A stretch of 64,000 bases of DNA, taken from positions 1,032 to 65,031 of the forward strand of contig JAFEFH010000004.1 of the NCBI GenBank assembly GCA_018240695.1, written 5' to 3'. This DNA is from Pseudomonadota bacterium (GTDB lineage Bacteria; Pseudomonadota; Alphaproteobacteria; Reyranellales; Reyranellaceae). Below are positions 1 to 64,000 of the stretch, piece after piece. Both the position numbers and the translations under genes were made by a program. Position 1 is the stretch's first letter, and each line of letters starts with the position of its first letter. The notes beneath the pieces were generated by a model. That model did not search any database and had not been told where the DNA came from. It saw only the letters and a program-made list of their open reading frames with translations.

Positions 1-124
1 CGCCGCCCGAGACCAGCAGCACATCGAACCCGCCGCGCGACAGCGCGCGGGCAAGCGTCGCGGCGCGGCGCAGATGGCCGATGCCCAACAGGTGCTGGAC
101 ATAGAAGAAGACGCGCTGGCTCAT
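1..124 (-). CDS. Glycosyltransferase, GT-B/GT28-like (COG4671-type), 5' fragment running off the window start
   Basis: Manual translation MSQRVFFYVQHLLGIGHLRRAATLARALSRGGFDVLLVSGG; same GxGH motif as the GT at 3170-4450; ATG overlaps the upstream stop (ATGA at 121-124). Confidence 0.85.
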   Translation of the reverse strand, partial: MSQRVFFYVQHLLGIGHLRRAATLARALSRGGFDVLLVSGG

Positions 125-723
125 CTTGGACCGAGCGGCACGTTGACCTCGCCCAGCCGTACGCTGCCGTCGGGACGCGCGTGGAAGAAATGCAGCGCAC
201 GCCAGTCGAGCTTGAGCGGGGGGCGGTCCATCATGTCCCAGCCGGTGGCCATCGCCAGCACGGCGCGGATCGCGGCCTTGTGCGAGACCGCGACGACCGG
301 CTCGCCCGCCGCGGCGATTTCCTTGGCCCAGTCGCCGATGCGGCCCATCACGGCGCGCGGCGACTCGCCGCCCGGCGGCTCGAAATCGAGCCCCTTGTTC
401 TCGGCGTCGATGAAGGCCTGTCCGACCGTCGCGCGCAGCTCGGCGATGGTACGGCCCTCCCACTGGCCGAAGCTCATCTCGCGCAGGCGCTGCTCGATCG
501 CGACGCCGCCCGCCGGCTGCAACAGCTCGGCGGTGCGGCGTGCGCGCTTCAGCGGGCTGCACAGCCGCTTCCAGCCGTCGGCGGGCGCCGGCAGCCGCCA
601 CGTGCGCGCGTCGGCTTCACCCTTGGTGCTGAGGTCGGTATCGGTGAGGCCTTGCAGGCGGCCATCCTCGTTCCACGCGGTCGAGGCATGTCGCAGCAGC
701 GCAAAGGCGACGCCGTCGCTCAT
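121..723 (-). CDS. Histidine phosphatase / phosphoglycerate-mutase family protein
   Basis: LLRHASTAWN (RHG-like), SPLKRARRTA, LREMSFGQWEG, PGGES, AVSHK motifs. Confidence 0.9.
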   Translation of the reverse strand: MSDGVAFALLRHASTAWNEDGRLQGLTDTDLSTKGEADARTWRLPAPADGWKRLCSPLKRARRTAELLQPAGGVAIEQRLREMSFGQWEGRTIAELRATVGQAFIDAENKGLDFEPPGGESPRAVMGRIGDWAKEIAAAGEPVVAVSHKAAIRAVLAMATGWDMMDRPPLKLDWRALHFFHARPDGSVRLGEVNVPLGPR

Positions 724-1838
724 CGGTGGACTCCGGGCAGCGTCTTCAGCGCGGCGCCCAGCGCATGCGCGGCGGCGCGGTCGTCATGGCGCGCGGCGAT
801 GCGGGCGGCGGTGTTGGCCGCGAGCCGCGCGCGCTCGGCCGGATCGTCGAGCAGGCGGGCGACCGCCGCAGCAAACGCCGCCGCATCGCCAATCGGCGTC
901 AGCAGGCCGGCGATACCATCGGCCACCACCGCGGGCACGCCGCCAGTGCGGCCCCCGACCACGGGTACGCCCGCCGCCTGCGCTTCGAGAAAGGCCATGC
1001 CATAGGCTTCGTTGATCGCGGGCCAGACGTAAAGGTCGGCCGACGCATACAGGGACAGCAGCTCGTCCTGGCTGACCGCGCCGGCGAAGCGGATGCGCGC
1101 GCCGAACGGCGCCATCAGCTGCTCGATCTCTGGCCGCGCTGCGCCGTCGCCCACCAGCACCGCGCGCCATTTGCGATCGCCCAGCCGATGAAAGGCGGCG
1201 GCCAGCACGCGATACGACTCGAGCTTGTCGCGCGTGCGCATCATGCCGACGGCCAGCAGCACCGGCACGTCGTTGGCGGCGCGGCGCGCCCGCGTGGCGA
1301 GATAGGGCGCGACGTCGATGAACGGCGGCAGCCAGACCTGGCGCGCCCCGGGCCGCAGGCGCGTGGCGACGCCCGCGACGTCGCGCGGATTGACGGTGAT
1401 CGCGAGGTCGGCGGCGGCGAGCGCGCGCTCGTTGGCGCGATGGCCGAGCCGCGTCTCGCCAACCGCGCGCTGCGCGGCGTGCGAGGCTTCGGCGATCACA
1501 TAGGGTACGCCCAGCGCGCGGCTGACGGCCGGGCCCAGCCAGTCGGGCTTGCGATAGTAGGAATGGTAGGTGAACCACAGATCGAAGCGCTCGGGATGGC
1601 GCGCCGGCAGCGCGCGCCAGCGTTCGACGATGCGTCCGGCCTGGCGGCGCGCGCGGCGTTCGAGATCGAGATGGGCGGCGGGATCGGGCACGCCCTGCGC
1701 CACGCGGGTATGGGCCGGCATCAGGACCGTGTGGCCGAGGCGCTTCAGCAGGCGCGCCAGGCCGCGCGCCATCTCGCGGTCGCCCGAGGGCACCGGATGA
1801 TCGGGCGGCTTCAGCGGCGTGTGCAGCAGCACGCGCAT
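720..1838 (-). CDS. Glycosyltransferase family 4
   Basis: Start reassigned to MRVLLHTPLKPPDHPVPSGDR (ATG 1838); ADLYVWPAINEAYGMAFLEAQAAGVPVV GT4 signature. Confidence 0.9.
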   Translation of the reverse strand: MRVLLHTPLKPPDHPVPSGDREMARGLARLLKRLGHTVLMPAHTRVAQGVPDPAAHLDLERRARRQAGRIVERWRALPARHPERFDLWFTYHSYYRKPDWLGPAVSRALGVPYVIAEASHAAQRAVGETRLGHRANERALAAADLAITVNPRDVAGVATRLRPGARQVWLPPFIDVAPYLATRARRAANDVPVLLAVGMMRTRDKLESYRVLAAAFHRLGDRKWRAVLVGDGAARPEIEQLMAPFGARIRFAGAVSQDELLSLYASADLYVWPAINEAYGMAFLEAQAAGVPVVGGRTGGVPAVVADGIAGLLTPIGDAAAFAAAVARLLDDPAERARLAANTAARIAARHDDRAAAHALGAALKTLPGVHR

Positions 1839-1855
1839 GGCGACGAGCCCCCCAA

Positions 1856-3148
1856 TTACTCGGCGGCGCGGGCCTCGGGTTGCTCGATCTGGGCGGCGAG
1901 GCTGGCGCCGCGCGGCTGCATCAGCGCGCGGCCGATGAAGTCGACGCCGGCCTCGTAGGAAAAGCGCGTGCGCACGATCTCGTTGGAGCGCTTGCCGAAG
2001 CGCGCGCGCAGGTCGGGATCGCGCGCCAGTTTCTCGAGCGCCGCGGCGAGCTGGTCGGGCGAGGCGGGATCGCACATCAGGCCGTTCTCGCCGTCCTTCA
2101 CGAACTCGCCGATCGCGGCCGAGCGCGTCGAGACGATCGCCATCTGCTGGTAGCCCGCCTCCTGCAACACGTTGGGCATGCCCTCGCGGTCGCCGTCGCT
2201 CGCGGTCTTGCTGGCCAGCACGAAGATGTCGGCGCGCTGGTAGGCCTCGAACACGGTCTTCTGCGGCAGCGCGCCGTGCCAGGTGCAGCGGTCGGCGATG
2301 CCGGCCTGCTCGGCCAGGTGCACGACCGAATCGCCCAGCACGCCGGCGCCGATATGCTCGAAGCGCCAGTTGAGGTCCTTCGGCAGCTTCGCAAGGGCGG
2401 CGATCAGGTCGTCATAGCCCTTCTTCGCCACGCGGCGGCCGACCGACAGGATCACCACCGGATCGTTGGGGTTCGAGCCGTCGCGGCGCGAGCGCGTCGC
2501 CGGCGGCGCCGGCAGGTTGGCGAGATCGAGGCCGTGATAGACCAGCCGCAGCCGGTCGCGGTCGCTCACCAGCTCGTCGAGGCGCGCGCGCGCGTACTGC
2601 GTGCAGGTCACGATCCAGTCGATGTCGGCGAGCTTGGTCTTCAGCTCCCATTCCTGGCTGGTCCAGATGTCCTTGGCGTGCGCCGAGGCGCTCCACGGCA
2701 GGCCGCGCATGATCGCGGCGTAGCGCGTCGCCGAAGCCGGCGTATGGATGAAGTGCGCGTACATCCGCTCGATGCCGGCCGGCATCTCGGCGGCGAGCAC
2801 GAGGCCCTGGCCGAAGCGCCTGATCCGGTTGGGCGTGCGGTCGCGCACGACGTCGTGCAGGAAGCGCGCGCGCGCGGCCTTGTAGCCCGGCAGCTTGCGC
2901 GCCTTCCACCAGGCACGGATCACGCGCATCGGATCGTTCTTGAGATACTCCGGCAGGTAGACGATCGGCGCCTTGACGCGCGCGTGCACCGGATGGATCG
3001 CGGGATCGGTCGGCAGGCGCAGCGAATAGATCACCAGCTTCAGGCCCCGCGCCTCGAGGCCCGCCATCTCCTGCGCGATGAAGGTTTCTGACAGTCGCGG
3101 CCAGCACTTGACCACGACCGCGATGCGCGCGTCATTCGACTCAACCAT
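1856..3148 (-). CDS. Glycosyltransferase family 4 (WcaL-like)
   Basis: WPRLSETFIAQEM, AHFIHTP, SVGRRVAKKG, DREGMPNVLQEA motifs. Confidence 0.9.
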   Translation of the reverse strand: MVESNDARIAVVVKCWPRLSETFIAQEMAGLEARGLKLVIYSLRLPTDPAIHPVHARVKAPIVYLPEYLKNDPMRVIRAWWKARKLPGYKAARARFLHDVVRDRTPNRIRRFGQGLVLAAEMPAGIERMYAHFIHTPASATRYAAIMRGLPWSASAHAKDIWTSQEWELKTKLADIDWIVTCTQYARARLDELVSDRDRLRLVYHGLDLANLPAPPATRSRRDGSNPNDPVVILSVGRRVAKKGYDDLIAALAKLPKDLNWRFEHIGAGVLGDSVVHLAEQAGIADRCTWHGALPQKTVFEAYQRADIFVLASKTASDGDREGMPNVLQEAGYQQMAIVSTRSAAIGEFVKDGENGLMCDPASPDQLAAALEKLARDPDLRARFGKRSNEIVRTRFSYEAGVDFIGRALMQPRGASLAAQIEQPEARAAE

Positions 3149-3169
3149 GAAACACCGATGTCTGCAGAA

Positions 3170-4450
3170 TCAGAAACTGGCCCGTGTCGCCGCGGGCTCG
3201 AGGGGAACGGCCGCGGGCGCTTCGGCCGGCGCGGGAGGATCGATCGAGGCGGGGCCGCGATTGGGATGCGCGAGACCGCGCGCGACGAGCTTGATGACGT
3301 TGGGCAGGCCGTCGAGCAGGCCGGGCACGATGACGTCGCTCGGCGCGCGCTGCTGCGGCAGCTGGCGCAGCGCGGTGGCCATGACGTGCGGATCGCGGCC
3401 CTTGTCGGCGTCGAGCATCTCCATCAGCCCGAGGTTGCGCGCGGCGCGCGCCCGGATGAGCTGCTCCATGCGCGGCCGCGTGCGCGGGATGATCAGCGCC
3501 TTCTTGTCGAACGACAGGATCTCGCAGAACGTGTTGTAGCCGCCCATCGCCACGACGCCGGCTGCGCGCTGCATCAGCGCGCCGAGATTGTTGGTGAAGG
3601 TGAGCGTGCGGATGTGCGGGAACTTCGCGGCGCGCTCCTTGAAGCTCTCGCGCGCGGCCGCCGACATGAACGGGCCGAACGCGATCACCGCGCCGTAGGG
3701 AATGTTGGGATCGCTCTCGTAAGCCGACAGCACCCAGTCGACCAGCGCGTCGCCGTCGCCGCCGCCGCCCGGCGTCACCAGGATGAACGGCCGGTCGAGC
3801 TCGTCGCCCTCGTGCGGCACGTCGGTGTGCAGCGGAAGCTCGCGGCGCAGGTAGCCGGTGTAGACGGTCTTGTGGCGGACCGACGGCGGCACGTCGATGC
3901 CCTGCAGCGGCTTGTTGATCTGCGGCAGGCCGTAGATCCAGATCTGGTCGTAGAGGTCGGCGAGCGCTGGCACGACGTTCTTGCGCTCCCACTCGACGGC
4001 GAGCTGGCCGGGATCGTCCATGACATCGCGCAGGCCCATGATCAGCGGCGTGCCGCGGTCCTTCAGCATCCGCAAGGTCGGCTCGACCTCGCCACGCAGG
4101 CCGAGCGGCTCCTTGTCGACGATGAACAGGTCGGGCCGGTAGATGTCGGCGGTGTCCTTGATGATGCGGGTGCGCATCTCCAGCGTGTGCTCGACGCCGA
4201 CCCGCAGGTTGGCGGAGTCGTACTCGCCGGTGTCGATCTGCTTGACCACGCCCGGGATGCGCACGAAGTCGATGCCGGAGCGGAATTCGTAGGAGCCGAT
4301 CACCGCCGAGCCCGAGACGATCAGGACCGAGATCGAGCTGTCGGCGCCGACGACCGCGTTGGCGATGGTCCGGCAGCGGCTGACATGGCCGAGGCCGTAG
4401 GAATCGTGGCTGTAGAGCAGCACACGCTTTGGCCGGCTGTTTGCAGGCAT
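3170..4450 (-). CDS. Glycosyltransferase, GT-B/GT28 C-terminal-like (COG4671-type)
   Basis: True start MPANSRPKRVLLYSHDSYGLGHVSR (ATG 4450) inside the long ORF 3170-6316; ILVTPGGGGDG and VAMGGYNTFCEI motifs. Confidence 0.88.
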   Translation of the reverse strand: MPANSRPKRVLLYSHDSYGLGHVSRCRTIANAVVGADSSISVLIVSGSAVIGSYEFRSGIDFVRIPGVVKQIDTGEYDSANLRVGVEHTLEMRTRIIKDTADIYRPDLFIVDKEPLGLRGEVEPTLRMLKDRGTPLIMGLRDVMDDPGQLAVEWERKNVVPALADLYDQIWIYGLPQINKPLQGIDVPPSVRHKTVYTGYLRRELPLHTDVPHEGDELDRPFILVTPGGGGDGDALVDWVLSAYESDPNIPYGAVIAFGPFMSAAARESFKERAAKFPHIRTLTFTNNLGALMQRAAGVVAMGGYNTFCEILSFDKKALIIPRTRPRMEQLIRARAARNLGLMEMLDADKGRDPHVMATALRQLPQQRAPSDVIVPGLLDGLPNVIKLVARGLAHPNRGPASIDPPAPAEAPAAVPLEPAATRASF

Positions 4451-4612
4451 CGAAAAGCCTCTCCCCCTGGCCGCGGCAGTGCCCCGGCCAGTTCTTGGCC
4501 GGACTATGCCATAAGCCGCCAGCGGCGCGAACCCCCGCTCCTGGCGTAAAATATCTAATGTAATCAATGGCATGATCGAATATAGGTAAGGTCGGTCGCG
4601 ACCCGGGTTTCG

Positions 4613-7324
4613 ATGCAGCGCAATCTTTTCACCTACATTTGGCGCCACAGCCGGCACGAGCAGCTCGTGATCCTGCTGCTCGTGGTGTTCGCGCAGGTCT
4701 TCTATTTCCTGTCGCTGAGCGTGCCGAAGTCGATCGTGAACAACGGCATCTCGGGCAATGCCTTCAAGGACAGCCCGACCGTCACCATGCTGTCGATGAC
4801 GATCCCGCTGCCCGGCTTTCTGGGCGGCAGCATCCGGCTGTTCGACGGCTTCTCGGCCGACCAGATGACCTATCTGGTGATCATGAGCTTCGTCTACCTG
4901 GGCGCGGTGATCGTGAACGCCCAGTTCAAGCGCAACATCAACACCCAGAAGGGCCGGATGGGCGAGCGCATGCTGCGCCGCCTGCGCTACGAGCTCTACG
5001 ACCGCATCCTGCGCTTCCCGGCCGCCCATTTCCGCAAGGTCAAGCAGGCCGAACTCGCGACCATGATCAAGGACGAGGTCGAGCCGCTCGGCGGCTTCAT
5101 CGGCGACGCCTACGTCCAGCCGATGTTCCTCGGCGGCCAGGCGCTGACGGCCGTCGCCTTCATCTTCATGCAGAACTGGCTGCTCAGCCTGGTGGTGATC
5201 GCGCTGCTGGCGGTGCAGATGATCATCGTGCCGCGGCTGCGCAAGCCGGTGCTGGTGCTCGGCCGCCAGCGCCAGCTCTCGGCGCGCCTGCTGGCCGGCC
5301 GCATCGCCGAGACCGCCGACGGCGTGAACGAGATCCACATCCACGGCTCGTCGAATTACGAGCGCGCCGACATCTCCGAGCGGCTGGGCCACATCTTCCG
5401 GATCCGCTTCGACCTCTACAACAAGAAGTTCGTCGCCAAGTTCTGGAACAACATCCTGTCGCAGGCGACGCCGTTCGCGATCTATCTGCTGGGCGGCTAC
5501 TTCGCGATCACCGGCAAGATGGACGTCGGCGCCGTGGTCGGCGTGCTGCTGGCCTACAAGGACCTGCCCTCGCCGATCAAGGAGCTGATCGACTGGGACC
5601 AGCAGCGCCAGGACGTGCAGATCAAGTACGAGCAGGTGATCGACCAGTTCCAGCCCGAGGGCATGATGCCCGAGGAGCTGCAGGCGATTCCCGAGGGCCC
5701 GCCGCCGCCGCTCGGCCACGAGATGGTGCTGTCGGGCATCACCGTGACCGAGGACGGCCGCGTGAAGCAGCTCGACGGCGTGTCGCTGGTCATCCCCACG
5801 GACAAGAAGATCGCCGTCATCGGCGCGTCGAGCTCGGGCAAGGACGTGCTGGGCCAGGTGATGGCGCGCATCGTCTATCCGTCGAGCGGGTCGGTGAAGA
5901 TCGACGGCAAGGACCTGCTGCAGATCCCCGAATTCCTGCTCGGTTCGCGCATGGCCTATATCGGCCAGGAGACCTACCTCTTCCCGCAAAGCGTGCGTGA
6001 CAACCTGCTGTTCGGCCTCAAGCACCGGCCGACGACGCCGGCCACCTACGAGGGCGAGCTTCAGACCGCGCGCGAGCTGTTCTGGCGCGAGGCCGAGCGC
6101 TCGGGCAACCCGGTGCTCGATCCCAACGCCGACTGGATCGACTACGAGCTGGCCGGCGCCACCGGCCCGGCCGACCTGCTGCCGTGCATGGTGCACGCGC
6201 TGAAGCAGGTCGAGCTCGACGACGACATCTATTCGCTCGGCCTGCGCGGCGCGATCGACGCGGGCAAGCGGCCCGACCTCGCCGACAAGATCCTGAAGGC
6301 GCGCCACGCGCTGCACGGCCGCTTGCAGGCGCCCGAGAACGCCGGGCTGATCGAGCCGTTCAACGCCGACAAGTACAACAAGAACCTGTCGGTGGCGGAG
6401 AACCTGCTGTTCGGCACCGCGCTCGGCGCGGCGTTCGACGGCGACAACCTCGCGGCCGATCCCTACATGCAGACGGTGCTGGCCCGCACCGGCCTCGACC
6501 AGGACCTGCTGCGCATGGGTCTGTCGATCGCCGAGACGATGGTCGAACTGTTCTCCGGCCTGTCACCCGACAACCCGCTGTTCGAGCAGTACAGCTTCAT
6601 CTCCGCCGACGAGCTGCCCAACGTCCGCCTGCTGTTGCAGCGCCTGGGCGGCAAGGGCGTCGAGGCGGTCCCGCCGGCCGACCGCGCGCGCCTGATGACC
6701 CTGCCGCTGCGCTACATCGAGGCGCGGCATCGCCTGGGCCTGATCGACGGCGCGATGGAGGACCGGCTGCTGGCCGCCCGCCGGGCGTTCGCCGAGAACC
6801 TGCCGCCGGCGCTGCGCGGCAATGTCGAATTCTACGACTTCGCCAAGTACAACAGCGCCGCCACCCTGCTGGACAACATCCTGTTCGGCCGCGTCGTCTA
6901 CGGCCAGGCGCAGGCCGAGAGCCGCATCCGCAAGCTGCTGACGGAGGTGATGGCCGAGCTGCACCTGCGCGATTCCGTGATCGAGGTCGGGCTGGAGTAC
7001 AATGTCGGCGTCGCGGGACGGCGCCTGCCGGCCACCCAGCGCCAGAAGCTCGGCATCGCGCGCGCGCTGATCAAGCGGCCGCAGTTCCTGGTGGTCAACG
7101 AGGCCGTTGCCGTGTTCGACGGGCGCACCCAGGATCGCATGCGCGACAACATCCTGGCCGCCGCCGACGGGCGCGGCGTGATGTGGATCGCCAACCGGCC
7201 GAGCCAGGCTTTGTCGTTCGACGAGGTCGTGGTCATGCAGGCGGGCAAGATCGTGGCGCACGGCGCGCCGCAGGAACTCGAGGCCAAGGGCGGGCTCTAT
7301 GCCGAGCTCATGGCGTCGACGTAG
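4613..7324 (+). CDS. ABC exporter (TMD + NBD fusion) with degenerate, insertion-split ATPase domain
   Basis: Multi-TM ABC membrane domain; Walker A-like GASSSGKD, Q-loop YIGQE, signature-like LPATQRQK, Walker B-like FLVVNE. Confidence 0.88.
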   Translation: MQRNLFTYIWRHSRHEQLVILLLVVFAQVFYFLSLSVPKSIVNNGISGNAFKDSPTVTMLSMTIPLPGFLGGSIRLFDGFSADQMTYLVIMSFVYLGAVIVNAQFKRNINTQKGRMGERMLRRLRYELYDRILRFPAAHFRKVKQAELATMIKDEVEPLGGFIGDAYVQPMFLGGQALTAVAFIFMQNWLLSLVVIALLAVQMIIVPRLRKPVLVLGRQRQLSARLLAGRIAETADGVNEIHIHGSSNYERADISERLGHIFRIRFDLYNKKFVAKFWNNILSQATPFAIYLLGGYFAITGKMDVGAVVGVLLAYKDLPSPIKELIDWDQQRQDVQIKYEQVIDQFQPEGMMPEELQAIPEGPPPPLGHEMVLSGITVTEDGRVKQLDGVSLVIPTDKKIAVIGASSSGKDVLGQVMARIVYPSSGSVKIDGKDLLQIPEFLLGSRMAYIGQETYLFPQSVRDNLLFGLKHRPTTPATYEGELQTARELFWREAERSGNPVLDPNADWIDYELAGATGPADLLPCMVHALKQVELDDDIYSLGLRGAIDAGKRPDLADKILKARHALHGRLQAPENAGLIEPFNADKYNKNLSVAENLLFGTALGAAFDGDNLAADPYMQTVLARTGLDQDLLRMGLSIAETMVELFSGLSPDNPLFEQYSFISADELPNVRLLLQRLGGKGVEAVPPADRARLMTLPLRYIEARHRLGLIDGAMEDRLLAARRAFAENLPPALRGNVEFYDFAKYNSAATLLDNILFGRVVYGQAQAESRIRKLLTEVMAELHLRDSVIEVGLEYNVGVAGRRLPATQRQKLGIARALIKRPQFLVVNEAVAVFDGRTQDRMRDNILAAADGRGVMWIANRPSQALSFDEVVVMQAGKIVAHGAPQELEAKGGLYAELMAST

Positions 7325-7345
7325 GATGGCAAACAGGAGGACACG

Positions 7346-7801
7346 ATGAACCTCAACGAGGAAGTCGAGATTCTCAAGGGCGTACCGCTCTTCGCCAAGA
7401 TGGAGGCGGCGAAGCTCAAGCTGCTGGCGTTCACCGGCGAGCGCATGACGTTCAGCACCGACCAGGAAGTCTGCCACCAGGGCGACCCCGGGGATGCCAT
7501 GTACGTCATCCTGGGCGGCGTGGCCGACGTGCTGATCGACACCCCGACCGGCCCGCTGCGCGTGGCCCAGCTGAAGAAGAACGGCTTCTTCGGCGAGACC
7601 GCCATCCTCTGCGACGCGCCGCGCAATGCCACGATCCGCGCCAGCGAATCGCTTCTGACGCTGCGCATCACCAAGGACATGTTCTATCGCCTGGTCACCG
7701 AGTTCCCGACCATGGCGATCGAGATGATGCGCGAGCTCGCGCACCGCGTCGAGGACACCAACCGCAAGCTGCGCGACGCCACGGCCAACAAGGCGGCCTG
7801 A
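7346..7801 (+). CDS. Stand-alone cyclic nucleotide-binding domain protein
   Basis: HQGDPGDAMYVILGG and FFGETAILCDAPRNAT phosphate-binding cassette; RBS GGAGG; no HTH. Confidence 0.9.
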   Translation: MNLNEEVEILKGVPLFAKMEAAKLKLLAFTGERMTFSTDQEVCHQGDPGDAMYVILGGVADVLIDTPTGPLRVAQLKKNGFFGETAILCDAPRNATIRASESLLTLRITKDMFYRLVTEFPTMAIEMMRELAHRVEDTNRKLRDATANKAA

Positions 7802-7809
7802 TCGTCCGC

Positions 7810-8298
7810 ATGAGCCGTCTCGATAGTTTCATCGCGCGCATGCAGGCGCAGCGCGACTGCCTGAATTTCCTCAAGCCCCGGATCGACGCGATCGCCGGGC
7901 CGATCCTCGAGGTCGGGCTGGGCAACGGCCGCACTTACGACCATCTGCGCGATCTCTTTCCCGCGCGCGACGTCTACGTGTTCGAGCGCAAGGTCGCGGC
8001 CCATCCCGACTGCATCCCGCCCGACGACCGGCTGTTCCTGGGCGACGCCGACAAGACCATCCCGCAGGCCGCGGCGAGGCTCGGCGCCACGGCGGCGCTG
8101 ATCCACACCGATCTCGGCACCGGCGATCACGCGGCCAATGTCGAGATGGGCAAGTGGCTGGGGCCGGCGCTCGACACGCTGGCCGCCACCGGCGGCTATG
8201 TGCTGGCCAACCAGGCGCTCAACGTGAAGCGCTGGCAGTTGCTGCCCGAGCCGCCGGGCGTCCCGAAGGACCGCTACTTCCTCTACCGCGTGACCTGA
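7810..8298 (+). CDS. Small class I SAM-dependent methyltransferase-like protein
   Basis: MSRLDSFIARMQAQR; ILEVGLGNGRTYDHLR glycine-rich motif I; embedded in ORF 6184-8298. Confidence 0.82.
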   Translation: MSRLDSFIARMQAQRDCLNFLKPRIDAIAGPILEVGLGNGRTYDHLRDLFPARDVYVFERKVAAHPDCIPPDDRLFLGDADKTIPQAAARLGATAALIHTDLGTGDHAANVEMGKWLGPALDTLAATGGYVLANQALNVKRWQLLPEPPGVPKDRYFLYRVT

Positions 8299-8316
8299 TC
8301 GGCCCGTGGGGGCCGT

Positions 8317-8559
8317 CTAGTGGCCGAACAGGCGGACCAGCGCCAGCAGCACGATCGCGCCCACCACCGAGCCGATGAAGCCCGCCGGACGGCCCGCGCG
8401 ATAGAGACCGAGCGCCTGGCCGCCGTACGTCGCGATCACCGAACCGACGATGCCGATCAGCACCGTGATCCAGAAGCCGTAGATGTGCGGGCCGGGCCCG
8501 ATCCAGCGCGCGACCAGGCCCACCAGGAAGCCGATCAGGATGATGCCGATGATCTGCAT
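8317..8559 (-). CDS. GlsB/YeaQ/YmgE (transglycosylase-associated) small membrane protein
   Basis: IIGIILIGFLVGLVARWI, GIVGSVIA, GFIGSVVGAIVLL pattern; RBS GGGGAGAG. Confidence 0.88.
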   Translation of the reverse strand: MQIIGIILIGFLVGLVARWIGPGPHIYGFWITVLIGIVGSVIATYGGQALGLYRAGRPAGFIGSVVGAIVLLALVRLFGH

Positions 8560-8572
8560 GTGCTCTCCCCCT

Positions 8573-9394
8573 TCAGACGTCGAGTGTCGCCAGCACCGGC
8601 ACGTGATCGGACGGCACGTTCCAATCCCGCAGGTCGGTGTCGATGCGATAGCTGCGCAACGCCCCGCCGAGCGCCGGCGTCGCCAGGATGTGGTCGAGGC
8701 GGCGGCCGCGGTTGGACACGCGCCAGTCGTTGTTGCGGTAGCTCCACCATGAATAGAGCTTCTCGGTCTCGGGAACGAAGCGGCGCGGCACGTCGATCCA
8801 GTCGAGCGACGCCATCATGCCGCCGAACAGCTCGACCTCGACGGGGGTGTGCGACACGATCTTGAGGAGCTGCTTGTGGCTCCAGACGTCGTGCTCGAGC
8901 GGCGCCACGTTGAGGTCGCCGACGGCGATGCGGCGCAGACCCTTCTTCGCCCGCGGCTTGGGCTTGCGGTCGGCGTACCACCGGGCCATCTCGCGATAGA
9001 AGTCGAGCTTATGCGCGAACTTCAGGTTGGCCTCCGGATCGGGGATGTCGCCGCCGGCCGGGATGTAGAGATTGTCGAGCAGGATCGGATCGCCGCCGAT
9101 GTCGAGCGCGGCCTCGATGTGGCGGCAGTCCTCCTTGCCGCAGCGATGGTGAACGTTCATCGCGGTGAACGGCACCTTGGAGAGGATGGCGACGCCGTTA
9201 TAGGCCTTCATGCCCTGGATCAGCCGGTGCGTGTATCCCAGGGCCTCGAACGGCTGGTGCGGGAAGAATTCGTCGGGACACTTGGTCTCCTGGAGACACA
9301 GCACGTCGGGCTTGCGCAACTTCAGAAAGCGTTCGACGTTGGCGATCCGCAGACGGACGGAATTGATGTTCCAGGTGGCGACGGTCAGACTCAT
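8573..9394 (-). CDS. xth: Exodeoxyribonuclease III (AP endonuclease)
   Basis: ATWNINSVR, DVLCLQETK, YNGVAILS, GDLNVAP, YSWWSYR, RRLDHIL, SDHVPV; ATG 9394. Confidence 0.95.
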   Translation of the reverse strand: MSLTVATWNINSVRLRIANVERFLKLRKPDVLCLQETKCPDEFFPHQPFEALGYTHRLIQGMKAYNGVAILSKVPFTAMNVHHRCGKEDCRHIEAALDIGGDPILLDNLYIPAGGDIPDPEANLKFAHKLDFYREMARWYADRKPKPRAKKGLRRIAVGDLNVAPLEHDVWSHKQLLKIVSHTPVEVELFGGMMASLDWIDVPRRFVPETEKLYSWWSYRNNDWRVSNRGRRLDHILATPALGGALRSYRIDTDLRDWNVPSDHVPVLATLDV

Positions 9395-9430
9395 GCGCCG
9401 CCAATATAGGAAGAGGACGGAGACGCTGCC

Positions 9431-10387
9431 ATGGAGATAGACGGCCAGGAGAGCAGCAACATCGAGGACCGCCGCGGCGACGGCGGCGGCTTCGGCGGTG
9501 GATTCGGCGGCGGCGGGTTCGGTGGCATGGGCGGCGGCTTCGGCGGCCCCGGCATCCCGCTCCCGATGGGCGGCGGCCTGTTCAAGGGCGGCTTCGGCCT
9601 GATCGCGATCGTGGTGATCAGCCTGATCCTGGGCATCAATCCGCTGTCGCTGCTGGGCGGCATGGTCGATGGCGGCGGCGGCAGCTACGTGGCGCCGCAG
9701 AGCCAGCAGCGCACCGCCGGCCGGCCGGCGACCAACGATCCCGAGACGCAGTTCGTGGCGCGCGTGCTGAAGAGCACCGAGGACGTGTGGGGCGAGATCT
9801 TCCAGCAGATGGGCCGGCAGTACCGCCAGCCGCGGCTGGTGCTGTTCCGCAACGGCACGCAGACCGCCTGCGGTCCGGGCCAGACCGCGATGGGCCCGTT
9901 CTATTGCCCGCCCGACCAGCGGGTCTATATCGACCTGCAATTCTTCGACGAGCTGGCGCAGCGCTTCCACTCGCCCGGCCAGTTCCCGCAGGCCTATGTG
10001 ATCGCGCACGAGGTCGGGCATCACGTGCAGAACCTGTTCGGCATCTCGAACAAGGTGGCAGAGCTGCGCGAGAAAATGAGCAAGCGCGACGCCAACGCGA
10101 TGTCGGTGCGGGTCGAGCTCCAGGCCGATTGCTTCGCCGGCGTCTGGGCCTATCACGCCGACAAGCAGCGCGGCGGCACGGTCACGCTGGCCGACAAGGA
10201 CGTCGAGCAGGCGATCGCCGCCGCCACCGCGATCGGCGACGACCGGCTCCAGCAACAGGCGCAGGGCCGCATCGTGCCCGACAGCTTCACCCACGGGTCC
10301 AGCGCACAGCGGGTGCGCTGGTTCAAGACCGGTCTACAGAGTGGTGACGTGAAGCGCTGCGATACGTTCAATGCGAAGCAGCTCTGA
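9431..10387 (+). CDS. Neutral zinc metallopeptidase, YpfJ family
   Basis: GPFYCPPD, YVIAHEVGHHVQ (HExxH), VELQADCFAG, DSFTHGSS. Confidence 0.92.
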   Translation: MEIDGQESSNIEDRRGDGGGFGGGFGGGGFGGMGGGFGGPGIPLPMGGGLFKGGFGLIAIVVISLILGINPLSLLGGMVDGGGGSYVAPQSQQRTAGRPATNDPETQFVARVLKSTEDVWGEIFQQMGRQYRQPRLVLFRNGTQTACGPGQTAMGPFYCPPDQRVYIDLQFFDELAQRFHSPGQFPQAYVIAHEVGHHVQNLFGISNKVAELREKMSKRDANAMSVRVELQADCFAGVWAYHADKQRGGTVTLADKDVEQAIAAATAIGDDRLQQQAQGRIVPDSFTHGSSAQRVRWFKTGLQSGDVKRCDTFNAKQL

Positions 10388-10406
10388 GCGCGCGTCGCGC
10401 GCTCAG
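10384..10406. terminator. Perfect inverted repeat spanning both convergent stop codons; likely bidirectional terminator hairpin
   Basis: ctgagcgcgcg-t-cgcgcgctcag; no U-tract. Confidence 0.45.
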
Positions 10407-11104
10407 GTGTAGGTAACGCTGACCGTACCGCACTTGTCGACGAAGCCTTGCAGCGTGTCGCCCGCCACCACGGCGGCGACGCCGTCGGGCGTGCCGCTGT
10501 AGATCAGGTCGCCGGCGGCCAGCGTCACGAGGCCCGAGAGATAGGAGATCGTCTCCGGGATGCTCCAGATCAGCGCGTTGAGATCCGACTTCTGGCGGGT
10601 CTTGCCGTTGACGTCGAGCTGGATGGTGCCCTTGTCGATGTGGCCGACTTCGCTCACCGGATAGATCACGCCGATCGGCGCGGACTGGTCGAAGCCCTTG
10701 CCCATGTCCCACGGGCGGCCCATGTCCTTGGCCTGGTTCTGGAGGTCGCGGCGGGTCATGTCGAGGCCGACGGCATAGCCGTAGACGTGATCGAGGGCCT
10801 TCTCGACGGGGATGTTCGCGCCACCGGACTTCATGCAGACGACCAGCTCCATCTCGTGGTGCAGGTTCTTGGTCGCCGGCGGATACTTGATCTTGGTTGG
10901 GTTCTTCGGATCGGCGCAGAGCACGATGGCGTCGGCCGGCTTGCTGAAGAAGAAGGGCGGCTCGCGGTCGGGATCGTGGCCCATCTCGCGCGCATGAGCG
11001 GCATAGTTGCGGCCGACGCAGAAGACGCGGCGGACCGGGAAGAGATCCTTGCTGCCGTGGACCGGAACGCCGACGGTCGCGGGCGGGGTGACAACGTAGG
11101 CCAT
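10403..11104 (-). CDS. Fumarylacetoacetate hydrolase family protein
   Basis: VFCVGRNYAAHAREMG, FFFSKP, HHEMEL, GLDMTRRDLQ, KGFD, LIYSGTP; ATG 11104 with RBS AAGGAG. Confidence 0.93.
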   Translation of the reverse strand: MAYVVTPPATVGVPVHGSKDLFPVRRVFCVGRNYAAHAREMGHDPDREPPFFFSKPADAIVLCADPKNPTKIKYPPATKNLHHEMELVVCMKSGGANIPVEKALDHVYGYAVGLDMTRRDLQNQAKDMGRPWDMGKGFDQSAPIGVIYPVSEVGHIDKGTIQLDVNGKTRQKSDLNALIWSIPETISYLSGLVTLAAGDLIYSGTPDGVAAVVAGDTLQGFVDKCGTVSVTYT

Positions 11105-11156
11105 CGCTTTCTCCTTCAAGAGACCGGCTTTATGAAGGGCGCAGGAGTTCGATTCA

Positions 11157-11780
11157 ATGTCCGATGACGGTGGTTTGATCCTGACGGTACAGGCGGATTC
11201 GGCCGATTCAGCCCTGGGCTGGGCGGTCCTGGGCGCGCGCCGCTGGCGCTGCGTGGTGGGCGCGGGCGGCATCCGCGAGGACAAGGTCGAGGGCGACGGT
11301 GCGACGCCGGTCGGCACCTTTCCGCTGCGCCACATCTACTACCGCAACGACCGGCTGGTGCTGCCCAAGCCGATCGGCCTGCCGGCGCGGCCGATCTCGC
11401 AGCACGACGGCTGGTGCGACGACCCACGCTCGGATTCCTACAACCGGCTGGTGCGCACGCCCAACGACTGGAGCCACGAGAAGATGTGGCGCGAGGACGG
11501 GCTGTACGATCTCGTGGTCGTGGTCGGCTACAACGACGATCCGCCGGAGGGTGAATGGGGCAGCGCGATCTTCCTCCACATCGCGCGCGACGACAAAGCC
11601 GGCACGCAAGGCTGCATCGCCTTCGCGCGCGAGGACCTGCTGGAGTTGCTGCCGCTGATCACCGCCCAGACGCGCCTGCGGGTGCTTTCCCATCCCGCCA
11701 ACGAACAGCCGGGGCCGCCCTCCGAAGACGAGGAGCTGATGAAGGAGTTCGAGGATTTCGACGAGAAGGACTGGTCGTAA
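11157..11780 (+). CDS. L,D-transpeptidase-like (YkuD-fold, COG3786-type) protein
   Basis: KVEGDGATPVG, GWCDDP, EKMWREDGLYD, SAIFLH...TQGC (His/Cys catalytic pair). Confidence 0.85.
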   Translation: MSDDGGLILTVQADSADSALGWAVLGARRWRCVVGAGGIREDKVEGDGATPVGTFPLRHIYYRNDRLVLPKPIGLPARPISQHDGWCDDPRSDSYNRLVRTPNDWSHEKMWREDGLYDLVVVVGYNDDPPEGEWGSAIFLHIARDDKAGTQGCIAFAREDLLELLPLITAQTRLRVLSHPANEQPGPPSEDEELMKEFEDFDEKDWS

Positions 11781-11786
11781 GGCTTG

Positions 11787-12887
11787 TCAGCCGACCATGC
11801 GGCCGATCGTGCGGGCGGTGTAGTCGACCAGCGGGATGATGCGCGCATAGTTGAGGCGCGTCGGGCCGATCACGCCTATCGCGCCCAGGATGCGCTCCTG
11901 CGAATCGCGGAACGGCGCCACCACCATCGAGCAGCCGGTGTTGGCGAACAGCGGATTGTCCGCACCGATGAAGATCTGCACGCCCGCCGCGCCGTTGGCC
12001 AGTTCGAGCAGGCGCGCGAAGCTCTCGCCGCGCTCGAGCGCATCGAACAGCGTGCGCACGCGCTCGAGGTCGGCGAGGACGGTGATGTCCTCGAGCAGCC
12101 GCGCCTGGCCGCGCACGATCAGGTTGCCGCCGGGCTCGCCGGCCCAGCTCGCGAGGCCCGATTCGATCACGCGCGCGGTGAGATCGTTGAGCTCGGCGCG
12201 CTTCAGCTTCAGGTCTTCGAGGATGAGGCGGCGCGCATCCTCGAACGTCCGGCCGGTGAGGCGCGCGTTCAGGTAGTTGCTCGCCTCGATAAGCGCCGAC
12301 GCCGGCATGCCGATCGGCGTGTCGATCAGCCGGTTCTCGACATGGCCCGACTGCGTGACCGTCACGACCAGCGCGCGGCCCGGGCCGAGGTTCACGAACT
12401 CGATGTGCTTCAGCGGCTGCTCGGTCTTGGGCGCCATCACGAGGCTGGCGCAGCGCGACAGGCCGGAGAGCAGAGACGTCGCCTGCTCGAGCGCCTCGTT
12501 GACGCTGCGGCCGGCGGCGGCGCAGCGCGATTCGATGCTCTTGCGCTCGTCTTCCGAGACGTTGCCGACCTCGAGCAGGCCGTTCACGAACAGCTTCAGC
12601 CCGGCATGCGTGGGCAGGCGGCCGGCCGACGTGTGCGGGGCATAGAGCAGGCCGAGGTCCTGGAGATCGGCCATGATATTGCGGATGGTGGCCGGAGAGA
12701 GCGCCTCGGTGATCTTGCGGGTGAGCGCCCGCGAGCCGACCGGCTCGCCGGTCTCGACGTAGCTCTCGACCACGCCGCGCAACACTTCGCGCGCTCGATC
12801 GTTCAGCTCGTTGACTGAGGCGGTTTGCCGCTGGCCTACGGGGGCCTCGGTGAGGGCCCCGGGAAGGCCGAGGCGATGGATGGCCAT
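11787..12887 (-). CDS. hrcA: Heat-inducible transcription repressor HrcA
   Basis: YVETGEPVGSRAL, SPATIRNIMADL, PHTSAGRLPT, GVIGPTRLNY. Confidence 0.97.
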   Translation of the reverse strand: MAIHRLGLPGALTEAPVGQRQTASVNELNDRAREVLRGVVESYVETGEPVGSRALTRKITEALSPATIRNIMADLQDLGLLYAPHTSAGRLPTHAGLKLFVNGLLEVGNVSEDERKSIESRCAAAGRSVNEALEQATSLLSGLSRCASLVMAPKTEQPLKHIEFVNLGPGRALVVTVTQSGHVENRLIDTPIGMPASALIEASNYLNARLTGRTFEDARRLILEDLKLKRAELNDLTARVIESGLASWAGEPGGNLIVRGQARLLEDITVLADLERVRTLFDALERGESFARLLELANGAAGVQIFIGADNPLFANTGCSMVVAPFRDSQERILGAIGVIGPTRLNYARIIPLVDYTARTIGRMVG

Positions 12888-12894
12888 GTGAAAA

Positions 12895-12922
12895 ATGTAG
12901 GAAGTGGTTTTGGTCCGGTCAA
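12895..12922 (-). promoter_or_regulatory. Putative RpoH (sigma32)-type promoter of hrcA
   Basis: Minus strand TTGAC-N16-CCTACAT, 7 nt before the ATG; resembles the alphaproteobacterial RpoH -10 CYTATNT. Confidence 0.5.
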
Positions 12923-13028
12923 CGAGCGCGGGCGTACTCTCGCAGACTGGAAGCTATACCTGGTATGGCTAGCCTGACTTTGCCCCTACCCCCTCGCTCC
13001 ATTCGCACTCATAGTGTAAAAGACCTCC

Positions 13029-13361
13029 ATGCCCTTCCGACCTTACCGATTCGAGCATCCCAACACGGAAGAAAGCGAACTGATTTCCGTCTCGTCCTAT
13101 GCGGCGGCCGCATTCTTTGGCCCCTTCTATATCCTCTACAAGCGCTCTACGGGCTTCTGGCCGGCCCTCGGCATGATGATCTTCCTCACCGCGGGCATCG
13201 TGGGCGTCACCGGCGTGACCTCGTTCTTCCTGCCGCCCCGCACCCAGCTCATCGTCATCCTGATCTCCATCCCGGTGGCGCTGATCATCCAGGCCCACTT
13301 CGTCGTCAATCGCGTGAAGATCTGGTACCGCCGCCGCGGCTGGCTGGTGCGCGCACCCTAG
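13029..13361 (+). CDS. Small membrane protein, DUF2628-like
   Basis: [13 protein letters not shown] motif, two hydrophobic segments, C-terminal RRRGW. Confidence 0.65.
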
Positions 13362-13440
13362 GGCCTGCCCCTCTTTTCGGGCCGTCTTGTTCGGGGCGCC
13401 GGCTTTGGCCATAAGCCCCCCACCAAGACAGGAGACACGC

Positions 13441-14160
13441 ATGCGCCCCTCCGGCCGCGCCCCCGACCAGCTACGCAAGGTTTCGCTCGAGCCAGGCTTC
13501 TCCCGCCATGCCGAGGGATCGTGCCTCGTGAAGTTCGGCGACACCCATGTTCTGTGCACCGCCTCCGTCGACGAGCGCGTGCCGCCGTGGATGCGCAACT
13601 CGGGCAAGGGCTGGGTGACGGCGGAGTACGGCATGCTGCCGCGCTCGACCCACACCCGCACCGATCGCGAAGCGGCGCGCGGCAAGCAGTCGGGCCGCAC
13701 GCAGGAAATCCAGCGCCTGATCGGTCGCGCGCTGCGTGCGGTCGTGAACCTGCCGGCGATGGGCGAACGCCAGATCAACATCGACTGCGACGTGTTGCAG
13801 GCCGACGGCGGCACGCGCACCGCCTCGATCACCGGCGCGTGGGTCGCGCTGAACTTCGCCTTCGAGCGCCTGATCAAGGAAGGCAAGCTCACGGCCAACC
13901 CGATGACCGGCCAGGTCGCCGCCGTTTCGTGCGGCCTGTGGGAGGGCACCGCATTGCTCGACCTCGACTATCCCGAGGACTCCAAGGCGCAGGCCGACGC
14001 CAACTTCGTGCTGACCGGCGACGGCGGCATCGTCGAGGTCCAGGGCACCGCCGAGGACAAGCCGTTCAGCGAGCCGCAGTTCATGCAGTTGCTGGCACTC
14101 GCCAAGAAGGGCGTCACCGAGCTCACGCATCTCCAGCGCCTGGCCGTCGGGAAAAGCTGA
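13441..14160 (+). CDS. rph: Ribonuclease PH
   Basis: [49 protein letters not shown]; RBS AGGAG. Confidence 0.98.
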
Positions 14161-14774
14161 TGGCGCGCCGTTTCGCCCTGCCGAAGCTCGTTGTGGCGAC
14201 CCACAATCGCGGCAAGGCGGGCGAGATCGGCACGATGCTGAAGCCGTACGGCGTGACCATCGTCTCGGCCGGTGAATTGGGACTGCCGTCACCGGAAGAA
14301 ACCGGCACGACCTTCGAGGCCAACGCCACGCTCAAGGCGCTGGCCGCCACGCGGGCCAGCGGCCTGCCGGCGCTGGCCGACGATTCGGGATTGAGCGTGC
14401 ATGCGCTCGACGATCAGCCCGGCGTCTACACAGCCGACTGGGAAGGCCCGACACGCGACGCCATGGTCGGCATGCAGCGCATCCAGGACGAGCTGGCGAA
14501 GCGCAACGTGCCGCAGACGGTCGCCGCGCGCGCCGCGACCTTCCATTGCGTGCTGGTGCTGGCCTGGCCGGACGAGCATCTCGAACTGTTCCATGGCACC
14601 TGCGACGGCGCGATCGTCTGGCCGATCCGCGGCAGCGGCGGCCACGGCTACGATCCGTGCTTCCAGCCCGCCGGGGACACGCGCACCACCGCGGAGATGA
14701 GCGACGCCGAGAAGAACGCGATCAGCCATCGCGGCCGCGCCTTCCGGATGATGGTCGAGGCCTGCTTCCGGTGA
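14160..14774 (+). CDS. rdgB: Non-canonical purine NTP pyrophosphatase (RdgB/HAM1)
   Basis: VATHNRGK, EETGTTFEANA, LADDSGL, GYDP, KNAISHRGRA; TGATG coupling to rph. Confidence 0.93.
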   Translation: MARRFALPKLVVATHNRGKAGEIGTMLKPYGVTIVSAGELGLPSPEETGTTFEANATLKALAATRASGLPALADDSGLSVHALDDQPGVYTADWEGPTRDAMVGMQRIQDELAKRNVPQTVAARAATFHCVLVLAWPDEHLELFHGTCDGAIVWPIRGSGGHGYDPCFQPAGDTRTTAEMSDAEKNAISHRGRAFRMMVEACFR

Positions 14775-15928
14775 GCGCGCGCGCGCCGCTCGGCATCTAC
14801 GTGCACTGGCCCTTCTGCAAGTCGAAGTGCCCCTACTGCGACTTCAACAGCCATGTGCGCGATGGCGTCGAGCAGGCACGCTGGCGCGCCGCGTTGCTCA
14901 CCGAACTCGAGCATGCCGCCCGCGAGGCGCCGGAGCGTCGCGTCGAGACGATGTTCTTCGGCGGCGGCACGCCGTCGCTGATGGAGCCTGAGACCGTGGC
15001 CGCCGTGATCGCCCGCGCGCGCGCGCTGTGGAACACCGCGACCGACATCGAGATCACACTCGAGGCCAATCCGACGTCGGTCGAAGCTGACCGCTTCGCG
15101 GCGCTGGCGCAGGCCGGCATCAATCGCGTGTCGCTGGGCGTGCAGGCGCTGTCGGCCGACGACCTGCGTTTTCTCGGCCGCGAGCATTCGCCCGACGAGG
15201 CCCTGGCGGCGCTCGACACGGCGCGCCGTCATTTCACCCGCCATTCCTTCGACCTGATCTATGCCCGTCCCGGCCAGACGCAAGAGGCGTGGGCGGCCGA
15301 ACTGGAGCGCGCGTTGGCGCTCGCCGGCGAGCATCTGTCGCTCTACCAGCTCACCATCGAACGCGGCACACGCTTCTTCACCGATCACGCGCGCGGCAAA
15401 TTCGTGCTGCCGGGCGAGGAGGCCGCCGCCGCGATGTTCGAGCTGACGCAGGCCCGCCTCGCCACGGCGGGGCTGCCGGCCTACGAGATCTCGAACCACG
15501 CGCGGCCGGGCGCGGCGTGTCGCCACAATTTGATCTACTGGCGCTATCAGGATTACGTCGGTATCGGTCCAGGAGCGCACGGCCGCTTCGGCGAAGCCGG
15601 CGGCAAGCGCGCGACGCGCCGCCTGAGCGGGCCCGAGGCCTGGCTGGAGGCGGTGGAGCGCGACGGCCACGGCACTGCCGAGAGCAGCCTGGTCACGGGC
15701 CGCGACCTGGTGGAGGAAGCGTTGATGATGGGGCTGAGACTGAGCGAGGGCATCGATCGCGCGATCTTCGCGGCCAATACCGGCGCCGATCCCGTCGAGG
15801 CCGTCGGCGAGCCGGCCCTGGCGCCGCTGGTCCGCGGCGGATTCCTCGACGTCAGCCCGACCCATCTCACGGCCACGCCGGCCGGCCGCCAGCGCCTCAA
15901 CGCCGTGCTGGAGCGCCTGATCGCATGA
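14771..15928 (+). CDS. hemW: Radical SAM heme chaperone HemW
   Basis: YVHWPFCKSKCPYCDFNS, FFGGGTPS, EITLEANP, RVSLGVQ, YEISNHA; GTG start overlaps the rdgB stop. Confidence 0.93.
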   Translation: MSARAPLGIYVHWPFCKSKCPYCDFNSHVRDGVEQARWRAALLTELEHAAREAPERRVETMFFGGGTPSLMEPETVAAVIARARALWNTATDIEITLEANPTSVEADRFAALAQAGINRVSLGVQALSADDLRFLGREHSPDEALAALDTARRHFTRHSFDLIYARPGQTQEAWAAELERALALAGEHLSLYQLTIERGTRFFTDHARGKFVLPGEEAAAAMFELTQARLATAGLPAYEISNHARPGAACRHNLIYWRYQDYVGIGPGAHGRFGEAGGKRATRRLSGPEAWLEAVERDGHGTAESSLVTGRDLVEEALMMGLRLSEGIDRAIFAANTGADPVEAVGEPALAPLVRGGFLDVSPTHLTATPAGRQRLNAVLERLIA

Positions 15929-16761
15929 GGACGCTGATCGCCCTCGCGGCGCTGCTGGCGGCGGCCGCGACGACCGCCTTCGCCCAGACGGCCAAGCCCG
16001 CGCCGCGTGCGCCGGTGCCGGTGACCAAGCCCACCGGGCCGAAGTCGCCGTTCGCACCGCCCGCCTTCAAGGTCTCGATCGCCACGGAAGCGGCCTATCC
16101 GCCGTTCAACTACCTCGACCGCAAGGGGCTGCCCGCCGGCTTCGAGATGGATATCGCCCAGGAAGCCTGCATGCGCATGAAGGCCGAGTGCGAGTTCGTC
16201 GTGGCCAAGTGGGACGACCTGATCCCCGGTCTGCTCGACAAGAAGTTCGACATCGTCATGTCGTCGCTCGACGTAACGCCGGAACGACGCCGCCGGCTCG
16301 GCATGTCGCGGCGGTATTATCTGTCGCCCGGCGCCTTCATCGCCAAGAAGGGCGCGCCCTATGACGGGCCGCCCTCGCTGCTGCGCAACAAGAAGATCGG
16401 CATCCAGAAGGATTCCATGCACGCCGACTGGGCCGACAAGAGCTTCCGCCGCTCCGCGCAGCTCAAGCGCTACCCGTCGGTGAAGGACGAGCTAACGGCT
16501 TTGGCCAACGACGAGGTCGACGCCGTGTTCGGCGACAAGGTCGAGCTGTGGCTGTGGTCGCAGAAGCCCGAGGGCAAGTGCTGCGAGCTGATCGGCCAGG
16601 ACATCAAGGACACGCAGACGCTCGGCATCGGCGTCTCCGCCGGCCTGCGGCGGGAGGACATCAAGCTGCGCGAGGCCTTCAACAAGGCGATCGGCGAGAT
16701 GATGAGCGACGGGACCTACAAGAAGCTGAACGAGAAATACTTCCCGTTCGCGCTTAACTGA
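15925..16761 (+). CDS. Amino-acid ABC transporter substrate-binding protein (family 3)
   Basis: Signal peptide MRTLIALAALLAAAATTAFA; ATEAAYPPFN, GFEMDIA, WDDLIPGL, DGTYKKLNEKYF. Confidence 0.88.
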   Translation: MRTLIALAALLAAAATTAFAQTAKPAPRAPVPVTKPTGPKSPFAPPAFKVSIATEAAYPPFNYLDRKGLPAGFEMDIAQEACMRMKAECEFVVAKWDDLIPGLLDKKFDIVMSSLDVTPERRRRLGMSRRYYLSPGAFIAKKGAPYDGPPSLLRNKKIGIQKDSMHADWADKSFRRSAQLKRYPSVKDELTALANDEVDAVFGDKVELWLWSQKPEGKCCELIGQDIKDTQTLGIGVSAGLRREDIKLREAFNKAIGEMMSDGTYKKLNEKYFPFALN

Positions 16762-16766
16762 GAGTT

Positions 16767-16865
16767 CTTCCCCATTCATATGGGGAAGTGCCCGCGTCTT
16801 ACGCGGGCGATGGGGTCATGACCCCTCCGGGCCCTGCGGGCCACCTCCCCATTTGAATGGGGAGG
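16767..16865. repeat. 99-bp multi-hairpin palindromic intergenic element (RIME/CIR/MITE-like)
   Basis: Outer arms cttccccattcatatggggaag and cctccccatttgaatggggagg are near-inverted copies and each self-complementary; inner hairpins gcccgcg-tctta-cgcgggc and ggggtcatgacccc. Confidence 0.7.
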
Positions 16866-16880
16866 CTTCGAGATGATGAA

Positions 16881-17252
16881 CTAGTTGAGCGCGCGATCGC
16901 GGCTGACGTACTGGCCGCGCTTCAGTTCCTTGAAGAAGTGCGGCACCTGCGGATGGCCGACCGGCTTGCCGGTCTCGTCGGGCAGCAGGTTCTGCTCGGA
17001 GACGTAGGCGACGTAGGTCGTCTGCGCGTTCTCGGCGAGCAGGTGGTAGAACGGCTGGTCGCGGCGTGGGCGCACTTCCTCGGGGATCGACGCCAGCCAC
17101 TCCTCGGTGTTCGCGAACACCGGATCGACGTCGAAGATCACGCCCCGGAAGGGATACAGGCGGTGTTTCACCACCTGACCGATGGAGAACTTGGCCGTGC
17201 GCATCGGCAGCTCGGCGATCGCGGGACCCGCAGTCTGGTTGGCGATGTTCAT
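16881..17252 (-). CDS. hspQ: Heat shock protein HspQ (YccV-like)
   Basis: AKFSIGQVVKHRLYPFRGVIFDVDP, RDQPFYHLLAEN, YVAYVSEQNL. Confidence 0.93.
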   Translation of the reverse strand: MNIANQTAGPAIAELPMRTAKFSIGQVVKHRLYPFRGVIFDVDPVFANTEEWLASIPEEVRPRRDQPFYHLLAENAQTTYVAYVSEQNLLPDETGKPVGHPQVPHFFKELKRGQYVSRDRALN

Positions 17253-17476
17253 GGCGAAAGTATTACTCCGAACGGGGGTTCAGGCAACGCGCCAGGCGGG
17301 GGGTCAAATCCTCCCCCACTCTGCAGCAATACGCCGGAAATGCCCGGCCGGATTGCTCGGCGGCCACTTCGAGAGAACAGAGCCGGAATCACCCTCTCGG
17401 CCCCATCGGTTGACGCGCGGCCCGGCCTGTGGACTCTGTGCCGCGGGCACTTTGGGAAACAGCTTTGGCCGACGGT

Positions 17477-18313
17477 TTGAAAGTCCGCTTCTGGGGCGTG
17501 CGAGGCTCCATCTCCTGCGCGGGCCCGGAATATGTTCGTTACGGCGGCAATACGTCGTGTCTCGAAGTGACCGCGGGCGGCCGCCGGCTGATCTTCGACG
17601 CCGGCAGCGGCATCCGCACCCTGGGCCTCGACCTGGTCCGGCAGGCGCCGCTCGACCTCGACATCTATTTCACGCACACGCATCTCGACCACCTGTCGGG
17701 CCTGACGTTCTTCGCCCCGCTGTTCGACGCGCGCAATTCGGTGCGGCTGTGGGCCGGCCACCTCGAGGCGCCGCACACGCTGAAGTCGGTCGTGAACAAC
17801 CTGATGCAGGCGCCGATCTATCCGGTGACGCTCGACATCTTCCGTGCCAGCGTCGGCTTCAAGGAATTCAGGTGCGGCGACACGCTCGACTGCGGTCCCA
17901 TCACCTTGCGCACCGCGCCGCTCAACCATCCCAACGGCGCGACCGGCTACCGCATCGAGCATGGCGGCAAGTCGATCTGCTACATCACCGACACCGAGCA
18001 CCGCGACGGCGAACGCGACAAGACGATCGTCGAGCTGTGCCGCGGCGCCGACGTGATGATCTACGATTCGAGCTATACCGACGAGGAATACGAGCGCTAT
18101 CGCGGCTGGGGCCATTCGACCTGGCAGGAAGGCGTGCGGGTCGCCGACGCCGCCGGAGTCGGCACGCTCGCGATCTTCCACCACGATCCCAGCCACGACG
18201 ACGCCTTCATGGACGACGTCGCGCGCAAGGCGGCGGTGCTGCGCCCGGGCTCGGTGCCCGGCGGGCTGCCGCGTGTGATCGTGGCCCATGAAGGCCTGAC
18301 GCTCGTTCCCTGA
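17477..18313 (+). CDS. MBL-fold metallo-hydrolase (putative cyclic-nucleotide phosphodiesterase-like)
   Basis: Likely TTG start (alternative GTG 17429); KVRFWGVRGS, GGNTSC, FTHTHLDH (HxHxDH), LNHPNG, YITDTEH, WGHSTW, FHHDP. Confidence 0.88.
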   Translation: MKVRFWGVRGSISCAGPEYVRYGGNTSCLEVTAGGRRLIFDAGSGIRTLGLDLVRQAPLDLDIYFTHTHLDHLSGLTFFAPLFDARNSVRLWAGHLEAPHTLKSVVNNLMQAPIYPVTLDIFRASVGFKEFRCGDTLDCGPITLRTAPLNHPNGATGYRIEHGGKSICYITDTEHRDGERDKTIVELCRGADVMIYDSSYTDEEYERYRGWGHSTWQEGVRVADAAGVGTLAIFHHDPSHDDAFMDDVARKAAVLRPGSVPGGLPRVIVAHEGLTLVP

Positions 18314-18315
18314 TC

Positions 18316-19152
18316 ATGAGTCGTTCCCTGTCTTTGCGCGGCCGTTGGCGGCGCCTGATGCTTGGCCTGCCGACGGTGCTGGGCCTCACGCCCGGCGGCT
18401 GGTTCATCCCGCACCGCTATGCGCCGCTGCTCGCGCCTCCCGGCGCGCAGCCGCCCTATGCCGCGATCGAGGTGCTGTTCGAGGAGAAGAGCGCGGCGTT
18501 CGGCGCCATGCTCGACCTGCTCGATGGGCGCGCCGCCGAGTTCGAGGCCATGCGCGGCCTGTTCGACCAGGCCTGGTTCCCCTCGCTCGACGCCGCCATG
18601 GCCTACACGCTGGTGCGCGAGCGCAAGCCGCTGCGCATCGTCGAGATCGGCTCCGGCCATTCCACTCGCGTGCTGGCCAAGGCCTCGGCCGGCGTCGCCG
18701 AGATCCTGGCGATCGACCCCGCGCCCCGCGCCGACATCGCGGGCCTGCCGGGCGTCACCATCGTGCCGTCGACCCTCCAGGCCGCCCCGACCGACCTGTT
18801 CGATCGCCTGCAAGGCGGCGACCTGCTGTTCATCGATTCCAGCCATATCCTGATGCCGGGCAGCGACGTCGACTATCTGCTGAACCGCGTGCTGCCGCGC
18901 CTGCCGGCGCGCACGCTGGTCCACATCCACGACATCTACCTGCCGTTCGACTATCCCGCGATGTGGGGCTGGCGGAACTACAACGAGCAGCAGGGCGTGC
19001 TGCCGCTGCTGACCACCGGCGCCTACACGCCGCTGTTCTCGAGCGTGTGGGCGGAGCGGCGCCTCGGCGACCGCCTCGCGCGGTCGGTCGTGCCCCGCCT
19101 GCCGCGCCCGGCCGACGCGCTGGCCGCCAGTCTCTGGCTCGAGAAGCGCTGA
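18316..19152 (+). CDS. Class I SAM-dependent methyltransferase (Methyltransf_24-like)
   Basis: RIVEIGSGHST, LFIDSSH, HIHDIYLPFDYP, YNEQ motifs. Confidence 0.82.
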   Translation: MSRSLSLRGRWRRLMLGLPTVLGLTPGGWFIPHRYAPLLAPPGAQPPYAAIEVLFEEKSAAFGAMLDLLDGRAAEFEAMRGLFDQAWFPSLDAAMAYTLVRERKPLRIVEIGSGHSTRVLAKASAGVAEILAIDPAPRADIAGLPGVTIVPSTLQAAPTDLFDRLQGGDLLFIDSSHILMPGSDVDYLLNRVLPRLPARTLVHIHDIYLPFDYPAMWGWRNYNEQQGVLPLLTTGAYTPLFSSVWAERRLGDRLARSVVPRLPRPADALAASLWLEKR

Positions 19153-20507
19153 TGTTCGCGGCGCTCCGCGGCTGGTTGTTCGACAGCGGCGGCGCCGACA
19201 AGCTTCCCGAGCGCGTGCGCGAGGCGATCCGCCTCCAGCAGGAGCGCAGCGAGATCCTGATCGCCTGGATCCAGCTCGCCATCGTGGCGCTGGTCACCAC
19301 GGTCTACGAGACCAGCGCCATGCCCGAGGGCGTGGTGCAGTACGACTTCGCGTTCGAGACGCAGGTCTTCGCCACCTACGGCGTGTTCTGCGTGATCCGC
19401 CTGTTCCTCGCGTGGCGGCGCCTGCTGCGGCCGTGGATGCTCTATGTGTCCGTCGTGGCCGACATGGCGCTGCTGATGGGGTTGATCTTCTCGTTTCCGC
19501 TGAAATACGCCCAGCCGGCGGCTTTCTATCTGAAGGTGCCGACCCTTCTCTATGTCTTCCTGTTCATCGCGCTGCGGGCGCTGCGCTTCGAGGCGCGCTT
19601 CGTCGTCTTCACCGGCCTCGTCGCCGTCGCCGGCTGGATCGGCCTGGTGCTCTACGTCGAAAGCGGCAAGGGCGGCCCGCTCGACGTCCGCACCGACGAC
19701 TTCGTCGAGTACATGACCTCGAACTCCCTGCTGATCCACGCCGAGGTCGACAAGATCATCGCCATCCTGCTCACCACCGCGGTACTGGCCATCGCCATCG
19801 CGCGGGCGCGGCATCTGCTGGTTCGCGCGGTGAGCGAAGGGGCGGCGGCGCGCGACCTCTCGCGCTTCTTCGATCCCGACGTCGCCGACCGCATCCGTTC
19901 GGCGCATGTCTCGGTGAAGGCCGGCGAAGGCGAGCTGCGCGACGCCACGATCCTGACCGTCGACCTGCGCGGCTTCACGCGCCTCTCGGTCGAGCTGGCG
20001 CCGGCCGACGTGATGAAGCTGTTGCAGGACTATCAGGGCAGGGTCTGCCCCTTGATCGTCGCGAACGGCGGCAACATCGACAAGTTCCTGGGCGACGGCA
20101 TCCTGGCCTCCTTCGGCGCGGTCACTCCCTCATCGACCGCCGCCGCCGATGCGATGCGCGCAGCCGATGCCATCCTCGCCGCCACGGCGGTGTGGGCGGC
20201 GGAACGGCAAGCCGCCGGCCTCGCCCCGCTCGCGGTAGGCCTGGCGTTGACGGCCGGCCGGGTCGTGTTCGGCGCGGTGGGCGACGGCGAGCGGCTTGAA
20301 TTCACCGTGATCGGCGACGCCGTGAACCTCGCGGCCAAGCTCGAGAAGCACAACAAGGAAGAGAAGACGCAGGGCCTGACCGATGCCGCGACCTATGCCC
20401 TCGCCGAGCGCCAGGGCTATCGGGCCCCTCGGCCGCACGAGCACCGCGCGGGACGCGTCGTCGGCGGCGTGCCGGATTTGGTCGATATTGTGGTTTTAGG
20501 GACCTGA
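19152..20507 (+). CDS. Membrane-anchored class III adenylate/guanylate cyclase
   Basis: TGATG coupling; several TM helices; TVDLRGFT, DKFLGDG, FTVIGDAVNLAAKLE. Confidence 0.9.
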   Translation: MFAALRGWLFDSGGADKLPERVREAIRLQQERSEILIAWIQLAIVALVTTVYETSAMPEGVVQYDFAFETQVFATYGVFCVIRLFLAWRRLLRPWMLYVSVVADMALLMGLIFSFPLKYAQPAAFYLKVPTLLYVFLFIALRALRFEARFVVFTGLVAVAGWIGLVLYVESGKGGPLDVRTDDFVEYMTSNSLLIHAEVDKIIAILLTTAVLAIAIARARHLLVRAVSEGAAARDLSRFFDPDVADRIRSAHVSVKAGEGELRDATILTVDLRGFTRLSVELAPADVMKLLQDYQGRVCPLIVANGGNIDKFLGDGILASFGAVTPSSTAAADAMRAADAILAATAVWAAERQAAGLAPLAVGLALTAGRVVFGAVGDGERLEFTVIGDAVNLAAKLEKHNKEEKTQGLTDAATYALAERQGYRAPRPHEHRAGRVVGGVPDLVDIVVLGT

Positions 20508-20530
20508 CCGGGGGCCGGCAGCCCCGCTGC

Positions 20531-20559
20531 CTTGCCCTTTTCCCAATCGCAGCCTATGT
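20531..20559 (+). promoter_or_regulatory. Putative RpoH-type promoter of tim44-mltA
   Basis: CTTG-N18-CCTATGT, matching the alphaproteobacterial RpoH consensus CTTG-N17/18-CYTATNT. Confidence 0.55.
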
Positions 20560-20592
20560 AATTTCAAGTGGGTTTATCGCAGGCGGAAACTC

Positions 20593-21315
20593 GTGGGAAA
20601 TAACTACGACATCATCCTGATCGGGCTGGTCGCGGTCTTCTTGATCCTGCGACTGCGTTCCGTCCTCGGAAAGCGCACGGGCAACGAGCGTCCGCCGGCG
20701 CGCGACCCGTTCACGCCGCCCGCGCCGCCGTCCTCTCCGCAGCCGCGCCTGGGCGACGCGCCGTCGGGCAACGACAATGTCGTTCCGCTGCCGTCCTCGG
20801 GCGCGCCACGCACCTCCGCGCCGACCAGCGGTCCGGGCGGCATCCGCGCTACCGTGCTGCCGACGGCGTCGGCCGGCGTCAACGCGGTGCGCGCCGCCGA
20901 TCCTTCCTTCGATGCGCTGGGCTTCGCCGCCGGCGCGCGGGCGGCCTTCGGCACCATCGTCGAGGCTTTTGCGCGCGGTGATACAAACACGCTCCGGCCG
21001 CTGCTCGATCCGCCGACCTTCACCAGCTTCGACAACGAGATCCGCGCCCGCCTCGGGCGTCGTGAGAAGGTCGAGACGACGCTGATCGGCTTCGAGGCGT
21101 CCGATATCGCCGCCGCCGAGATGCAGGGCAGTTTCGCCGAAGTCACCGTCCGCTTCGTCACCGAGCAGATCAACGTCACGCGCGACGCCGAGGGCCAGGT
21201 GGCCGACGGCAATCCCAACGAGGTCGTGAAGGCGATCGACCTTTGGACGTTCCGCCGCGACACCAAGTCGAGCGATCCCAACTGGGTTCTGATCAAGACC
21301 GAAAGCGAAGGCTGA
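20593..21315 (+). CDS. Tim44/TimA-like adaptor protein
   Basis: GTG start; FLILRLRSVLGKRTG N-terminus; F...GARAAFGTIVEAFARGD, VRFVTEQ, DLWTFRRD...PNW. Confidence 0.9.
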   Translation: MGNNYDIILIGLVAVFLILRLRSVLGKRTGNERPPARDPFTPPAPPSSPQPRLGDAPSGNDNVVPLPSSGAPRTSAPTSGPGGIRATVLPTASAGVNAVRAADPSFDALGFAAGARAAFGTIVEAFARGDTNTLRPLLDPPTFTSFDNEIRARLGRREKVETTLIGFEASDIAAAEMQGSFAEVTVRFVTEQINVTRDAEGQVADGNPNEVVKAIDLWTFRRDTKSSDPNWVLIKTESEG

Positions 21316-21332
21316 AGGGGAGAGACGACCGA

Positions 21333-22433
21333 ATGCGCGGACTCTTTCCGGCCGGTGGCGTCGCACTTCTCGCAGCCGCCGGACTTCTCTCGGCCTGTGC
21401 CTCCACGACGCCGCGCGACGCGGCCAACACCGTCGCCATGGAGCCGATCTCCTTCAACGAGATTCCCGGATGGGCCGACGACCACCAGACCGAGGCGCTG
21501 AACGCCTTCCGTCGCTCCTGCACCAAGCTGGTGAGCGGTGCCGATACGCGCATCTCGACCGACGGCGCCGCCAAGGTCGTGACCGCCGCTGAGTGGAAAG
21601 GCATCTGCGCCGCCGCCAACGAAGTGAAGGACGGCGACAACCGCGCCGCCCGCGCCTTCTTCGAGAACAATTTCCGGCCGCTCGAGGTCAAGGTACCGGC
21701 CAAGTTCACCGGCTACTTCGAGCCCGAGATGCGCGGCAGCCGCGCGCCGTCGCGCATCTTCAACGTGCCGGTCTATCGCCGTCCGCCCGACCTCACCGAC
21801 CAGCCGTTCCTCACCCGCGCCGAGATCGAGCAGGGCGCGCTGAAGGGCAAGGGGCTGGAAATCCTCTGGGTGCAGGACCCGGTGGCCCTGTTCGAGGTCC
21901 AGGTGCAGGGCAGCGGCCGCGTGCATCTGGCCGAAGGCGGCACGATCAGCCTCGGCTTCGACGGCTCCAACAACCGCCCCTATACCGCCATCGGCAACAC
22001 GCTGGTCGAGATGGGCGTGCTCCAGAAGGACAAGGCGACCTGGCCCGCGATCAAGGCGTGGTTGAAGCGCAACCCGATCAAGGGTCGCGACGTCATGCGC
22101 AAGAACGAGCGCTATATCTTCTTCAAGGACACGAAGACGGCCGCCGCCGTGGGCTCGCAGGGCGTGCCGCTCACCGCGCAGCGCAGCCTCGCCATCGACA
22201 CGACGTACGTGCCCTACGGCACGCCGGTCTGGATCGAGACGACTCGGCCGGTCTACAACAAGCCCACGACGGAGTCCTACCGCCATCTCATGATCGCGCA
22301 GGACAGCGGCGCGGCCATCAAGGGACCGGCGCGCGGCGACATCTTCTTCGGCAGCAACGCGCAGGCCGCCGACTGGGCCGGCCGCATGGTCGCGGGCGGC
22401 CGGGCGATCATCCTGGTCCCCAACAAGGGCTAA
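21333..22433 (+). CDS. mltA: Membrane-bound lytic murein transglycosylase A
   Basis: Lipobox LSAC; FTGYFEP, QVQGSG, RYIFF, RSLAID, AQDSGAAIKG...RGDIFFG. Confidence 0.93.
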   Translation: MRGLFPAGGVALLAAAGLLSACASTTPRDAANTVAMEPISFNEIPGWADDHQTEALNAFRRSCTKLVSGADTRISTDGAAKVVTAAEWKGICAAANEVKDGDNRAARAFFENNFRPLEVKVPAKFTGYFEPEMRGSRAPSRIFNVPVYRRPPDLTDQPFLTRAEIEQGALKGKGLEILWVQDPVALFEVQVQGSGRVHLAEGGTISLGFDGSNNRPYTAIGNTLVEMGVLQKDKATWPAIKAWLKRNPIKGRDVMRKNERYIFFKDTKTAAAVGSQGVPLTAQRSLAIDTTYVPYGTPVWIETTRPVYNKPTTESYRHLMIAQDSGAAIKGPARGDIFFGSNAQAADWAGRMVAGGRAIILVPNKG

Positions 22434-23215
22434 TGCGGCGCGGCCGGCGGCGCGCCGTCGGTCTTCTGTCCGGCCATGTAGCGATAGAGCGCGACCAGCC
22501 GGTTGACGTAGGGCGAGGCGCTGCGCACGGCGAGGAAGTCCGATCCTTGGCCGACGCCGATCGTCTGGAAATAGGTCCAGTCCTGCGGCCCGCGACGTTC
22601 GATCACCATCGCCGTCTTGAGCGCGCCGGGTTCGAACACGGTGAACAGCGCGGCGCGCACCGGTGTCACGTTCTCGGTGGTGATCTCGGCGCGATCGGCG
22701 GTGTGCTGGCGCACCGTCAGGTGATGGATCGTGCGGCCCGCGCGGCCGATCTCGTAGTAGTAGAAGTCGCGGCCGGCGACGAAGTCCTCGGCCTTCATAT
22801 CCGGATAGGTGTAGGCGGCGTTCGGCCCGTCGGTGAAGCCTGCCTGGCTGACGAACTCCTCCCAACCCTGATGCAGGATCGACCAGAAGCGGATCGACTT
22901 GTACTGCGACAGCGCCCCATAGCGCACGAGCAGCGCGTCGAGCGACGACGCGGGAATGGCCGCGGACAAGGCCGTCGCCATCCGCATCTTGCCGGCATTC
23001 CAGTGCAGGCACGGCGCATGCTGCCACGCCGCCTTCTCGAGATCGGCTTCGGACCAGGTGCCGATGGCCGGTGACCCGCCGGACGTGGCCAGCGGCTGAG
23101 GCGGGCTCTCGCCACATGGGGGATGAGGGACGAAGCCTTGGAACGCGGTCTGCGCGCCGGCCGCACCGGGCGCGAGCGTCACGATCAGGGCGAGGAGAAG
23201 GATGGACCGCTTCAC
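22430..23215 (-). CDS. Secreted hypothetical protein
   Basis: Signal peptide MKRSILLLALIVTLAPGAAGA; GC3-rich codon pattern; 4-nt convergent overlap with mltA. Confidence 0.7.
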   Translation of the reverse strand: MKRSILLLALIVTLAPGAAGAQTAFQGFVPHPPCGESPPQPLATSGGSPAIGTWSEADLEKAAWQHAPCLHWNAGKMRMATALSAAIPASSLDALLVRYGALSQYKSIRFWSILHQGWEEFVSQAGFTDGPNAAYTYPDMKAEDFVAGRDFYYYEIGRAGRTIHHLTVRQHTADRAEITTENVTPVRAALFTVFEPGALKTAMVIERRGPQDWTYFQTIGVGQGSDFLAVRSASPYVNRLVALYRYMAGQKTDGAPPAAPH

Positions 23216-23344
23216 GCCGGAGATAATGCCACGGCCGAGGGTGCCGTTGCCTGCTCGGCGCCGATCACGTTCGCGCGCGAATAATTAGGACTGTTCTAAA
23301 CAACCCCCGTTGCACGTGATTTTGCACGCTGCCATGGTGCCCGC

Positions 23345-24139
23345 GTGTCCATCTCGCCGTCCCGCTCCACCCATCCGCGCCGTGTCGCGCTGTTCGTCAC
23401 CTGCCTGGTCGACCTGTTCCGGCCCTCGGTCGGCTTTGCCGCGATCAAGTTGCTGGAAGACGCCGGTTGCAGCGTCGAGGTTCCGCCATTGCAGGTGTGC
23501 TGCGGTCAGCCCGCCTACAATTCCGGCGATCGCGAGACCACCCGCGCCATCGCCACGCAGATCATCGACGCCTTCGAGGGCTACGAGGCCGTGGTCGCCC
23601 CCTCCGGCTCGTGCGGCGGCATGCTCTCCCATCACTATCCCGGCCTGTTCGACGACGACCCTGCGATGAAGGCGCGGGCGGAGAACCTGGCCGGCCGCAG
23701 CTTCGAACTGATGTCGTTCCTGGTCGATGTGCTGGGCGTCGAAAAAGTCGCCGCCCACTATGACGGCACCGTCACCTATCACGACTCCTGCTCGGGTCTG
23801 CGCGAGCTCGGCGTGAAGGTGCAGCCGCGCCGGTTGCTCAATTCGGTCGAGGGACTTCGCTTTTGCGAGATGAAGACGCCAGAGGTCTGCTGCGGATTCG
23901 GTGGCACCTTTTGTGTGAAATATCCTGAAATATCGAATGCCATGGTCGGCGAAAAATCGGCCGATATCCTGAACACCGGTGCGCAGACGTTGCTGGCGGG
24001 CGATCTCGGCTGCCTGATGAACATGGCCGGCAAGTTGCAGCGCGAAGGCAGCCCTGTGCAGGTGCGGCATGTGGCCGAAGTGCTGGCCGACATGGGCAAT
24101 CTCGCGCCGATCGGTGCGCCGGACGAGGGCAAACGCTGA
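23345..24139 (+). CDS. lutA: Lactate utilisation protein A (CCG-domain Fe-S protein)
   Basis: LFVTCLVD, QVCCGQPAYNSG, TYHDSCSGLR, CCGFGGTFCVK, DLGCLMN. Confidence 0.92.
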   Translation: MSISPSRSTHPRRVALFVTCLVDLFRPSVGFAAIKLLEDAGCSVEVPPLQVCCGQPAYNSGDRETTRAIATQIIDAFEGYEAVVAPSGSCGGMLSHHYPGLFDDDPAMKARAENLAGRSFELMSFLVDVLGVEKVAAHYDGTVTYHDSCSGLRELGVKVQPRRLLNSVEGLRFCEMKTPEVCCGFGGTFCVKYPEISNAMVGEKSADILNTGAQTLLAGDLGCLMNMAGKLQREGSPVQVRHVAEVLADMGNLAPIGAPDEGKR

Positions 24140-25572
24140 TGCAGTCGACCGCCCACGACTTCAAGGACAATGTCGGCGCGGCGCTGGCCAATCCCAATCT
24201 CCAGGAATCGCTCACCATGCTGAAGGTGGGCTTCTCGGAGCGGCGGCGGCTGGCCGCCGAGCGGCTGCCGGAGTTCGAGGCGCTGCGCGACCGCGCGCGC
24301 GACATCAAGAACCACGCGCTCGCCAACCTCGACTTCTACCTCGAGGAGTTCGAGCGCAAGGTGATCGGCCTGGGCGGCCATGTGCACTGGGCGCCGACCG
24401 CGGCCGACGCGCGGCGCATCATCGCCGAGCTGTGCCAGAGCGTGGGCGCGCGCACGGTCGCCAAATCCAAGTCGATGGTCGCCGAGGAGATCGCGCTCAA
24501 CGAACATCTCGAGGCGATCGGCATCGCCCCGATCGAGACCGACCTCGGCGAGTACATCATCCAGCTGCGCAACGAGCCGCCCAGCCACATCATCGCGCCG
24601 GCCGTCCACCTGACCAAGGACCAGGTCGCCGATACGTTCCTCGAGCACCACACGCCGCTCGGCTTCACCAAGCGCCTGACCGAGCGTAACGATCTTGTCG
24701 CCGAGGCGCGCTATGTGCTGCGCCAGAAGTTCCTCGACGCCGATGTCGGCCTCACGGGCGCGAATTTCCTGGTGGCCGAGACCGGCTCGTCGATGCTGGT
24801 GACCAACGAGGGCAATGCGGACCTGTCGAACACGCTGCCCAAGATGCACATCGTGCTGGCAACCATCGAGAAGGTGATCCCGACACTCGAGGATGCGGCC
24901 GTCCTGCTGCGCGTGCTGGCGCGCTCGGCGACCGGCCAGGAGTCCTCGGCATACACGACGCTCAACACCGGGCCCAAGCGCGCGGGCGATCTCGACGGCC
25001 CGTCGGCCTATCACGTCGTCATCCTCGACAACGGCCGCTCGAACGTGCTGGGCACGGAGATGCAGGAGATCCTGCGCTGCATCCGCTGCGGCGCCTGCAT
25101 GAACCATTGCCCGGTCTACGGCGCCGTCGGCGGCCACGCCTATGGCTGGGTCTATCCCGGCCCGATGGGCGCCGTGCTGACGCCGCAGCTGATCGGCGTC
25201 GAGGAAGCGAGCAACCTGCCCAACGCCTCGACTTTCTGCGGCCGCTGCGAGAGCGTCTGTCCGGTGCGCATCCCGCTGCCCAAGCTGATGCGGCACTGGC
25301 GAGAGCGCGAGTTCGAGCGGCATCTGACGCCCAAGGCGGTGCGCCAGGGACTGGCGCTCTGGGGCTTCCTGGCGCGCCGGCCGAAGCTCTATCGCCGACT
25401 CACCGGCATCGCCAATCGTGTGCTGGCGCTGTTCGGACGCGCCGAGGGCCGTTACGGCGCCCTACCTCTGGCCGGCGGCTGGACGCGCTTCCGCGACTTC
25501 CCGGCTCCGCAACCGGGAGGAACGTTCCATTCGCAGTGGGCGCGCCACGGCGGCACGCGGACCCGGCCATGA
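24139..25572 (+). CDS. lutB: Lactate utilisation protein B (LUD + 4Fe-4S)
   Basis: ETDLGEYIIQL, PSHIIAPAVH, RSATGQ, LRCIRCGACMNHCPVY, STFCGRCESVCPV. Confidence 0.94.
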   Translation: MQSTAHDFKDNVGAALANPNLQESLTMLKVGFSERRRLAAERLPEFEALRDRARDIKNHALANLDFYLEEFERKVIGLGGHVHWAPTAADARRIIAELCQSVGARTVAKSKSMVAEEIALNEHLEAIGIAPIETDLGEYIIQLRNEPPSHIIAPAVHLTKDQVADTFLEHHTPLGFTKRLTERNDLVAEARYVLRQKFLDADVGLTGANFLVAETGSSMLVTNEGNADLSNTLPKMHIVLATIEKVIPTLEDAAVLLRVLARSATGQESSAYTTLNTGPKRAGDLDGPSAYHVVILDNGRSNVLGTEMQEILRCIRCGACMNHCPVYGAVGGHAYGWVYPGPMGAVLTPQLIGVEEASNLPNASTFCGRCESVCPVRIPLPKLMRHWREREFERHLTPKAVRQGLALWGFLARRPKLYRRLTGIANRVLALFGRAEGRYGALPLAGGWTRFRDFPAPQPGGTFHSQWARHGGTRTRP

Positions 25573-26255
25573 GCGGCTCCCACGACGACGCCCGCGCGCA
25601 GATCCTGGGCGGCATCCGCCGCTCGCTGCATCGTGGCGAATTGTCGGGTGGCCCGCGTCAGGCCGTCGAGGCACGGCTGGCCGCGCCGCCGCGCGGACCC
25701 GATGTGGCACGGGCGCGGCTCGCGCAGCCCGAGAAGGTCGAGCTGTTCTGCCAATGGGCCGAGGCCAACAACGCGACCGTCGCGCGCGTCGCCGCGGGCG
25801 ATGTGCCGGGCGAAGTCACCGCCTATCTCGCGCGCAACAACCTGCCGGCGCGCGCGGCGATGGCGCCCTCCCCCCAGCTCGACGGTTTCGACTGGGCCGG
25901 CCAGAAGATGCTGTCGTTGCGCCGCGGCCGCGGCGAAGGCAGCGACCAGGTGTCGATCACCGGTGCCTTTGCCGCGATCGCCGAGACCGGCACGCTGGTC
26001 ATGGCGTCGGGCCCCGAGCATCCGGTGACGCTCAATCTCCTGCCCGACACCCACATCGTCGTGCTGCGCGAGGCCGACATCGTGGGCGGCTACGAGGATG
26101 TGTGGGAGCGGCTGCGCGCGCGCTACGGCAAGGACCGCATGCCGCGCACGGTCAACACCATCACCGGCCCGTCGCGCACCGGCGACATCGAGCAGGCCAT
26201 GGAGCTGGGCGCGCACGGGCCGCGCCGCATGCACATCGTCGTGGTGCGCGAGTGA
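25569..26255 (+). CDS. lutC: Lactate utilisation protein C (LUD domain)
   Basis: ATG 25569 overlaps the lutB stop; AIAETGTL, ITGPSRTGDIE...GAHGP. Confidence 0.92.
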   Translation: MSGSHDDARAQILGGIRRSLHRGELSGGPRQAVEARLAAPPRGPDVARARLAQPEKVELFCQWAEANNATVARVAAGDVPGEVTAYLARNNLPARAAMAPSPQLDGFDWAGQKMLSLRRGRGEGSDQVSITGAFAAIAETGTLVMASGPEHPVTLNLLPDTHIVVLREADIVGGYEDVWERLRARYGKDRMPRTVNTITGPSRTGDIEQAMELGAHGPRRMHIVVVRE

Positions 26256-27016
26256 CGGTCGCCGGCGGCGTCTCTCCCTCGGATCACAAGGGTGAGCTTC
26301 GCGTCGTCGGCACGAGCGTCACGCGCGAGGTCGAGTTGCTGCTCGACAGGCTCGCGGCCGCGACGGGCAAGCGCGCGCTGCGCGTCCTGCAGGTCGGTTC
26401 GCGCTCCCTTGTCTCCGATCGCAACGAGCGCAACTGGCGCGCTCTGCTCACCAGGCGCTTCGGCGAGCGCGCGACCTTCATCGGCATCGACCTGTTCGAA
26501 GGCAGCAACGTCGACGAGCTGCTCGACATTTGCAGTCCGCCCAAGGCCCTGAAGGCCGCGCTCGGCGAGGAACCGTTCGACCTCGTGATCTGCTGCCACG
26601 TGCTCGAGCACACGCGCGACCCGATGCGGGCGGCGCGCAACATCGAGAGCGTGCTGCGGCCGGGCGGCCTCGCGTTCGTCGCCACCCCCTGGTCGCAGGC
26701 GTTCCACGCCACGCCGGACGATTATTGGCGCTTCTCGGTGCGCGGGCTGATGCTGATGTTCGAAGGGCTCGAGATCCTGTCGGCCTTCTACAGCGGCGGC
26801 GACGTCGGGCTCGACGTCGCCTATCGCGTCGAGCGCGACGGCAAGCCGGAGCTCGATTCACGGGCCGGCGCCGTCGAGCAGGGACTGTTCCAGCTCGTCC
26901 TCGACCACGAGGACAATCGCGCCGTACTGGCCCGCCAGGCGACGGAGCGCCTCCCGGTGTCGCGGACCTACATGCCGACGCTGTTCGTCAACGTCGTGGG
27001 CCGCAAGTCCGCCTGA
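26252..27016 (+). CDS. Methyltransferase-domain protein
   Basis: GTG start overlaps the lutC stop; RVLQVGS, FIGIDLFEG, FDLVICCHVLEH, VLRPGG, DYWRFS. Confidence 0.78.
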   Translation: MTVAGGVSPSDHKGELRVVGTSVTREVELLLDRLAAATGKRALRVLQVGSRSLVSDRNERNWRALLTRRFGERATFIGIDLFEGSNVDELLDICSPPKALKAALGEEPFDLVICCHVLEHTRDPMRAARNIESVLRPGGLAFVATPWSQAFHATPDDYWRFSVRGLMLMFEGLEILSAFYSGGDVGLDVAYRVERDGKPELDSRAGAVEQGLFQLVLDHEDNRAVLARQATERLPVSRTYMPTLFVNVVGRKSA

Positions 27017-27041
27017 TCCGGCAAAGTCTGGCGCACAAATG

Positions 27042-27066
27042 AAAAGAGCGGGCTTTCGCCCGCTCT
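27042..27066 (-). terminator. Rho-independent terminator of the porin gene
   Basis: agagcgggc-tttc-gcccgctct stem followed by TTTT on the minus strand, 25 nt after the porin stop. Confidence 0.8.
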
Positions 27067-27091
27067 CTCCGTTTCGATCCAGTCGTAGAGA

Positions 27092-28462
27092 CTAGAAGCG
27101 GAAGTCCATGCCCAGCAGCGCGGCCCAAGACTGGCCGGCGACGAGGTTGGAGGGGCCGCTGAGGTTGTTGAAGATCACGCCGCCCATCATCTTCACGCCC
27201 GGTCCGAGCGCGTAGTTGGCGCCGACTTCGATCTTCGAAGCGGTTTCCGTACCGAAGGACAGAGCGCCGGCGTTCGGGTTCGTGCCGAACGCGGCGGCCT
27301 GCGTGGCCGGAGCAGTGGCGGTGCCACCGCTCGTGGTGCCCTGAGCGAGGGTCGCGAGCGAGAGGCTGCCGTTACCGTTGTTGTTGTACGAGACGGTACC
27401 GCCGGCAGACAGCTGCCACGGGCCGGTTTCGTACATCACGCCCAGCGAGTAGGCGCGCGTGTCGTTGTCCACACCGGTGTAGTAGTTCGAGCCGAGACCG
27501 TTGTTGTCCCAGATGTACGAACCGCCGATGGTGAAGCCCGCGACGCTGAACTGCAAGCCAGCGGCCAGCTGCTTCCACGAGGACAGGTTCATACCCGTCG
27601 TCGTGTTGGCGCCGCCGAAGCCGCCCGGACCGTTGTTCAGGCCACCCACGAACGACATGTACGAGTAAGCGCCGTACACAGCGACCGAGACGTTACCGAA
27701 CTTGTTCAGGTAGTTGGCACCGATAACGAGCGCGTCCTGATAGGAGTTGTCGTTCGTCGGGCAGCCGTTGGCCGTCGTCGCGTCATTGAAGCCGCAAGTC
27801 TGGTTCGCGCCGGTACCCGGACCGAGGAGCGCAGCGGCCGTCGGGCCCACCACGTTGATCTTCGGCGAGTAACCAACACCGATCTGCAGGCCGGCGAAGC
27901 GCGGCGTGTAGTAGTTGAAGCGATTGACGTCCTGATACTGGGCGTCGATCGTCATCGCGGTGATGTGGGTGTTCGCCTTGTTGTTGGCGGCAGCGGTGGG
28001 ATTCGCCCACTGGAACGACGTGTTGTGCTGGAAGAAGCCGAAGCCCAGGAGGGCCGACGGCGTGCCGTAGTACATGATGTAGCCGGCGTCGTCCTTCGCA
28101 CCGAACTCGACGCGGCCCCAGTCGCCGAAGGCGAACAGGTAGGCTTCGTCGATCTGACGGGTGCCAGCGGCGGTGCCGGCCGGGTTCCAGCCTTCGAGCT
28201 CGACGCGAACGCCGATCGAAGTGCCGTTGTCCAGCTTGGTCTGGCCGATGAAGTGGATTTCACCTTCCTGAATGAACTGGATGCCCTTGTACTGGACGGA
28301 CGAGCCGTTCAGGGCGTAGCTCGACTCGATCGAGCCAGCCAGAGCGTAGAACTGGTAGTAGCCGCCAACGCCCATCTTGATGGGGTCGGCTGCCATGGCG
28401 GGGGCGGCCATCAGACCGCCAACTGCCAAGGCGGTCGAGCCTAGCAAAATCTTCTTCATCAT
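27092..28462 (-). CDS. Outer-membrane porin (alphaproteobacterial Omp2b/Porin_4-like)
   Basis: MMKKILLGSTALA signal peptide, EIHFIG...LDNG, IDEAYLF, YYTPRFAG, C-terminal Phe; highly-expressed-type codon usage. Confidence 0.92.
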   Translation of the reverse strand: MMKKILLGSTALAVGGLMAAPAMAADPIKMGVGGYYQFYALAGSIESSYALNGSSVQYKGIQFIQEGEIHFIGQTKLDNGTSIGVRVELEGWNPAGTAAGTRQIDEAYLFAFGDWGRVEFGAKDDAGYIMYYGTPSALLGFGFFQHNTSFQWANPTAAANNKANTHITAMTIDAQYQDVNRFNYYTPRFAGLQIGVGYSPKINVVGPTAAALLGPGTGANQTCGFNDATTANGCPTNDNSYQDALVIGANYLNKFGNVSVAVYGAYSYMSFVGGLNNGPGGFGGANTTTGMNLSSWKQLAAGLQFSVAGFTIGGSYIWDNNGLGSNYYTGVDNDTRAYSLGVMYETGPWQLSAGGTVSYNNNGNGSLSLATLAQGTTSGGTATAPATQAAAFGTNPNAGALSFGTETASKIEVGANYALGPGVKMMGGVIFNNLSGPSNLVAGQSWAALLGMDFRF

Positions 28463-28859
28463 TCTCCCTCTCTCATTGATCAGAGACTGGTACGTACCAA
28501 AAGGCCTTTGTCTGATCGACGGAAGCGGGCCCTCAACCACGGGCACGCGGAACCCCGCCAACGCGACCGGCCGATAAAACACGCGGCCCAAAGCCGGGTC
28601 AAGAAATGGTCGGCCTCTCACCGGATTCTCTCCGTACCTGTGGCGAGTTTGTCACATTTTCCCCCGCCGCCAGCGGCCTCGAAGCCGATGGCAAAAGGCT
28701 CGGATGCTTTTATAGTCTCTTAAAGAAACCCACATCATCTTGACGCAAAACGCGTCGATACGGCCTTGATTCCGCCGCTTGCAGTAGCCCAAACCTCCGC
28801 TTATGGTCCGGCCGCCGCGCTCGACGCGCCGCGACCCAAGTCGCTTGCAACAGGCTCCA

Positions 28860-29447
28860 ATGAAGTTTTTTGACACGGACGGCAGCAAATCGCGGAGGCA
28901 CGGGGCCTTCCGCCTCCTCATGGGAGCGCTGCTTTTTGCCGGCCTCGCGGGCTGTGGCGGCGATCCAGGCGCTGTCAAGGAACGCGATTATGGCGGCGGC
29001 CGCGCGGCAAAGCAGGAGGCCGCACAGGGTCTGGGGGGTCAGAATCGCGAGAACGGTAGCCTGTTCGGCCCGGGCGGCCTGTTCGGCTCCAAGGCGGAGC
29101 GGAAGGAAGGCTCGGACAGCGGCGTGGCGGTCAACGCCTACCTGTGGCGCGCCTCCCTCGACACGATCAACTTCATTCCGCTGATCTCGGCCGACCCGTT
29201 CGGCGGCGTGATCATCACCGACTGGTACACGCCGGCTGAAGCGCCCAACGAGCGGATGAAGGTCCAGATCACCATTCTCGACCGCGAGCTGCGCGCCGAC
29301 GGCGTGCGCGTGGCGGTCTTCAAGCAGCAGGCCTCGGCCAAGGGCGGCGGCTGGGTCGACAGCGCCGTCGACCCCCACACCAACACCGATATCGAGAACG
29401 CCATCCTGACCCGTGCTCGCCAGCTCCGGATTGCGCAGGGCGGCTGA
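28860..29447 (+). CDS. DUF3576-domain lipoprotein
   Basis: Lipobox LAGC; VNAYLWRASLDT, ADPFGGVIITDWY, ENAILTRAR; start uncertain (28860 or 28920). Confidence 0.85.
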   Translation: MKFFDTDGSKSRRHGAFRLLMGALLFAGLAGCGGDPGAVKERDYGGGRAAKQEAAQGLGGQNRENGSLFGPGGLFGSKAERKEGSDSGVAVNAYLWRASLDTINFIPLISADPFGGVIITDWYTPAEAPNERMKVQITILDRELRADGVRVAVFKQQASAKGGGWVDSAVDPHTNTDIENAILTRARQLRIAQGG

Positions 29448-29521
29448 GCCACGTCAAATACTTGACTTGAGGGGCCGCAGCTTGCACTCGCTGCGGCCTC
29501 TGTCGTTTTGGGAGCCTGCCT

Positions 29522-32122
29522 GTGTCGTCGTCCGCCGCGTCCGAACCCAAGCGCTATAATTTCCGCGAGACCGAAGCCAAGTGGCAGAAGGTCTGGGACG
29601 GCAAGCAGACCTTCCGCGCCGTCATGGATAAGGCGCGCCCCAAATACTACGTGCTGGAGATGTTCCCGTATCCGTCGGGACGCATCCACATGGGCCACGT
29701 GCGCAACTACACGCAGGGCGACGTGATCGCCCGCTACAAGCGCGCCAAGGGCTTCAACGTGCTGCATCCCATGGGCTGGGACGCGTTCGGCCTGCCTGCC
29801 GAGAACGCCGCGATCGAGAAGAAGACCCATCCCAAGACCTGGACCTACGCCAACATCGCCACGATGAAGGCGCAGCTGAAGTCGATGGGCCTGTCGCTCG
29901 ACTGGAGCCGCGAGCTCGCGACCTGCGACCCGAGCTACTACCGGCACGAGCAGAAGATGTTCCTCGATTTCTGGAAGGCCGGCCTCGCCTATCGGCGCGA
30001 GGCGTGGGTCAACTGGGATCCCGTCGACAACACCGTGCTGGCCAACGAGCAGGTCATCGACGGCAAGGGCTGGCGCACCGGCGCCACCGTCGAGCGCCGC
30101 AAGCTGACGCAGTGGAACCTCAAGATCACGACCTTCGCCGACGAGCTGCTGAGCCGGCTCGACACGCTCGACCGCTGGCCGGAGAAGGTCCGCCTGATGC
30201 AGGCGAACTGGATCGGCAAGAGCCGCGGCGCACGCCTGTCGTTCGAGCTGACCGACGCGTCCGGTGCCGATCGGGGAAAGCTCGAAATCTTCACGACCCG
30301 TCCCGACACGCTGTTCGGCGCGTCGTTCATGGCGCTGTCGCCCGAGCATCCGATCACCGCCCAGCTGGCCGCCGACGACCCCGGCCTGCAACGCTTCGTC
30401 GCCGAGTGCCGCAAGACCGGCACGGCCGCGGCCGAGATCGAGACGGCCGAGAAGCAGGGCTACAAGCTGCCGCTGCTGGCCAAGCATCCGCTGGTCCCCG
30501 GCCGCACCATGCCGGTCTACGCCGCCAACTTCGTGCTGATGGAATACGGCACCGGCGCGATCTTCGGCTGCCCCGCGCACGACGAGCGCGACCACGAGTT
30601 CGCCACCAAGTACGGCCTGCCGATTCTCCAGGTGGTTGCACCCGCCAACGCCAAGGAAAAGATCGACGTGCAGGCCGCGCCGTTCGTCGACGACGGCGTG
30701 ATCGTGAACTCCGAGTTCCTGAACGGGCTCGCGGTCGAGGACGCCAAGGCGAAGGTCATCGCCCGCCTCGAGGAGATGAAGGTCGGCACGGGCACGACGC
30801 AGTACCGTCTGCGCGACTGGCTGGTGTCGCGTCAGCGCTATTGGGGCTGCCCGATTCCCGCGATCCACTGCGAGAAGTGCGGCGTGGTGCCGGTGCCGGA
30901 GAAGGACCTGCCGGTGAAACTGCCGGACGACGTCACCTTCGACCGGCCCGGCAATCCGCTCGACCACCATCCGACGTGGAAGCACGTGCCGTGCCCGACC
31001 TGCGGCGGCGCCGCGCGCCGCGAGACCGACACGTTCGACACGTTCATCGACTCGAGCTGGTACTTCGACCGCTTCACCTCGCCCGGCCTCGAGACCGCGC
31101 CGTTCGACCGCGCGGAGAACGAGTACTGGATGCCCGTCGACCAGTATATCGGCGGCGTCGAGCACGCGATCCTGCACCTGCTCTACTCGCGCTTCTGGAC
31201 GCGCGCGATGCGCGAGGTCCAGCTGACCGGCCGCGACGAACCGTTCGACGGCCTGTTCACCCAGGGCATGGTCTGCCACGAGACCTATCGCGCCAGCGAC
31301 GGCACGTGGCTGCTGCCCGAGGAGATCGAGCGCACCGCCGGCGGCAACGTCGTGCGCGCGTCCGACAAGTCGCCCGTCGAGGTCGGCCGTTCGGAGAAGA
31401 TGTCCAAGTCGAAGAAGAACGTCGTCGACCCGGACCAGATCATCCGCGACTACGGCGCCGACACCGCGCGCTGGTTCATGCTGTCCGACAGCCCGCCCGA
31501 GCGCGACCTCGAATGGACCGAGGCCGGCGTCACCGGCGCGTGGCGCTTCCAGCAGCGCCTGCACCGCATCGCCAGCGAGGCGATGAACGGCCTGCCGGCC
31601 GCCGGCACCGCCAAACCCGCAGCGCTGTCCGACGCCGCGACCGAGCTGCGCCGCGCGGCGCACAAGACGGTCGCGGGCCTGTCGGCCGACATCGAGGCGT
31701 TCCACTTCAACAAGGCCGTGGCGCGGCTCTACGAACTGGCCAACACGATCTCGGGCTTCGCCGCCAAGGATGCGGGCGACGCCTGGGCGCAGCGCGAGGC
31801 GCTCGAGATCTTCGTGCGCCTGATCGGCCCGATGACGCCGCACCTCGCCGAGGAGCTGTGGCAGGAGCTCGGCCACACGACCCTGCTGGCCGACTCGCCG
31901 TGGCCGGTGGCCGACGCGGGCCTGCTGGTCGACGACACGGTGACGGTGGCTGTCCAGCTCAACGGCAAGCTGCGCGGCACGATCGCGCTGCCCAAGGATG
32001 CGGCCAAGGATGTCGCCGAGAAGACCGCTCTCGCCTTGCCCGAGCTGGTGCGCGGGCTCGAGGGCAAGACGCCCAAGCGCGTGATCGTCGTCCCCAACCG
32101 GATCGTCAACGTCGTGGTATGA
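29522..32122 (+). CDS. leuS: Leucine--tRNA ligase
   Basis: [15 protein letters not shown] (HIGH), [16 protein letters not shown]. Confidence 0.99.
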
Positions 32123-32129
32123 TCGCGGC

Positions 32130-33173
32130 GTGAAGATCGAACCGCGCCAGGCCGAGGCCTTCCTCAAGAAGCCGGATCCGAAGATCCGGGCGGTGGTGAT
32201 CTACGGCAACGACGACGGGCTGATCGCCGAGCGCGCCACGCAACTCGCCAAGACCGTCTGCGAGGACCTCAAGGATCCGTTTCGCGTCATCGACATCGCG
32301 GGCGAAGCGCTGAAGCACGATCCGGCGCGGCTGGCCGACGAGTTCTCCGCCATGTCGCTGATGGGCGGGCGGCGCGTGATCCGCGTGCGGCCGGCCGGCG
32401 AGGAAGCGGCCGAGGCGCTGGAGAACCTGGTCGCCGCGACGGCGGGCGATGCGCTGATCGTCATCGAAGGCGGCAACCTCACGCCGCGCTCGACCTTGCG
32501 CACCATGGCCGAGACCGAGCCGACGCTGGCCGCCATGCCCTGCTACATGGATTCAGCGGAGGCACTGGAAGGGCTGGTCGAAAGCTCGGCACGCGCGCAG
32601 GGCCTCAACGTCGACGCCGATGCGCTGGACTGGATCGTCGAGCGGCTGGGCGGCGATCGCGGCCAGACGCGCAGCGAGATCGACAAGCTGCTGCTCTACA
32701 AGGCGGGCGACGACGCCAATACCATCACCATGGCCGACGCGATGGCGGTGCTGGGCGACACGGCGTCGATCGGCATCGACAATGTGATCGCCGCGACCTT
32801 CGACGGCGAGATGGTGGCGCTCGATCGCGCGCTCGACCGCGTGTTCGCCGAAGGCGGCAACCCGATCCAGCTCGTGCGCTCGTTGCAGCGTCACGCCGAC
32901 CAGCTTCACCTCGTGTCGGGACACGCCGCGCGCGGCGGCAACCTCGAGGGCGCGATGTTCAAGGCGCGCGGCCTGCCGCGCGGCGGCCCGGTGCGCCAGC
33001 GTTTCGAGCGGCACCTGCGGAGCTGGCCGCTCGCGCGCCTGAGCGCCGCGCTCACGCGCATCCTCGATGCCGAGCTGGAATGCAAGAGTACCGGCCTGCC
33101 CGACGAGGCGATCGCCCGCCGGCTGTGCCTCGGCCTGGCGAGCGCTGCCCGCCAGGCGCGCGCGCGCCGCTAG
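32130..33173 (+). CDS. holA: DNA polymerase III delta subunit
   Basis: VIYGNDDGLI, DPARLADE, LMGGRRVI, LGGDRGQTRSEIDKL; follows leuS. Confidence 0.92.
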   Translation: MKIEPRQAEAFLKKPDPKIRAVVIYGNDDGLIAERATQLAKTVCEDLKDPFRVIDIAGEALKHDPARLADEFSAMSLMGGRRVIRVRPAGEEAAEALENLVAATAGDALIVIEGGNLTPRSTLRTMAETEPTLAAMPCYMDSAEALEGLVESSARAQGLNVDADALDWIVERLGGDRGQTRSEIDKLLLYKAGDDANTITMADAMAVLGDTASIGIDNVIAATFDGEMVALDRALDRVFAEGGNPIQLVRSLQRHADQLHLVSGHAARGGNLEGAMFKARGLPRGGPVRQRFERHLRSWPLARLSAALTRILDAELECKSTGLPDEAIARRLCLGLASAARQARARR

Positions 33174-33994
33174 CCCTTCTTGCCGGCGCTCCCCGCCGAC
33201 AGCGGCGTCGCCGCATTCTCGGTCAGGATCAGGAAGGTGAAGCTCTCCTCGATGTAGAGCCGTACTTTTTCGGTGTCGTGCTCGAGGTAACCCAGCGAGA
33301 AGTCCTGGCCGACGGTGAGCTCGAAGTCGCCGCCGCGCTGGGAGATCACGAGACCGCCGTCGATGCCCGGCGCCCACACGATCTCGCCGTCGATCAGGCG
33401 ATTGACGTGGCTGATGATCGGATAGCCGCCGTCGGTGCGCGCCGCGAGGTCCTTGTAGAGCTGCTCGTTCAGCACCACGGAGAACGGGCCTTCGATGCCG
33501 TCGTCGCGCATGCGCGTGAGCGCCGATGCGACGGCGAGCGGATAGTCGGTATGGCTGGTGCCCAGCGGCACGGCCACGCCCTTGCGCGCTTCGCAGATGC
33601 CGGTGATCTGGGCGGCCTTGTAGCCGTGGAAGATCGCGCGGTCCTCGGCGATCGCGATCTCGCGCGCCGCCGCCGTCACTGAATCGAGATTGGGATCGCG
33701 CGCGCCGCGATCGATCGCGTCGAGTTCGGCGCGGCTGACGTCGAAGGGAATGCGCAGCTCGACCAGCGGCTGGATGCGGCGCAGGCGCGCCTGCACGTTC
33801 TTGCCCTTGGGCGGCGATTCGATCGGATCGGCGCGGCCGAGCTCGACGTCGGAGGCGCCCCAGCCGAGAGGTCCGCGGAAGTCGACGACGCGGCGCGCCG
33901 CCAGCAGCGCGCGCAGGGTGCGCTTGGCTTCCTTTTCGATCTCGACCCAGCCGGCCGGGGTGATCGGCGCGCGCTTATGGAAAAGATGGTTCAT
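33170..33994 (-). CDS. Family 1 encapsulin shell protein (Linocin M18-like)
   Basis: APITPAGWVEIE, RRVVDFRGPLG, PLVELRIPF, AIAEDRAIFHG, LTVGQDFSLGY, EESFTF. Confidence 0.96.
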   Translation of the reverse strand: MNHLFHKRAPITPAGWVEIEKEAKRTLRALLAARRVVDFRGPLGWGASDVELGRADPIESPPKGKNVQARLRRIQPLVELRIPFDVSRAELDAIDRGARDPNLDSVTAAAREIAIAEDRAIFHGYKAAQITGICEARKGVAVPLGTSHTDYPLAVASALTRMRDDGIEGPFSVVLNEQLYKDLAARTDGGYPIISHVNRLIDGEIVWAPGIDGGLVISQRGGDFELTVGQDFSLGYLEHDTEKVRLYIEESFTFLILTENAATPLSAGSAGKKG

Positions 33995-34392
33995 TGGTCC
34001 TGTCCTCCGGTCTTGCGCAGGCTGCCGATGCCGAGACTGCCGTCCTTCGACGGCCGCTCGTCGTCGCCGCCGTCACCACCGCCCGCTTCGCCTTTGCTCG
34101 CGGCCTCGACCGCCGTCAGCGAGCCCTCGGTGAACAGGTAGGTCTTGAGATGCTCGTCCATCTTGGGGTCGTTGCGCCGGATCCACTCCAGCGCCATCGC
34201 CGCGTGCTCCTTCTCCTCGTCGCGGTTGTGCTCGAGGATGGCGCGCAGCTCGGGATTCTTGGTGGCCTTTGCGCGCTGGTTGTACCAGTCGACCGCCTCC
34301 AGCTCTTCCATCAGCGACACGATCGCGCGGTGATTGTCGATGACGTCCGCCCCGAGCTTGTCGGGGTCTTCGTGCAGTGTCTCGCTCGCCAT
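33991..34392 (-). CDS. Encapsulated ferritin-like protein (EncFtn/Flp) with cargo-loading peptide
   Basis: SLMEELEAVDWYNQR and HNRDEEKEHAAM ferroxidase motifs; C-terminal DGSLGIGSLRK targeting peptide; ATG 34392. Confidence 0.96.
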   Translation of the reverse strand: MASETLHEDPDKLGADVIDNHRAIVSLMEELEAVDWYNQRAKATKNPELRAILEHNRDEEKEHAAMALEWIRRNDPKMDEHLKTYLFTEGSLTAVEAASKGEAGGGDGGDDERPSKDGSLGIGSLRKTGGQDQ

Positions 34393-34447
34393 TCGCCCAA
34401 ACCTTTCGCACGCGGACGAACGCATAGTCCGGCCGTTTCACCCCTTA

Positions 34448-34472
34448 AACGTCAGGGGCGTGCGCGAGTTCC
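34448..34472 (-). promoter_or_regulatory. EcfG (sigmaT/RpoE2)-type promoter of the encapsulin operon
   Basis: Minus strand GGAAC-TCGCGCACGCCCCTGA-CGTT (exact GGAAC-N16-CGTT), 55 nt before the Flp ATG. Confidence 0.75.
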
Positions 34473-34493
34473 GGCGATCGGGAAGATTCGAAA

Positions 34494-35219
34494 TCAGTCC
34501 TCGGGCGGCACGAACATATAGCCCGCGCCGCGCACCGTGCGGATAGATGTGGGGTGCGCGGGATCGACCTCGATCTTGCGGCGGATGCGCAGGATGCGGA
34601 TGTCGATCGCCCGGTCGAAGGCTTCCATCTCGCGGTGGCTGGTCGTCTCGAGCAGCCAGTCGCGGCTGAGCGGCCGGTTGGGATTCTCGGCGAAGATGCG
34701 CAGCAGCTCGAACTCGCCGGCGCGCAGCGGCACTTCCTCGCCGCTCAGCGCCGTCATGCGCCGCGCCACGAGATCGAGCAGGCACTTGCCGACACGGACC
34801 CGCTCGCCGGGCGTCGCCGCACTGGCGCCGCCGGCGCGGCGCAGCAGGGCCTTCATGCGCGCCAGCAGCGCGCGCGGCTCGTAGGGCTTGGCGATGTAGT
34901 CGTCGGCGCCGGTCTCGAGGCCGACCACCTGGTCGACCGTGTCGCCGCTCGCCGTGACCATGATGATGCCGACCCTGCGGCTGCGCTCGCGCAGGAAGCG
35001 GGCGAGAGCGAAGCCGTCGTCGCCGCCCGGCAGCCGAAGGTCGAGCAGTACCAGGGCCGGCGGGTCTTTCTCGACCAGCTTGCGCAAACCGGCGCCGGAC
35101 TCGACGCCGGACGCGCGATAGCCGTTTTCCTCGAGGAAATCAGTGAGAGTTTCACGTTGAAACTGTTCGTCTTCGACGACGATGACGTGCGGACGCGTAT
35201 CTTTAGGGCGGACAGCCAT
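34494..35219 (-). CDS. OmpR-family response regulator
   Basis: VEDE, VLLDLRLPG (phospho-Asp), GADDYIAKP, winged helix DRAIDIRILRIRRKIE...TVRGAGY. Confidence 0.94.
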   Translation of the reverse strand: MAVRPKDTRPHVIVVEDEQFQRETLTDFLEENGYRASGVESGAGLRKLVEKDPPALVLLDLRLPGGDDGFALARFLRERSRRVGIIMVTASGDTVDQVVGLETGADDYIAKPYEPRALLARMKALLRRAGGASAATPGERVRVGKCLLDLVARRMTALSGEEVPLRAGEFELLRIFAENPNRPLSRDWLLETTSHREMEAFDRAIDIRILRIRRKIEVDPAHPTSIRTVRGAGYMFVPPED

Positions 35220-35283
35220 ACCACTCCATCCTGCCGCCCGCGGCCCCCGACCACAAGCTGCGCGAAAGTTCTCCCAAACGAGA

Positions 35284-35311
35284 GCAGCGGCGCCGGGAGG
35301 GGCGCCGCTGC
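35284..35311 (-). terminator. GC hairpin, possible terminator between the small gene and the response regulator
   Basis: gcagcggcgcc-gggagg-ggcgccgctgc 11-bp stem; weak U-tract (TCTCGTTT) on the minus strand. Confidence 0.45.
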
Positions 35312-35382
35312 AAGACCGGTGATGGGAGTCCCGGCCGTCTCTCGCCGGGGTGTGCGTCCGGCGAAGGGGGATTTCGGGAAGT

Positions 35383-35646
35383 CTAGCGAAGCGCGCCGCC
35401 CGCGAGCGGGGTCTGGCCGCGGATCGCCGCGAGGAAGAAGGCGCGGGCCTGGTCCGGCGCCATCGCCTGGAGCCGCCGGGTCTCGGCCGGCGCGGGGGCG
35501 GCGGCGACAGCGACCGCGGGAGCGGCCGTTTCGGCTTCGCCGACCGGGGCGGCGTAGACCCGGCTGCAGATCATGGTGGCGAGAACGCCGGAGGTGACGA
35601 GAACGAGGGCTTCCTTGACCATCGGACGGTACAGAATGTTCATCAT
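35383..35646 (-). CDS. Small exported/membrane hypothetical protein
   Basis: 87 aa; RBS GAGGGAG; hydrophobic segment then VYA-AP cleavage-like site; Ala/Pro linker. Confidence 0.6.
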   Translation of the reverse strand: MMNILYRPMVKEALVLVTSGVLATMICSRVYAAPVGEAETAAPAVAVAAAPAPAETRRLQAMAPDQARAFFLAAIRGQTPLAGGALR

Positions 35647-35719
35647 CGTCTTTCTCCCTCTTGCGGCGTCGGCGCCGTTTCGATGAGGCGAACCTAGGCC
35701 TCGGCGGTTTCCCGAAGAT

Positions 35720-35821
35720 TACGGGTACCTGTCGTTTGGTTTCGTGGGTTACGCGGACCTTGCCCGCACACCCTTCGAAAGCGCTCGCGAAACCCACGAA
35801 ACATTTTCGCCGCGCCGCGTT
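35720..35821. promoter_or_regulatory. Mirror-symmetric divergent promoter/operator region
   Basis: 16/17 inverted repeat gtttcgtgggttacgcg (35739-35755) / cgcgaaacccacgaaac (35786-35802); each outward arm reads GAAAC-N15-CGTW. Confidence 0.55.
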
Positions 35822-35855
35822 ACCGGCAGGAAACCCGGACAGGGGACGATAAGGG

Positions 35856-38800
35856 ATGAACGACAATCAGCGCCTCGAACGGGTCCTTACCGATCGCCTG
35901 ATGACCGGCAACGTCGCGTTGCGGACCCTGGCGCTCGCCCTGTGGCTGGTCTTCGCCATCGTTTACTGGGACATCGCGCCATGGTGGATGATCGCCGGTC
36001 CGCTCGCGCTGCACATGCTGGCGATGGGCGGCTTCATGCTGCTGACGATGACCTATCGCGCGCGGCCCGAGTCGCGACCGGTCGCGCTCTGGCGTCGCGA
36101 CTACATCCTCTATGCGGCGCTCACGGGCATTTCGTACGGCGCGGGCGGCGCTCTCCTGGTCGGCTTGCCGCCGGCCGAGCCGCGGCTGGTCGTCACGACA
36201 GCGCTGCTGCTGTGCGCGGCGCTGGCGCCGGGCCGTCTCTACGAACCGCGCTCGTATCTCGCCTTCGCCGGCCTGTCGCTGCTCATCCTCGCGATCGGTC
36301 TGTTGAAGGCGCAGGACCCGCTGTCCTGGGCGCTGGCCACCGGCACGATGATCTATCTCGTGGCGCTGGTGCTGCAAAACCGGCCGCAGTATCGCGCCCA
36401 GCGCGAGCAGATCGCGCTCACGCTCGCCAATGAAGACCTCGCCAAGCGCCACGCCGCGGCCGAGGCCGACGCGCGCGCCGCCCGCGACACCTTGAACGAC
36501 GCGCTCGAGAGCCTGCCGGTGGCGATCGCGCTGTGGGATGCCGACGACCGCCTGATCCTGCGCAACAAGAATTACGCCGAGCGCCTGCAGAACCTGCCGG
36601 AAGCGACCACGCCCGGCGTGCGCTTCGCCGACGCCGTGCGCGCCGCCACGTACAAGGCGCCCACGCCGGTCGCGCCCCAAGGCAAGGAAGAGGGCTTCAT
36701 CGCCGGCGCCACCAAGATGCATCAGGAAGGAGGTACGGCGGAGTATCGCGCCGGCGACGACCACTGGCTGCGCGGCCAGTCGCGCCGCACCGGCAATGGC
36801 GGCACGGTCACCACCATCGTCGACATCTCCGAACTGAAGCGCCGCGAAAAGGAGGCGACCGATTCGCGCGCCGTGCTCCAGTCGGTGTTCGACAACATGA
36901 ACGACGGCGTCATGCTCTACGAAGCCGACGGCCGATGGGTCTACCAGAACCCGGCGATGGCGCGCCTGCACGAGATGCCCAACGAACTGCTGGCGACGCT
37001 GCCGACTTTCGCCGACATCGTGCGCTACCGCGCCCAGCGCGGCGACTACGGCCCGGTCGAGGACCTGCCGGGCGGGCTTGAAGGCTGGATCGAAAGCAGG
37101 GTCGACCGCTTCAAGGGCGCCGACCAGCCGGCCGAGCGGCGGCGCGCCGTCTCCGGCCGCACCGTCGAGGTGACGTACCGCCGCCTGAGCGACGGCCGCG
37201 TGCTCACCAACCATCGCGACATCACCGCGATCGTCGAGCAGGAGGAACGGCTGAACGCCGCGCGCACGGAATCGGAGAACGCGCGCACCACGCTCCAGAC
37301 CGTGCTCGACAACATGATCGACGGCGTCATGCTGTTCGACCAGGGCTTCCGCTGGCGCTTCATGAACCGCCAGCTCATGGAGTTTCAGCGCTTCACCACC
37401 GACGTGGCGTTCCCGGGCGCCTCGGGCCGCGACATCCTGCGCTTCCAGGCGCGGCGCGGCGACTTCGGGCCGGCCAGGGACGAGGCCGAGGTCGAGGCCA
37501 TGGTCGAGGACCGCGCGCAGCGCATGCTGGCCGCCGACGGCGCGCGCTACGCGCGGCGCACCGCCTCCGGCCGGATCATCGAGTTCAACTTCAAGCCGCT
37601 GCCCGACGGCGGCACGCTCGCGATCTATCGCGACATCACCGAGATCGAGGAGGCGCGCGCCAAGGCCGAGGCGGCGCAGACCCTGCTCGACGACGCGCTC
37701 GACAGCATGACCAGCGGCGTGGCGATCTGGGATCGCGACGAGCGGCTGATCCAGGGCAACGCGGCCTATCGCTCGGTCAACCGCGACCTGCCGGAGATCG
37801 TCATGCCCGGCACTCCCTTGCCGGTCGCCGCCGCCGCCGCCATGCGCGCGCAGAACCTGCTGCTCGACCACCCCATTCCCGAGGCCGAGGTCGAGCGGCT
37901 GACGCAGGCTGTCGTGCAGCAGCATCACAAGGGCGAGGGCGCGTTCGAGTACCAGACCGGCCCGCAAGCCTGGACCCGCCTCACCGCCGCGCGCACCAAG
38001 GCCGGCGGCTTCGTGTCGGTGTTCGCCGACATCACCGAATTGCGGCAGCGCCAGCGCGACCTGCGCCGCGAACGCGACGCGGCCCGGACGGCACGCACCG
38101 AGGCCGAGGCCGCCAACCAGGCCAAGTCGACCTTCCTCGCCACCATGAGCCACGAGATCCGCACGCCGATGAACGGCGTCGTCGGCACCGCCGAGCTGCT
38201 GGAGCGCGAGCCGCTGAACGAACGCCAGAAGCGGTTGGTCGGCACGGTGCGCAGCTCGGCCGCGGCGCTGCTGCGCATCATCGACGACGTGCTCGACTTC
38301 TCGAAGATCGAGGCCGGCCGCATGGAGCTGGAGGAGGCGCCGTTCTCGTTGCGCGGGCTGATCGACGGCATGACCGAGACGCTGTCGGTGCAGGTCGAGA
38401 AGAAGGGCCTGGCGATCGCCGCCATCGTCGAGCCGGGCGTGCCCGACCTGCTGCTGGCCGACGCCACGCGGCTGCGCCAGATCCTGTTCAACCTGATCGG
38501 CAACGCCACCAAGTTCACCGACCGTGGCGCCATCACCGTGCGCGCCCATGCGCTGCGCATCGACCCCGAGCATGTGACCCTCGGCATCGCCGTCAGCGAC
38601 ACCGGCATCGGCATGGACGCCGCCCAGCAGGCGCGCCTGTTCCAGCCTTTCTCGCAGGCCGACAGTTCGACCACGCGCCGCTATGGCGGCACGGGTCTCG
38701 GCCTGTCGATCGTGCGGCGCCTCGCCGAGCTGATGGACGGCACGGTGTCGGTCGACAGCGCGCCGGGCCGCGGCTCGACCTTCAACGTCACGGTGAAGGT

Positions 38801-39596
38801 GAAACGCGCCGCCGACGTCCCGCCGGCCCCGCGCCCTTCGGAGCCGCTGCCGCTCCAGACCGCGGGCAAGCGCGTCCTGGCGGTCGACGACTACGACGTG
38901 AATCTCGAGGTGCTGGCGGGCCAGTTCGAGATCCTCGGCGTGGCGCTCGACACCGCGATCAACGGCATCGAGGCGCTGAACCTGTGGCGCGCCCAGCCCT
39001 ATGCGCTGGTGCTGACCGACATCCACATGCCCGACATGGACGGCTTCGAGCTGACGCGCCAGATCCGCGCCGAGGAGGGCGTGCAGGGCGGCCGGGGAAG
39101 TGGGCGGCCACGCACGCCGATCGTGGCGCTGACCGCCAACGCGCTGAAGGGCGAGGCCGAGCGCTGCCTGACGGCCGGCATGGACGACTACCTGACCAAG
39201 CCCCTGACCCTCGACCGGTTGCGCGAGGCCGTCGCGCGCTGGACGAGCGATGCGCCCGCCACCGCACCGGCCGCCCAGAGCCCGCCGCCGGCCGACGTCG
39301 CTGTCGACCGCTCCGTGGTCGCGCAGATGTTCGGCGACAACCAGGCCGCCATCGCCCGCGTGCTCGGCCGCTTCCGCGACGCCGGGGTGAAGCTGCTGGC
39401 CGAGATCGACGCGGCCAAGGCCGACGCCAAGCTTGTGCGCGAGCTCGCCCACAAGCTGAAGGGCGCCGCGCGCGCCGCTGGCGCCGTGCGGCTCGGCGAT
39501 CTCGCGGCCATGCTCGAGAAGTCGGGCGCCTCGGAGGATATCGAGCCGCTCCACACCGAATGGGAGCGCGTCGCCGCCGCCCTCGCCGCCGGCTGA
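35856..39596 (+). CDS. Hybrid sensor histidine kinase (TM sensor, 4 PAS-like repeats, HisKA, HATPase, REC, Hpt)
   Basis: [57 protein letters not shown]. Confidence 0.96.
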
Positions 39597-39618
39597 CGAA
39601 GGGAGTAGCGTTCGGGCC

Positions 39619-39909
39619 ATGACCGCCGTCGACACTCTCCGTCAGAGCCTATCCGCGCCCGCCGATCAAGGCCCCGCGATCGAAGCGCTGTGGTGGCTGC
39701 ACAAGGGCGACTGGAACAAGGCGCATGAGTGCGTGCAGGCGCACGAAGGCGTTCCCGACTGCGATTCGGTGCATGCCCATCTGCACCGCGTCGAAGGCGA
39801 CCTCGGCAACGCGGGCTACTGGTATCGCCGCGCCGGACGGCCGGTCTCGAAGGCCTCGCTCGACGAGGAGTGGGCCGCGCTCGCGGCGGAGTTGCTCGCG
39901 CGTCGTTGA
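39619..39909 (+). CDS. Conserved hypothetical helical protein
   Basis: GDWNKAHECVQ, HAHLHRVEGDLGNAGYWYRRAG; RBS GGGAG. Confidence 0.75.
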   Translation: MTAVDTLRQSLSAPADQGPAIEALWWLHKGDWNKAHECVQAHEGVPDCDSVHAHLHRVEGDLGNAGYWYRRAGRPVSKASLDEEWAALAAELLARR

Positions 39910-39911
39910 GC

Positions 39912-39984
39912 GTCTTACGGGACCGCGGGCGTCCAGGCCCGCCTCATGACGATGAGCGGGCCTGGAGGCCCGCGGTCCCAAGAC
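39912..39984. repeat. REP-doublet (REPIN-like) long hairpin
   Basis: Two inverted arms GGGACC-GCGGGC-N6-GCCCGC around tcat-gacg-atga; fills the convergent intergenic gap. Confidence 0.65.
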
Positions 39985-40947
39985 TCAGCGCCGCGTCAGC
40001 TTCTCGACGACGTTGTCGAGCTGGTCGAAGTCGTTGATCTCCAAGGTCAGCATCGTCTTCTCGCCACCCTCGATGGTGAGCGACGCCTTGAGGCCGAGCG
40101 CCTCCTCGATGCGCTTCTCGAGCGCGCGGGTGTCGCCGGTCTTCTCGCCCGACGGCACCGGCTTCTTGCCCTTGGTCTTGAGCACGGGCCGCGTCTTGGC
40201 TTTCTCGCCGGCGGCCAGCTTTTCGAGATCGCGGACGGAGAGCTTCTCCTTGATCGCCCGCTCGGCGATCTTCGCCGGATCGGGAAAGCCCAGCAGCGCG
40301 CGGCCGTGGCCGGCGGTGATCTTCTCCTCGCGGATCAGCTCCTGCACATCGGCCGGCAGGTCGAGCAGGCGCAGCGTGTTGGCGACATGCGGGCGGCTCT
40401 TGCCCACGGTCTTCGCCACGTCTTCCTGGGTCTGGTTGAAGTCGGCGATCAGGCGGCGCAGGCCCATGGCCTCGTCGATCGGCGACAGGTCGGTGCGTTG
40501 CAGGTTCTCGACCAGGCCGATCTGCAAGGCCTCGAGATTGTCGAGGCTGCGCACGACGACCGGCACGTCATGGAGCTGCGCCTTTTGCGCCGCGCGCCAA
40601 CGGCGCTCGCCGGCGATGATCTCGTAGGCATCGGCCTCGCCGCGAATCGGCCGCACCAGGATCGGCTGGAGCAGGCCGAACTGGCGCACCGATTCGATCA
40701 GCACATCGAGGCCTTCGAAGGTCGTGCGCGGCTGGTACTCGCCCGGCCGCAACTGGCCGATCGGCAAGGTGAGCGGCGCGCGATTGGCGGCAGGACGCGC
40801 GGTGGGTGCTGCCGCAGCCGGCGGTGTCGCGGCCGGCGCGGGAGCAGGCGCGGCGGGCGTTGGGGCAACGGTCGCGGCGACTTCATCGTCGCCCAGCAGG
40901 GCGGAGAGGCCGCGGCCGAGACCGCGGGGCTTGGGAGGCTGGCTCAT
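39985..40947 (-). CDS. parB: Chromosome partitioning protein ParB
   Basis: RGLGRGLSALLG, YQPR, GLLQPILVR, IIAGERRWRAA, LVENLQRTDL, HTH VGKSRPHVANTLRLL; ATG 40947. Confidence 0.97.
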   Translation of the reverse strand: MSQPPKPRGLGRGLSALLGDDEVAATVAPTPAAPAPAPAATPPAAAAPTARPAANRAPLTLPIGQLRPGEYQPRTTFEGLDVLIESVRQFGLLQPILVRPIRGEADAYEIIAGERRWRAAQKAQLHDVPVVVRSLDNLEALQIGLVENLQRTDLSPIDEAMGLRRLIADFNQTQEDVAKTVGKSRPHVANTLRLLDLPADVQELIREEKITAGHGRALLGFPDPAKIAERAIKEKLSVRDLEKLAAGEKAKTRPVLKTKGKKPVPSGEKTGDTRALEKRIEEALGLKASLTIEGGEKTMLTLEINDFDQLDNVVEKLTRR

Positions 40948-41801
40948 GACGGGACCTGTTGCGCGGCAGCGGCGTTGCGCCGGCGGCGGATGAACTCGCT
41001 CGCCAGCAGGATGTAGGCCTGCGATCCGGCGCAGGCATTGTCGTAGATCAGGACGGGCAGGCCGTGCGACGGCGCCTCGGCGATGCGCACGTTGCGCGGG
41101 ATCGTCGTGCCGAACACCAGCTCGCCGAAATGCTGACGCGCATCGGCTTCGACCTGCTGGCTGAGCACGTTGCGCCGATCGACCATGGTCAACACGACGC
41201 CGGCGATATGCAACTTCGGGTTGAGTCTTTTCTTGATCCTCTCCACCGTGTTGACCAACGCGCCGATGCCCTCGAGCGCGAGGAACTCGGCCTGAAGCGG
41301 CACGAGCACCGCGTCGACGGCGACGAAGGCATTCAGCGTCACGAGGCCGAGCGACGGCGGACAGTCGATCAGGATCGTCGTCCATTGCGCGCGTGCCGCG
41401 GACTCGTCGGCGGCGAGCGCATCGAACAGCCGATGCTCGCGGCGCTCCATGTCGATCAGTTCGATCTCCGCGCCGGCCAGCGACACCGACGCCGGCATCA
41501 CCGACAGGCCCGGGATCTGCGAGGTGCGGATGCATTGGGCCATGGGGGAGAGGCCCAGGATGAATTCGTAGGCACCGGGCGCACGCTCGTTGCGCGGCAC
41601 GCCGAGGCCGGTCGAGGCATTGCCCTGGGGATCGAGATCGATCAGCAACACCTTCTCGCCCACCGCGGCGAGGGCGGTGGCGAGATTGATCGCCGTCGTC
41701 GTCTTACCGACGCCGCCCTTTTGATTGGCGATCGCGAATATCTGCGGCCCCGGGGGTGTCGAGGGGCCGGTAGTCGTCGATTCGGAGGAGGACGGCGTCA
41801 C
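40944..41801 (-). CDS. parA: Chromosome partitioning ATPase ParA
   Basis: [57 protein letters not shown]; nearest start GTG 41801 (alternatives 41813, 41855). Confidence 0.95.
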   Translation of the reverse strand: MTPSSSESTTTGPSTPPGPQIFAIANQKGGVGKTTTAINLATALAAVGEKVLLIDLDPQGNASTGLGVPRNERAPGAYEFILGLSPMAQCIRTSQIPGLSVMPASVSLAGAEIELIDMERREHRLFDALAADESAARAQWTTILIDCPPSLGLVTLNAFVAVDAVLVPLQAEFLALEGIGALVNTVERIKKRLNPKLHIAGVVLTMVDRRNVLSQQVEADARQHFGELVFGTTIPRNVRIAEAPSHGLPVLIYDNACAGSQAYILLASEFIRRRRNAAAAQQVPS

Positions 41802-42387
41802 GGTCGGTGGCACTTCTGAAATGTTGAGGGCTAATGTCCCAGCCGCGCTGGGCATCGGTCAATTCGGCCTGCCAGTCTTTGCCCTTGTGAAAAAGGCAAA
41901 TAGCGGGGTCGTTCCGGTGCCGCGCGGCCCAAAACAGCAACTGTCCGAGCGGCGCGAGCGCCCGGGCCGTCACCACATCGGCCTTGGCAGGCGGCACCGC
42001 TTCGATCCGTCCTATCACGATTTTAGGCTGCTTTGCCAAGGACATACGACGGCCGGCCTCGCCCAGGAACGCGGCTTTTCGCGCATCCGATTCGACCAGC
42101 ATGACGTCGAGGTCGGGCCGCAGCGCCGCCACCACGAGACCCGGGAATCCGGCCCCCGTGCCGAGGTCCGCCAAGGTCCGCGCACCGGCCGGGATGTGGG
42201 GCAGGATCTGCGCGGAATCGAGGATATGGCGCCCCCAGATATCATCGACCGTGGCCGGCCCGATCAGGTTGATGGCCTTCTGCCATTTCAGGAGGATTTC
42301 GACATAGGCTTCGAGCCGGCCCTCTGTTTCACGTGAAACATCGGGCAGGAACTCGGCCAGCCTACGCCGCGCGTCGACGCCGGACAT
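41704..42387 (-). CDS. rsmG: 16S rRNA m7G527 methyltransferase RsmG (GidB)
   Basis: [44 protein letters not shown]; ATG 42387. Confidence 0.95.
42325..42340. promoter_or_regulatory. parS centromere site 1 (inside rsmG)
   Basis: Perfect palindrome TGTTTCACGTGAAACA, encoding VSRET. Confidence 0.95.
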
Positions 42388-44269
42388 ATTTGAGCAGGGC
42401 AACGAGGGCGGCCGGGGTGACGCCGGAGATCCGGGCGGCCTGACCGAGGGTGGCGGGCTTGTGGGTGTCGAGCTTCTGGCGGATTTCGTTCGAGAGGCTT
42501 CCCACGGCGCCATAGTCGAGATCGCCCGGCAGCTCCAAGGCCTCGTCCCGGCGGTAGGCCGCAATATCCTCCCGCTGACGGCCGAGATAGCCCTCGTACT
42601 TGGCGTCGATGGAAAGCTGCTCGGAAATCGCCGGGGAAATGGCTCTCAATTCGGGCCAGAGCGCCGTCAAACGGCCCCAATCCATATCTGGATAAGCCAG
42701 CAATTCCAATGAGTTACGGATCACGCCATCCTGGTTGATGGCGACGCCGCGCTTGGCGAGAGCGGACGGGCTCAGGCGCAGGGTTTCCGCCAGCGCCCGG
42801 GCGTCGGCGAGGGCCTGTTGTTTCACGTGAAACATCCCGGCTCGCTCCGTCCCGACGCACCCGATGGCCAGTCCGCGCGGGGTCAGACGCTGGTCGGCAT
42901 TGTCGGCCCGCAGCCACAGCCGGTACTCGGCCCGGGACGTGAACATGCGGTAAGGCTCGGTGATGCCCAGCGAGACCAAGTCGTCGATCAGGACGCCGAC
43001 GTAGCCGTCCGCGCGGTCCACGGCGAACGGCTCCGAACCCGAGGCGGCCAGCGCCGCGTTCAGGCCGGCGATCAGACCTTGGGCCGCCGCTTCTTCATAG
43101 CCGGTCGTGCCGTTGATCTGGCCCGCCATGTAGAGGCCTGGCACGCGCCGCGTCTCGAGCGTCGCGTGCAACTCGCGCGGATCGATATGGTCGTATTCGA
43201 TGGCATAGCCCGGCCGCAGCATGACCGCGCGCTCCAGGCCCGGAATTGTCTGCAACAGCTCGAGCTGAACCTCGCGCGGCAGGGAGGTCGAGATTCCGTT
43301 GGGATAGACCGTCGGATCGTCCAGACCCTCCGGCTCCAGGAAGATCTGGTGCCGCTCGCGGCCGGCGAAGCGCACGACCTTGTCCTCGATCGACGGGCAA
43401 TAGCGCGGGCCGACACTCTCGATCTGGCCCGAATACATCGGCGCGCGGTGAAGGTTGGCGCGGATGATCTCGTGCGTCGCCGGCGTCGTCTCGGTGACAT
43501 GGCAGGCGATCTGCGGCGTCGTGATCTCGCGCGTCAGATAGGAGAAGGGCACCGGCGGCGTATCGCCGTCCTGCCGATCGAGGCCGCTGTAGTCGATCGT
43601 GCGGCTGTCGAGTCGCGCCGGTGTGCCGGTCTTCAAGCGGCCCAGGGCAAAGCCGAGCGCCTGCAACCTCTGCGCGAGTGCCGTTGAGGGCTCTTCGACC
43701 GCATCGGCCGCGAGGTCTTCCGGCACACCGTTGCGCTGGCCGCGCGCGCGGCCGGCGGGGATCTTGACTTCGCCCAGATGAATCAGGCCCCGGAGGAACG
43801 TGCCGGTGGTCAGCACGACGCGGCCGGCAGCGATCTCCGCACCACGCTCGGTCACGACGCCGATACACGTTCCGCGGGCATCCACAACGATGTCGGCGAC
43901 CGCGTCTGCGCGAATCTCGAGATTGTCCTGCTCGGCCAGGATCGCCTGCATGGCCTCGCGATAGAGCTTGCGATCGGCCTGCGCGCGCGGCCCGCGCACG
44001 GCGGGACCCTTGGAGAGATTGAGCGTCCGGAACTGGATGCCGGCCCGGTCGATGGCGCGGCCCATCACGCCGTCGAGCGCATCGATCTCCCGCACGAGGT
44101 GGCCCTTGCCCAGCCCGCCGATCGCCGGATTGCACGACATCTCGCCGATCGTATCGAGCCGGTGGGTCAGCAGCAGCGTGCGCGCGCCCAGCCGCGCGGC
44201 GGCGGCGGCGGCCTCGCACCCGGCATGGCCACCCCCGACCACGATCACATCATAGGCGATGCCCGACAT
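42362..44269 (-). CDS. mnmG: tRNA uridine-5-carboxymethylaminomethyl(34) synthesis enzyme MnmG (GidA)
   Basis: [65 protein letters not shown]; ATG 44269. Confidence 0.98.
42819..42834. promoter_or_regulatory. parS centromere site 2 (inside mnmG)
   Basis: Perfect palindrome TGTTTCACGTGAAACA, encoding MFHVKQ. Confidence 0.95.
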
Positions 44270-44317
44270 GGCCGGTCTTGTACGCCGCTTGATCGACAGC
44301 GGCCAGAGAGGCGGCAA

Positions 44318-44345
44318 TTGCACTCCGCATGCGCGTAGATAGTAT
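44318..44345 (+). promoter_or_regulatory. Putative sigma70 promoter of the lipoprotein gene
   Basis: TTGCAC-N16-TAGTAT, 24 nt before the ATG at 44370. Confidence 0.45.
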
Positions 44346-44369
44346 GCTCTTGGGAACTTGGGGAGTTAT

Positions 44370-45560
44370 ATGCACTATCGTGTTTTCAAGACGTTCTGTG
44401 GCGTCGGCGTACTTCTCACAATGGCTGCAGTCGGCGGTTGTGTGCGTGTTGCCGACAGCAATCTCGGGTACGACGCAATGAAGGCGGGCGACTACGCCAA
44501 GGCGGTCGCCGCCTACGATCGCGATGTCGTCTCTTCGGACAAATACTGCCGGGGCTACTCGGCGCCGGATTGCCCGACCTATGGGCGGGCCAAGGCGAAT
44601 GCGGGACTGGCGCACCTGCGGGCCGGTGATACCGCCAACGGCGAGCGCCTGGTCCGCGAAGGCCTCGACATCCTGAAGAGCAGCTTTCCGTCGTCGGACG
44701 ACATCGGCTATGTCGGCATCGAAAGCCGCGCCGGCGTCTATGCCAGCGTCGTCGAGACTTATGTTGCCCTGGGCCGCTTCGACGAAGCGCGCGCCTTCTA
44801 TCTCGAGGGCGCGTCGCACGGCTACTTCGCGTCGACTTCATCAATGGCCGCGATCGTGAAAAGCGAGCAGGCCGTCGATCCGATCGCTGCACTGATTTTG
44901 GAAATCGCCGTCGCGCTTAGCGTTCCGCAGAAGCAGGACCGCTACAGGGCGCTGATCGAGCAGGCGCGCAGCAACAAGTGGGCAGGGCTCGTCACCCAGC
45001 TTCAGAAGGCGATGGCGGCGACGGCGAAGATCGATCCGTCGGGCGAGTTCGGCTTGAGCTCCGGCGCCTCGAGCACGCAGTCGGCGGAAGCCCGCGCCAA
45101 GGCCGCCGCCTACGCCGCCGCCGGCTTCCCGTCCTACGGCAAGTGGTACCAGATGGAGGCCGCCGTGGCGGATCGCTACAACCGCCAGCAGGCCGAAGAG
45201 GCCGAGCGCATGGCGTCGACACCGTCCTTCAGCGAACAGCTGCTGGCCGCGATGAACGTGGCGGTTCAGAACAGCGCGCGCAGTTCGGGAGCGACGCGCA
45301 CGTCGGCGACGGGTGCGAGACCGACGGGCGGCAACTGCTCGAACACGGTCTATGTCATCCGCTGGACGACGCGGAACATGGGTGAGACCGAGACGCGCGT
45401 GTCGCCCCGGCAGTTCGTCGCCTCGACCGGCAGCGTCGATGCGGCGATCTCGCAGACCCGCTCGCAGATCGCGGCGATCCAGGCCAATCCTTATCCCGGC
45501 AACGAGCGCGCCCTCGCGCAATTCCGCAGCTTCGAGGGTGACCTGCAACGCTGCCGCTGA
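44370..45560 (+). CDS. Hypothetical lipoprotein with TPR-like N-terminal region
   Basis: RBS GGGGAG; hydrophobic leader ending AVGG-C24; helical repeats (YAKAVAAYDR, LGRFDEARAFY). Confidence 0.7.
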   Translation: MHYRVFKTFCGVGVLLTMAAVGGCVRVADSNLGYDAMKAGDYAKAVAAYDRDVVSSDKYCRGYSAPDCPTYGRAKANAGLAHLRAGDTANGERLVREGLDILKSSFPSSDDIGYVGIESRAGVYASVVETYVALGRFDEARAFYLEGASHGYFASTSSMAAIVKSEQAVDPIAALILEIAVALSVPQKQDRYRALIEQARSNKWAGLVTQLQKAMAATAKIDPSGEFGLSSGASSTQSAEARAKAAAYAAAGFPSYGKWYQMEAAVADRYNRQQAEEAERMASTPSFSEQLLAAMNVAVQNSARSSGATRTSATGARPTGGNCSNTVYVIRWTTRNMGETETRVSPRQFVASTGSVDAAISQTRSQIAAIQANPYPGNERALAQFRSFEGDLQRCR

Positions 45561-45579
45561 ACCGGCGCCGGCAGCAGGA

Positions 45580-45605
45580 GCGCGCAGCCTGACTAGGCTG
45601 CGCGC
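45580..45605. terminator. Hairpin at the convergent lipoprotein/ku junction
   Basis: gcgcgcagcct-gact-aggctgcgcgc 11-bp stem overlapping the ku stop. Confidence 0.5.
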
Positions 45606-46465
45606 TTCTTCGCGCCGCCGCCCTTGAGGCTCTTCTTCAGCGCTTCCATCAGGTCGACCACCTTGCCGTCGTCCTCATCTTCCTCGGGCTCGGTGGCGAC
45701 CAGCTTGCCTTTCTTCTTGCGGGCGATCAGCTCACGCAGCGCGTCCTCGTAGCGGTCCTTGAATTCGGTGGGATCGAACGCGGCGGCCTGCTGCTCGATG
45801 ATCTTCTCGGCGATGTCGAGCATGCCCTTCTCGGGCTTGGGCAAGTCGCGGTCGAAAATCTCGGCCGTGCTGCGGATCTCGTCGTGGGTACGCAGGGTCG
45901 TGAGCAGGATGCCGGTCTCGCGCGGCTCGAGCGCGCACACCCGCTCGCGCGTGTGCAGCACCACCCGGCCCAGCGCCACCTTGTTCTGCTTGCTCATTGC
46001 CGCCTGGATCACCGAGAAGGCCTCGATGCCCGTCTTGCCGGCGGGGGCGAGGTAATAGGGCTCGTCCCAGTAGATGCGGTCGATCGAGTCGGCATCGACG
46101 AACTCCTGGATGTCGATGATGCGCGTCGATTCGAGCTTCACCGCGTCGAGCTCTTCCTTCTCGAGCAGGATGTACTTGTTCTTCGAAACCTCGAAGCCGC
46201 GCACCAGGTCGGCGCGGTCGACCGGCTTGCCGGTGCCGGCATCGACCGTCTGCATGCGGATGCGATTGTTGGTCTTGGGATTGATCATGTTGAAGTGGAT
46301 TTCGGAGGTACGTTCTGTCGCCGTATAGAGCGCCACCGGACAGGTCACCAGCGACAGCCGCAGATGGCCCTCCCAGGTCGGCCGCAACGCCTTGTGATGG
46401 CCGGCCGCAGCAGGGGCAGCGCGAGAAGTCCGCTTGCTCTTCGCGGTGCTGCGTTTCTTTGCCAT
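45593..46465 (-). CDS. ku: NHEJ DNA end-binding protein Ku
   Basis: WEGHLRLSLVTCPVALY, GFEVSK, IDIQEFV, YWDEPYYLAP, VVDLMEALKKSL. Confidence 0.96.
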   Translation of the reverse strand: MAKKRSTAKSKRTSRAAPAAAGHHKALRPTWEGHLRLSLVTCPVALYTATERTSEIHFNMINPKTNNRIRMQTVDAGTGKPVDRADLVRGFEVSKNKYILLEKEELDAVKLESTRIIDIQEFVDADSIDRIYWDEPYYLAPAGKTGIEAFSVIQAAMSKQNKVALGRVVLHTRERVCALEPRETGILLTTLRTHDEIRSTAEIFDRDLPKPEKGMLDIAEKIIEQQAAAFDPTEFKDRYEDALRELIARKKKGKLVATEPEEDEDDGKVVDLMEALKKSLKGGGAKKRAA

Positions 46466-46473
46466 GACGTGCC

Positions 46474-49104
46474 TCAGCGTTTGGTTTCGATCAGAGTTTC
46501 GATGGCGGCGCGCAGCGGCCTCGCCGCATCCTCATAGCCGCGCCAGGGCTTGGTCTTCTTCAGCAGCGCCGGCGCGGTCTTCACCGTGTATTTCATGGGA
46601 TCGAGCCCAGCCTTCACGGCCTTCCAGTCGACCGGCATCGACACCGGCGCGCCCGCGCGCGCGCGCGGCGACAGCGGCGCCACCGCGGTCGAGGTTTTGT
46701 CGTTGCGCAGATAGTCGAGAAAGATCCGCCCGGTGCGCTCCTTCTTCGCCATGTTGAGCACGTAGCGGTCGGGAAACTGCGCGGCCAGGCGGCGGCAGAC
46801 TTCCTTGGCGAACATCTTGGCCGCGTCCCAATCGGGACTCTTCTTGTCGGCGGTGAGCGGCACCACGACATGCAGGCCCTTGCCGCCGGTCGTCTTGCAG
46901 AAGGCCTCGAGTCCCAGCGCCTCGAGCCGCTCGCGCACTTCCAACGCGCCCTTGATCACGTCGTTGAACTTCACATCGGGCGCGGGGTCGAGATCGAATA
47001 CCAGTCGGCCCGGCAGCTCGGGCTGGTCGGGCTGGCAGTTCCAGGGATGCAGCTCGGTCGTGCCCATCTGCGCCGCCGCGATCAGTCCCTCGACCCGGTC
47101 GATCTGGAGATAGGGCTTCTTGTCGCCTTTGACCTTCACCGCCTCGAAGAGATGCGAGCCGCCGGCCATGGCATGGCGCTGGAAGAACTTCTGTTTGCCG
47201 TCGATGCCGTCGGGCGTGCGCACGATCGAGCAGGGCCGCCCCTTGATGTGCGGCAGCATCCACTCGCCGACTTCCTCGAAATAGTGCGCGAGGTCGAGCT
47301 TGCTGACCTTGTCCTTGGGCCACAGCAACTTGTCGGGATGGGAGAGGGACACGCCCATCACCATGCCCGGGCCGCCGGCCTTGACCGCGCGCACCGCCTT
47401 TTTGGGAGTGGGTTCCGCGACCTCGGTATCCTCGGGTTCGGCAGGTTTTTCGGCCTCGACGTCCTCGGCCGGCTTGTCGGCGCGCAAGCCCTTGAAGGCT
47501 GCCTGCCGCACGTTGCCCGCGCCCGTCCAGCCGGCGAACTCGATCTCGGCCACCAGCTCGGGCGCGGCCCAGTGCATGTTGCTCTCGCGCGGCGGCGATG
47601 CGGCGGCATCGAACGGCGACTTCTTGCTCTCGACCGCCTTCAGCTTCGGCAGGACGGCGCGCATCACCTTCTCGCTGAAGCCGGTGCCGACACGGCCGAC
47701 ATACACCAGCTTGTCGCCGCCCCCATCAACTTTCCGATGCACGCCCGCCAACAGCGAGCGCAGCTTCCTGCCTTCCTGCGTCCAGCCGCCGATCACCACC
47801 TCATGGCCGGCGCGGCACTTGGCCTTGGTCCAGGTGCCGTGACGGCCGGACTTGTAGGGCGCGCCGAGCTCCTTCGACACGATGCCCTCGAGATGCATCT
47901 TGCAGGCCGACTGGAGGACGGCATCGCCGCCGGTCTCGAAGTGCTCGACGTAGCGGATGGTCTGCTTCCTGGCTTCGGTCGCCGCCAGCAACGCGCGCAG
48001 CCTGTCCTTGCGCTCCGACAGCGGCAGCGGCCGCAGGTCCTCGCCGTCGGCGAACAGCAGGTCGAAGGCGAAGAAGATGAGATTCTTGGAATCGTCCTCC
48101 GACAAGGCGGCCTGGAGCGCCGCGAAGTCGGGCGCCCCATGCTCGTCGAGCGCACAGGCCTCGCCGTCGATGAGGCAGTCGGGCAGGGCAGCCGCCGCCT
48201 CGGCGATGGCGGCGAACTTGCGCGTCCAGTCGAGCCCCTTGCGGGTGCGCAACGCGGCCTCGCCATCCTCGACGCGCAGTTGCAGGCGGTAGCCGTCGAA
48301 CTTCACCTCGTGGGCCCAACCGGCGCCGGAGGGCGCGCGCTCGACCAGCTTGCAGAGTTGCGGCTCGACGAATTCCGGCAGGTCCGCGGCCTTCCTGGCA
48401 TGTGCGGCCTTGCCCTTCTTGCGGATGTTCGTCTTGCCGCTCTCCTTGCTGTTCCAGACGGCGCCGGCGGTGGCCTTGTTCCTGCGGCTCATGAAGGGCG
48501 TCGGCGCCTTGCCGGTGCCGAGCTCGATCTGCTTCAGCGTGCGGCCCGAGGCCACCGACTTCGGGTCCTTCAGGAGCTTGTCGCCATTGCCTTCCTCGGC
48601 AGCGCCGTCGCGATGCTTGATCAGCAGCCAGTTGGTGCGCTTGCTGTCGCCGCTCTTTTTGCCCCACTTCATGCGCACCAGCACCCAACTGCCGCCCAGC
48701 CGCTCGCCCTCCAGGGTGAACTTGAGGTCGCCGCGCTTCAGCCCTTCGTGCGGATCGCCCTCGGGAATCCAGTAGCCGCGGTCCCAGAGCTGGACCGTGC
48801 CGCCGCCATACTGGCCCTTCGGGATGGTGCCTTCGAAGTCTCCATAGTCCAGCGGATGGTCCTCGACCTCGACCGCCAGGCGCTTGTCGGCGGGATCGAG
48901 CGACGGACCCTTGGTCACGGCCCAAGACTTGAACACGCCGTCGAGCTCGAGCCGGAAGTCGTAGTGCAGCCGCGTGGCATCGTGGCGCTGGATGACGAAT
49001 CGGAGTCCCGCCCCCTTCGCCACCACCGCCTTGCCCGAGGGCTCGGCGGTCTTGGCGAAATCGCGCTTGGCGCGATAGGTGTCGAGGCTCCCCTTGGCGC
49101 TCAT
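46474..49104 (-). CDS. ligD: NHEJ DNA ligase D (phosphoesterase-ligase-polymerase)
   Basis: [18 protein letters not shown] (PE), HEVKFDGYR (ligase Lys), [27 protein letters not shown] (Pol). Confidence 0.97.
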
Positions 49105-51194
49105 ACCGGCGGCCGCACCAGCTTCTCGCGGTCCCAGATACGGTGCTTCTTGGCGGCGGCGATGAAGTCCTGCACGCCGCGCTTGCTGTCGAGTTCGACA
49201 ACGCCGAGATCGACGTCGGGCTCGATCGCGGCCTCGTCGAACAACGGCGCGGCCGCGTCGGCATAGGCGATGGCCTTGAGGTGTCCGTAGGCGTCACGGA
49301 TCCAGTTGATCGCGGCGGCCATGTTCAGCAACTCCGCCGCCCCGTCTTCCGACGGCAACACTACGACGGCGTCGAACAGCACCGACGGGCCGCCGTCGAT
49401 CGTCTCGTCCGGCCGGTGCGTGGCCCCACTCGAGTCCTTCAACGGACCGATCTTCGGCGCCACGAGCTTCAGCTTCGCGCCTTCCTTTTTCAGTGCCGTG
49501 GCGAGAGCGGCCAGCAGCTTGCCGTCACAGCCCGGCGTCACCAGCGCGGCGATCGTACGGCCCTCGATGGTGGCCGGCGCCTTGGCGACGATGCTGAGGG
49601 GCGGCGAGGGCGGCAGGTCGTCGCGCGGCTCGACCGCCGGCACGATGTCGTCGGCCTTGCCCTCCATGCCCATCGCCGCGGCGACGCGCTGGCCGAGTTC
49701 GGGCTCGATCAGGTCGAGATGGCCGAGCATCCGGGTCCGGACGGCGAGCGTCGTCACCTTGCTCAGCTCGAACGTGAAGGCCGACACGATATGTGCCTGC
49801 TCCGGCGGCGTCATCGACCGCCAGAACTGGCGGGCCTGCGAGTAATGATCGGCGAAGGTCTCCGACCGCTCGCGCACCTTCGGTCCGGCATTGGGATCGG
49901 GGAAGCTCGCGAAGCCGCGCACCGGGTTCTCGCGCGGGCTCGCGGGATCGAGCGAGTTCGGCTCGTAGTTGGTGCGGCCCGGCACCGCCAGCATGCGCAT
50001 GTGACCGTCGCGCTGGAAGTTGCGCATCGGACAGACCGGCTTGTTGATCGGGATCTCGTGGAAGTTCGGCCCGCCCAACCGCGACAGCTGGGTGTCGAGG
50101 TAGGAATGGAGGCGGCCCTGGAGCAGCGGGTCCGGCGTGAAGTCGATGCCGGGCACGATGTGGCCGGGGTGGAACGCGACCTGCTCGGTCTCGGCGAAGA
50201 AGTTCACCGGATTGCGGTCGAGCACCATGCGGCCGATCGGGGTGAGCGGCACGATCTCTTCCGGAATGATCTTGGTGGGATCGAGGATGTCGAAGTCGAG
50301 CGAATCGGCGATCTTCTCGTCGAACGCCTGAACGCTCAACGTCCATTCCGGGAAGGCGCCGGTGTCGATCGACTCCCACAGGTCGCGGCGGTGATAGTCG
50401 GGGTCGGCGCCGGCGATCTTGACCGCCTCCTCCCAGACCAGCGAGGCCGCGCCGATGGTCGGCCGCCAGTGGAACTTCACGAAGGTCGACTTGCCGGCTA
50501 CGTCGATCAGCCGGAACGTATGGATGCCGAAGCCCTCGATATGGCGCAGCGAGCGCGGGATGGCGCGGTCCGACATCGCCCACATCAGCATGTGCATGCT
50601 CTCGGGCATCAGCGAGACGAAGTCCCAGAAGGTGTCATGCGCCGAGGCGGCCTGCGGGAAGGCGCGATCGGCCTCCATCTTCACCGAGTGGACCAGGTCG
50701 GGGAACTTCATCGCGTCCTGGATGAAGAAGACCGGGATGTTGTTGCCGACCAGGTCGAAGTTGCCTTCCTCGGTGTAGAACTTCACGGCGAAGCCGCGCA
50801 CGTCGCGCGGCGTGTCGACCGAGCCCGCGCCGCCCGCGACGGTCGAGAATCGTACGAAGACCTTGGTGCGCTTGCCGGGCTGCAGGAACGCCGCCTTGCT
50901 GAGCTTGGAGGCACCGCGCGCCGCCTCGAAATATCCGTGCGCTCCCGAACCCCGGGCGTGGACGATGCGCTCGGGAATGCGCTCATGGTCGAAGTGCGTG
51001 ATCTTCTCGCGGAGGATGAAATCCTCGAGCAGGGTCGGACCGCGCGCCCCGCTTTTCAGCGAGTTCTGGTTGTCGGCGACCGGGGTGCCCTGATTGGTCG
51101 TCAGCGTCTGGTTGTCGGCCGCAGTCGTTTGATGCAACTCGCCACCCGCGACCTTCCGGTTCACCGGCTTCTTGCCCGCCTTTGCCTTCGCCAC
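49101..51194 (-). CDS. katE: Large-subunit monofunctional catalase (HPII-type, C-terminal DJ-1/GATase-like domain)
   Basis: [43 protein letters not shown]; likely GTG start 51194. Confidence 0.96.
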
Positions 51195-51247
51195 GATGGA
51201 GACCCCGCGAAATGGAAATCGACCCGATATTGGGAGATGCGGACTCA

Positions 51248-51272
51248 AACGGGCAGGAAAGGAACGGGTTGC
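51248..51272 (-). promoter_or_regulatory. EcfG-type promoter candidate for katE-ligD-ku
   Basis: Minus strand GCAAC-N16-CGTT (one mismatch from GGAAC), 53 nt before the katE GTG. Confidence 0.55.
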
Positions 51273-51318
51273 CACAAAGACGCCGCAACGGCCTTCCTCG
51301 GGGAGTCGTTAGGACTCC

Positions 51319-51975
51319 ATGCCGCAAAAGCATCTCCTCACCCGCCGGCTGCTCGGCACCACCGCCGTCGCCACGGCCATGACCGGCGTCGCCGCCCGCG
51401 CCCAGATCCCCCAACCCAAGGACGTCCAGACCGCCATCGCGCCGGCGCCCTCCTTTCCAGGAAATCTCGACATGAATCTCGACGTGAACGGCCGGCAGCA
51501 CCGGCTGTCGCTCGACCCGCGCACGACGCTGCTCGACGCCCTGCGCGACCATCTCGGCCTCACCGGCACCAAGAAGGGCTGCGACCATGGGCAGTGCGGC
51601 GCCTGTACGGTGCTGATCAACGGCGTGCGGATGAATTCCTGCCTGTCGCTGGCCGCCAGCCGCGAGGGTGACAAGATCGTCACCATCGAGGGCCTGGCCG
51701 ACGGCGAGAAGCTGCACCCGATGCAGACCTCGTTCGTGCATGCCGACGCCTTCCAGTGCGGCTTCTGCACGCCGGGCCAGATCTGCTCGGCGGTCGGCAT
51801 GGCCAACGAGCTGAAGCGCGGCGTGCCATCGGCCGTGACGATCGACGTCGCCGCCGCGCCGACCGCCAGCGTCGACGAAGTGCGCGAGCGCATGAGCGGC
51901 AACATCTGCCGCTGCTCGGCCTATCCTAACATCGTGGCGGCCATCCTCGCCGCTACCGAGGGGGTGACGAAATGA
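51319..51975 (+). CDS. paoA: Aldehyde oxidoreductase 2Fe-2S subunit with Tat-like signal (PaoA/YagT-like)
   Basis: TRRLLG; [30 protein letters not shown]. Confidence 0.9.
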
Positions 51976-52967
51976 AGGCCTTCACCTTCGAACGCGCCAC
52001 CGACGTCGACGCCGCGGTCGCTTCCTCCGCCAAGCCCGGCGCGCGCTTCATCGCCGGCGGCACCAACCTGCTCGATCTCATGAAGGTCGAGGTCGAAAAG
52101 CCCGCGCATCTGATCGACATCTCGCGCCTGCCGTTGCGTGACATCGCCGAGACGCCGGAGGGCGACCTCACGGTGGGAGCGCTGGTCAGCAACACCGACC
52201 TCGCCGCGCATCCCAAGGTGCGCGAACGCTATCCGATGCTGGCGCGCGCGGTCGTCAACGGCGCCTCGGCGCAGCTGCGCAACCAGGCGACAACCGGCGG
52301 CAATCTCCTTCAGCGCACGCGCTGCCCGTACTTCTATGACGTGGCCAAGTCCTGCAACAAGCGCACGCCGGGCGCGGGCTGCTCGGCCTTGCAGGGCATC
52401 AACCGCATGACCGCCGTGCTGGGCGGCAGCGACGCCTGCATCGCCGCGCACCCGTCGGACATGGCGGTCGCCCTGATGGCGCTCGAGGCCACCATCGAGA
52501 CCAAGGGCGGCAGCAAAGGCGGACGCAAGATCGCCATCGCGGATTTCTACCGCCTGCCCGGCGACACACCGCACCGGGAAACCAACCTGGAGCCCGGCGA
52601 GCTGATCGTCTCGGTGGCGCTGCCGCCGCCGCCGGCCGGGCAACAGACCTATCGCAAGGTGCGCGACCGCGCGTCCTACGCTTTCGCGCTGGTGTCGGTC
52701 GCCGCCATCCTCGATCTCGACGCCGACAAGCGCGTGCGTGGTGCGCGGCTGGCGCTGGGCGGTGTCGGCACGATGCCGTGGCGCGCGCTCGATGCCGAGA
52801 AGGGCATGGTCGGCGCCGAGGCGGGCGACAAGGCCTTCGCCGCGGCGGGCGCCGTGGCGATGGCCGGCGCGCGCGGCCGCGGCGGCAACGACTTCAAGAT
52901 CCCGCTGGCCAAGCGCGTCGTGGCGCGCACCTTCGCCGGCCTCGCGACCTCCATTTCGAAGGGCTGA
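51972..52967 (+). CDS. paoB: Aldehyde oxidoreductase FAD subunit (PaoB/YagS-like)
   Basis: [54 protein letters not shown]. Confidence 0.9.
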
Positions 52968-52972
52968 TTCCC

Positions 52973-55069
52973 ATGGCAACTGTCATCGGCATGCCGATCG
53001 ACCGCATCGACGGGCCCGCCAAGGTGACCGGCAAGGCGATCTATGCCGCCGACGTCGGCGCGGACAAGCCGGTGTTCGGCGCGATCGCCACCGCCACCAT
53101 CGCCTACGGGTCCATCAAGTCGATCGATGCCAGCGAAGCGCGCCGCCAGCCCGGCGTGCTGCTGGTGTGGACGCACGAGAACGCCCCGGCCCAGGCGCCG
53201 TGGGTGCCCAAGGCCGAGGATCCGTTCGCCCGTCCCAAGCCCCAGCTCGACAGCAAGAAGATCCAATATTACGGCCAGCCCGTCGCGCTGGTCGTCGCCA
53301 CCACCTTCGAGGCCGCGCGCGAAGCCGCCGCCCTGATCGACGTGACGTACGAGAAGGGCGAAGGGGTGTTCGATCTCGAGAACGCCGGCAAGGACACCAA
53401 GACGCCCAAGCAGGACAATGTCGGCAAGCCTGCCGCCAGCAAGGTGGGCGACGTCGACATGGCGATGCGCACCGGCTTCGTCTCGGTCGACGAGACCTAC
53501 AAGACGCCCTACCAGAACCACAACCAGATGGAGCCGCATGCCAGCACGGCGATCTGGGACGGCGACAAGCTCACCGTGCACTGCGCGGTCCAGCTCGTGG
53601 AATCCGCGCACGCCTGCATCGCCACCACGCTCAAGCTGCCGCCCGAGAAGGTCGAAATCGTGGCCGAGTTCATCGGCGGCGGCTTCGGCGGCAAGCTGCC
53701 GGTCTATGGCGACGCCATCCTGGCCGGTCTGGCCGCGCGCGAGTTGAAGCGGCCGGTCAGGGTCGTGCTGACCCGCCAGCAGATGGCGCACGTCACCACC
53801 CATCGCGGCGCCTCGGTGCAGCGCGTGCGCCTGGCCGCGCAGCGCGACGGCACCCTGACGGCCATCGCGCACGAATCTCTGGCCCAGACCGCGCGCGCCG
53901 ACGACTTCGTCGAGCCGATCGTGGCCTCGACGCGCTCGCTCTACGCCGCGCCCAACCGCTTCACCCAGCAGCGCACCGCCGTGCTCGACCTGCCGATCCC
54001 GGGCTCGATGCGGGCGCCGGGCGAGGCGATCGGCCTGCTGGCGCTCGAGCAGGCGATCGACGAGCTGGCGGTGAAGCTCGACATGGATCCGATCGCGCTG
54101 CGCCTCAAGAACGAGCCCAAGGACGACCCCGAGAAGCACATCCCGTTCTCGACGCGCAACCTGGTGGCGTGCCTGCAACAGGGCGCCGACCGCTTCGGCT
54201 GGAACAAGCGCAACCCCAAGCCCGGCGCCAACCGGCAGGGCCAGTGGCTGGTGGGCATGGGCGTGGCGGCGGCGATCCGCGGCAACTTCCTGCGCAAGGC
54301 AGAAGCCAAAGTCACCATGACCAGCGCGAAGACCGCGACGGTCGAGATGGACATGACCGACATCGGCACCGGCTCCTACACCATCTTCGCGCAGATCGCG
54401 GCCGAAACGCTCGACATTCCGGTCGAGGCGGTGACGGTGAAACTCGGCCACAGCTCCTATCCCGACACGCCGGGCTCGGGGGGCTCGTTCGGCGCGTCGA
54501 GCTGCGGCGCGGCGCTGCTCGATGCCTGCCAGAAGCTGAAGGCGCGCCTCGACAAGGGTGAAGGGCCGCAGGGTTTGACGGCAATGGGCAAGGCCGCGCC
54601 CGGCGACGACTACAAGAAGTACGCGCAGTTCGCCTACGGCGCCCATTTCGCCGAGGTCGGCGTCGACGCCGATACCGGCGAGGTGCGCCTTCGCCGCATG
54701 CTGGGCGTGTTCGATGCCGGCCGCATCCTCAACGCCAAGACCGCGCGCTCGCAGCTGATCGGCGGCATGATCTGGGGTGTGAGTTCGGCGCTCTACGAGG
54801 AGCAGCCGCTCGACCTGCGCTTCGGCTCGTTCATGAGTGTCGACCTCGCCAACTATCACGTGCCGGTGCATGCCGACATCCCGAGCGTCGAAGCCGCGAC
54901 CTTGAAGGAGTTCGACCGCCACGCCAACGCGCTGGGCTCGAAGGGCGTGGGCGAACTCGGCATCTGCGGCGCCGGCGCCGCGGTCGCCAACGCCGTCTAC
55001 AACGCCTGCGGCGCCCGCGTGCGGGAGTACCCGATCACCGTCGACAAGATCCTGCCGGCGTTGAGCTAG
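52973..55069 (+). CDS. paoC: Aldehyde oxidoreductase molybdopterin subunit (PaoC/YagR-like)
   Basis: ATG 52973; DGPAKVTG, HNQMEPH, IGGGFGGK, MRAPG, DIGTG, KGVGELG. Confidence 0.92.
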   Translation: MATVIGMPIDRIDGPAKVTGKAIYAADVGADKPVFGAIATATIAYGSIKSIDASEARRQPGVLLVWTHENAPAQAPWVPKAEDPFARPKPQLDSKKIQYYGQPVALVVATTFEAAREAAALIDVTYEKGEGVFDLENAGKDTKTPKQDNVGKPAASKVGDVDMAMRTGFVSVDETYKTPYQNHNQMEPHASTAIWDGDKLTVHCAVQLVESAHACIATTLKLPPEKVEIVAEFIGGGFGGKLPVYGDAILAGLAARELKRPVRVVLTRQQMAHVTTHRGASVQRVRLAAQRDGTLTAIAHESLAQTARADDFVEPIVASTRSLYAAPNRFTQQRTAVLDLPIPGSMRAPGEAIGLLALEQAIDELAVKLDMDPIALRLKNEPKDDPEKHIPFSTRNLVACLQQGADRFGWNKRNPKPGANRQGQWLVGMGVAAAIRGNFLRKAEAKVTMTSAKTATVEMDMTDIGTGSYTIFAQIAAETLDIPVEAVTVKLGHSSYPDTPGSGGSFGASSCGAALLDACQKLKARLDKGEGPQGLTAMGKAAPGDDYKKYAQFAYGAHFAEVGVDADTGEVRLRRMLGVFDAGRILNAKTARSQLIGGMIWGVSSALYEEQPLDLRFGSFMSVDLANYHVPVHADIPSVEAATLKEFDRHANALGSKGVGELGICGAGAAVANAVYNACGARVREYPITVDKILPALS

Positions 55070-56449
55070 TTATTTTCCGATACAGAAGTCGCGGAAGATC
55101 ACGTCGAGCAGCTCGTCGATGCGCACGGCGCCGGTGATGCGGCCCAGCGCGCGCATGGCGAGGCGCAAATCCTCGGCGGCGAGCGCGATCTCCGGGGCGG
55201 CGAGCGCGCGGCCGATCGCGGCCTGCGCCTCGACCAGGGCCTCGCGGTGACGGGCGCGGGTCAAGGGCGGCGCGGCGCCTTCTTCCATCAAGAGGCCGGT
55301 CGCGCGCTCGATGCGCTGAAGCAGGTCCGGCAAGCCTGCACCGGTCGCGGCCGACAGGGCGACGACCCCGCTGCCGTCGACGGCCGCGAGATCGCTCTTG
55401 TTGACCACGACGATGTCGCGCGCCGCGTCCCAGCGCTCGGTCGCGGCGGTCAGCGCCTGCATCTCCTTCTTCCAGTCTCCGGCCGCGTCCAGCACCAGCA
55501 GGCGCAGGTCGGCCTCGGCGGCGCGCTGCCGGGCCCGGCGCACGCCTTCCTGCTCGATCGCGTCCGCCGACTCGCGCAGGCCCGCGGTATCGGCCAGCAC
55601 AACCGGCCAGCCGCCGAGATCGAGATGGACCTCGATCACGTCGCGCGTCGTGCCGGCGGTCTCCGACACGATGGCGGCGTCGCGGCGCGCCAGCAGGTTG
55701 AGCAGCGACGACTTGCCGGCGTTGGGCGGGCCGACGATGGCGATGTGCACGCCGTCGCGCAGCCGCTCGCCGCGCTTGTCGTCGAGATGCGTCGCGATCT
55801 CGGCGCGCAGCTTGGCAATCGCGGTCTGCACTTCAGCGCCGATGCCGTCAGGCAGGTCCTCGTCGGGAAAATCGATCGCCGCCTCGAGATGCGCCAGCGC
55901 GCGCAAACCAACCGTGCGCCAATCCTCGTAGAGCCGGTGCAGCGCGCCACCCATCTGGCGCATCGCCAGCCGGCGCTGCTGGTCGGTCTCGGCGGCCACG
56001 AGATCGGCGATGCCTTCGGCCTCGGTGAGGCCGAGCTTGCCGTGCTCGAAGGCGCGGCGCGTGAACTCGCCGGGCTCAGCCAGACGGCAGAAGCCGAGCT
56101 TGGCGATCGCGGCCAAGGCGGCGGTGGCGACGGCGCGGCCGCCGTGCAGGTGCAGCTCGACCATCATCTCGCCGGTCTCGGTGTGCGGCGCCTCGAAATA
56201 GACGGCGATGCCGCGGTCGATCGCCTCGCCGGTCAGCGGATCGTAGATCGTGCGCAGCACCATGCGCCGCGTCTCGGGCAGCGAGGGATCGCGCGCCGAA
56301 TGGCCGCGCTCGAACGCTTTGGCTTCGGTGAGAAAGACGAACGCGTCGGGCGCGCGCGGGCCGCTGATGCGGATGACCGAGAGCGCGCCGGGCGCCGCCC
56401 TCGACGGGGCCGGCGTGCCGAGCGCATAGATCGTGGCAGCGTCCATCAC
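55070..56449 (-). CDS. mnmE: tRNA modification GTPase MnmE (TrmE)
   Basis: AEPGEFTRRAF, GPPNAGKSS, GTTRDVIE, DTAGLR, NKSD, C-terminal FCIGK. Confidence 0.97.
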   Translation of the reverse strand: MMDAATIYALGTPAPSRAAPGALSVIRISGPRAPDAFVFLTEAKAFERGHSARDPSLPETRRMVLRTIYDPLTGEAIDRGIAVYFEAPHTETGEMMVELHLHGGRAVATAALAAIAKLGFCRLAEPGEFTRRAFEHGKLGLTEAEGIADLVAAETDQQRRLAMRQMGGALHRLYEDWRTVGLRALAHLEAAIDFPDEDLPDGIGAEVQTAIAKLRAEIATHLDDKRGERLRDGVHIAIVGPPNAGKSSLLNLLARRDAAIVSETAGTTRDVIEVHLDLGGWPVVLADTAGLRESADAIEQEGVRRARQRAAEADLRLLVLDAAGDWKKEMQALTAATERWDAARDIVVVNKSDLAAVDGSGVVALSAATGAGLPDLLQRIERATGLLMEEGAAPPLTRARHREALVEAQAAIGRALAAPEIALAAEDLRLAMRALGRITGAVRIDELLDVIFRDFCIGK

Positions 56450-56781
56450 CGCCGGGCAGGCGGCGCGGCGGGACGCGCGGGCGCGGCAGGGGCCGCCGCC
56501 ACCGGACGCGCATAGACCTTGTCCGACAGCTTCTCGTACAGCGCCTCGGGAATGATGTGCCGCTCGACCAGCTCGGTCTTCGCGCGGAACGGGCGCGAGC
56601 GGATGATCGCATCGGCGCGCACGTCGCCGATCCCGTCGAGCGTCAGGAGCTGGTCGCGGCTCGCACTGTTGAGGTCGATCTGGTTGGCCGCCGGCGGGGC
56701 GGACGCGGGCGCGCGGGTCTGCGCGGAAGCGACTCCCGCGAACAGCAGGACAACGGCGAAGACGGAGGCGGCGAAACGCAT
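56446..56781 (-). CDS. Exported helix-hairpin-helix (ComEA-like) protein
   Basis: Signal peptide MRFAASVFAVVLLFAGVASA; IDLNSASRDQLLTLDGIG...ADAII; stop overlaps the mnmE start. Confidence 0.85.
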   Translation of the reverse strand: MRFAASVFAVVLLFAGVASAQTRAPASAPPAANQIDLNSASRDQLLTLDGIGDVRADAIIRSRPFRAKTELVERHIIPEALYEKLSDKVYARPVAAAPAAPARPAAPPARR

Positions 56782-56788
56782 CGGCGGA

Positions 56789-57682
56789 TTATCGCACGAT
56801 CTCTTCCCAGGCGGGACAGGGACGCTCGGCGAACGGCATCTTCCAGCGGGCATAATTGCCGCGGTCGATCAGCTCGGCCGGCACCATGATCTCGCGCGGC
56901 ACCTGCTGGCCCGCGAGATGGCGCAGCACCGCGCGCGTGGCGATGGCCGCGATGTTGAACGCGCTGAAGTCGGCGCTGGCCAGCATCGTGCCGCGCTCAA
57001 TGTGTTCGATCGCCTGCGGCAGGCCGTTGATGCCGACGACCTGCGCCGTGCGGCCGGCCGCCCGGAGCGCGTCGAGCGCGCCGAAGGCCATCAGGTCGTT
57101 GGCCGTCCACACGCCGTCGATGCGCGGATGGCGCGCGAGCAGGGCGGCCATCGCCTCGGCGGCCGGCGGCTGTTGCAGGTAGCCGACCGCCATGTCGATC
57201 AACTGGACGCCCGGATAGCGCGCCACGGTCTCGCGCAGGCCCTGGACCCGGGCGCGGCTGGTGGGTGCGGCTTGCGGGCCTTCGAGTCCGACGATGCGGC
57301 CCTTTCCGCCCAACCTTTCGCAGAGGGCGGTCGCGGTGCGCCGGCCGATAGCTATATCGTCGGAGCCGACGAAGGTCAGGGCGGGCCCCTGCATGCGGTT
57401 GATGAACACCGCCACCGGGATGCCGGCGGTGGCGATGCGGACGAGGTCGTCCTGCATCTTCACGTCGTCTGCGGGGTTCAGGACGATGCCGGCGGGGCGG
57501 GCGGCCAGCGCCTCGCTCACCTGCGCCTTCTGCTCGTCGACGTCGTCGGGCGTCGCCGGCGCGTAATGGATGGTGCGGGCGCCGGCCTCGGCCGCGACCC
57601 GGTCGGCGGCCAGGCGCGCGGCGGCGTAGGCCGGATTGACCCGGTTCTTGGTGAAAACCGCGAGAATCGGGGGCTTTTCCAT
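56789..57682 (-). CDS. Sugar-binding periplasmic-binding-protein-like (RbsB/LacI fold) protein without signal peptide
   Basis: ATG 57682; FVGSDD, SRARVQG, GVWTANDLMAFGA, VVGING. Confidence 0.8.
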   Translation of the reverse strand: MEKPPILAVFTKNRVNPAYAAARLAADRVAAEAGARTIHYAPATPDDVDEQKAQVSEALAARPAGIVLNPADDVKMQDDLVRIATAGIPVAVFINRMQGPALTFVGSDDIAIGRRTATALCERLGGKGRIVGLEGPQAAPTSRARVQGLRETVARYPGVQLIDMAVGYLQQPPAAEAMAALLARHPRIDGVWTANDLMAFGALDALRAAGRTAQVVGINGLPQAIEHIERGTMLASADFSAFNIAAIATRAVLRHLAGQQVPREIMVPAELIDRGNYARWKMPFAERPCPAWEEIVR

Positions 57683-57725
57683 GCGCCCTATTTTAAGCCT
57701 TCCGCGCCCTATATCATCAGGCGCC

Positions 57726-60518
57726 ATGGCCACGCCGTACGATTCCATTCCCGACCGCCGCGCCATCGTGCGGCGGCGCGCGCTCGAGGAGGCCCTGGCC
57801 GCTCTGGTCGAGGACCGGCCGACGGGCGACGTGCCGCGCACCGAGGTACTGGCGATCCTGCGCGACGCGCTCGCGACCGGCCGCGCCGAGATCCGCCGCC
57901 GCTTCGAGGACGAGAAGGGCAAGCTGCGCAACGACGGGCCGGCGGTGCTGGCCGCGACCTCGTTCCTGATGGATCAGATCATCCGCGTGCTGTTCGACTT
58001 CGCGGAGAAGTACGCCTATCCCGCCGCCAACCCCAGCGCCGCCGAGCGGCTGGGCGTCGTCGCGACCGGCGGCTTCGGCCGCGGCGAGCTGGCGCCGCTG
58101 TCCGATCTCGATCTCCTGTTCCTGCGGCCCTACAAGCAGACGCCGCGCGGCGAGCAGATCGTCGAGTTCATGCTCTATCTCCTGTGGGACATGGGCCTGA
58201 AGGTCGGCCACGCCACGCGCACGGTCGAGGAGAGCATCCGCTATGCCGAGCGCGACCAGACGATCCGCACCGCGCTGCTCGAGGCGCGCTATCTGTGGGG
58301 CGACCGCGAACTCTACGACGAGCTGACGCGCACCTTCGCGCAGAAGTTCCTGGGCGGCGACGGGCGCGACTTCGTCGAGGCCAAGCTCGCCGAGCGCGAC
58401 CAGCGCCACCAGCGCATGGGCGACTCGCGTTACGTCGTCGAGCCCAACGTGAAGGAAGGCAAGGGCGGCCTGCGCGACCTGCACCTGCTGTTCTGGATCG
58501 CCAAGTATCTCTATCGCGTCGACGAACCGGCCGAGCTGATCGCCAAGGGCGTGCTGACCTCGGGCGAGGCGCGGCACTTCGAGCGCGCCGAGCGCTTCTT
58601 CGCCACCGTGCGCTGCCACATCCACTATCTCACCAACCGCGCCGACGACCGGCTGTCGTTCGATCTCCAGCGCGACATCGCGCGGCGGCTGGGCTACCAG
58701 GATCGGCCGGGCAGCCAGGGCGTCGAGCGCTTCACCAAGCACTATTATCTCCACGCCAAGACGGTCGGCGATCTCACGCGCATCTTCGTCGCCGCACTGG
58801 AAGACAGCCAGCGCCGCAAGCCCAAGCTCGCCGCGCTGTGGCAGACCCTGCGGCCGCGCCAGCTCGAGGGCTTCCGTCTCGACGGCGAGCGGCTGGGCGT
58901 CTCCGGTCCCGACATGTTCGAGAAGGATCCGGTGGCGATCCTGCGCCTGTTCCATGTGGCGCAGGAGAACGGGCTCGACATCCATCCCGCGACCCTGCGG
59001 CTGATCACGCAGAACATCCGCCTGGTCGACCGGCTGCGCAGCGATCCCGAGGCCAACCGTCTCTTCATGGAGATGCTGACCTCGCCGAACGATCCGGAGA
59101 CGACCTTGCGCCGGCTGAACGAGGCGGGTGTGTTCGGCCGCTTCGTGCCGGACTTCGGCCGGGTCGTGGCGCAGACGCAGCACGACATGTACCACACGTA
59201 CACGGTCGACGAGCACACGATCCGCGCCATCGGCATCCTCGCCAACATCGAGAACGGCACGCTGAAGGAAGACCATCCGGTGTCGACCGACGTGGTGCAC
59301 AAGATCCTGTCGCGCCCGGTCCTCTATCTCGCGGTGCTGCTGCACGACATCGCCAAGGGCCGCGGCGGCGATCACTCGGTGCTGGGCGCCGACGTCGCCA
59401 TGCAGGTCTGCCCGCGCCTCGGCCTCAGCCCGCAGGAGACGGAGACCGTGGCGTGGCTGGTGCGCAACCATCTCGCCATGTCGGCCACCGCGTTCCAGCG
59501 CGACCTGATGGATCCCAAGACCATCGAGGACTTCGCGGCCCTCATCCAGTCGCCCGAGCGGCTGCGCCTGCTGCTGGTGTTGACCGTGTGCGACATCCGC
59601 GCCGTCGGCCCCAATGTGTGGAACGGCTGGAAGGCCGCTCTCCTGCGCCAGCTCTATCACGCGGCCGAGCAGCTGCTGTCGGGCGGCACCTTGGCCGGCG
59701 GCCGCGCCGAGCGCATCAAGCAGATCCAGGGCGAGGTCGCCAAGCGCCTGACCGGGTGGACCGACGCCGAGAAGGACGAGCATTTCGGCCGCGGTTATGC
59801 GCCCTACTGGCTGTCGTTCGATCCCGACACGCTCGCGCGCCAGGCCGAGCTGGTGCGCCGCGCCGAGCGCGACAAGCAGCCGCTCGCCATCGAGCAGCGG
59901 GTCGACACGCACCGCTCGGTAACCGAGATCACGATCTACACGCTCGACACGCACGGGCTGTTCGCGCGGCTCGCCGGCGCCATGGCGATCAGCGGCGCCA
60001 ACATCGTCGATGCCAAGATCTTCACCCTGGCCAACGGCATGGCGCTCGACACCTTCTGGATCCAGGACCTCGACGGCCGGCCATTCGACGGGCCGCAGCG
60101 GCTCGCCCGCCTGTCGGCGCGGGTCGAGCTGTCGCTTTCCAACCGCCTCGACATCCAGCGGGAGCTCGACGCCCAGCGCAGCGCCTGGCCCAAGCGCGAC
60201 CGCGTCTTCACCGTCGAGCCGCGCGTGCTGGTCGACAACGCCGCGTCCGACACCTTCACCGTGATCGAGGTCAACGGCCGCGACCGGCCGGGCTTCCTGC
60301 ACGTCGTCACGCGCGCGCTGACGCGATGCAGCCTGCAGATCGCCTCGGCGCACATCACCACCTACGGCGAGCGCGCGGTCGACGTGTTCTACGTCAAGGA
60401 CGTGTTCGGCCTGAAGGTCGTGAACCAGGCCAAGCTGAAGCAGATCTCCGAGATCGTGAACGACTCGATCCGCGAGTTCGACGCCCGCTTCGATCCCGTC
60501 CCCAAGGCCGCCGAGTAG
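57726..60518 (+). CDS. glnD: [Protein-PII] uridylyltransferase/uridylyl-removing enzyme
   Basis: ATGGFGRGELAPLSDLDLL, EPNVKEGKGGLRD, HTYTVDEH...LLHDIAKG (HD), two ACT domains. Confidence 0.97.
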   Translation: MATPYDSIPDRRAIVRRRALEEALAALVEDRPTGDVPRTEVLAILRDALATGRAEIRRRFEDEKGKLRNDGPAVLAATSFLMDQIIRVLFDFAEKYAYPAANPSAAERLGVVATGGFGRGELAPLSDLDLLFLRPYKQTPRGEQIVEFMLYLLWDMGLKVGHATRTVEESIRYAERDQTIRTALLEARYLWGDRELYDELTRTFAQKFLGGDGRDFVEAKLAERDQRHQRMGDSRYVVEPNVKEGKGGLRDLHLLFWIAKYLYRVDEPAELIAKGVLTSGEARHFERAERFFATVRCHIHYLTNRADDRLSFDLQRDIARRLGYQDRPGSQGVERFTKHYYLHAKTVGDLTRIFVAALEDSQRRKPKLAALWQTLRPRQLEGFRLDGERLGVSGPDMFEKDPVAILRLFHVAQENGLDIHPATLRLITQNIRLVDRLRSDPEANRLFMEMLTSPNDPETTLRRLNEAGVFGRFVPDFGRVVAQTQHDMYHTYTVDEHTIRAIGILANIENGTLKEDHPVSTDVVHKILSRPVLYLAVLLHDIAKGRGGDHSVLGADVAMQVCPRLGLSPQETETVAWLVRNHLAMSATAFQRDLMDPKTIEDFAALIQSPERLRLLLVLTVCDIRAVGPNVWNGWKAALLRQLYHAAEQLLSGGTLAGGRAERIKQIQGEVAKRLTGWTDAEKDEHFGRGYAPYWLSFDPDTLARQAELVRRAERDKQPLAIEQRVDTHRSVTEITIYTLDTHGLFARLAGAMAISGANIVDAKIFTLANGMALDTFWIQDLDGRPFDGPQRLARLSARVELSLSNRLDIQRELDAQRSAWPKRDRVFTVEPRVLVDNAASDTFTVIEVNGRDRPGFLHVVTRALTRCSLQIASAHITTYGERAVDVFYVKDVFGLKVVNQAKLKQISEIVNDSIREFDARFDPVPKAAE

Positions 60519-60529
60519 GCGCGGCGTCC

Positions 60530-60694
60530 GTGGCCAACCCGTTCCTCGTCGTCGTGCTGGCGCTGCTCACGATCGCGGGGCTGGGCGGGGTCGCGCTGTT
60601 CCTGCTGCGGCCGGCGAAGGAAGAGGCGCCGCCGGCCGAGGAGTCGAACGTCCACCACGTCGACTTCGGCGGCGGCGGCCACACGCTGCACTAG
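60530..60694 (+). CDS. Putative 54-aa single-pass membrane protein
   Basis: GTG start 11 nt after the glnD stop; MANPFLVVVLALLTIAGLGGVALFLLRPAKEEAPPAEESNVHHVDFGGGGHTLH; GC3-rich codons. Confidence 0.55.
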   Translation: MANPFLVVVLALLTIAGLGGVALFLLRPAKEEAPPAEESNVHHVDFGGGGHTLH

Positions 60695-61971
60695 TGGCCG
60701 TAGACCAGCTGCGGCAGCCACATGGTGAGCGGCGGCCAGTAGGTGATGATCATCAGCACGATCAGCAGCAGGATCAGGAACGGCAGGATGCCGCGGATGA
60801 CCTCGCCGATCGGCGCCGTCGAGATGGTCGCCAGCACGTAGAGATTGAGGCCGACCGGCGGGTGGACCAGCGCGATCTCCATGTTGTGCGTGAAGATGAT
60901 CGAGAAGTGCACCGGATCGACGCCGAGCGGCACCAGGATCGGCGCCAGGATCGGCAACACCAGCAGCAGCGTCGCCACGACCTCGAGGAAGCAGCCCAGC
61001 ACCAGCAGCAGCACGTTGATGGCGAGCAGGAACTCCCAGGTCGAGAGATTGTGCGCGACCACCCACTTCACGAGCTCGGCCGGCACGCCCGAATCGGTCA
61101 TCCAGTGGCCGAAGGCGATGGCGGTGGCGACGATCAGCATGATCGTGCCGGCGCTCTTCAACGCGTCGGCGATCACCGACAGCGACTGCGTCCAGTGGAA
61201 GCCCTTGTAGAAGCCGAGGCTGATCACCATCGACGCCGCGGCGGCGATCGCGGCGGCCTCGGTGACGGTGACGAAGCCGCCATAGATGCCGACCAGCACG
61301 ATCACCGGCAGCATCAGCGCCGGCAGGGCGCGGCCGGTCACCCGCCAGCGCTCGGCCATCGGCAGCGACGGCTCGACCGGGAAGTTGTTCTTGCGCGCCG
61401 TGTACCAGACCCAGAGGAAGAAGGCGCCGGCCTGCAACAGGCCCGGCAGGATGCCGGCGAGAAACAGGCGCGGCACCGACTGCTCGGCCACGATGCCGTA
61501 GAGGATCAGCGCCAGGCTGGGCGGGATCACGATGCCGATCGTGCCCGAGGCGCCGATGACGCCCAGCGCGAACGAGCGCGGATAGCCCTTCTCGATCATC
61601 GCCGGCAGCAGGATCGTGCCCATGGCGAGCGCGGTCGCGACCGACGAGCCGCAGATCGCCGCGAACAGCGTGCAGGCCACGACGGTGACGAGGCCGAGCG
61701 AGCCGCGCACGCCGCCGATCCAGGCCGTGCAGAGATCGACCAGCGCCTTGGCGACGCCGCCCTGGCGCATGAAGGCCGCGGCCATCACGAACAGCGGCAG
61801 CGACATCAGCGTCGAGGAGTTCAGCGAATCGATGACCACCTGGGCCATGCCGATCAGCGGCTGGTCCGAGAAGAAGAACAGCACCGCCGCGCACGCGCCC
61901 AGCACCAGGAAGATCGGCATGCCCGAGGCGAGCAGGCCGAAGAACATCACGAAGAACAGGAAGGGCCACAT
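60691..61971 (-). CDS. dctM: TRAP transporter large permease
   Basis: LPLFVMAA, FAAICGSSVATA, GTIGIVIPPS, GGFVTVTEAA, HPPVGLNLYV. Confidence 0.93.
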   Translation of the reverse strand: MWPFLFFVMFFGLLASGMPIFLVLGACAAVLFFFSDQPLIGMAQVVIDSLNSSTLMSLPLFVMAAAFMRQGGVAKALVDLCTAWIGGVRGSLGLVTVVACTLFAAICGSSVATALAMGTILLPAMIEKGYPRSFALGVIGASGTIGIVIPPSLALILYGIVAEQSVPRLFLAGILPGLLQAGAFFLWVWYTARKNNFPVEPSLPMAERWRVTGRALPALMLPVIVLVGIYGGFVTVTEAAAIAAAASMVISLGFYKGFHWTQSLSVIADALKSAGTIMLIVATAIAFGHWMTDSGVPAELVKWVVAHNLSTWEFLLAINVLLLVLGCFLEVVATLLLVLPILAPILVPLGVDPVHFSIIFTHNMEIALVHPPVGLNLYVLATISTAPIGEVIRGILPFLILLLIVLMIITYWPPLTMWLPQLVYGH

Positions 61972-61976
61972 CGCGG

Positions 61977-62513
61977 TCAGTCCTTCGGAGCGATCATTTC
62001 ATGCTCGGCGGTGTGGCCGATGGTCATGCTCTGCGGATCGAACGCGAACACGTAGCGATAGAGGCGGATCGTGTAGCGCCCGAACATCAGCAGGCCGCCG
62101 ACGGGCAGCGCGCTGTAGTAGATCCACATCGGGAAGGAGAAGTCGGTCGCGCTGTGCTCGTCGAGCTCGAACGAGGAGTGCACGATGGCGAAGCCGTACC
62201 ACACCATGCCGACGCAGAAGGCGAGCGCCACGACGCAGTTGAACGCCTCCATCCAGCGCTGGCCGTTGATGCCGACGAGGCGCAGCACGAGATCGGGCCG
62301 CACGTGGCCGTCGCTGCGCACCAGCTGGCTCGAGATGATCATCACGCCCCAGACCACGAGGTAGACGATCACCTCCTCGGCCCACGAGATGGCGTATTGC
62401 GGGAAGAAGTAGCGGCCGACCACCTGGACGACCCCCACCACCATGGCGATCGCACCGAGCAGGCCCACCAGGGTCCTCTCGATGCGATCCCAGAACGTGT
62501 CGCGGTTCTGCAA
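61977..62513 (-). CDS. dctQ: TRAP transporter small permease
   Basis: TTG start; RYFF, WAEEVIVYL, GHVRPDL, four TM helices. Confidence 0.9.
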   Translation of the reverse strand: MQNRDTFWDRIERTLVGLLGAIAMVVGVVQVVGRYFFPQYAISWAEEVIVYLVVWGVMIISSQLVRSDGHVRPDLVLRLVGINGQRWMEAFNCVVALAFCVGMVWYGFAIVHSSFELDEHSATDFSFPMWIYYSALPVGGLLMFGRYTIRLYRYVFAFDPQSMTIGHTAEHEMIAPKD

Positions 62514-62516
62514 GCG

Positions 62517-63551
62517 TCAGGTCGCCGATCCGACGGCTTCCTTGACCAGACCGACGATGTCCGGCGAGAGCTTGGCGTCTTTGATCAGCGACGGCAGGTC
62601 GGCTATCATGCCCTTGCGGATCTCGGCCGCCTCGGCGGGCGAGGGATCGTGGAACTTCACGCCGTTGGTCTCCAGCACCTTGCGCGCGTTGGCCTGGCTG
62701 TCGGCCGACCCCTTGCGGTAGCCCGCGATGTTGGCCTGCCAGAGGTCGGTCATCATCTTGACCTGCGCCGGCTTCAGCTTGGCGGTGAACGCCTTGCTCA
62801 TCATCGGGATGTACTGGCCCATGAACTGGTGGTCGGCGTAGGAGTACTTCACGCCGGCTTCCCAGAGCTTGGCCGAGTTGCAGCTCTCGTCGGTCGACAC
62901 GAACGCGTCGAAGGTCCCCTGGCTGAGCGCCAGCGGCACGTTCGGCCACGCCGTGGTGTTGGGGATGCCGCCCGCGAACTTGATGCGCCACGAGATCGCG
63001 GCGCCGCCGGGGCTGCGGATCTTGAGGCCCTTCAGCGCGCTGAACTTGTCGAGCGGCGTCTTGGTCGAATACCAGTTCTGGTAACCGAGATCGATCCACG
63101 GCCCGAGCACCTGCGTCTTCAGCTTGGCCTCGAGCTCGCTGTTGATGCGATGCCCGGGCTTGCCGTCGGTCGCCTTGTAGGTGATCGCGGTCGGCACGCC
63201 GTAGAAATACGGCAGCTGGACCATGTCGCAGTCGGGCACGAGGCCCGTCAGCACCCAGGCGCCGGGCGCGGCCATGTCGACCTGGCCCTGGAGCAGCGCC
63301 TTCGACACGTTGAGGTCGGCGAAGAGCTGGCCCGAATGGAAGACCTCGCCCGCGAGCTCGCCGTTCGATTCCTTGGCGAGCTTGGTCACGAAGTCGACCA
63401 TCGCGACGTTGCGCGGATGGCTGGGCGCGGTGTCGAGCGAGCACTTGAACTTGATCGGCTCGGCGGCGCGCAGCACGGCGGGTGCGCCGAGCAGAACCGG
63501 AGCCGCGGTGAGGGCGCCGGCAAAGGCGCGCCGGGTGAGGCGTGTGGTCAT
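62517..63551 (-). CDS. dctP: TRAP transporter substrate-binding protein with Tat signal
   Basis: MTTRLTRRAF; VFHSGQL, GQVDM, LKGLKIRSP, LSQGTFD. Confidence 0.9.
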   Translation of the reverse strand: MTTRLTRRAFAGALTAAPVLLGAPAVLRAAEPIKFKCSLDTAPSHPRNVAMVDFVTKLAKESNGELAGEVFHSGQLFADLNVSKALLQGQVDMAAPGAWVLTGLVPDCDMVQLPYFYGVPTAITYKATDGKPGHRINSELEAKLKTQVLGPWIDLGYQNWYSTKTPLDKFSALKGLKIRSPGGAAISWRIKFAGGIPNTTAWPNVPLALSQGTFDAFVSTDESCNSAKLWEAGVKYSYADHQFMGQYIPMMSKAFTAKLKPAQVKMMTDLWQANIAGYRKGSADSQANARKVLETNGVKFHDPSPAEAAEIRKGMIADLPSLIKDAKLSPDIVGLVKEAVGSAT

Positions 63552-63692
63552 CGGTGAATCCTTCCCATCAGATGCCGGCCTGTTGCGCCGGCCGATCTGA
63601 ACGATCCTAGGCAGCGCGCGCAAGCGGGCCAAGGTCCACGCCATCATCGGGCGGAACTGCCGCAGGCTGCTCGGACTGACTACCTTGGATGA

Positions 63693-64000
63693 CTAGGGCG
63701 TCACCGATACCGCCGACGTACACGCCTTGCCGCCGGCTTCGCACACCGTGTGTCGTACGCGGCGGGCCTTCACATCGCTGCACGGCACGCCCAGGGCGCG
63801 CGACGTATCGAGATGCTGCTTCAGGGTCGCGCCGCCACCCGGCAGGATCGGATAGAGCACGCCTTCGCGATAGGCGGACTTCAATTCCACCGTGCGCTGT
63901 TGGCCGTCGGCCAGGGCGATCTCCACGTCGACCTGGAGATAGTCGATGGTTTCGCCGGACCTGTTCTGCACGACCAAGCTCGGCACGCAGCTGCCGAACA
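63693..64000 (-). CDS. Hypothetical protein, 3' fragment (open to the window end)
   Basis: Frame stays open to 64000 (FGSCVPSLVVQNRSGETIDYLQVD...); Cys residues suggest an exported protein. Confidence 0.55.
   Translation of the reverse strand, partial: FGSCVPSLVVQNRSGETIDYLQVDVEIALADGQQRTVELKSAYREGVLYPILPGGGATLKQHLDTSRALGVPCSDVKARRVRHTVCEAGGKACTSAVSVTP

Follow-up and report, generated by a model that had tools for sequence, protein, structure and literature searches.

A conserved candidate glycan-export locus of Alpha- and Betaproteobacteria that pairs an exporter-fold ABC protein with a cNMP-binding partner

The closest described relative of the locus analyzed here is the 'PPP' (phazolicin-protecting polysaccharide) cluster of S. 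meliloti, which comprises smb21252-smb21271 on pSymB and includes the genes redA and redB (Travin et al., 2023, PMC10128002). This locus is known from genetics alone, and the term 'polysaccharide' was inferred by the authors who named it (PMC10128002). In that study, transposon insertions in redA, redB, SMb21252, SMb21253, SMb21266, SMb21269 or SMb21271 cause hypersensitivity to phazolicin (PMC10128002), which is taken up via BacA and YejABEF. Related genes carry phenotypes in other hosts as well. In R. leguminosarum, pRL110047, an orthologue of the exporter-fold gene described below (gF), is required in nodules, and mutants of the Agrobacterium orthologues are hypersensitive to pyocyanin. A neighboring nucleotide-sugar dehydrogenase in Rhizobium has been linked to O-antigen and nodule fitness.

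Here we compare with this cluster a locus at the start of a 64,000-nucleotide stretch of DNA (hereafter the window) from a Pseudomonadota bacterium. A first-pass annotation of the window had recognized eight genes, for which it knew of no described pathway. The chemistry of the system is indeed uncharacterized, but an orthologous locus had already been named in S. meliloti.

Gene content and conservation of the locus

Gene calls made by GC3 frame plot, together with Pfam and NCBIfam domain scans, recovered all eight genes and confirmed the annotated arrangement of two divergent operons, with two GT28/COG4671-like glycosyltransferases, two GT4 enzymes, a phosphatase and ATGA overlaps. One of the eight is only a stub, however, because the window truncates the leftward operon, which extends past position 1. 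The leading gene of this minus-strand operon, gA (3170-4450; 426 aa), encodes a GT-B enzyme of the GT28/COG4671 type (Glyco_tran_28_C, 4.9e-7; MJ1255 family, 2.8e-11). It is followed by two GT4 genes, gB (1856-3148; 430 aa; Glycos_transf_1, 2.6e-33), which is WcaL/EpsE-like and matches the NCBIfam EpsE model over its full length at a score under the cut-off of that model, and gC (720-1838; 372 aa; Glyco_trans_1_4, 6.9e-30). Next comes gD (121-723; 200 aa), a branch 1 histidine phosphatase (His_Phos_1, 7.2e-40). The left window edge leaves only the first 41 codons of gE (1-124), the second GT28/COG4671-like glycosyltransferase, whose translation begins MSQRVFFYVQHLLGIGHLRR and matches a full-length 377-aa orthologue in locus L001 that scores 2.7e-12 against Glyco_tran_28_C. 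The proteins gE and gA are paralogues with 24% identity.

The plus-strand operon contains gF (4613-7324; 903 aa), an ABC protein of exporter fold with an ABC_membrane domain and a split ABC_tran domain, gG (7346-7801; 151 aa), whose sole domain is cNMP_binding (1.5e-16), and gH (7810-8298; 162 aa), a SAM-dependent methyltransferase (Methyltransf_17, 7.4e-58; PDB 3IHT, 1.1e-39). Translational coupling by ATGA overlap joins gD to both of its neighbors, gC at 720-723 and gE at 121-124, and the remaining junctions within the operons are gaps of 8-21 nt. Between the operons lies a divergent control region (4451-4612) with two AT-rich motifs, at 4503-4515 and 4548-4586, that are kept in Reyranellales, as judged from an alignment of 37 intergenic regions from this group. 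Both motifs include an ATGnCAT palindrome. A consensus scan of the same region found no match to a sigma-70 promoter.

In relatives, the leftward operon goes on to encode a CE4-like candidate deacetylase, a small membrane protein and a PepT/Opp-type importer; these belong to the unit, lie outside the window and were thus missing from the annotated gene set. The CE4-like gene, located just beyond the window, encodes 253 aa with invariant DDD, HxxxH, PPWNR and HH..D motifs. Its family matches Pfam weakly (DUF2334 in 5 of 15 members, best 0.044; Polysacc_deac_1 in 3 of 15, 0.013) and the 253-aa protein yields no PDB profile match; the S. meliloti orthologue is named 'polysaccharide deacetylase family protein' by NCBI. 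The importer consists of an SBP_bac_5 binding protein, two BPD_transp_1 permeases and an ATPase with an oligo_HPY domain and canonical Walker motifs. For the binding protein, of about 635 aa, the closest characterized relative is SPH1118 of Sphingomonas sp. A1 (phmmer, 2e-69), a cluster C SBP that binds pectin or oligogalacturonide, an acidic oligosaccharide, and not peptides. An alpha-galactoside-binding protein is also among its relatives, whose ligands are sugars rather than peptides.

The association of these genes is widespread. Both operons occur together in all 24 informative Reyranellales loci, with every gene present, and in approximately 15-18 of 21 more distant Alpha- and Betaproteobacterial loci, defined as those with gF below 55% identity. 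Among these 21, a cNMP gene is found in 21, the importer ATPase in 18, gA and gE in 16, and gB, gC and gD in 15. The operons are merged into a single co-directional one in R. johnstonii (pRL11), S. meliloti (pSymB), Azospirillum and Betaproteobacteria. After gG, the importer is the steadiest neighbor of gF. There are exceptions: in L043-L045, three loci with gF-gG-gH, no glycosyltransferase block occurs within 8.6 kb, and in Ruegeria no glycosyltransferases lie within 12 kb of gF. We conclude that gA, gB, gE, gF, gG and the importer travel together across Alpha- and Betaproteobacteria, and that most of a single conserved functional unit, approximately 20 kb long, lies in the window. The arrangement is kept across orders at 41-63% protein identity, far beyond what chance would produce.

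Some of the eight genes are accessory. The cluster core comprises the cytoplasmic GT-B glycosyltransferases gA, gB and gE, and gC is accessory. Methyltransf_17 is present in 24 of 24 close and 13 of 21 distant loci, and a gH homologue sits directly 5' of the fused exporter in Azospirillum; gH is an accessory yet recurrent member. The phosphatase gD accompanies gC in alphaproteobacterial loci that have the block, and most loci of this class contain both genes. The Rhizobium and Sinorhizobium clusters have no gD, although the gC orthologue is retained in S. meliloti. The best solved relatives of gC are MshA (1.6e-19), the sucrose-phosphate synthase Tll1590 (1.4e-18) and BshA (5e-16), and gC thus resembles, at the level of sequence, GT4 enzymes that use small, often phosphorylated, acceptors. 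This similarity and the translational coupling of gC to gD are compatible with the annotated idea of a glycosyltransferase-phosphatase pair; gC and gD are accessory to the core.

The Reyranellales cluster is orthologous to the PPP locus. Searches with tblastn, covering more than 90% of protein length and with coordinates matched to Data set S1, identified SMb21264 (redA; COG4671) as the orthologue of gA (47% identity) and SMb21265 (redB) as that of gB (54%); the redA and redB orthologues are adjacent and in the same order in loci L086 and L088. Further orthologues are SMb21252 for gC (41%), SMb21266 (COG4671) for gE (43%), SMb21253 for the deacetylase-like protein (41%) and SMb21269 for gF (44%), and the same locus encodes orthologues of gG (50%) and of the importer ATPase (58%). 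The S. meliloti version has no histidine phosphatase, no small membrane protein and no Methyltransf_17, in place of which it has class I SAM and FkbM methyltransferases. It is co-directional and also encodes a polysaccharide lyase, a nucleotide-sugar dehydrogenase and a class III cyclase. Its description makes no mention of a degenerate NBD or of a cNMP partner (PMC10128002).

A phazolicin phenotype is known for the S. meliloti version only. In the S. meliloti Tn-seq data, the orthologues of gA, gB, gC, gE, the deacetylase and gF, plus a methyltransferase, show log2FC values of -3.8 to -5.4, and the chromosomal adenylate cyclase gene cyaA is likewise depleted. Independent insertion mutants of the gB and gC orthologues have MICs that are 8-fold lower. 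In the part of the data set examined, neither the cNMP gene nor any importer gene appears among those affected. A transposon phenotype common to glycosyltransferase, exporter and methyltransferase orthologues agrees with the annotation's proposal that the two operons form one system.

The exporter-fold protein gF and its partner gG

The gF protein begins with a six-helix transmembrane domain of exporter type (aa 1-350; ABC_membrane, 3.4e-17), followed by an NBD; an MsbA model spans aa 78-470, and all Foldseek matches are type IV exporters. Two features set it apart. First, the NBD is split into an N-terminal part (aa 371-476) and a C-terminal part (aa 793-903) by an insertion of approximately 315 residues (aa 477-792; nt 6041-6988), which is an internal duplication of the NBD helical subdomain and is all-helical in an AF2 model of mediocre quality (pLDDT 67.7). 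A search with the insertion by itself matched 990 clusters, and in Azospirillum the gF insertion shows 26% identity. Of the 26 gF-family positions with at least 90% conservation, most reside in the insertion and 7 in the transmembrane domain, which has long invariant stretches within clades.

Second, the ATPase motifs are degenerate throughout the family. Alignment to ABCB4 places Walker A at GASSSGKD, the signature at LPATQ, Walker B at VVNE and an N at the H-loop. The Walker A motif fails the GxxGxGK[ST] pattern, with Lys kept and Ser/Thr replaced by Asp, and Lys itself is missing in the Rhizobium clade (GPNSSGAE) and in the beta clade (GNTGGGGS). Among 71 family representatives, the Walker A Lys is found in 28, the Walker B Asp in 20, the catalytic Glu in 19 and the H-loop His in 5, and LSGGQ is absent from all signature variants listed. 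The annotation of gF as an ABC exporter is thus right about the fold, but the protein is not canonical, and the degenerate motifs make ABC export in the usual sense doubtful. Because entire clades are without the Walker A Lys, the catalytic Glu and the H-loop His, the function shared by the family presumably cannot need ATP hydrolysis. Members of the Reyranella clade could bind ATP, and conceivably hydrolyze it slowly, because they retain the Walker A Lys, the Q-loop Gln and the Glu after Walker B.

The gG gene adjoins gF directly downstream in every locus with enough sequence. Furthermore, a cNMP domain is fused to the C-terminus of gF in all nine long homologues tested and in 15 of 70 family representatives, and two representatives also carry GGDEF. 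Class III cyclases are linked to the cluster in Rhizobium, Sinorhizobium, beta loci and Minwuia. The tie between cNMP protein and exporter, proposed in the first-pass annotation, is supported, and gG is an obligate partner of gF. From the fusions and the adjacency we infer that the two proteins probably contact each other. The phosphate-binding cassette of gG, FGETAILCDAPRNATIRA, aligns to PKG and PKA cassettes, and all variants listed from 88 orthologues share the G[ED] and Arg of G[ED]...PR[TNS]AT. Thus gG is a CAP-family domain whose phosphate-binding cassette is conserved, and it is predicted to bind a cNMP.

Proposed function and alternatives

Taken together, these observations lead us to lean, with modest confidence, toward the hypothesis that the unit makes a glycan, exports it through a cNMP-gated gF and recaptures it with the importer, yielding a protective envelope glycan under second-messenger control. 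In the cytoplasm, the glycosyltransferases would build a glycan or glycoside, and gC and gD, where present, would make a dephosphorylated glycoside as a building block. De-N-acetylation of the product would fall to the CE4-like protein, and a methyltransferase (gH here) would modify or cap it. A gF homodimer would then provide the product's path across the inner membrane. Its gating would be set not by ATP hydrolysis but by binding of cAMP or cGMP to gG, which probably docks on the duplicated helical insertion in the gF NBD, a strongly conserved element. Finally, the ATP-driven importer would probably recapture the product or its periplasmic breakdown fragments, and the net outcome would be a protective barrier of envelope glycan controlled by a second messenger.

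A broader proposal, which we advance tentatively, is that gF and the approximately 990 clusters represent a hitherto unrecognized class of non-hydrolyzing ABC proteins with a triplicated helical subdomain, each a glycan conduit gated by a CAP-type sensor, separate or fused, and coupled with an ATP-driven fragment importer. We regard this broader proposal as possible but less likely than not. What is new in our interpretation is the candidate transport that is independent of ATP and gated by cNMP.

A less likely explanation, although one that deserves serious consideration, is that the glycosyltransferases modify diacylglycerol, phospholipid or polyprenol, that gF is a flippase like MsbA or PglK, that a methyl cap is the export mark, and that cNMP only tunes the rate. 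Terminal methyl caps do mark chains for export in the WbdD-Wzt system of E. coli O8/O9a. Many glycolipid synthases belong to GT4 and GT28, PimA/PimB and lipid glycosyltransferase models are among the matches of gB and gC, and the gF transmembrane domain is of the MsbA/PglK/ABCB type. The S. meliloti methyltransferase mutant shares the phenotype of the glycosyltransferase mutants, and the dehydrogenase next to the Rhizobium locus is tied to O-antigen. However, no version of the cluster includes a phosphoglycosyl or polyprenol-phosphate priming transferase, a ligase or a Wzm/Wzt-type component. Uphill flipping of a glycolipid normally requires ATP hydrolysis, which is impossible for most gF-family members, and the tightly linked importer of oligosaccharide type would be left unexplained.

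More generally, neither the window region analyzed here nor the annotated clusters of L001, L085, L086 and L089 contain a priming phosphoglycosyltransferase, a flippase/polymerase, an ABC-2 pair, a GT2 synthase or OPX/PCP proteins, and no outer-membrane export component is found in the cluster. Components of the Wzx/Wzy, Wzm/Wzt or synthase type could be encoded elsewhere.

It is improbable, but consistent with the loss of catalytic motifs across the family and the strong conservation of a non-catalytic insertion, that gF and gG form a pseudo-ABC membrane receptor for cNMP, and perhaps for glycan, that allosterically controls the glycosyltransferases or the importer while the glycan exits by other means. 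The GGDEF-fused variants, the steady presence of the importer and the distance of gF from glycosyltransferases in Ruegeria are in keeping with such a signaling role. Yet conservation of the transmembrane domain exceeds what an anchor needs, and the gF mutant phenocopies the glycosyltransferase mutants, with importer mutants not on the list of affected genes in the available Tn-seq data.

We consider it very unlikely that an external compound, such as an oligosaccharide of plant or microbial origin, a peptide or an antibiotic, is taken up by the PepT-type importer, glycosylated by the GT-B enzymes and released by gF for detoxification or signal editing. An importer inside an anabolic cluster is unusual, and the hypersensitivity of mutants to phazolicin and, for the Agrobacterium orthologues, to pyocyanin would suit such a scheme. 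The AF2 model of gA most resembles GT1 natural-product and macrolide glycosyltransferases, and gE and its Rhizobium orthologue have weak matches to the MGT family. However, the gA model is poor (pLDDT 54) and gives only generic GT-B fold matches, MurG included. The importer genes are not among the phazolicin-sensitizing hits in the part of the data set examined, phazolicin enters via BacA and YejABEF, and four glycosyltransferases together with a putative deacetylase, a lyase and a sugar dehydrogenase suit the building of a glycan better than the tagging of a drug. Accidental adjacency of two unrelated operons, for which only the L043-L045 arrangement speaks, is refuted by an association maintained across several orders and two classes, with order shuffled and membership constant, and by the mutant phenotype shared among S. 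meliloti orthologues in the available Tn-seq data.

Comparison with known systems

Individual parts of the unit have well-studied counterparts. The kinship of gC and its coupled histidine phosphatase recall pairs that synthesize and dephosphorylate glycoside phosphates, such as sucrose-phosphate synthase with SPP, MshA with its phosphatase, and glucosyl-3-phosphoglycerate synthase with GpgP, a partner that is itself a histidine phosphatase. In contrast to these pairs, gC and gD are embedded in a larger multi-glycosyltransferase cluster, and the phosphatase is dispensable in rhizobial versions. The Opp-like transporter of Sphingomonas sp. A1 offers, in SPH1118, only a distant homologue of the cluster's binding protein.

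Cytoplasmic assembly of a glycan by GT-B (GT4) enzymes, a methyltransferase and an extra domain on the NBD are likenesses to E. coli O8/O9a, with its WbdA-D and Wzm/Wzt proteins. However, Wzm/Wzt belongs to the ABC-2 (type V) transporters: its subunits are separate, its ATPase motifs are canonical and it carries a carbohydrate-binding domain at the C-terminus. In contrast, gF has the fused architecture of ABCB/MsbA-type exporters, a helical segment inserted internally, and degenerate motifs. The cluster also lacks an undecaprenyl-phosphate priming enzyme and has no cNMP-free version. Half-size ABCB-type exporters, such as MsbA, PglK, the cyclic-glucan exporter NdvA/ChvA/Cgt and PCAT1, share the domain order and ABC_membrane domain of gF and are its best sequence and fold matches. 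These proteins are homodimers with two consensus ATP sites. In gF relatives, LSGGQ, the H-loop His and the Walker B Asp or catalytic Glu are missing, as is the Walker A Lys in two clades, and the duplicated helical-subdomain insertion is present.

Attachment of a messenger sensor to an inner-membrane export component is familiar from the c-di-GMP receptors that gate polysaccharide secretion (BcsA PilZ, Alg44, PelD and PgaCD), although the predicted messenger of gG is a cyclic mononucleotide and its sensor a CAP-family domain. To our knowledge, and in the literature searched, no cNMP-gated bacterial glycan exporter has been described. A precedent for the role proposed for gF is CFTR, an ABC exporter fold that serves as a gated passive conduit and has a degenerate site, but which, unlike the proposed gF conduit, retains one active ATP site. 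If the broader proposal is correct, the locus would extend the CFTR principle to bacteria and would be the first glycan export system gated by cAMP or cGMP.

A conserved unit of two facing operons

Window DNA is approximately 68% G+C and raw open reading frame (ORF) lists are full of shadow frames; coding frames were set by using a codon-position GC plot. The leftward (minus-strand) operon begins with its first transcribed gene, gA (positions 3170-4450, 426 aa; Glyco_tran_28_C/MJ1255 family), followed by the GT4 genes gB (1856-3148, 430 aa) and gC (720-1838, 372 aa), all three assigned by Pfam and NCBIfam. Next come the histidine phosphatase gene gD (121-723, 200 aa; His_Phos_1, 7e-40) and gE (1-124), of which the first 41 codons lie in the window and the rest lies past its edge. 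Start/stop ATGA overlaps occur at gC/gD and gD/gE. A divergent intergenic gap of 162 bp (4451-4612) leads to three plus-strand genes: gF (4613-7324, 903 aa), with ABC_membrane and ABC_tran matches, the latter ending at profile position 85 of 137; gG (7346-7801, 151 aa), carrying a cNMP_binding domain alone; and gH (7810-8298, 162 aa; Methyltransf_17, 7e-58), whose solved homologue, 3IHT, is itself without a function on record.

The closest proteins are from Reyranella and Enhydrobacter (Reyranellales, Alphaproteobacteria; 78-93% identity). An exact-sequence look-up with gD returned no record, a literature search for COG4671 gave nothing, and the gA AF2 model was poor (pLDDT 54), with generic GT-B folds as its only matches. 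The first-pass annotation described these genes accurately, as judged by Pfam and NCBIfam, the frame plot and the ATGA overlaps; beyond its view were that gE is truncated, that the operon goes on past the edge and that gF is atypical.

That continuation is evident in Enhydrobacter aerosaccus and two metagenomic contigs, whose layout is identical to that of the window. Past gD, the operon in these three relatives consists of genes joined by 4-bp overlaps: full-length gE (377 aa, GT28-like), a deacetylase-like gene (253-272 aa, no Pfam match), a small membrane protein gene (168 aa, N-terminal hydrophobic hairpin) and a GsiA/YejF-like double ATPase gene followed by Opp-type permeases. In betaproteobacterial loci a complete importer, in the order ATPase, SBP_bac_5 binding protein (638 aa) and two permeases, is placed directly between the GT genes and gF.

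To find relatives we used the insertion in the nucleotide-binding domain (NBD), the part unique to gF. A search of 1.84 billion representatives yielded 990 clusters at E<=1e-3 and 282 at E<=1e-30, and full-length family members span 820-1200 aa. A 20-sequence insertion alignment was too diverse for scanning loci, but a six-sequence alignment worked, and a scan of one genome per species gave 80 loci that were scored by tblastn with eleven cluster proteins. Presence counts were limited to loci with at least 8 kb upstream, and loci were called distant when gF identity was below 55%. Every gene is present in all 24 close loci (Reyranellales). In the 21 distant loci, drawn from Dongiaceae, Inquilinus, Rhodospirillaceae, Kordiimonadales, Minwuia and Betaproteobacteria, gG is found in 21, the importer ATPase in 18, the deacetylase-like and small membrane protein genes in 17, gA/gE in 16, gB/gC/gD in 15 and gH in 13.

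Gene order varies in the annotated plasmid collection. On pRL11 of R. johnstonii 3841, a cyclase gene, the importer, gA, gB, a gE-like gene, gF and gG follow one another in this order and are co-directional; S. meliloti pSymB has all of these and, in addition, a polysaccharide lyase and two methyltransferases of other types. In Azospirillum oryzae, where the gF insertion is only 26% identical, the order is Methyltransf_17, gF with a fused cNMP domain, importer, gA, gB, gC, gD and gE; Ruegeria TM1040 has a fused gF, with the importer 6.7 kb off. The earlier proposal that the two facing operons belong together is thus borne out by complete close loci, most distant loci and the co-directional rhizobial arrangement. 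The two operons form one conserved unit, with a core of importer, gA, gB, gE, gF and gG, and with gC, gD, the deacetylase-like gene, the small membrane protein, methyltransferases, a class III cyclase, the lyase and a sugar dehydrogenase as accessories.

Individual loci depart from this layout. Three (L043-L045, from Reyranella sp. CPCC 100927, a Vineibacter MAG and another MAG), with gF about 60% identical, carry gF-gG-gH with the GT/importer block absent within 8.6 kb upstream. In two close relatives (L002, 13821-16145; L003, 13629-15953) an insertion right 3′ of gH, absent from the window and from L001, encodes a 655-aa protein with weak VRR-NUC/NERD nuclease matches and a DUF6572 protein; it resembles a small islet of mobile or defence genes.

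A degenerate exporter and its cyclic-nucleotide-binding partner

Alignment of gF with ABCB4 reveals an unusual NBD. Walker A reads GASSSGKD, the signature is LPATQ in place of LSGGQ, Walker B reads VVNE (Asp to Asn), Asn occupies the H-loop His position, and an insertion of approximately 315 residues separates the post-Q-loop region (aa ~476) from the signature (aa ~793). The importer ATPase, in contrast, has textbook motifs. Of 71 full-length gF-family representatives, 28 retain the Walker A Lys, 20 the Walker B Asp and 19 the catalytic Glu, and the Q-loop Gln and the H-loop His survive in 5 each; the corresponding clade motifs are GPNSSGAE and FNR in Rhizobium, and GNTGGGGS and LDQ in a beta-like clade. 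As read from these alignments, the ATPase motifs are degenerate across the family. Because the degenerate clades share the same conserved cluster, we strongly infer that the common function of the family cannot rest on ATP hydrolysis.

Conservation has shifted to the insertion, which holds 15 of the 26 positions conserved at >=90% (transmembrane domain, 7; NBD core, 4), none of which is a catalytic residue. Profile-profile comparison of sub-alignments resolves the insertion as an internal duplication of the unit after the Q-loop (‘...YN.NAS.AENLLFG...GL..DL...G...’), with repeats 2 and 3 matching at 94% probability (E 1.6e-7) and the tails of repeats 1 and 2 at E 8.7e-5. An AlphaFold model from a 36-sequence alignment of three clades was of moderate quality (pLDDT 67.7); in it the NBD core is predicted with confidence and the insertion is entirely helical. 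Foldseek with the whole model returned standard ABC exporters only, at low TM-score, and was uninformative for the insertion.

The gG gene lies directly after gF in every locus with enough sequence. A C-terminal cNMP_binding domain is present on all nine long gF-family members tested, the Azospirillum and Ruegeria gF proteins likewise carry it, and the fusion occurs in 15 of 70 full-length representatives. Gene fusions are classic evidence of association, and they therefore identify gG as the predicted physical partner of gF. Two fused homologues (P0262 and P0269) have a GGDEF domain after the cNMP domain, which hints at cross-talk with c-di-GMP signaling in some lineages.

The gG phosphate-binding cassette can be aligned with those of PKG and PKA, and its Gly-Glu/Asp and its Arg, which is R93 in gG, are retained in every variant listed from 88 orthologues. 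At this cassette (window 7586-7642) most orthologues read PRTAT, with a PKG/CNG-like Thr after the Arg, and the window's small clade reads PRNAT. The latter may reflect a shift in nucleotide preference, although cassette sequence (PRNAT versus PRTAT) is not decisive for cAMP or cGMP specificity.

Orthologous class III cyclases reside within the cluster in Rhizobium, Sinorhizobium, several Betaproteobacteria and Minwuia. Approximately 10 kb downstream of the window's cluster, a plus-strand ORF (18345-20507) has a C-terminal class III adenylate/guanylate cyclase domain (Pfam 5.9e-9) and could be a source of the cNMP signal; its orthology to the cluster-linked rhizobial cyclase is doubtful because the two are only 28% identical.

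Two AT-rich motifs in the intergenic region (4503-4515 and 4548-4586), ACTATGCCATAAG and AAAATATCTAATGTAATCAATGGCATGATCGAATATAGG, each containing an ATGnCAT palindrome, are kept across 37 Reyranellales loci and probably serve as an operator or promoter for some regulator. The interval 4451-4612 has no evident CRP/Clr-type box (TGTGA-N6-TCACA), and the conserved motifs differ from it. Consensus promoter and terminator scans of 4300-8700 gave nothing useful, and the locus is absent from the list in the Clr (cAMP) regulon paper.

Rhizobial orthologues and published genetics

Orthologues in S. meliloti 1021 were assigned by coordinate mapping: SMb21264 (redA, COG4671) for gA, SMb21265 (redB, GT4) for gB, SMb21266 (COG4671) for the gE-like gene and SMb21269 (‘ABC exporter’) for gF, with SMb21271 an FkbM methyltransferase. 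The counterpart of gG is SMb21270. Approximately 7 kb upstream of the cluster cyclase gene are the orthologues of gC (SMb21252, 41% identity) and of the 253-aa deacetylase-like gene (SMb21253, 41% identity, ‘polysaccharide deacetylase family protein’). The msbA2 operon (SMb21188-91) was dismissed as an orthologue on position (938 kb versus 841 kb).

Travin et al. group these S. meliloti genes as the ‘PPP’ (phazolicin-protecting polysaccharide) cluster and regard the product as an as-yet-uncharacterised surface polysaccharide (PMC10128002). In their data, PPP transposon insertions lower fitness in phazolicin by log2 3.8-5.4, lyase SMb21259 and sugar dehydrogenase SMb21256 behave like other PPP genes, one methyltransferase is required, and the chromosomal adenylate cyclase gene cyaA is also depleted (PMC10128002). 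Independent smb21252 and smb21265 mutants have 8-fold lower MICs, Agrobacterium PPP orthologues appear in a pyocyanin-sensitivity screen, and PPP hits appear in Medicago Tn-seq (PMC10128002). The examined part of the affected-gene table has no entry for the importer, cNMP or class I methyltransferase genes. INSeq in R. leguminosarum classes the gF orthologue pRL110047 as ‘nodule-general’, and losing the importer genes pRL110053-54 confers an advantage in the rhizosphere.

The window locus is therefore the orthologue, in another order, of the PPP cluster, whose genes are required for an envelope barrier. The earlier statement that no pathway had been described for this gene set needs amending: the S. 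meliloti cluster had already been flagged genetically, although its biochemistry is indeed uncharacterised. The following appear to be new: the core has been defined, the importer has been linked to the cluster, the NBD insertion is a duplication in a family that has lost its catalytic motifs throughout, and the cNMP sensor is obligate and sometimes fused; the literature searched makes no mention of a degenerate NBD or cNMP fusion in the gF family.

In S. meliloti 1021 (pSymB 825000-848000), the gF orthologue and the cluster cyclase (about 16724-19433 and 3468-4813 of that segment) are each found as two tblastn pieces, the 1021 reference differing from strains 2011 and R28 by a 1-nt indel. Its annotation starts SMb21269 internally and labels SMb21257 ‘truncated’. 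Transposon insertions in SMb21269 still produce a strong phenotype, which points either to an error in the sequence or to a shortened product that remains functional. In another pSymB segment (L091, 2608-4728), a mechanosensitive ion channel family gene is flanked by two GT4 genes just upstream of the PPP gC and deacetylase orthologues.

Clues to product chemistry and a proposed mechanism

The best solved relatives of gC are MshA, cyanobacterial sucrose-phosphate synthase and BshA, and its coupling to gD would fit a glycoside-phosphate synthase/phosphatase step, but gD is missing from rhizobia. The gB protein is WcaL/EpsE-like. The 253-aa family has invariant DDD, HxxxH, PPWNR and HH..D motifs and weak but recurrent DUF2334 and Polysacc_deac_1 matches; a profile search of the PDB gave chance matches only, and we regard the protein as a putative, unproven CE4-like de-N-acetylase. 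The importer binding protein matches T. maritima 5IPW most closely (1e-80). Among characterised proteins, its nearest relative is Sphingomonas SPH1118 (2e-69), whose ligands include unsaturated trigalacturonate and pectin but not peptides, followed by an alpha-galactoside-binding protein. These binding-protein relatives, together with the rhizobial lyase and sugar dehydrogenase, point to a glycan that is acidic and/or contains amino sugars, with its fragments re-imported.

We propose that GT-B enzymes would build this glycan in the cytoplasm, that it would be deacetylated and methylated and then cross the inner membrane via a gF dimer, and that the importer would recycle the product or its fragments. 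We hold this scheme of synthesis, gF/gG export and recycling as somewhat better than an even bet. Its boldest component, that opening of the gF dimer is governed by cNMP-loaded gG and not by ATP turnover, is a tentative proposal that may well prove wrong. A route through a glycolipid or a lipid-linked glycan flipped by gF is the leading alternative but unlikely; that gF and gG are purely a signaling device is improbable, and an import-modify-export cycle is more improbable still. Accidental adjacency of the operons is effectively refuted by their synteny and by the Tn-seq data.

The cluster occurs widely among Alphaproteobacteria and Betaproteobacteria of soil, fresh water and plants, model rhizobia included. 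In these rhizobia, its loss causes sensitivity to a peptide antibiotic that targets the ribosome, and the exporter is required in nodules. An anonymous Reyranella locus is now connected with a system amenable to genetics. If gating does work as proposed, cyclic mononucleotides would join the messengers that control envelope glycan secretion post-translationally, and gF would be a bacterial example of an ABC exporter fold operating without ATP turnover. A methyltransferase of some family is nearly always in the cluster. In the E. coli O8 and O9a systems, methyl caps license export, and the cluster methyltransferase may, by analogy, recall that arrangement.

What the first reader, a model, noticed from the sequence alone, without database searches (positions are those of the whole stretch)
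5760..7324. ABC ATPase that looks catalytically dead and carries a ~300-aa insertion with a triplicated motif
Seen: Walker A GASSSGKD (D in place of S/T), signature LPATQ (not LSGGQ), Walker B FLVVNE (Asn for Asp) and H-loop IANR (Asn for His). The post-Q-loop motif (S/T)xxxNxLFG occurs three times: SVRDNLLFG (~5990), SVAENLLFG (~6389), TLLDNILFG (~6862). Knowledge: these residues are needed for Mg-ATP hydrolysis. Inference: a regulatory or pseudo-ATPase half-transporter needing an active partner, or a ligand-gated sensor; the insert may dock the cNMP protein.
Basis: partly seen in the sequence, partly recalled or inferred. Interest (0 to 1): 0.66.

Follow-up and report, generated by a model that had tools for sequence, protein, structure and literature searches.

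The report
ATPase-degenerate ABC exporter, cNMP-binding partner
This gene encodes a membrane ABC exporter whose ATP-hydrolysis residues are replaced, whose motor domain holds three tandem copies of its helical subdomain, and which is always encoded beside or fused to a cyclic-nucleotide-binding protein; I infer it is a widespread, unstudied membrane effector of cyclic-nucleotide signalling.

Summary
ORF 4613-7324 (+, 903 aa) is an MsbA-like half ABC exporter. It has Walker A GASSSGKD, signature LPATQ, Walker B FLVVNE and H-loop IANR, and three (S/T)xxxNxLFG motifs at the stated positions.

The roughly 290-aa "insert" is two extra tandem copies of the NBD's own helical subdomain, running from the Q-loop to the signature helix. 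Profile-profile probabilities are 94-98.6%, well above shuffled controls. AlphaFold pLDDT is about 91, and no PDB structure matches the module.

The gene is not decaying. It belongs to a large family, named mainly from Alphaproteobacteria:
- 958 clusters at 50% identity.
- More than 4000 clusters at 90% identity.

Across 84 diverse members, insert residues are nearly invariant while catalytic residues are among the most variable. Walker A Lys is present in 38%, and only 1 of 84 is fully canonical. Within the Reyranellaceae clade the odd site (GK[D/E], NE) is fixed.

A single-domain cNMP-binding gene follows the ABC gene in essentially every locus, or is fused to its C-terminus. Nearby genes are glycosyltransferases (as here) or nucleotide cyclases plus an MBL-fold hydrolase.

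No canonical partner is seen, and the pattern of degenerate motifs argues against one.

Best reading: a cNMP-controlled, hydrolysis-independent ABC-fold membrane effector. The function is inferred, not shown.

The parts
4613..7324 (+). 903-aa half-size type IV (MsbA/ABCB-like) ABC exporter with a degenerate NBD and a triplicated helical subdomain
   Evidence: ORF. Pfam ABC_membrane at aa 19-311 plus a partial ABC_tran match. AF2 model pLDDT 91.7, pTM 0.88. Foldseek hits to MsbA, TmrAB and PCAT1.
4667..5647 (+). Transmembrane domain, aa ~19-345. It has six long helices and a small periplasmic beta-hairpin insert between TM1 and TM2. It is the best-conserved region of the family.
   Evidence: Secondary structure of the model. 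Mean column entropy is 1.9 bits, against 2.2-2.7 bits in the NBD parts.
5822..5845 (+). Walker A GASSSGKD, with Asp where Ser/Thr is canonical
   Evidence: G404, S408, G409 and K410 are invariant and residue 411 is D or E in 116 Reyranellaceae clusters. Lys is present in only 32 of 84 family-wide.
5957..5971 (+). Q-loop YIGQE, with the Gln retained here
   Evidence: Gln is present in 93% of the close clade but in only 7 of 84 family-wide.
5990..6337 (+). Helical-subdomain unit 1 (aa 460-575). It starts with SVRDNLLFG and ends with a signature-helix-like 'RPDLADKILKARHAL' containing R564.
   Evidence: hhalign of U1 vs U3 gives 96.2% and aligns KARHAL with IARAL. Shuffle control. R564 is present in 83 of 84.
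6338..6811 (+). Helical-subdomain unit 2 (aa 576-733). It has a Q-loop-like 'IEPFNADKYN', then SVAENLLFG, and ends with 'LLAARRAF' containing R723.
   Evidence: hhalign of U2 vs U3 gives 98.6%. N597 is invariant, F600 and G601 are at least 99% conserved (Tyr counted with Phe at 600), R707 is present in 80 of 84 and R723 in 83 of 84.
6812..7078 (+). Helical-subdomain unit 3 (aa 734-822). It has 'VEFYDFAKYN', then TLLDNILFG, then the degenerate signature LPATQ (nt 7025-7039) and 'IARAL' containing R817.
   Evidence: N755 is present in 83 of 84. G759 and R817 are invariant.
7085..7120 (+). Walker B FLVVNE (Asn for Asp, catalytic Glu kept) and D-loop AVFD
   Evidence: N829 and E830 are invariant in the close clade. 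Family-wide, position 829 is N in 48 of 84 and D in 24 of 84, and position 830 is E in 24 of 84.
7187..7198 (+). H-loop IANR, with Asn for the catalytic His
   Evidence: Position 861 is N or S in the close clade. It is the most variable motif position family-wide at 3.45 bits.
7346..7801 (+). 151-aa stand-alone cyclic-nucleotide-binding (CNB) protein. It starts 21 nt after the ABC stop codon and has an AGGAGG ribosome-binding site.
   Evidence: Pfam cNMP_binding, E = 1.5e-16. The closest PDB sequences are CNB domains of PKG and PKA regulatory subunits and of MloK1 and SthK. In the phosphate-binding cassette, G83, R93 and A95 are invariant in 75 of 75 partners. The gene is adjacent or fused in essentially all loci. 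Spacer sequence.
7810..8298 (+). 162-aa SAM-dependent methyltransferase (Methyltransf_17), third gene of the operon. Its ATG lies 8 nt after the CNB stop codon.
   Evidence: Pfam E = 8e-58. Start codon. PDB 3iht, an uncharacterised structure. It co-occurs with the ABC gene in the glycosyltransferase-containing clade down to about 39% ABC identity.
3170..4450 (-). 426-aa divergently transcribed GT-B glycosyltransferase (GT28-C-like, MJ1255/VC2487-like)
   Evidence: It is conserved upstream of the ABC gene in the clade whose CNB partner is about 49% or more identical to the window's, and in the TARA relative of P0145.
1856..3148 (-). 430-aa GT4 glycosyltransferase
   Evidence: Pfam Glycos_transf_1. 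Syntenic in related loci.
720..1840 (-). Second GT4 glycosyltransferase. The likely start is ATG 1838; the listed ORF start at 2075 overlaps the previous gene.
17429..18313 (+). MBL-fold hydrolase and possible cNMP phosphodiesterase. It is 54-55% identical to the gene that sits next to the ABC-CNB pair in another clade of the family.
18345..20507 (+). Class III adenylate/guanylate cyclase (start codon uncertain) and candidate source of the cNMP signal
   Evidence: Pfam Guanylate_cyc at aa 533-684. tblastn matches to cyclases that flank the ABC-CNB pair in other loci.

Best explanation
SHOWN:
- The gene encodes a half-size type IV (MsbA/ABCB-like) ABC exporter.
- Its nucleotide-binding domain carries non-canonical residues at four positions needed for Mg-ATP hydrolysis: Walker A S/T to D, Walker B D to N, H-loop H to N, and signature LSGGQ to LPATQ.
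- The domain contains three tandem copies of its own alpha-helical subdomain, each running from a Q-loop-like strand to a signature-type helix. This explains the three (S/T)xxxNxLFG helices. Each unit also keeps the Arg of the 'ARAL' helix (R564, R723, R817).
- The protein belongs to a large, old family that carries only generic names in the databases I searched. Named members are mainly Alphaproteobacteria.
- In this family the membrane domain and the extra helical units are conserved while the catalytic residues drift.
- The gene is always followed by, or fused to, a single-domain cyclic-nucleotide-binding protein with an intact phosphate-binding cassette.

INFERRED:
- The protein works as a homodimeric membrane effector of cAMP/cGMP signalling.
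- Binding of cNMP to the CNB partner, rather than ATP hydrolysis, controls how the two enlarged NBD modules associate. Through the conserved coupling helices this sets the state of the transmembrane pathway.
- In the Reyranellaceae clade the invariant GK[D/E], Q, NE and D residues suggest that a nucleotide is still bound as a non-hydrolysed structural ligand, as in degenerate sites of CFTR and TM287/288.
- In this genome the controlled process is most likely export or flipping of a glycoconjugate, or control of its synthesis. The product would be made by the three divergently transcribed glycosyltransferases and perhaps modified by the co-operonic methyltransferase.
- The cyclase and MBL-fold hydrolase about 10 kb downstream are candidate source and sink of the signal.
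For: - Motifs and insertion.
- Triplication: hhalign 94-98.6%, with a shuffle control of 46-86 vs at most 21. The secondary-structure pattern is periodic and pLDDT exceeds 90 across the insert.
- Not decay: more than 120 clusters at 77-93% identity, all about 903-906 aa. There are 958 representatives at E <= 1e-30, and the best 150 cover the insert region, most of them in one stretch. There are 4041 clusters at E <= 1e-30.
- Catalytic residues unconstrained family-wide, insert constrained. K410 is present in 32 of 84, Q452 in 7, D829 in 24, E830 in 24, and His at 861 in a small minority. By contrast N597, G759 and R817 are present in 84 of 84, and R564, R723 and G601 in 83 of 84. Only 1 of 84 is fully canonical. 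Canonical-like members are scattered in the tree.
- In-clade fixation of the non-canonical site.
- The CNB partner is adjacent in essentially every locus with downstream sequence. Fusions are ABC-CNB and ABC-CNB-GGDEF. The phosphate-binding cassette is invariant.
- Signalling context: cyclases in at least 8 of 15 loci and an MBL-fold hydrolase in 12 of 15 loci of one clade. Homologues of both lie in the window.
- Glycosyltransferase and methyltransferase context in this clade.
- No second ABC gene in the window.
Against: - No biochemical data exist. ATP binding, ATP hydrolysis, cNMP binding and contact between the ABC and CNB proteins are all untested.
- In this clade K410, Q452, E830 and D836 are conserved, so slow or unconventional hydrolysis cannot be excluded.
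I cannot say where the extra units sit or whether they touch the coupling helices, the dimer interface or the CNB protein.
- CNB domains can bind other ligands. HetC's domain binds ppGpp (PMC10986499).
- The glycosyltransferase association holds only for part of the family, so the transported or controlled substrate is a guess.
- A canonical partner encoded elsewhere in the genome was not searched genome-wide.
Confidence: 0.45

Rival explanations
1. It is still an ATP-driven exporter with unusual catalytic chemistry. The P-loop Asp/Glu would coordinate Mg2+ in place of Ser/Thr, and Asn would replace the Walker B Asp. The CNB partner and the extra helical units would act only as regulators of an active pump.
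For: - In 116 Reyranellaceae clusters K410, N829 and E830 are invariant, residue 411 is always D or E, Q452 is present in 93% and D836 in 99%. A site with no function would drift.
- Family members with fully or nearly canonical motifs (P0269, P0175, P0168, P0195) also carry the insert. For P0269 and P0175 an adjacent CNB gene was confirmed.
- The insert and the CNB partner are therefore compatible with an active ATPase.
Against: - Four separate positions, each individually important for hydrolysis, are changed together. Their importance is established knowledge: Walker B Asp, H-loop His, the signature Ser-Gly-Gly and the Walker A Ser/Thr.
- Family-wide these positions are nearly free to vary, and Walker A Lys is lost in 62% of representatives.
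- There is no significant co-variation between an acidic residue at 411 and Asn at 829. Asn is present in 9 of 12 sequences with an acidic 411 and in 7 of 11 with Ser/Thr, among sequences that keep the Lys (read).
Confidence: 0.2
2. It is not a conduit at all. It is a membrane-anchored regulatory scaffold or receptor built on an ABC fold, in the manner of SUR or FtsEX. It would relay cNMP status to the glycosyltransferases or other partners, or sequester the CNB protein at the membrane.
For: - Loss of the energy-coupling residues.
- Neighbouring 'output' genes vary: glycosyltransferases in one clade, cyclases, GGDEF proteins and an MBL-fold hydrolase in another.
- Some members are fused to (apparently degenerate) GGDEF domains.
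Against: - The transmembrane domain is the most conserved part of the protein, with many invariant polar or charged residues. That fits a conserved translocation pathway, although it would also fit a conserved interaction surface.
- The full six-helix exporter architecture is retained with high model confidence.
Confidence: 0.2
3. The protein is the degenerate half of a heterodimer and depends on a canonical ABC half-transporter encoded elsewhere.
For: - Heterodimeric exporters with one degenerate site are common (PMC7756269).
- Only 64 kb of this genome, and flanks of at most about 8 kb in relatives, were inspected.
Against: - There is no other ABC gene or LSGGQ/Walker A match in the window.
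- No ABC gene appears among the conserved neighbours in more than 150 related loci.
- In known heterodimers the deviations of the degenerate site are split between the two chains, so one composite site stays canonical (PMC7756269). Here Walker A, Walker B, the H-loop and the signature are all degenerate in one chain. That would impair both sites of any dimer.
- Many family members lack even the Walker A Lys.
Confidence: 0.08
4. The gene is a decaying pseudogene or an assembly artefact.
For: None beyond the unusual motifs.
Against: - The ORF is intact at 903 aa.
- Hundreds of full-length orthologues at 77-93% identity have the same length and motifs.
- Family members at 30-50% identity keep the insert.
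- The AF2 model is very confident.
Confidence: 0.01

Closest known systems
MsbA / ABCB-type homodimeric half-transporters (type IV ABC exporters; TIGR02203, PDB 7ph3, 9bd6)
   Same: The domain order is the same: a six-helix ABC_membrane TMD followed by an NBD. MsbA is the best NCBIfam hit (184 bits) and gives the best Foldseek superpositions (TMt 0.62).
   Different: The score is far below the family cut-off (184 vs 602). The catalytic motifs are non-canonical. About 290 extra residues form two additional helical subdomains. There is an obligatory CNB partner. No lipid A context is present.
Heterodimeric exporters with one degenerate ATP site (TM287/288, TmrAB, BmrCD, TAP1/2; review PMC7756269)
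   Same: Substitutions occur in Walker B, the H-loop and the signature. In this clade Walker A Lys is retained, which is compatible with stable, non-hydrolytic nucleotide binding.
   Different: Those are two-gene or two-half systems in which one composite site stays canonical. Here there is one gene, all motifs of the same chain are degenerate, and many relatives have also lost the ATP-binding Lys.
CFTR (ABCC7) and SUR (ABCC8/9)
   Same: An ABC exporter fold is re-used as a gated channel or a regulatory subunit. A degenerate site is present. The protein is under cAMP-pathway control. The repeated motif here is the counterpart of CFTR 'TIKENIIFG', the helix carrying F508 that docks a TMD coupling helix (my knowledge of the CFTR sequence and structure).
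   Different: CFTR and SUR are full-length eukaryotic ABCC proteins with one competent site. Their cAMP control is indirect, through PKA phosphorylation of the R domain. They have no duplicated helical subdomain. This is an analogy in how it may work, not family membership.
HetC / NHLM-type PCAT exporters with an N-terminal CNB domain (PMC10986499; TIGR03796/03797; TIGR03896 for the accessory CNB protein)
   Same: An ABC exporter is physically coupled to a cNMP_binding-fold domain that is needed for function.
   Different: In HetC the CNB domain is N-terminal and binds ppGpp, the ATPase catalytic residue is essential, and a C39 peptidase domain is present. Here the CNB domain is a separate or C-terminal unit with a canonical phosphate-binding cassette, the ATPase is degenerate, and there is no peptidase. 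Scores are far below cut-offs.
SMC / Rad50 / UvrA-type ABC ATPases
   Same: A large insertion lies between the Walker A/Q-loop half and the signature/Walker B half of the ABC domain. Relative P0269 gives a weak SMC_N Pfam hit for that reason.
   Different: Their insertions are coiled coils or DNA/UvrB-binding modules in soluble, catalytically active proteins. Here the insertion is made of repeats of the helical subdomain in a membrane protein. Foldseek hits to MukB are not significant.
Cyclic-nucleotide-gated prokaryotic channels (MloK1, SthK) and second-messenger-gated polysaccharide secretion (PelD-PelF-PelG, BcsA, Alg44)
   Same: A CNB or second-messenger receptor module controls a membrane pathway. 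GT4 glycosyltransferases lie next to the membrane component. The CNB partner resembles the MloK1 and SthK CNB domains.
   Different: The membrane folds are unrelated (a K+ channel and a synthase, against an ABC exporter fold here). The Pel, Bcs and Alg systems use c-di-GMP, not cAMP or cGMP.

Membership tests
Type IV ABC exporter (ABCB/MsbA-like half-transporter) | Six-helix ABC_membrane transmembrane domain N-terminal to the NBD | tested here: met
   Pfam PF00664, E = 3e-17, aa 19-311. The AF2 model has six long helices. Foldseek hits MsbA, TmrAB and PCAT1.
Type IV ABC exporter (ABCB/MsbA-like half-transporter) | NBD with a RecA-like core and one helical subdomain | tested here: inconclusive
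   The core is present and aligns to ABCB1 and ABCB4 on both sides of the insert. However, the helical subdomain is present three times.
Type IV ABC exporter (ABCB/MsbA-like half-transporter) | Canonical catalytic motifs: Walker A GxxGxGK[ST], LSGGQ, hhhhDE, H-loop His | tested here: not met
   The protein has GASSSGKD, LPATQ, FLVVNE and IANR. Only the Walker A Lys, the Q-loop Gln, the catalytic Glu and the D-loop Asp are kept.
Type IV ABC exporter (ABCB/MsbA-like half-transporter) | ATP-hydrolysis-driven substrate export | not testable with these tools
   This needs an ATPase or transport assay.
MsbA equivalog (TIGR02203) or other named NCBIfam exporters | Score above the curated cut-off | tested here: not met
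   The best hit scores 184 bits against a cut-off of 602. All 25 listed families are far below their cut-offs.
Heterodimeric ABC exporter with one degenerate site | A second, different half-transporter gene, usually adjacent | tested here: not met
   There is no other ABC gene in the 64-kb window, and none appears among the conserved neighbours of related loci. Whole genomes were not searched.
Heterodimeric ABC exporter with one degenerate site | Degeneracy split between chains so that one composite site remains canonical | tested here: not met
   Walker A, Walker B, the H-loop and the signature of the same chain are all non-canonical. The definition is from PMC7756269.
cNMP_binding (CNB) domain proteins (for the 151-aa partner) | PF00027 beta-barrel with a phosphate-binding cassette, G-E...R-[ST/N]-A | tested here: met
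   Pfam scores 60.5 bits against a cut-off of 27.5. The cassette reads FGETAILCDAPRNAT. G83, R93 and A95 are invariant in 75 of 75 partners.
cNMP_binding (CNB) domain proteins (for the 151-aa partner) | Binds cAMP or cGMP | not testable with these tools
   This needs ITC or a thermal-shift assay. HetC's CNB domain binds ppGpp instead.
SMC/Rad50/UvrA-type split ABC ATPases | The insertion between the Q-loop and the signature is a coiled coil or a DNA/UvrB-binding module, in a soluble protein | tested here: not met
   The insertion site is equivalent. However, the insert is homologous to the helical subdomain, shows no significant structural match to SMC or MukB, and the protein has a TMD.
PCAT/NHLM exporters with a CNB domain (HetC-like) | N-terminal CNB and/or C39 peptidase domain, with an essential canonical ATPase | tested here: not met
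   There is no N-terminal extension or peptidase domain. TIGR03796 scores 152 against a cut-off of 853, and TIGR03797 scores 136 against 709.

The most novel reading that the evidence does not exclude
A cyclic nucleotide, not ATP, is the operating ligand of this ABC-exporter-fold machine. The CNB partner and the triplicated helical module would have taken over the job of the ATP switch. They would close or open the NBD-like dimer and so gate a transmembrane pathway for a glycoconjugate or another solute. This would be the first ABC-transporter-derived, second-messenger-gated conduit. It would define a new, widespread class of bacterial cAMP/cGMP effectors. The family's canonical-motif members (such as P0269) would be living intermediates between an ATP-driven and a cNMP-driven mechanism.
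Probability: 0.25. Interest if true: 0.85.

Novelty: new variant of a known kind. Interest (0 to 1): 0.72.

Why it matters
ABC transporters are defined by an ATP-hydrolysing cassette. This is a large natural family (thousands of sequence clusters, with cultured members in Reyranella, Enhydrobacter, Azospirillum, Thalassobaculum and Inquilinus) with three unusual properties:
- The cassette's catalytic residues are dispensable.
- The membrane domain is kept.
- A new module has appeared, made from two extra copies of the helical subdomain.

The module is the part that carries the CFTR-F508-type coupling helix contact.

The strict pairing with a cNMP-binding protein, plus nearby cyclases, points to a previously unrecognised output of bacterial cAMP/cGMP signalling at the membrane. 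In many genomes this output is linked to glycosyltransferases.

The family would make several questions directly testable:
- What an ABC fold can do without ATP turnover.
- How helical-subdomain surfaces are re-used.
- How degenerate sites evolve. The family spans fully canonical to fully degenerate sites.

All database names for these proteins are generic ('ABC transporter ATP-binding protein', 'multidrug transporter') and are probably misleading.

Tried and rejected
- Self-BLASTP of the protein found no internal repeat. The repeat is visible only at profile level.
- phmmer of unit 2 alone against the PDB found nothing.
- Foldseek of the isolated helical module (aa 445-822) against the PDB gave no match better than E = 0.2. 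It therefore neither confirmed the helical-subdomain origin independently nor suggested another fold.
- Foldseek of the full model returned only ordinary ABC exporters that do not cover the insert.
It was repeated with a 15-sequence alignment.
- My single genome-contig scan used one protein and so returned only Reyranellaceae.
- Charge-swap idea: I considered that Walker A Asp and Walker B Asn co-vary to keep Mg2+ binding. Asn829 is about as frequent with Ser/Thr at 411 (7 of 11) as with Asp/Glu (9 of 12), so there is no support.
- Soluble NBD-only relatives: the 520-570-aa representatives are N-terminally truncated gene calls.
- Expression evidence: only DNA metagenome runs hold the sequence.
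- Four literature searches found nothing on this family.
- PDB sequence search for the GT28-like protein found nothing. For the methyltransferase it found only an uncharacterised structural-genomics entry. The product of the gene cluster therefore stays unknown.
- Pseudogene and artefact readings are rejected on conservation.

Full report
**What is there.** The finding lies in a 903-aa ORF, window 4613..7324 on the + strand.
- Pfam finds an ABC_membrane domain at aa 19-311. It finds only the first 85 of 137 positions of ABC_tran, at aa 387-483.
- NCBIfam places the protein nearest MsbA and other type IV exporters. All scores are far below family cut-offs (MsbA 184 vs 602). Every alignment breaks at about aa 470 and resumes at about aa 750-795. 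The PDB sequence search behaves the same way.
- [ST]xxxNxLFG occurs exactly three times, at aa 460, 593 and 751.
- The HMMER alignments to ABCB4 and ABCB1 put these motifs opposite GSSGCGKS, LSGGQ, LLLDEATSALD and IAHR.

**What the insert is.** Self-BLAST shows nothing. I cut an 84-sequence family alignment (A1) into three blocks: U1 (aa 441-575), U2 (576-733) and U3 (734-822).
- Profile-profile comparison gives U1~U3 96.2% (E = 2e-9), U2~U3 98.6% (E = 1.4e-15) and U1~U2 94% (E = 1.4e-7).
- Column-shuffled controls never exceed a score of 21, against observed scores of 46-86.
- The U1~U3 alignment runs from the strand and Q-loop region, through the xxxNxLFG helix and a 'hLxxVxLxxxhxxxGL' element, to the signature helix. 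It pairs 'RPDLADKILKARHAL' with 'LPATQRQKLGIARAL'.
- Each unit keeps the same landmarks: N464/N597/N755, G468/G601/G759 and R564/R723/R817.
- The roughly 290-aa insertion is therefore two extra tandem copies of the NBD's own alpha-helical subdomain.
- From my knowledge of CFTR, the repeated motif corresponds to 'TIKENIIFG'. That is the helix carrying F508, which docks a TMD coupling helix. This is a lead about what the copies might bind, not a result.
- AlphaFold2 with A1 gives a very confident full-length model, with pLDDT 91.7, pTM 0.88 and the insert above 90. The strand-helix-helix pattern is periodic. The helical module alone gives pLDDT 91.2.
- Foldseek matches the full model to MsbA, TmrAB and PCAT1 over about 575 residues, with none covering the insert. 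It finds nothing significant for the module alone.

**Not decay: a large family.**
- The protein database holds more than 120 clusters at 77-93% identity. All are about 903-906 aa and are named Reyranella, Enhydrobacter or Reyranellaceae.
- 201 species-level genomes encode a close relative.
- An exhaustive search of 1.84 billion representatives finds 958 with E <= 1e-30. The best 150 match at 30-79% identity (about 30-50% for the full-length members), most of them across the insert in one stretch.
- A profile search finds 4041 clusters. Cultured members include Azospirillum, Thalassobaculum and Inquilinus. All names are generic.
- No NCBIfam or Pfam model is specific for the family, and four literature searches found nothing on it.

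**Which residues are constrained.** Across 84 full-length representatives, conservation follows this pattern:

| Position | Conservation across 84 representatives |
|---|---|
| N597, G759, R817 | invariant |
| R564, R723, G601, N755 | 83 of 84 |
| G636 | 82 of 84 |
| R707 | 80 of 84 |
| Walker A Lys (410) | 32 of 84 |
| Canonical Ser/Thr after the Lys (411) | 19 of 84 are Ser; Asp (22) is the commonest residue |
| Q-loop Gln (452) | 7 of 84 |
| Walker B Asp (829) | 24 of 84 (Asn in 48) |
| Catalytic Glu (830) | 24 of 84 |
| H-loop position (861) | most variable motif column, 3.45 bits |

- The catalytic positions are among the most variable in the protein.
- Only one representative, P0269, has every canonical motif.
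- The TMD is the most conserved region, with a mean of 1.9 bits against 2.2-2.7 bits in the NBD parts.
- A crude NJ tree built without the motif columns shows two clades that lack the Lys altogether. Canonical-like members (P0269 and P0175, P0195, P0168, P0130 and P0152) are scattered among degenerate ones. This implies repeated loss.
- P0269 and P0175 also have the insert and an adjacent CNB gene. The insert and the CNB partner therefore appear older than the loss of catalytic residues.
- Within the window's own clade of 116 clusters the odd site is frozen. G404, S408, G409, K410, N829, E830 and R862 are invariant. Residue 411 is D or E. Q452 is present in 93% and D836 in 99%. Only about a quarter of columns in these regions are invariant.
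- My reading is that hydrolysis is very probably lost, while some phosphate or nucleotide ligand is probably still bound in this clade.

**The partner and the neighbourhood.**
- Downstream genes. A 151-aa single-domain cNMP_binding protein begins 21 nt after the ABC stop codon, behind an AGGAGG site (7346-7801). A Methyltransf_17 gene follows 8 nt later (7810-8298).
- Upstream genes. Three genes are transcribed divergently: a GT28-C-like glycosyltransferase and two GT4 glycosyltransferases.
- CNB adjacency. In 80 Reyranellaceae loci and 85 further loci, with ABC identity from 28 to 89%, the CNB gene lies immediately downstream wherever sequence is available.
- CNB fusions. In several lineages the CNB domain is fused to the C-terminus of the ABC protein. 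It is sometimes followed by a GGDEF domain. On the NJ tree such fusions arose at least three times.
- CNB ligand site. The partners' phosphate-binding cassette is intact, with G83, R93 and A95 present in 75 of 75. The closest solved relatives are CNB domains of PKG, PKA-R, MloK1 and SthK.
- Glycosyltransferase clade. The glycosyltransferases and the methyltransferase accompany the pair in the window's clade, in relatives whose CNB partner is about 49% or more identical, and in a TARA marine relative at 39%.
- Cyclase clade. Another clade lacks the glycosyltransferases.
  - It has an MBL-fold hydrolase divergently upstream in 12 of 15 loci.
  - It has class III nucleotide cyclases nearby in at least 8 of 15 loci.
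- Same genes in this window.
  - The window holds a homologue of that hydrolase, 54-55% identical, at 17429-18313.
  - A class III cyclase follows directly at 18345-20507, about 10 kb downstream of the ABC operon.
  - The hydrolase weakly resembles a cyclic-nucleotide-degrading phosphodiesterase model, scoring 51 bits against a cut-off of 400.

**How it most likely works.**
- Shown:
  - The motifs are degenerate.
  - The helical subdomain is triplicated.
  - Constraint lies on the TMD and the insert but not on the catalytic residues.
  - The protein is obligatorily coupled to a CNB protein.
- Inferred:
  - The protein is a homodimeric, hydrolysis-independent effector. cNMP binding to the CNB partner governs association of the enlarged NBD modules and hence the state of the TMD.
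  - In this clade a nucleotide may act as a structural ligand.
  - In this genome the output is export, flipping or control of a glycoconjugate made by the adjacent glycosyltransferases.
- I put this at about 0.45.
- Rivals:
  - An active pump with unusual chemistry (0.2). In-clade conservation favours it. The four substitutions and the family-wide drift argue against it.
  - A non-transporting scaffold or receptor (0.2).
No ABC paralogue lies in the window or among the conserved neighbours. All motifs of one chain are degenerate, which would cripple both composite sites. In known heterodimers the deviations are shared between chains and one site stays canonical (PMC7756269).
  - A pseudogene (0.01).

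**Comparison with known systems.**
- By fold, the protein is a type IV ABC exporter. It fails the catalytic-motif criteria and every curated family cut-off.
- It resembles degenerate-site heterodimers, CFTR and SUR in having non-hydrolytic sites and a regulatory use of the fold.
- It resembles HetC-type exporters in being coupled to a CNB domain. In HetC that domain is N-terminal, binds ppGpp, and works with an essential ATPase (PMC10986499).
- It resembles SMC, Rad50 and UvrA only in the position of the insertion.
- I found no described system that combines a triplicated helical subdomain, family-wide loss of catalytic residues and an obligatory CNB partner.
- I rate it a new variant of a known kind.

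**Limits.**
- There are no experimental data.
- There are no model coordinates and no multimer prediction.
- The tree is crude and midpoint-rooted.
- Neighbourhoods were examined only within 10 kb or less in relatives.
- Whole genomes were not screened for a partner.
- The substrate is unknown.

Noticed in passing
window 17429-18313 (+) and 18345-20507 (+): An MBL-fold hydrolase is followed directly by a class III adenylate/guanylate cyclase. The hydrolase is 54-55% identical to the one that sits right next to the ABC-CNB pair in another clade of the family. It weakly resembles a cyclic-nucleotide phosphodiesterase model. The two genes are a possible source and sink of the cNMP signal for the operon 10 kb away.
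   Followed up: partly
P0191 (1206 aa) and P0202 (1156 aa), relatives: These relatives are ABC-CNB-GGDEF triple fusions. Read by eye, the GGDEF motif is degenerate ('DLCRF', 'AYGDF'). That suggests a receptor or dimerisation role rather than diguanylate cyclase activity.
   Followed up: partly
L158 (metagenome locus), 2405-6969 and 10161-14389: The ABC-CNB pair of a glycosyltransferase-less clade is surrounded by a PAS-GGDEF protein, two nucleotide cyclases (one with a 2Fe-2S domain), an MBL-fold hydrolase and a DUF898 membrane protein. This is a dense second-messenger neighbourhood.
   Followed up: partly
L082 (locus of P0269): P0269 is the only family representative with fully canonical ATPase motifs. 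It still has the triplicated subdomain and a CNB gene, followed by a HAMP-cyclase. It may be an ancestral-like, ATP-active form useful as an experimental comparator.
   Followed up: partly
window 7346-7801 vs partners in other loci: The window's CNB protein has PRNAT in its phosphate-binding cassette, whereas most partners have PRTAT. The Thr/Asn difference might bear on cAMP versus cGMP preference.
   Followed up: no
window 4613-4860 (aa ~47-83 of the ABC protein): The AF2 model shows a small four-stranded beta element in the periplasmic loop between TM1 and TM2. This loop is absent or shorter in many relatives, and total N-terminal lengths differ.
   Followed up: no
window 3170-6316 (-), 6184-8298 (+) and other long ORFs: Very long antisense or out-of-frame ORFs (for example 1048 aa on the minus strand across the ABC gene) are artefacts of about 68% G+C. 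The real GT28-like gene is 3170-4450, and the methyltransferase starts at 7810, not 7795.
   Followed up: yes
window 8317-8559 (-), 8573-~9370 (-), 9431-10387 (+), 11157-11780 (+), 11787-12887 (-): Ordinary housekeeping neighbours lie here: a transglycosylase-associated (GlsB/YeaQ-like) small membrane protein, an exonuclease III-like gene (read from the translation), a YpfJ-type zinc metallopeptidase, a YkuD L,D-transpeptidase and HrcA. None is conserved with the ABC gene outside Reyranellaceae.
   Followed up: partly
L005/L055, L018/L067, L032/L061: Three MAGs each carry two different copies of the ABC gene on separate contigs, about 77-86% identical to the window protein. These could be true paralogues or mixed-strain bins. 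If they are paralogues, heterodimers between two degenerate chains would be possible.
   Followed up: no

Follow-up and report, generated by a model that had tools for sequence, protein, structure and literature searches.

An EncFtn-encapsulin operon with an EcfG-type promoter motif conserved in Alphaproteobacteria

The encFtn-enc operon and its neighbours

The encFtn-enc operon lies on the minus strand of the window (the whole 64 kb stretch of DNA that was analysed) and is formed from two genes, a cargo gene directly followed by a shell gene. The cargo gene (33991..34392, minus strand) encodes an encapsulated ferritin-like protein (EncFtn, or Flp) of 133 residues. Translation begins at ATG 34392 (MASETLHE...) and ends at the TGA stop codon 33993..33991; the MASE N-terminus is conserved in all homologues. 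An in-frame ATG further upstream (34425) was rejected as the start, as the N-terminus it would give is not conserved and the codon falls inside a conserved, non-coding block of the leader. EncFtn matches PF22277 (1.4e-40) and TIGR04535 (141 bits, cutoff 125), and aligns with EncFtn from R. rubrum (PDB 33bf/5da5) with an E-value of 4e-46 at approximately 60-65% identity.

The second gene (33170..33994, minus strand) encodes a family 1 encapsulin shell protein of 274 residues. It matches the full length of the PF04454 model (5e-88), the family 1 encapsulin equivalog NF041155 (304.6 bits, cutoff 100) and the solved type 1 encapsulin shell PDB 9ry4 (E 1.5e-87). The overlap of the two genes that was described in an earlier, sequence-only reading of this DNA is present, with the ATG of the shell gene and the TGA stop of EncFtn sharing the four bases ATGA (33991..33994, minus strand). 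This arrangement implies a single transcript, the translation of which is possibly coupled. The adjacency of cargo and shell genes is kept at every locus that yielded a shell.

That reading also credited the cargo with full ferroxidase motifs and a GSLGIGSL cargo peptide, and both are borne out by alignment with the R. rubrum protein. The two proteins agree at every position of the blocks MEELEAVDWY and HNRDEEKEHAAM, which carry E31/E32/E34/W38/Y39 and E62/H65 respectively (R. rubrum numbering). The ferroxidase residues (E32, E62 and H65), together with the entry-site residues E31/E34, W38 and Y39, are invariant in 19 homologues. The C-terminus of EncFtn consists of a Gly/Asp-rich linker followed by DGSLGIGSLR, which aligns with DGSLGIGSLK of R. 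rubrum; within it the cargo-loading peptide GSLGIGSL (residues 118-125; 34018..34041, minus strand) is likewise invariant in 19 homologues. Judged from its sequence, EncFtn is a two-helix ferritin-like cargo with an intact ferroxidase centre, and the operon is by the same token a classical family 1 encapsulin with EncFtn/Flp cargo. Close homology to the solved and assayed R. rubrum proteins suggests that the window proteins would assemble an icosahedral shell and mineralise iron.

Directly upstream of EncFtn, on the same strand, is a gene for an OmpR-family response regulator (34494..35219, minus strand), which contains the Pfam domains Response_reg and Trans_reg_C and scores below every NCBIfam equivalog cutoff. 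Beyond it lies a divergent gene for a hybrid histidine kinase (35856..39596, plus strand) with four PAS_7 domains, PAS_8, HisKA, HATPase_c, REC and Hpt. The response regulator adjoins EncFtn in 8 of 23 syntenic loci, the window included; elsewhere its place is taken by other or divergent genes. The regulator and kinase pair is found beside EncFtn at L001, L005, L014, L016, L018, L019 and L022, with 86-94% identity. The remaining 15 of the 23 syntenic loci have no regulator or kinase beside EncFtn yet retain the promoter motif described below, which is present in nearly all of the 23.

The EcfG-type motif and its distribution

The intergenic region upstream of EncFtn contains an exact EcfG-type promoter motif, GGAAC-N16-CGTT (34448..34472, minus strand), at the place where it had been reported. 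The motif is formed from a -35 element GGAAC (34472..34468), a 16-nt spacer tcgcgcacgcccctga and a -10 element CGTT (34451..34448), and its earlier identification as the EcfG consensus agrees with the published EcfG1 motif, GGAAC-N16-CGTT (PMC3892343). It sits in sense orientation within the 68-nt gap that runs from the response-regulator stop (34494) to the start codon of the longest possible EncFtn reading frame. The end of CGTT is separated from ATG 34392 by 55 nt, a distance from the start codon that is expected of EcfG (ECF15; SigT, RpoE2) promoters. The usual spacing of ECF promoters would place the transcription start approximately 7 nt past CGTT, at 34439..34442 (near 34441, minus strand). 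A search of 33000-36000 gave no sigma-70-like promoter. The chance expectation for an exact match is 0.24 per 64 kb, counting both strands, and approximately 1e-4 for a match in the correct gap and on the correct strand. One other exact match occurs in the window (20064..20088, minus strand); it lies antisense inside an adenylate/guanylate cyclase gene, was rejected as a promoter and is probably due to chance.

The sequence-only reading had proposed a scan for the motif upstream of other alphaproteobacterial operons. The best 80 of approximately 600 EncFtn loci were taken, consisting of 35 alphaproteobacterial loci and 45 others, and the 150 nt upstream of each EncFtn were searched on the sense strand, where the exact form is expected about 0.003 times per locus. 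Among these best 80 of ~600 loci, the exact motif with a spacer of 16 or 17 nt (GGAAC-N16/17-CGTT) is found in 23 of the 35 alphaproteobacterial loci, and a relaxed form (G[GC]AAC-N16/17-NGTT) in 31. Neither form occurs at any of the 45 gamma-, beta-, actino-, myxobacterial and other loci of the same set. The alphaproteobacterial loci L033, L040 and L046 are without the motif, and four others have the motif only with one mismatch in the -10 element. Such a class-limited distribution agrees with that of EcfG, which is confined to Alphaproteobacteria (PMC3892343).

Approximately 22 of the motif-positive loci belong to one syntenic clade and are therefore not independent. The motif is also present in distant lineages with a different gene context (L023, L024/L030, L049 and L054), and upstream of R. 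rubrum Rru_A0973 (L081), where GGAAC (2935-2939) and CGTT (2956-2959) are separated by 16 nt and the motif lies 41 nt before the ATG. Across loci the information content peaks solely at GGAAC(y) and (r)CGTT, with spacer and flanks random. As spacers and flanks are unrelated and the counts are 31 (23 exact) of 35 against 0 of 45, the motif is not a chance match; since the upstream gene varies among loci, it tracks EncFtn and not a neighbour.

The same exact motif precedes further genes within EncFtn loci. It is found 1-33 nt before ORFs for CsbD, PRC-barrel, BON and Fe/Mn-SOD proteins; MgtC follows it at a distance of 88 nt, and a divergent gene for a DUF2846-like lipoprotein at 21-32 nt. CsbD, PRC-barrel and BON genes are typical general-stress genes. 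At L025, EncFtn itself is situated 36 nt 3' of a PRC-barrel gene. A tblastn search also gave plasmid matches from Bradyrhizobium and Rhodopseudomonas, which were rejected as encapsulin operons; these encode EncFtn-like proteins of 104 residues, have no shell gene and lie near mbfA or metal-resistance genes.

Promoter layouts, leader and RNA coverage

The EncFtn loci show two promoter layouts. In class A, to which the window belongs, the motif begins approximately 78 nt before the ATG (92 nt in L001), and the 5' leader contains a conserved block and a Shine-Dalgarno (SD)-like element. The window leader is predicted to be approximately 48 nt long (34393..34438, minus strand). Its conserved block CGGCCGGACTATGCGTTCGTCC (34414..34435, minus strand; 21-22 nt) occurs once per locus at 11 loci, solely in the EncFtn leader and just 3' of the predicted transcription start, and is followed by the SD-like GAAAGG (34402..34407, minus strand). 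In class B, only 8-9 nt separate CGTT from the ATG, there is no SD element, and a second motif is often present further upstream. The short distance and the lack of an SD element imply a leaderless mRNA for class B, and the conserved leader block is absent altogether from loci with this layout.

The class A leader has some capacity for base pairing. Pairing is possible between GCGTTCGTCCG (34423..34413) and TGGGCGAATGG (34399..34389), the latter spanning the start codon, and a stem of 10-11 bp recurs among EncFtn leaders. The folding energies of the leaders are no better than those of shuffled sequences (z -1.9 to +0.7), RNAalifold gives a small hairpin with no covariation for the class A leaders, and no Rfam family matches the EncFtn leader. 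An RNA structure is not claimed as established, because covariation is lacking and the energies do not exceed those of shuffles.

The sequence of the window itself is held solely by metagenomic DNA runs, and no RNA run spans its promoter; three RNA runs with approximately 5% of the window's words gave short contigs of diverged homologues, none of them over the leader. Transcript evidence comes from the orthologous locus of a Reyranella relative (L002). Here run X27, a single run that is presumed to be RNA, gave one assembled contig of 1298 nt (3952-5249, depth 13.3), which spans EncFtn and the shell gene and is the sole substantial contig across the 8.4 kb of L002. Its 5' end, approximate as contig ends are, lies 21 nt past the distal CGTT, so that the contig misses the first 11-14 nt of the predicted transcript. 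Upstream of the contig the depth is zero, so that it begins inside the intergenic region. Runs X30-X34 gave scattered fragments only on L002, and the runs that match L005 were rejected as a source of RNA, their uniform depth being that of DNA.

Regulatory interpretation and comparison with known systems

The preferred reading, to which we assign a probability of about 0.8, is that the classical family 1 operon of the window, encFtn-enc, is transcribed mainly from a general-stress promoter of the EcfG type (ECF15). Membership of the operon in the EcfG regulon, as had been proposed earlier, gains support from the conservation of the motif, its presence in R. rubrum, the stress genes nearby and the RNA contig of the relative, and from these we infer that EcfG would be the sigma factor of encFtn-enc. 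Under stress PhyR would become phosphorylated and capture the anti-sigma factor NepR, freeing EcfG. EcfG-RNA polymerase would then bind GGAAC and CGTT, and transcription from near 34441 would give one bicistronic encFtn-enc mRNA. EncFtn decamers would be loaded into the shell via the C-terminal GSLGIGSL, where they would oxidise Fe(II), and the shell would store the resulting mineral. The storage of iron may in turn reduce Fenton chemistry in cells that are stressed or have stopped growing, a role that would parallel that of Dps in the EcfG and RpoS regulons. The exact transcription start, the induction by stress and the physiological role are predictions of this scheme.

It is also possible, if tentative, that EncFtn compartments are a conserved general-stress effector, from Reyranella-like bacteria to R. 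rubrum, with a second layer of control at translation. The 5' block of the leader might pair across the SD element or start codon, keeping the mRNA closed until a signal opens it, while in sister lineages with a leaderless mRNA the EcfG promoter might start the transcript directly at the AUG. If this were true, transcription and translation would each act as a gate on compartment synthesis, set for cells that are stressed and not growing.

Other explanations of the motif have to be weighed against an EcfG-type promoter. That it is a functionless match has already been refuted by the comparative data: one antisense match in the window is itself probably fortuitous, but a rate of 0.24 per 64 kb, falling to approximately 1e-4 in the correct gap and on the correct strand, stands against 23-31 of 35 loci with randomised spacers and none of 45 (best 80 of ~600). 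A different ECF sigma factor, either one responsive to oxidative stress or metals or a paralogue of EcfG, may read the motif and so place the operon outside the PhyR-NepR response. AAC-rich -35 and CGT-rich -10 elements are indeed common to many ECF groups, several EcfG paralogues are described for many Alphaproteobacteria (PMC3892343 and PMC4814048), and no ecfG, nepR or phyR was seen among the 10 small ORFs checked in the 64-kb window. This explanation is nevertheless improbable, given the identity of the motif with the published EcfG motif, its recurrence in identical form before the CsbD, PRC-barrel and BON genes, and its restriction, like that of EcfG, to Alphaproteobacteria. Control of the operon mainly by the adjacent OmpR-type regulator and PAS hybrid kinase, through read-through or activation and with the motif secondary, is a further suggestion. 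The regulator stop lies only 21 nt before GGAAC, with neither a terminator nor room for one between them, which means that read-through could contribute, and the pair is kept beside EncFtn in the loci named above. Against such control, the motif persists at the 15 syntenic loci without the pair, the L002 contig starts within the intergenic region and is preceded by zero depth, and no repeated operator-like site is common to the regulator-bearing loci; a leading role for the pair is consequently very improbable.

The claim that the operon is under EcfG rather than iron control is supported in its first part; the exclusion of iron is backed solely by the fact that no Fur, Irr or Mur box could be recognised. 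Regulators of iron or peroxide (Fur, Irr, RirA or OxyR/PerR-like) might replace sigma control or add to it, perhaps via the conserved leader block. The cargo is a ferroxidase, classical ferritins are controlled in this way, and the position of the block past the predicted start at 11 loci would be suitable for an operator bound by a repressor or for an RNA element. The block is missing from the leaderless loci, however, and among 37 upstream regions there is no conserved Fur box (best match with 7 of 19 positions mismatched), Irr ICE (at least 4 mismatches) or Mur box (at least 3 mismatches, at the single locus L040), a negative result that is weak because the consensus sequences come from other taxa. 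A contribution of such regulators is therefore best regarded as unlikely but worth keeping in mind beside the EcfG-type promoter.

The system itself is known; what the motif apparently adds is a conserved and so far undescribed regulatory link. The earlier statement that the link was new holds within the searchable literature, as no connection between encapsulins and EcfG was found in searchable papers or EcfG regulon tables. The tables for S. melonis, Sphingopyxis granuli, B. diazoefficiens and M. extorquens contain no encapsulin or linocin entry, and neither a promoter nor a sigma factor is named in a 2024 EncFtn review or a 2021 genome-wide survey. The structure of encapsulins is well understood, far less so when and why cells make them; to the question of when EncFtn compartments are made, the motif gives a testable answer. 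With a conserved EcfG-type promoter, EncFtn compartments would become part of a defined regulatory programme, and the general-stress regulon, whose members are otherwise for the most part small proteins without a known function, would gain a protein organelle.

The closest known system is EncFtn-encapsulin from R. rubrum (Rru_A0973/Rru_A0974; PDB 5da5, 33bf and 9ry4), which shares with the window the order of cargo then shell, the identical ferroxidase blocks, the DGSLGIGSL peptide and the upstream GGAAC-N16-CGTT. It differs in its gene junction, with an 87-nt gap in place of the ATGA overlap, and in its neighbourhood, with other genes in place of holA-leuS and the two-component pair; the conserved leader block of the window is not seen. 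The presence of the motif in this structural model organism offers direct experimental access.

A functional parallel is provided by Dps, which is under RpoS in E. coli. The EcfG-dependent genes of S. melonis include two Dps genes, along with GCAAC variants of the motif and motif-to-CDS distances of 2-10 nt. In both cases an iron-oxidising and sequestering protein would be under a general-stress sigma factor, on the basis of the motif for EncFtn, and the compartment, like Dps, would serve the general stress response as an effector that protects against iron and peroxide. Unlike Dps, the window system is of two components, an HK97-fold shell and a decameric ferroxidase as separate cargo, and does not bind DNA, and the storage capacity of encapsulins is far larger (PMC7762939). 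Ferritin-like cargo and induction by oxidative stress have also been reported for M. xanthus EncA-EncBCD and the T. maritima encapsulin (review PMC11202242), systems that belong to different phyla and to which neither a sigma factor nor a promoter has been assigned. In M. xanthus the shell is of the T=3 type and takes several cargos, of which EncB and EncC match the window EncFtn weakly (E 1e-9 to 6e-11).

The operon and its promoter motif

The operon in the window belongs to an established type, the family 1 encapsulins with EncFtn cargo. Two minus-strand genes lie 3' of an OmpR-family response-regulator gene (35219..34494) and encode the encapsulated ferritin-like cargo protein EncFtn (34392..33991, 133 residues) and the shell protein (33994..33170, 274 residues). 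Both proteins can be assigned to families without ambiguity. The cargo protein matches PF22277 (1.4e-40) and scores above the cutoff of the NCBIfam subfamily 'encapsulin-associated ferritin-like protein', and the shell matches PF04454 (5e-88) with three times the cutoff score of the NCBIfam equivalog 'family 1 encapsulin nanocompartment shell protein'. Among solved structures, the cargo is nearest to R. rubrum EncFtn (E 4e-46), and the shell protein to a shell of type 1 (E 1.5e-87). The sequence-only reading had described a cargo gene that overlaps the shell gene, has full ferroxidase motifs and carries a GSLGIGSL cargo peptide, and all three features are borne out. The shell ATG and the EncFtn TGA overlap as ATGA; MEELEAVDWY and HNRDEEKEHAAM are identical, in a residue-by-residue alignment, to the R. 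rubrum EncFtn segments containing the ferroxidase and entry-site residues; and the C-terminus consists of a Gly/Asp linker followed by the loading peptide DGSLGIGSLR. The true EncFtn start is the ATG at 34392 (MASETLHE), common to all homologues; an in-frame upstream ATG (34425) was rejected as it sits within a non-coding conserved block. At the distal end of the operon the stop codons of the shell gene (TAG 33172-33170, minus) and the convergent holA (TAG 33171-33173, plus) overlap in a CTAG palindrome (33170-33173), leaving no room for a terminator between them.

Upstream of EncFtn, within a 68-nt gap 3' of the regulator gene, GGAAC (34472..34468, minus) is followed by a 16-nt spacer and CGTT (34451..34448, minus), the latter 55 nt before the EncFtn ATG. 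The exact GGAAC-N16-CGTT reported ahead of this gene is therefore present, at 34472..34448, and its attribution to EcfG, the general-stress sigma factor, agrees with the published EcfG1 motif, EcfG being confined to Alphaproteobacteria (PMC3892343). The chance level of the exact motif, from shuffles, is 0.24 per 64 kb on both strands. The only other exact match in the window (20064..20088, minus) lies antisense within an adenylate/guanylate cyclase-domain gene (18345-20507, plus); it is probably due to chance, and may alternatively be an antisense promoter. No sigma-70-like promoter was predicted between 33000 and 36000.

Conservation of the motif across EncFtn loci

An alignment of EncFtn homologues was used to retrieve 80 EncFtn loci from species-representative genomes, the best 80 of roughly 600. 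Judged by record title and synteny, 35 of them come from Alphaproteobacteria and are mostly Reyranella-like; the other 45 comprise gamma-, beta-, actino- and myxobacterial loci, loci from Rokubacteria, and others. The nearest, from an uncultured alphaproteobacterial MAG, shares 82% (EncFtn), 89% (shell) and 94% (regulator) identity with the window. Exact GGAAC-N16/17-CGTT occurs on the sense strand within 150 nt upstream in 23 of the 35 alphaproteobacterial loci and in none of the 45 others. When GCAAC, a variant found among EcfG-dependent S. melonis genes, or NGTT is allowed, the counts become 31/35 and 0/45, against a background of 0.003-0.005 per 155 nt in sequence flanking these loci. The expectation that the motif would recur ahead of other alphaproteobacterial operons of this type is thereby upheld. 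When the regions are anchored on the motif, high information content is confined to GGAAC(y) and (r)CGTT while spacers and flanks are random, which identifies the motif as a footprint and not as general sequence similarity.

Loci L001-L022 share holA-leuS synteny and so count as one clade. Within it the motif accompanies EncFtn whatever the upstream neighbour. In 8/23 loci, the window among them, this neighbour is the regulator paired with a kinase gene; in the remainder, unrelated or divergent genes take its place. The exact motif is also found in separate lineages (L023, L024/L030, L049 and L054) with other neighbours and shells of 47-60% identity. The R. rubrum model operon, recovered via its exact protein, likewise carries the motif upstream of EncFtn (GGAAC 2935-2939, CGTT 2956-2959 of locus L081), 41 nt before the Rru_A0973 ATG. 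Two MAGs, L009 and L023, are both titled Asaia bogorensis; the label of L009 looks wrong, given its Reyranella-like synteny and holA and leuS 81-85% identical to those of the window.

Elsewhere in the flanks of the alphaproteobacterial loci, exact matches do not fall at random; non-alphaproteobacterial flanks contain only two in 615 kb. An exact motif lies 1-33 nt ahead of the CsbD ORF in L049, of those for a PRC-barrel protein and a superoxide dismutase of the Fe/Mn type in L025 and, in L023, of the ORF for a BON-domain protein immediately 3' of the shell gene; another lies 88 nt upstream of an MgtC gene (L049). EncFtn of L025 has no motif of its own, and its start lies 36 nt downstream of the PRC-barrel gene, which bears one. 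Lists of EcfG-regulated S. melonis genes include PRC-barrel, general-stress and Dps genes. Divergent from EncFtn, a lipoprotein gene that is DUF2846-like by a weak match below the Pfam gathering score has a motif 21-32 nt before its ORF on the minus strand of L006 (3933-3909), L009 (3963-3939) and L015 (3949-3925), giving back-to-back stress promoters in a short intergenic region. In L025 (651-3964), L049 (294-5552) and L023 (5185-5559) the operon lies within a cluster whose motif-bearing genes (among them PRC-barrel, Fe/Mn superoxide dismutase, small charged proteins, CsbD, MgtC and BON-domain) each have their own exact GGAAC-N16-CGTT, and these clusters look like a general-stress gene island.

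Promoter layouts, transcription and the leader block

Two promoter layouts are observed. In Class A, to which the window and 13 loci belong, the motif starts about 71-92 nt before the ATG, and the leader contains a Shine-Dalgarno sequence (GGAGG, or GAAAGG in the window) together with a conserved block. In Class B (L002, L006, L008, L009, L011, L015, L017 and L019) the motif starts 33-34 nt before the ATG, with CGTT 8-9 nt from it. This position of the -10 element and the lack of a Shine-Dalgarno sequence imply a leaderless encFtn mRNA; published EcfG targets also show motif-to-CDS distances of 2-10 nt. In Class B a second motif is often found further upstream, ending 39-69 nt before the ATG. 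As both classes occur in one syntenic clade, the layout has switched within it.

Sequencing run X27, guessed to be RNA and with an RNA-like depth profile, was mapped on the orthologous, Reyranella aquatilis-type locus L002. A single substantial contig over 8.4 kb (3952-5249, 1298 nt, depth 13.3) covers EncFtn (4001-4372) and the shell gene (4387-5208). Depth is zero throughout the 3.9 kb upstream, low-depth pieces (4-6) lie over holA, and leuS is almost uncovered. This locus has a distal motif (GGAAC 3906-3910, N17, CGTT 3928-3931) and a proximal one (GGAAC 3967-3971, CGTT 3988-3991) before the ATG at 4001. The contig starts 21 nt downstream of the distal CGTT, its ends being approximate and not a TSS map. 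With X27 taken as RNA, this shows a bicistronic EncFtn-shell unit starting within the intergenic region just 3' of an EcfG-type motif. The contig extends 41 nt beyond the shell stop, into the 3' end of holA.

The Class A block, CGGyCGGACTA(t)GyGTTCGyCC (21-22 nt), was matched by pattern search in 11 Class A loci, one copy each and in the EncFtn leader only, with no second copy anywhere in 84 loci or the window. It lies about 8-30 nt 3' of the predicted TSS, at 34414-34435 (minus) in the window, 3947-3968 in L001, 3961-3981 in L003 and L005, 3959-3979 in L004, 3960-3980 in L013, L020 and L021, 3960-3981 in L016 and L022, and 3825-3846 in L018. In most Class A leaders its 3' half could form a 10-11 bp stem, with the sequence over the AUG (window, L001, L016, L018 and L022) or the Shine-Dalgarno-AUG spacer (L020 and L021); L003 and L005 have a weaker stem of 6-7 bp. 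One stem position varies between U-A, C-G and U.G pairs. Leader folding energies are no better than those of shuffles, RNAalifold detects no covariation in Class A leaders, and Rfam has no match to the block. The block is best described as a conserved element with a candidate stem, which may serve as an operator or act in translation.

Control of the compartment

The new element of the system is regulatory, the lineage-wide EcfG-type promoter. By analogy with Dps, this promoter would make the compartment part of the general stress response of Alphaproteobacteria, a reading to which we assign a probability of roughly 0.8. Alternatively, another ECF sigma factor may read the promoter, or the adjacent two-component pair may dominate control of the operon. 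The latter comprises the regulator (34494-35219, minus; 86-94% identical among pair-bearing genomes) and a divergent 1246-residue hybrid kinase with four PAS_7 domains (35856-39596, plus), yet the motif stays with EncFtn also in the syntenic loci that lack the pair. Just upstream of the regulator gene are a GC-rich hairpin and, after it, a short T-rich stretch (35284-35311, minus).

Iron might exert additional control, with the leader block as a possible operator. However, a search of 37 upstream regions with consensus sequences from other taxa gave neither a Fur box (7 or more mismatches in 19 positions) nor an Irr ICE (4 or more mismatches), and no Mur box is conserved among them. The sequence-only reading had proposed stress control rather than iron control; the missing boxes fit the exclusion of iron weakly, given the foreign consensus sequences and the possible operator.

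Its suggestion that an encapsulin-EcfG link is undescribed agrees with the non-subscription full-text literature, in which encapsulin or linocin was found linked to none of EcfG, PhyR, NepR, RpoE2, SigT, ECF sigma factors or the general stress response, and with four EcfG regulon supplements (S. melonis, Sphingopyxis granuli, B. diazoefficiens and M. extorquens), in which neither encapsulin nor linocin is listed. The papers that name Rru_A0973 deal with structure. Neither a 2024 EncFtn review (PMC11202242) nor a 2021 encapsulin survey mentions a promoter or sigma factor, the former citing only oxidative stress as inducer, in T. maritima and M. xanthus.

Shell-less EncFtn-like proteins (104 residues, 36-40% identity) are encoded at 2501-2815 in both L083 (Bradyrhizobium betae plasmid) and L084 (Rhodopseudomonas plasmid), with neither a shell gene nor a loading peptide region. 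Their neighbours on these conjugative plasmids are the iron exporter gene mbfA or heavy-metal ATPase/CDF genes, which places this shell-less relative in a metal-resistance context.
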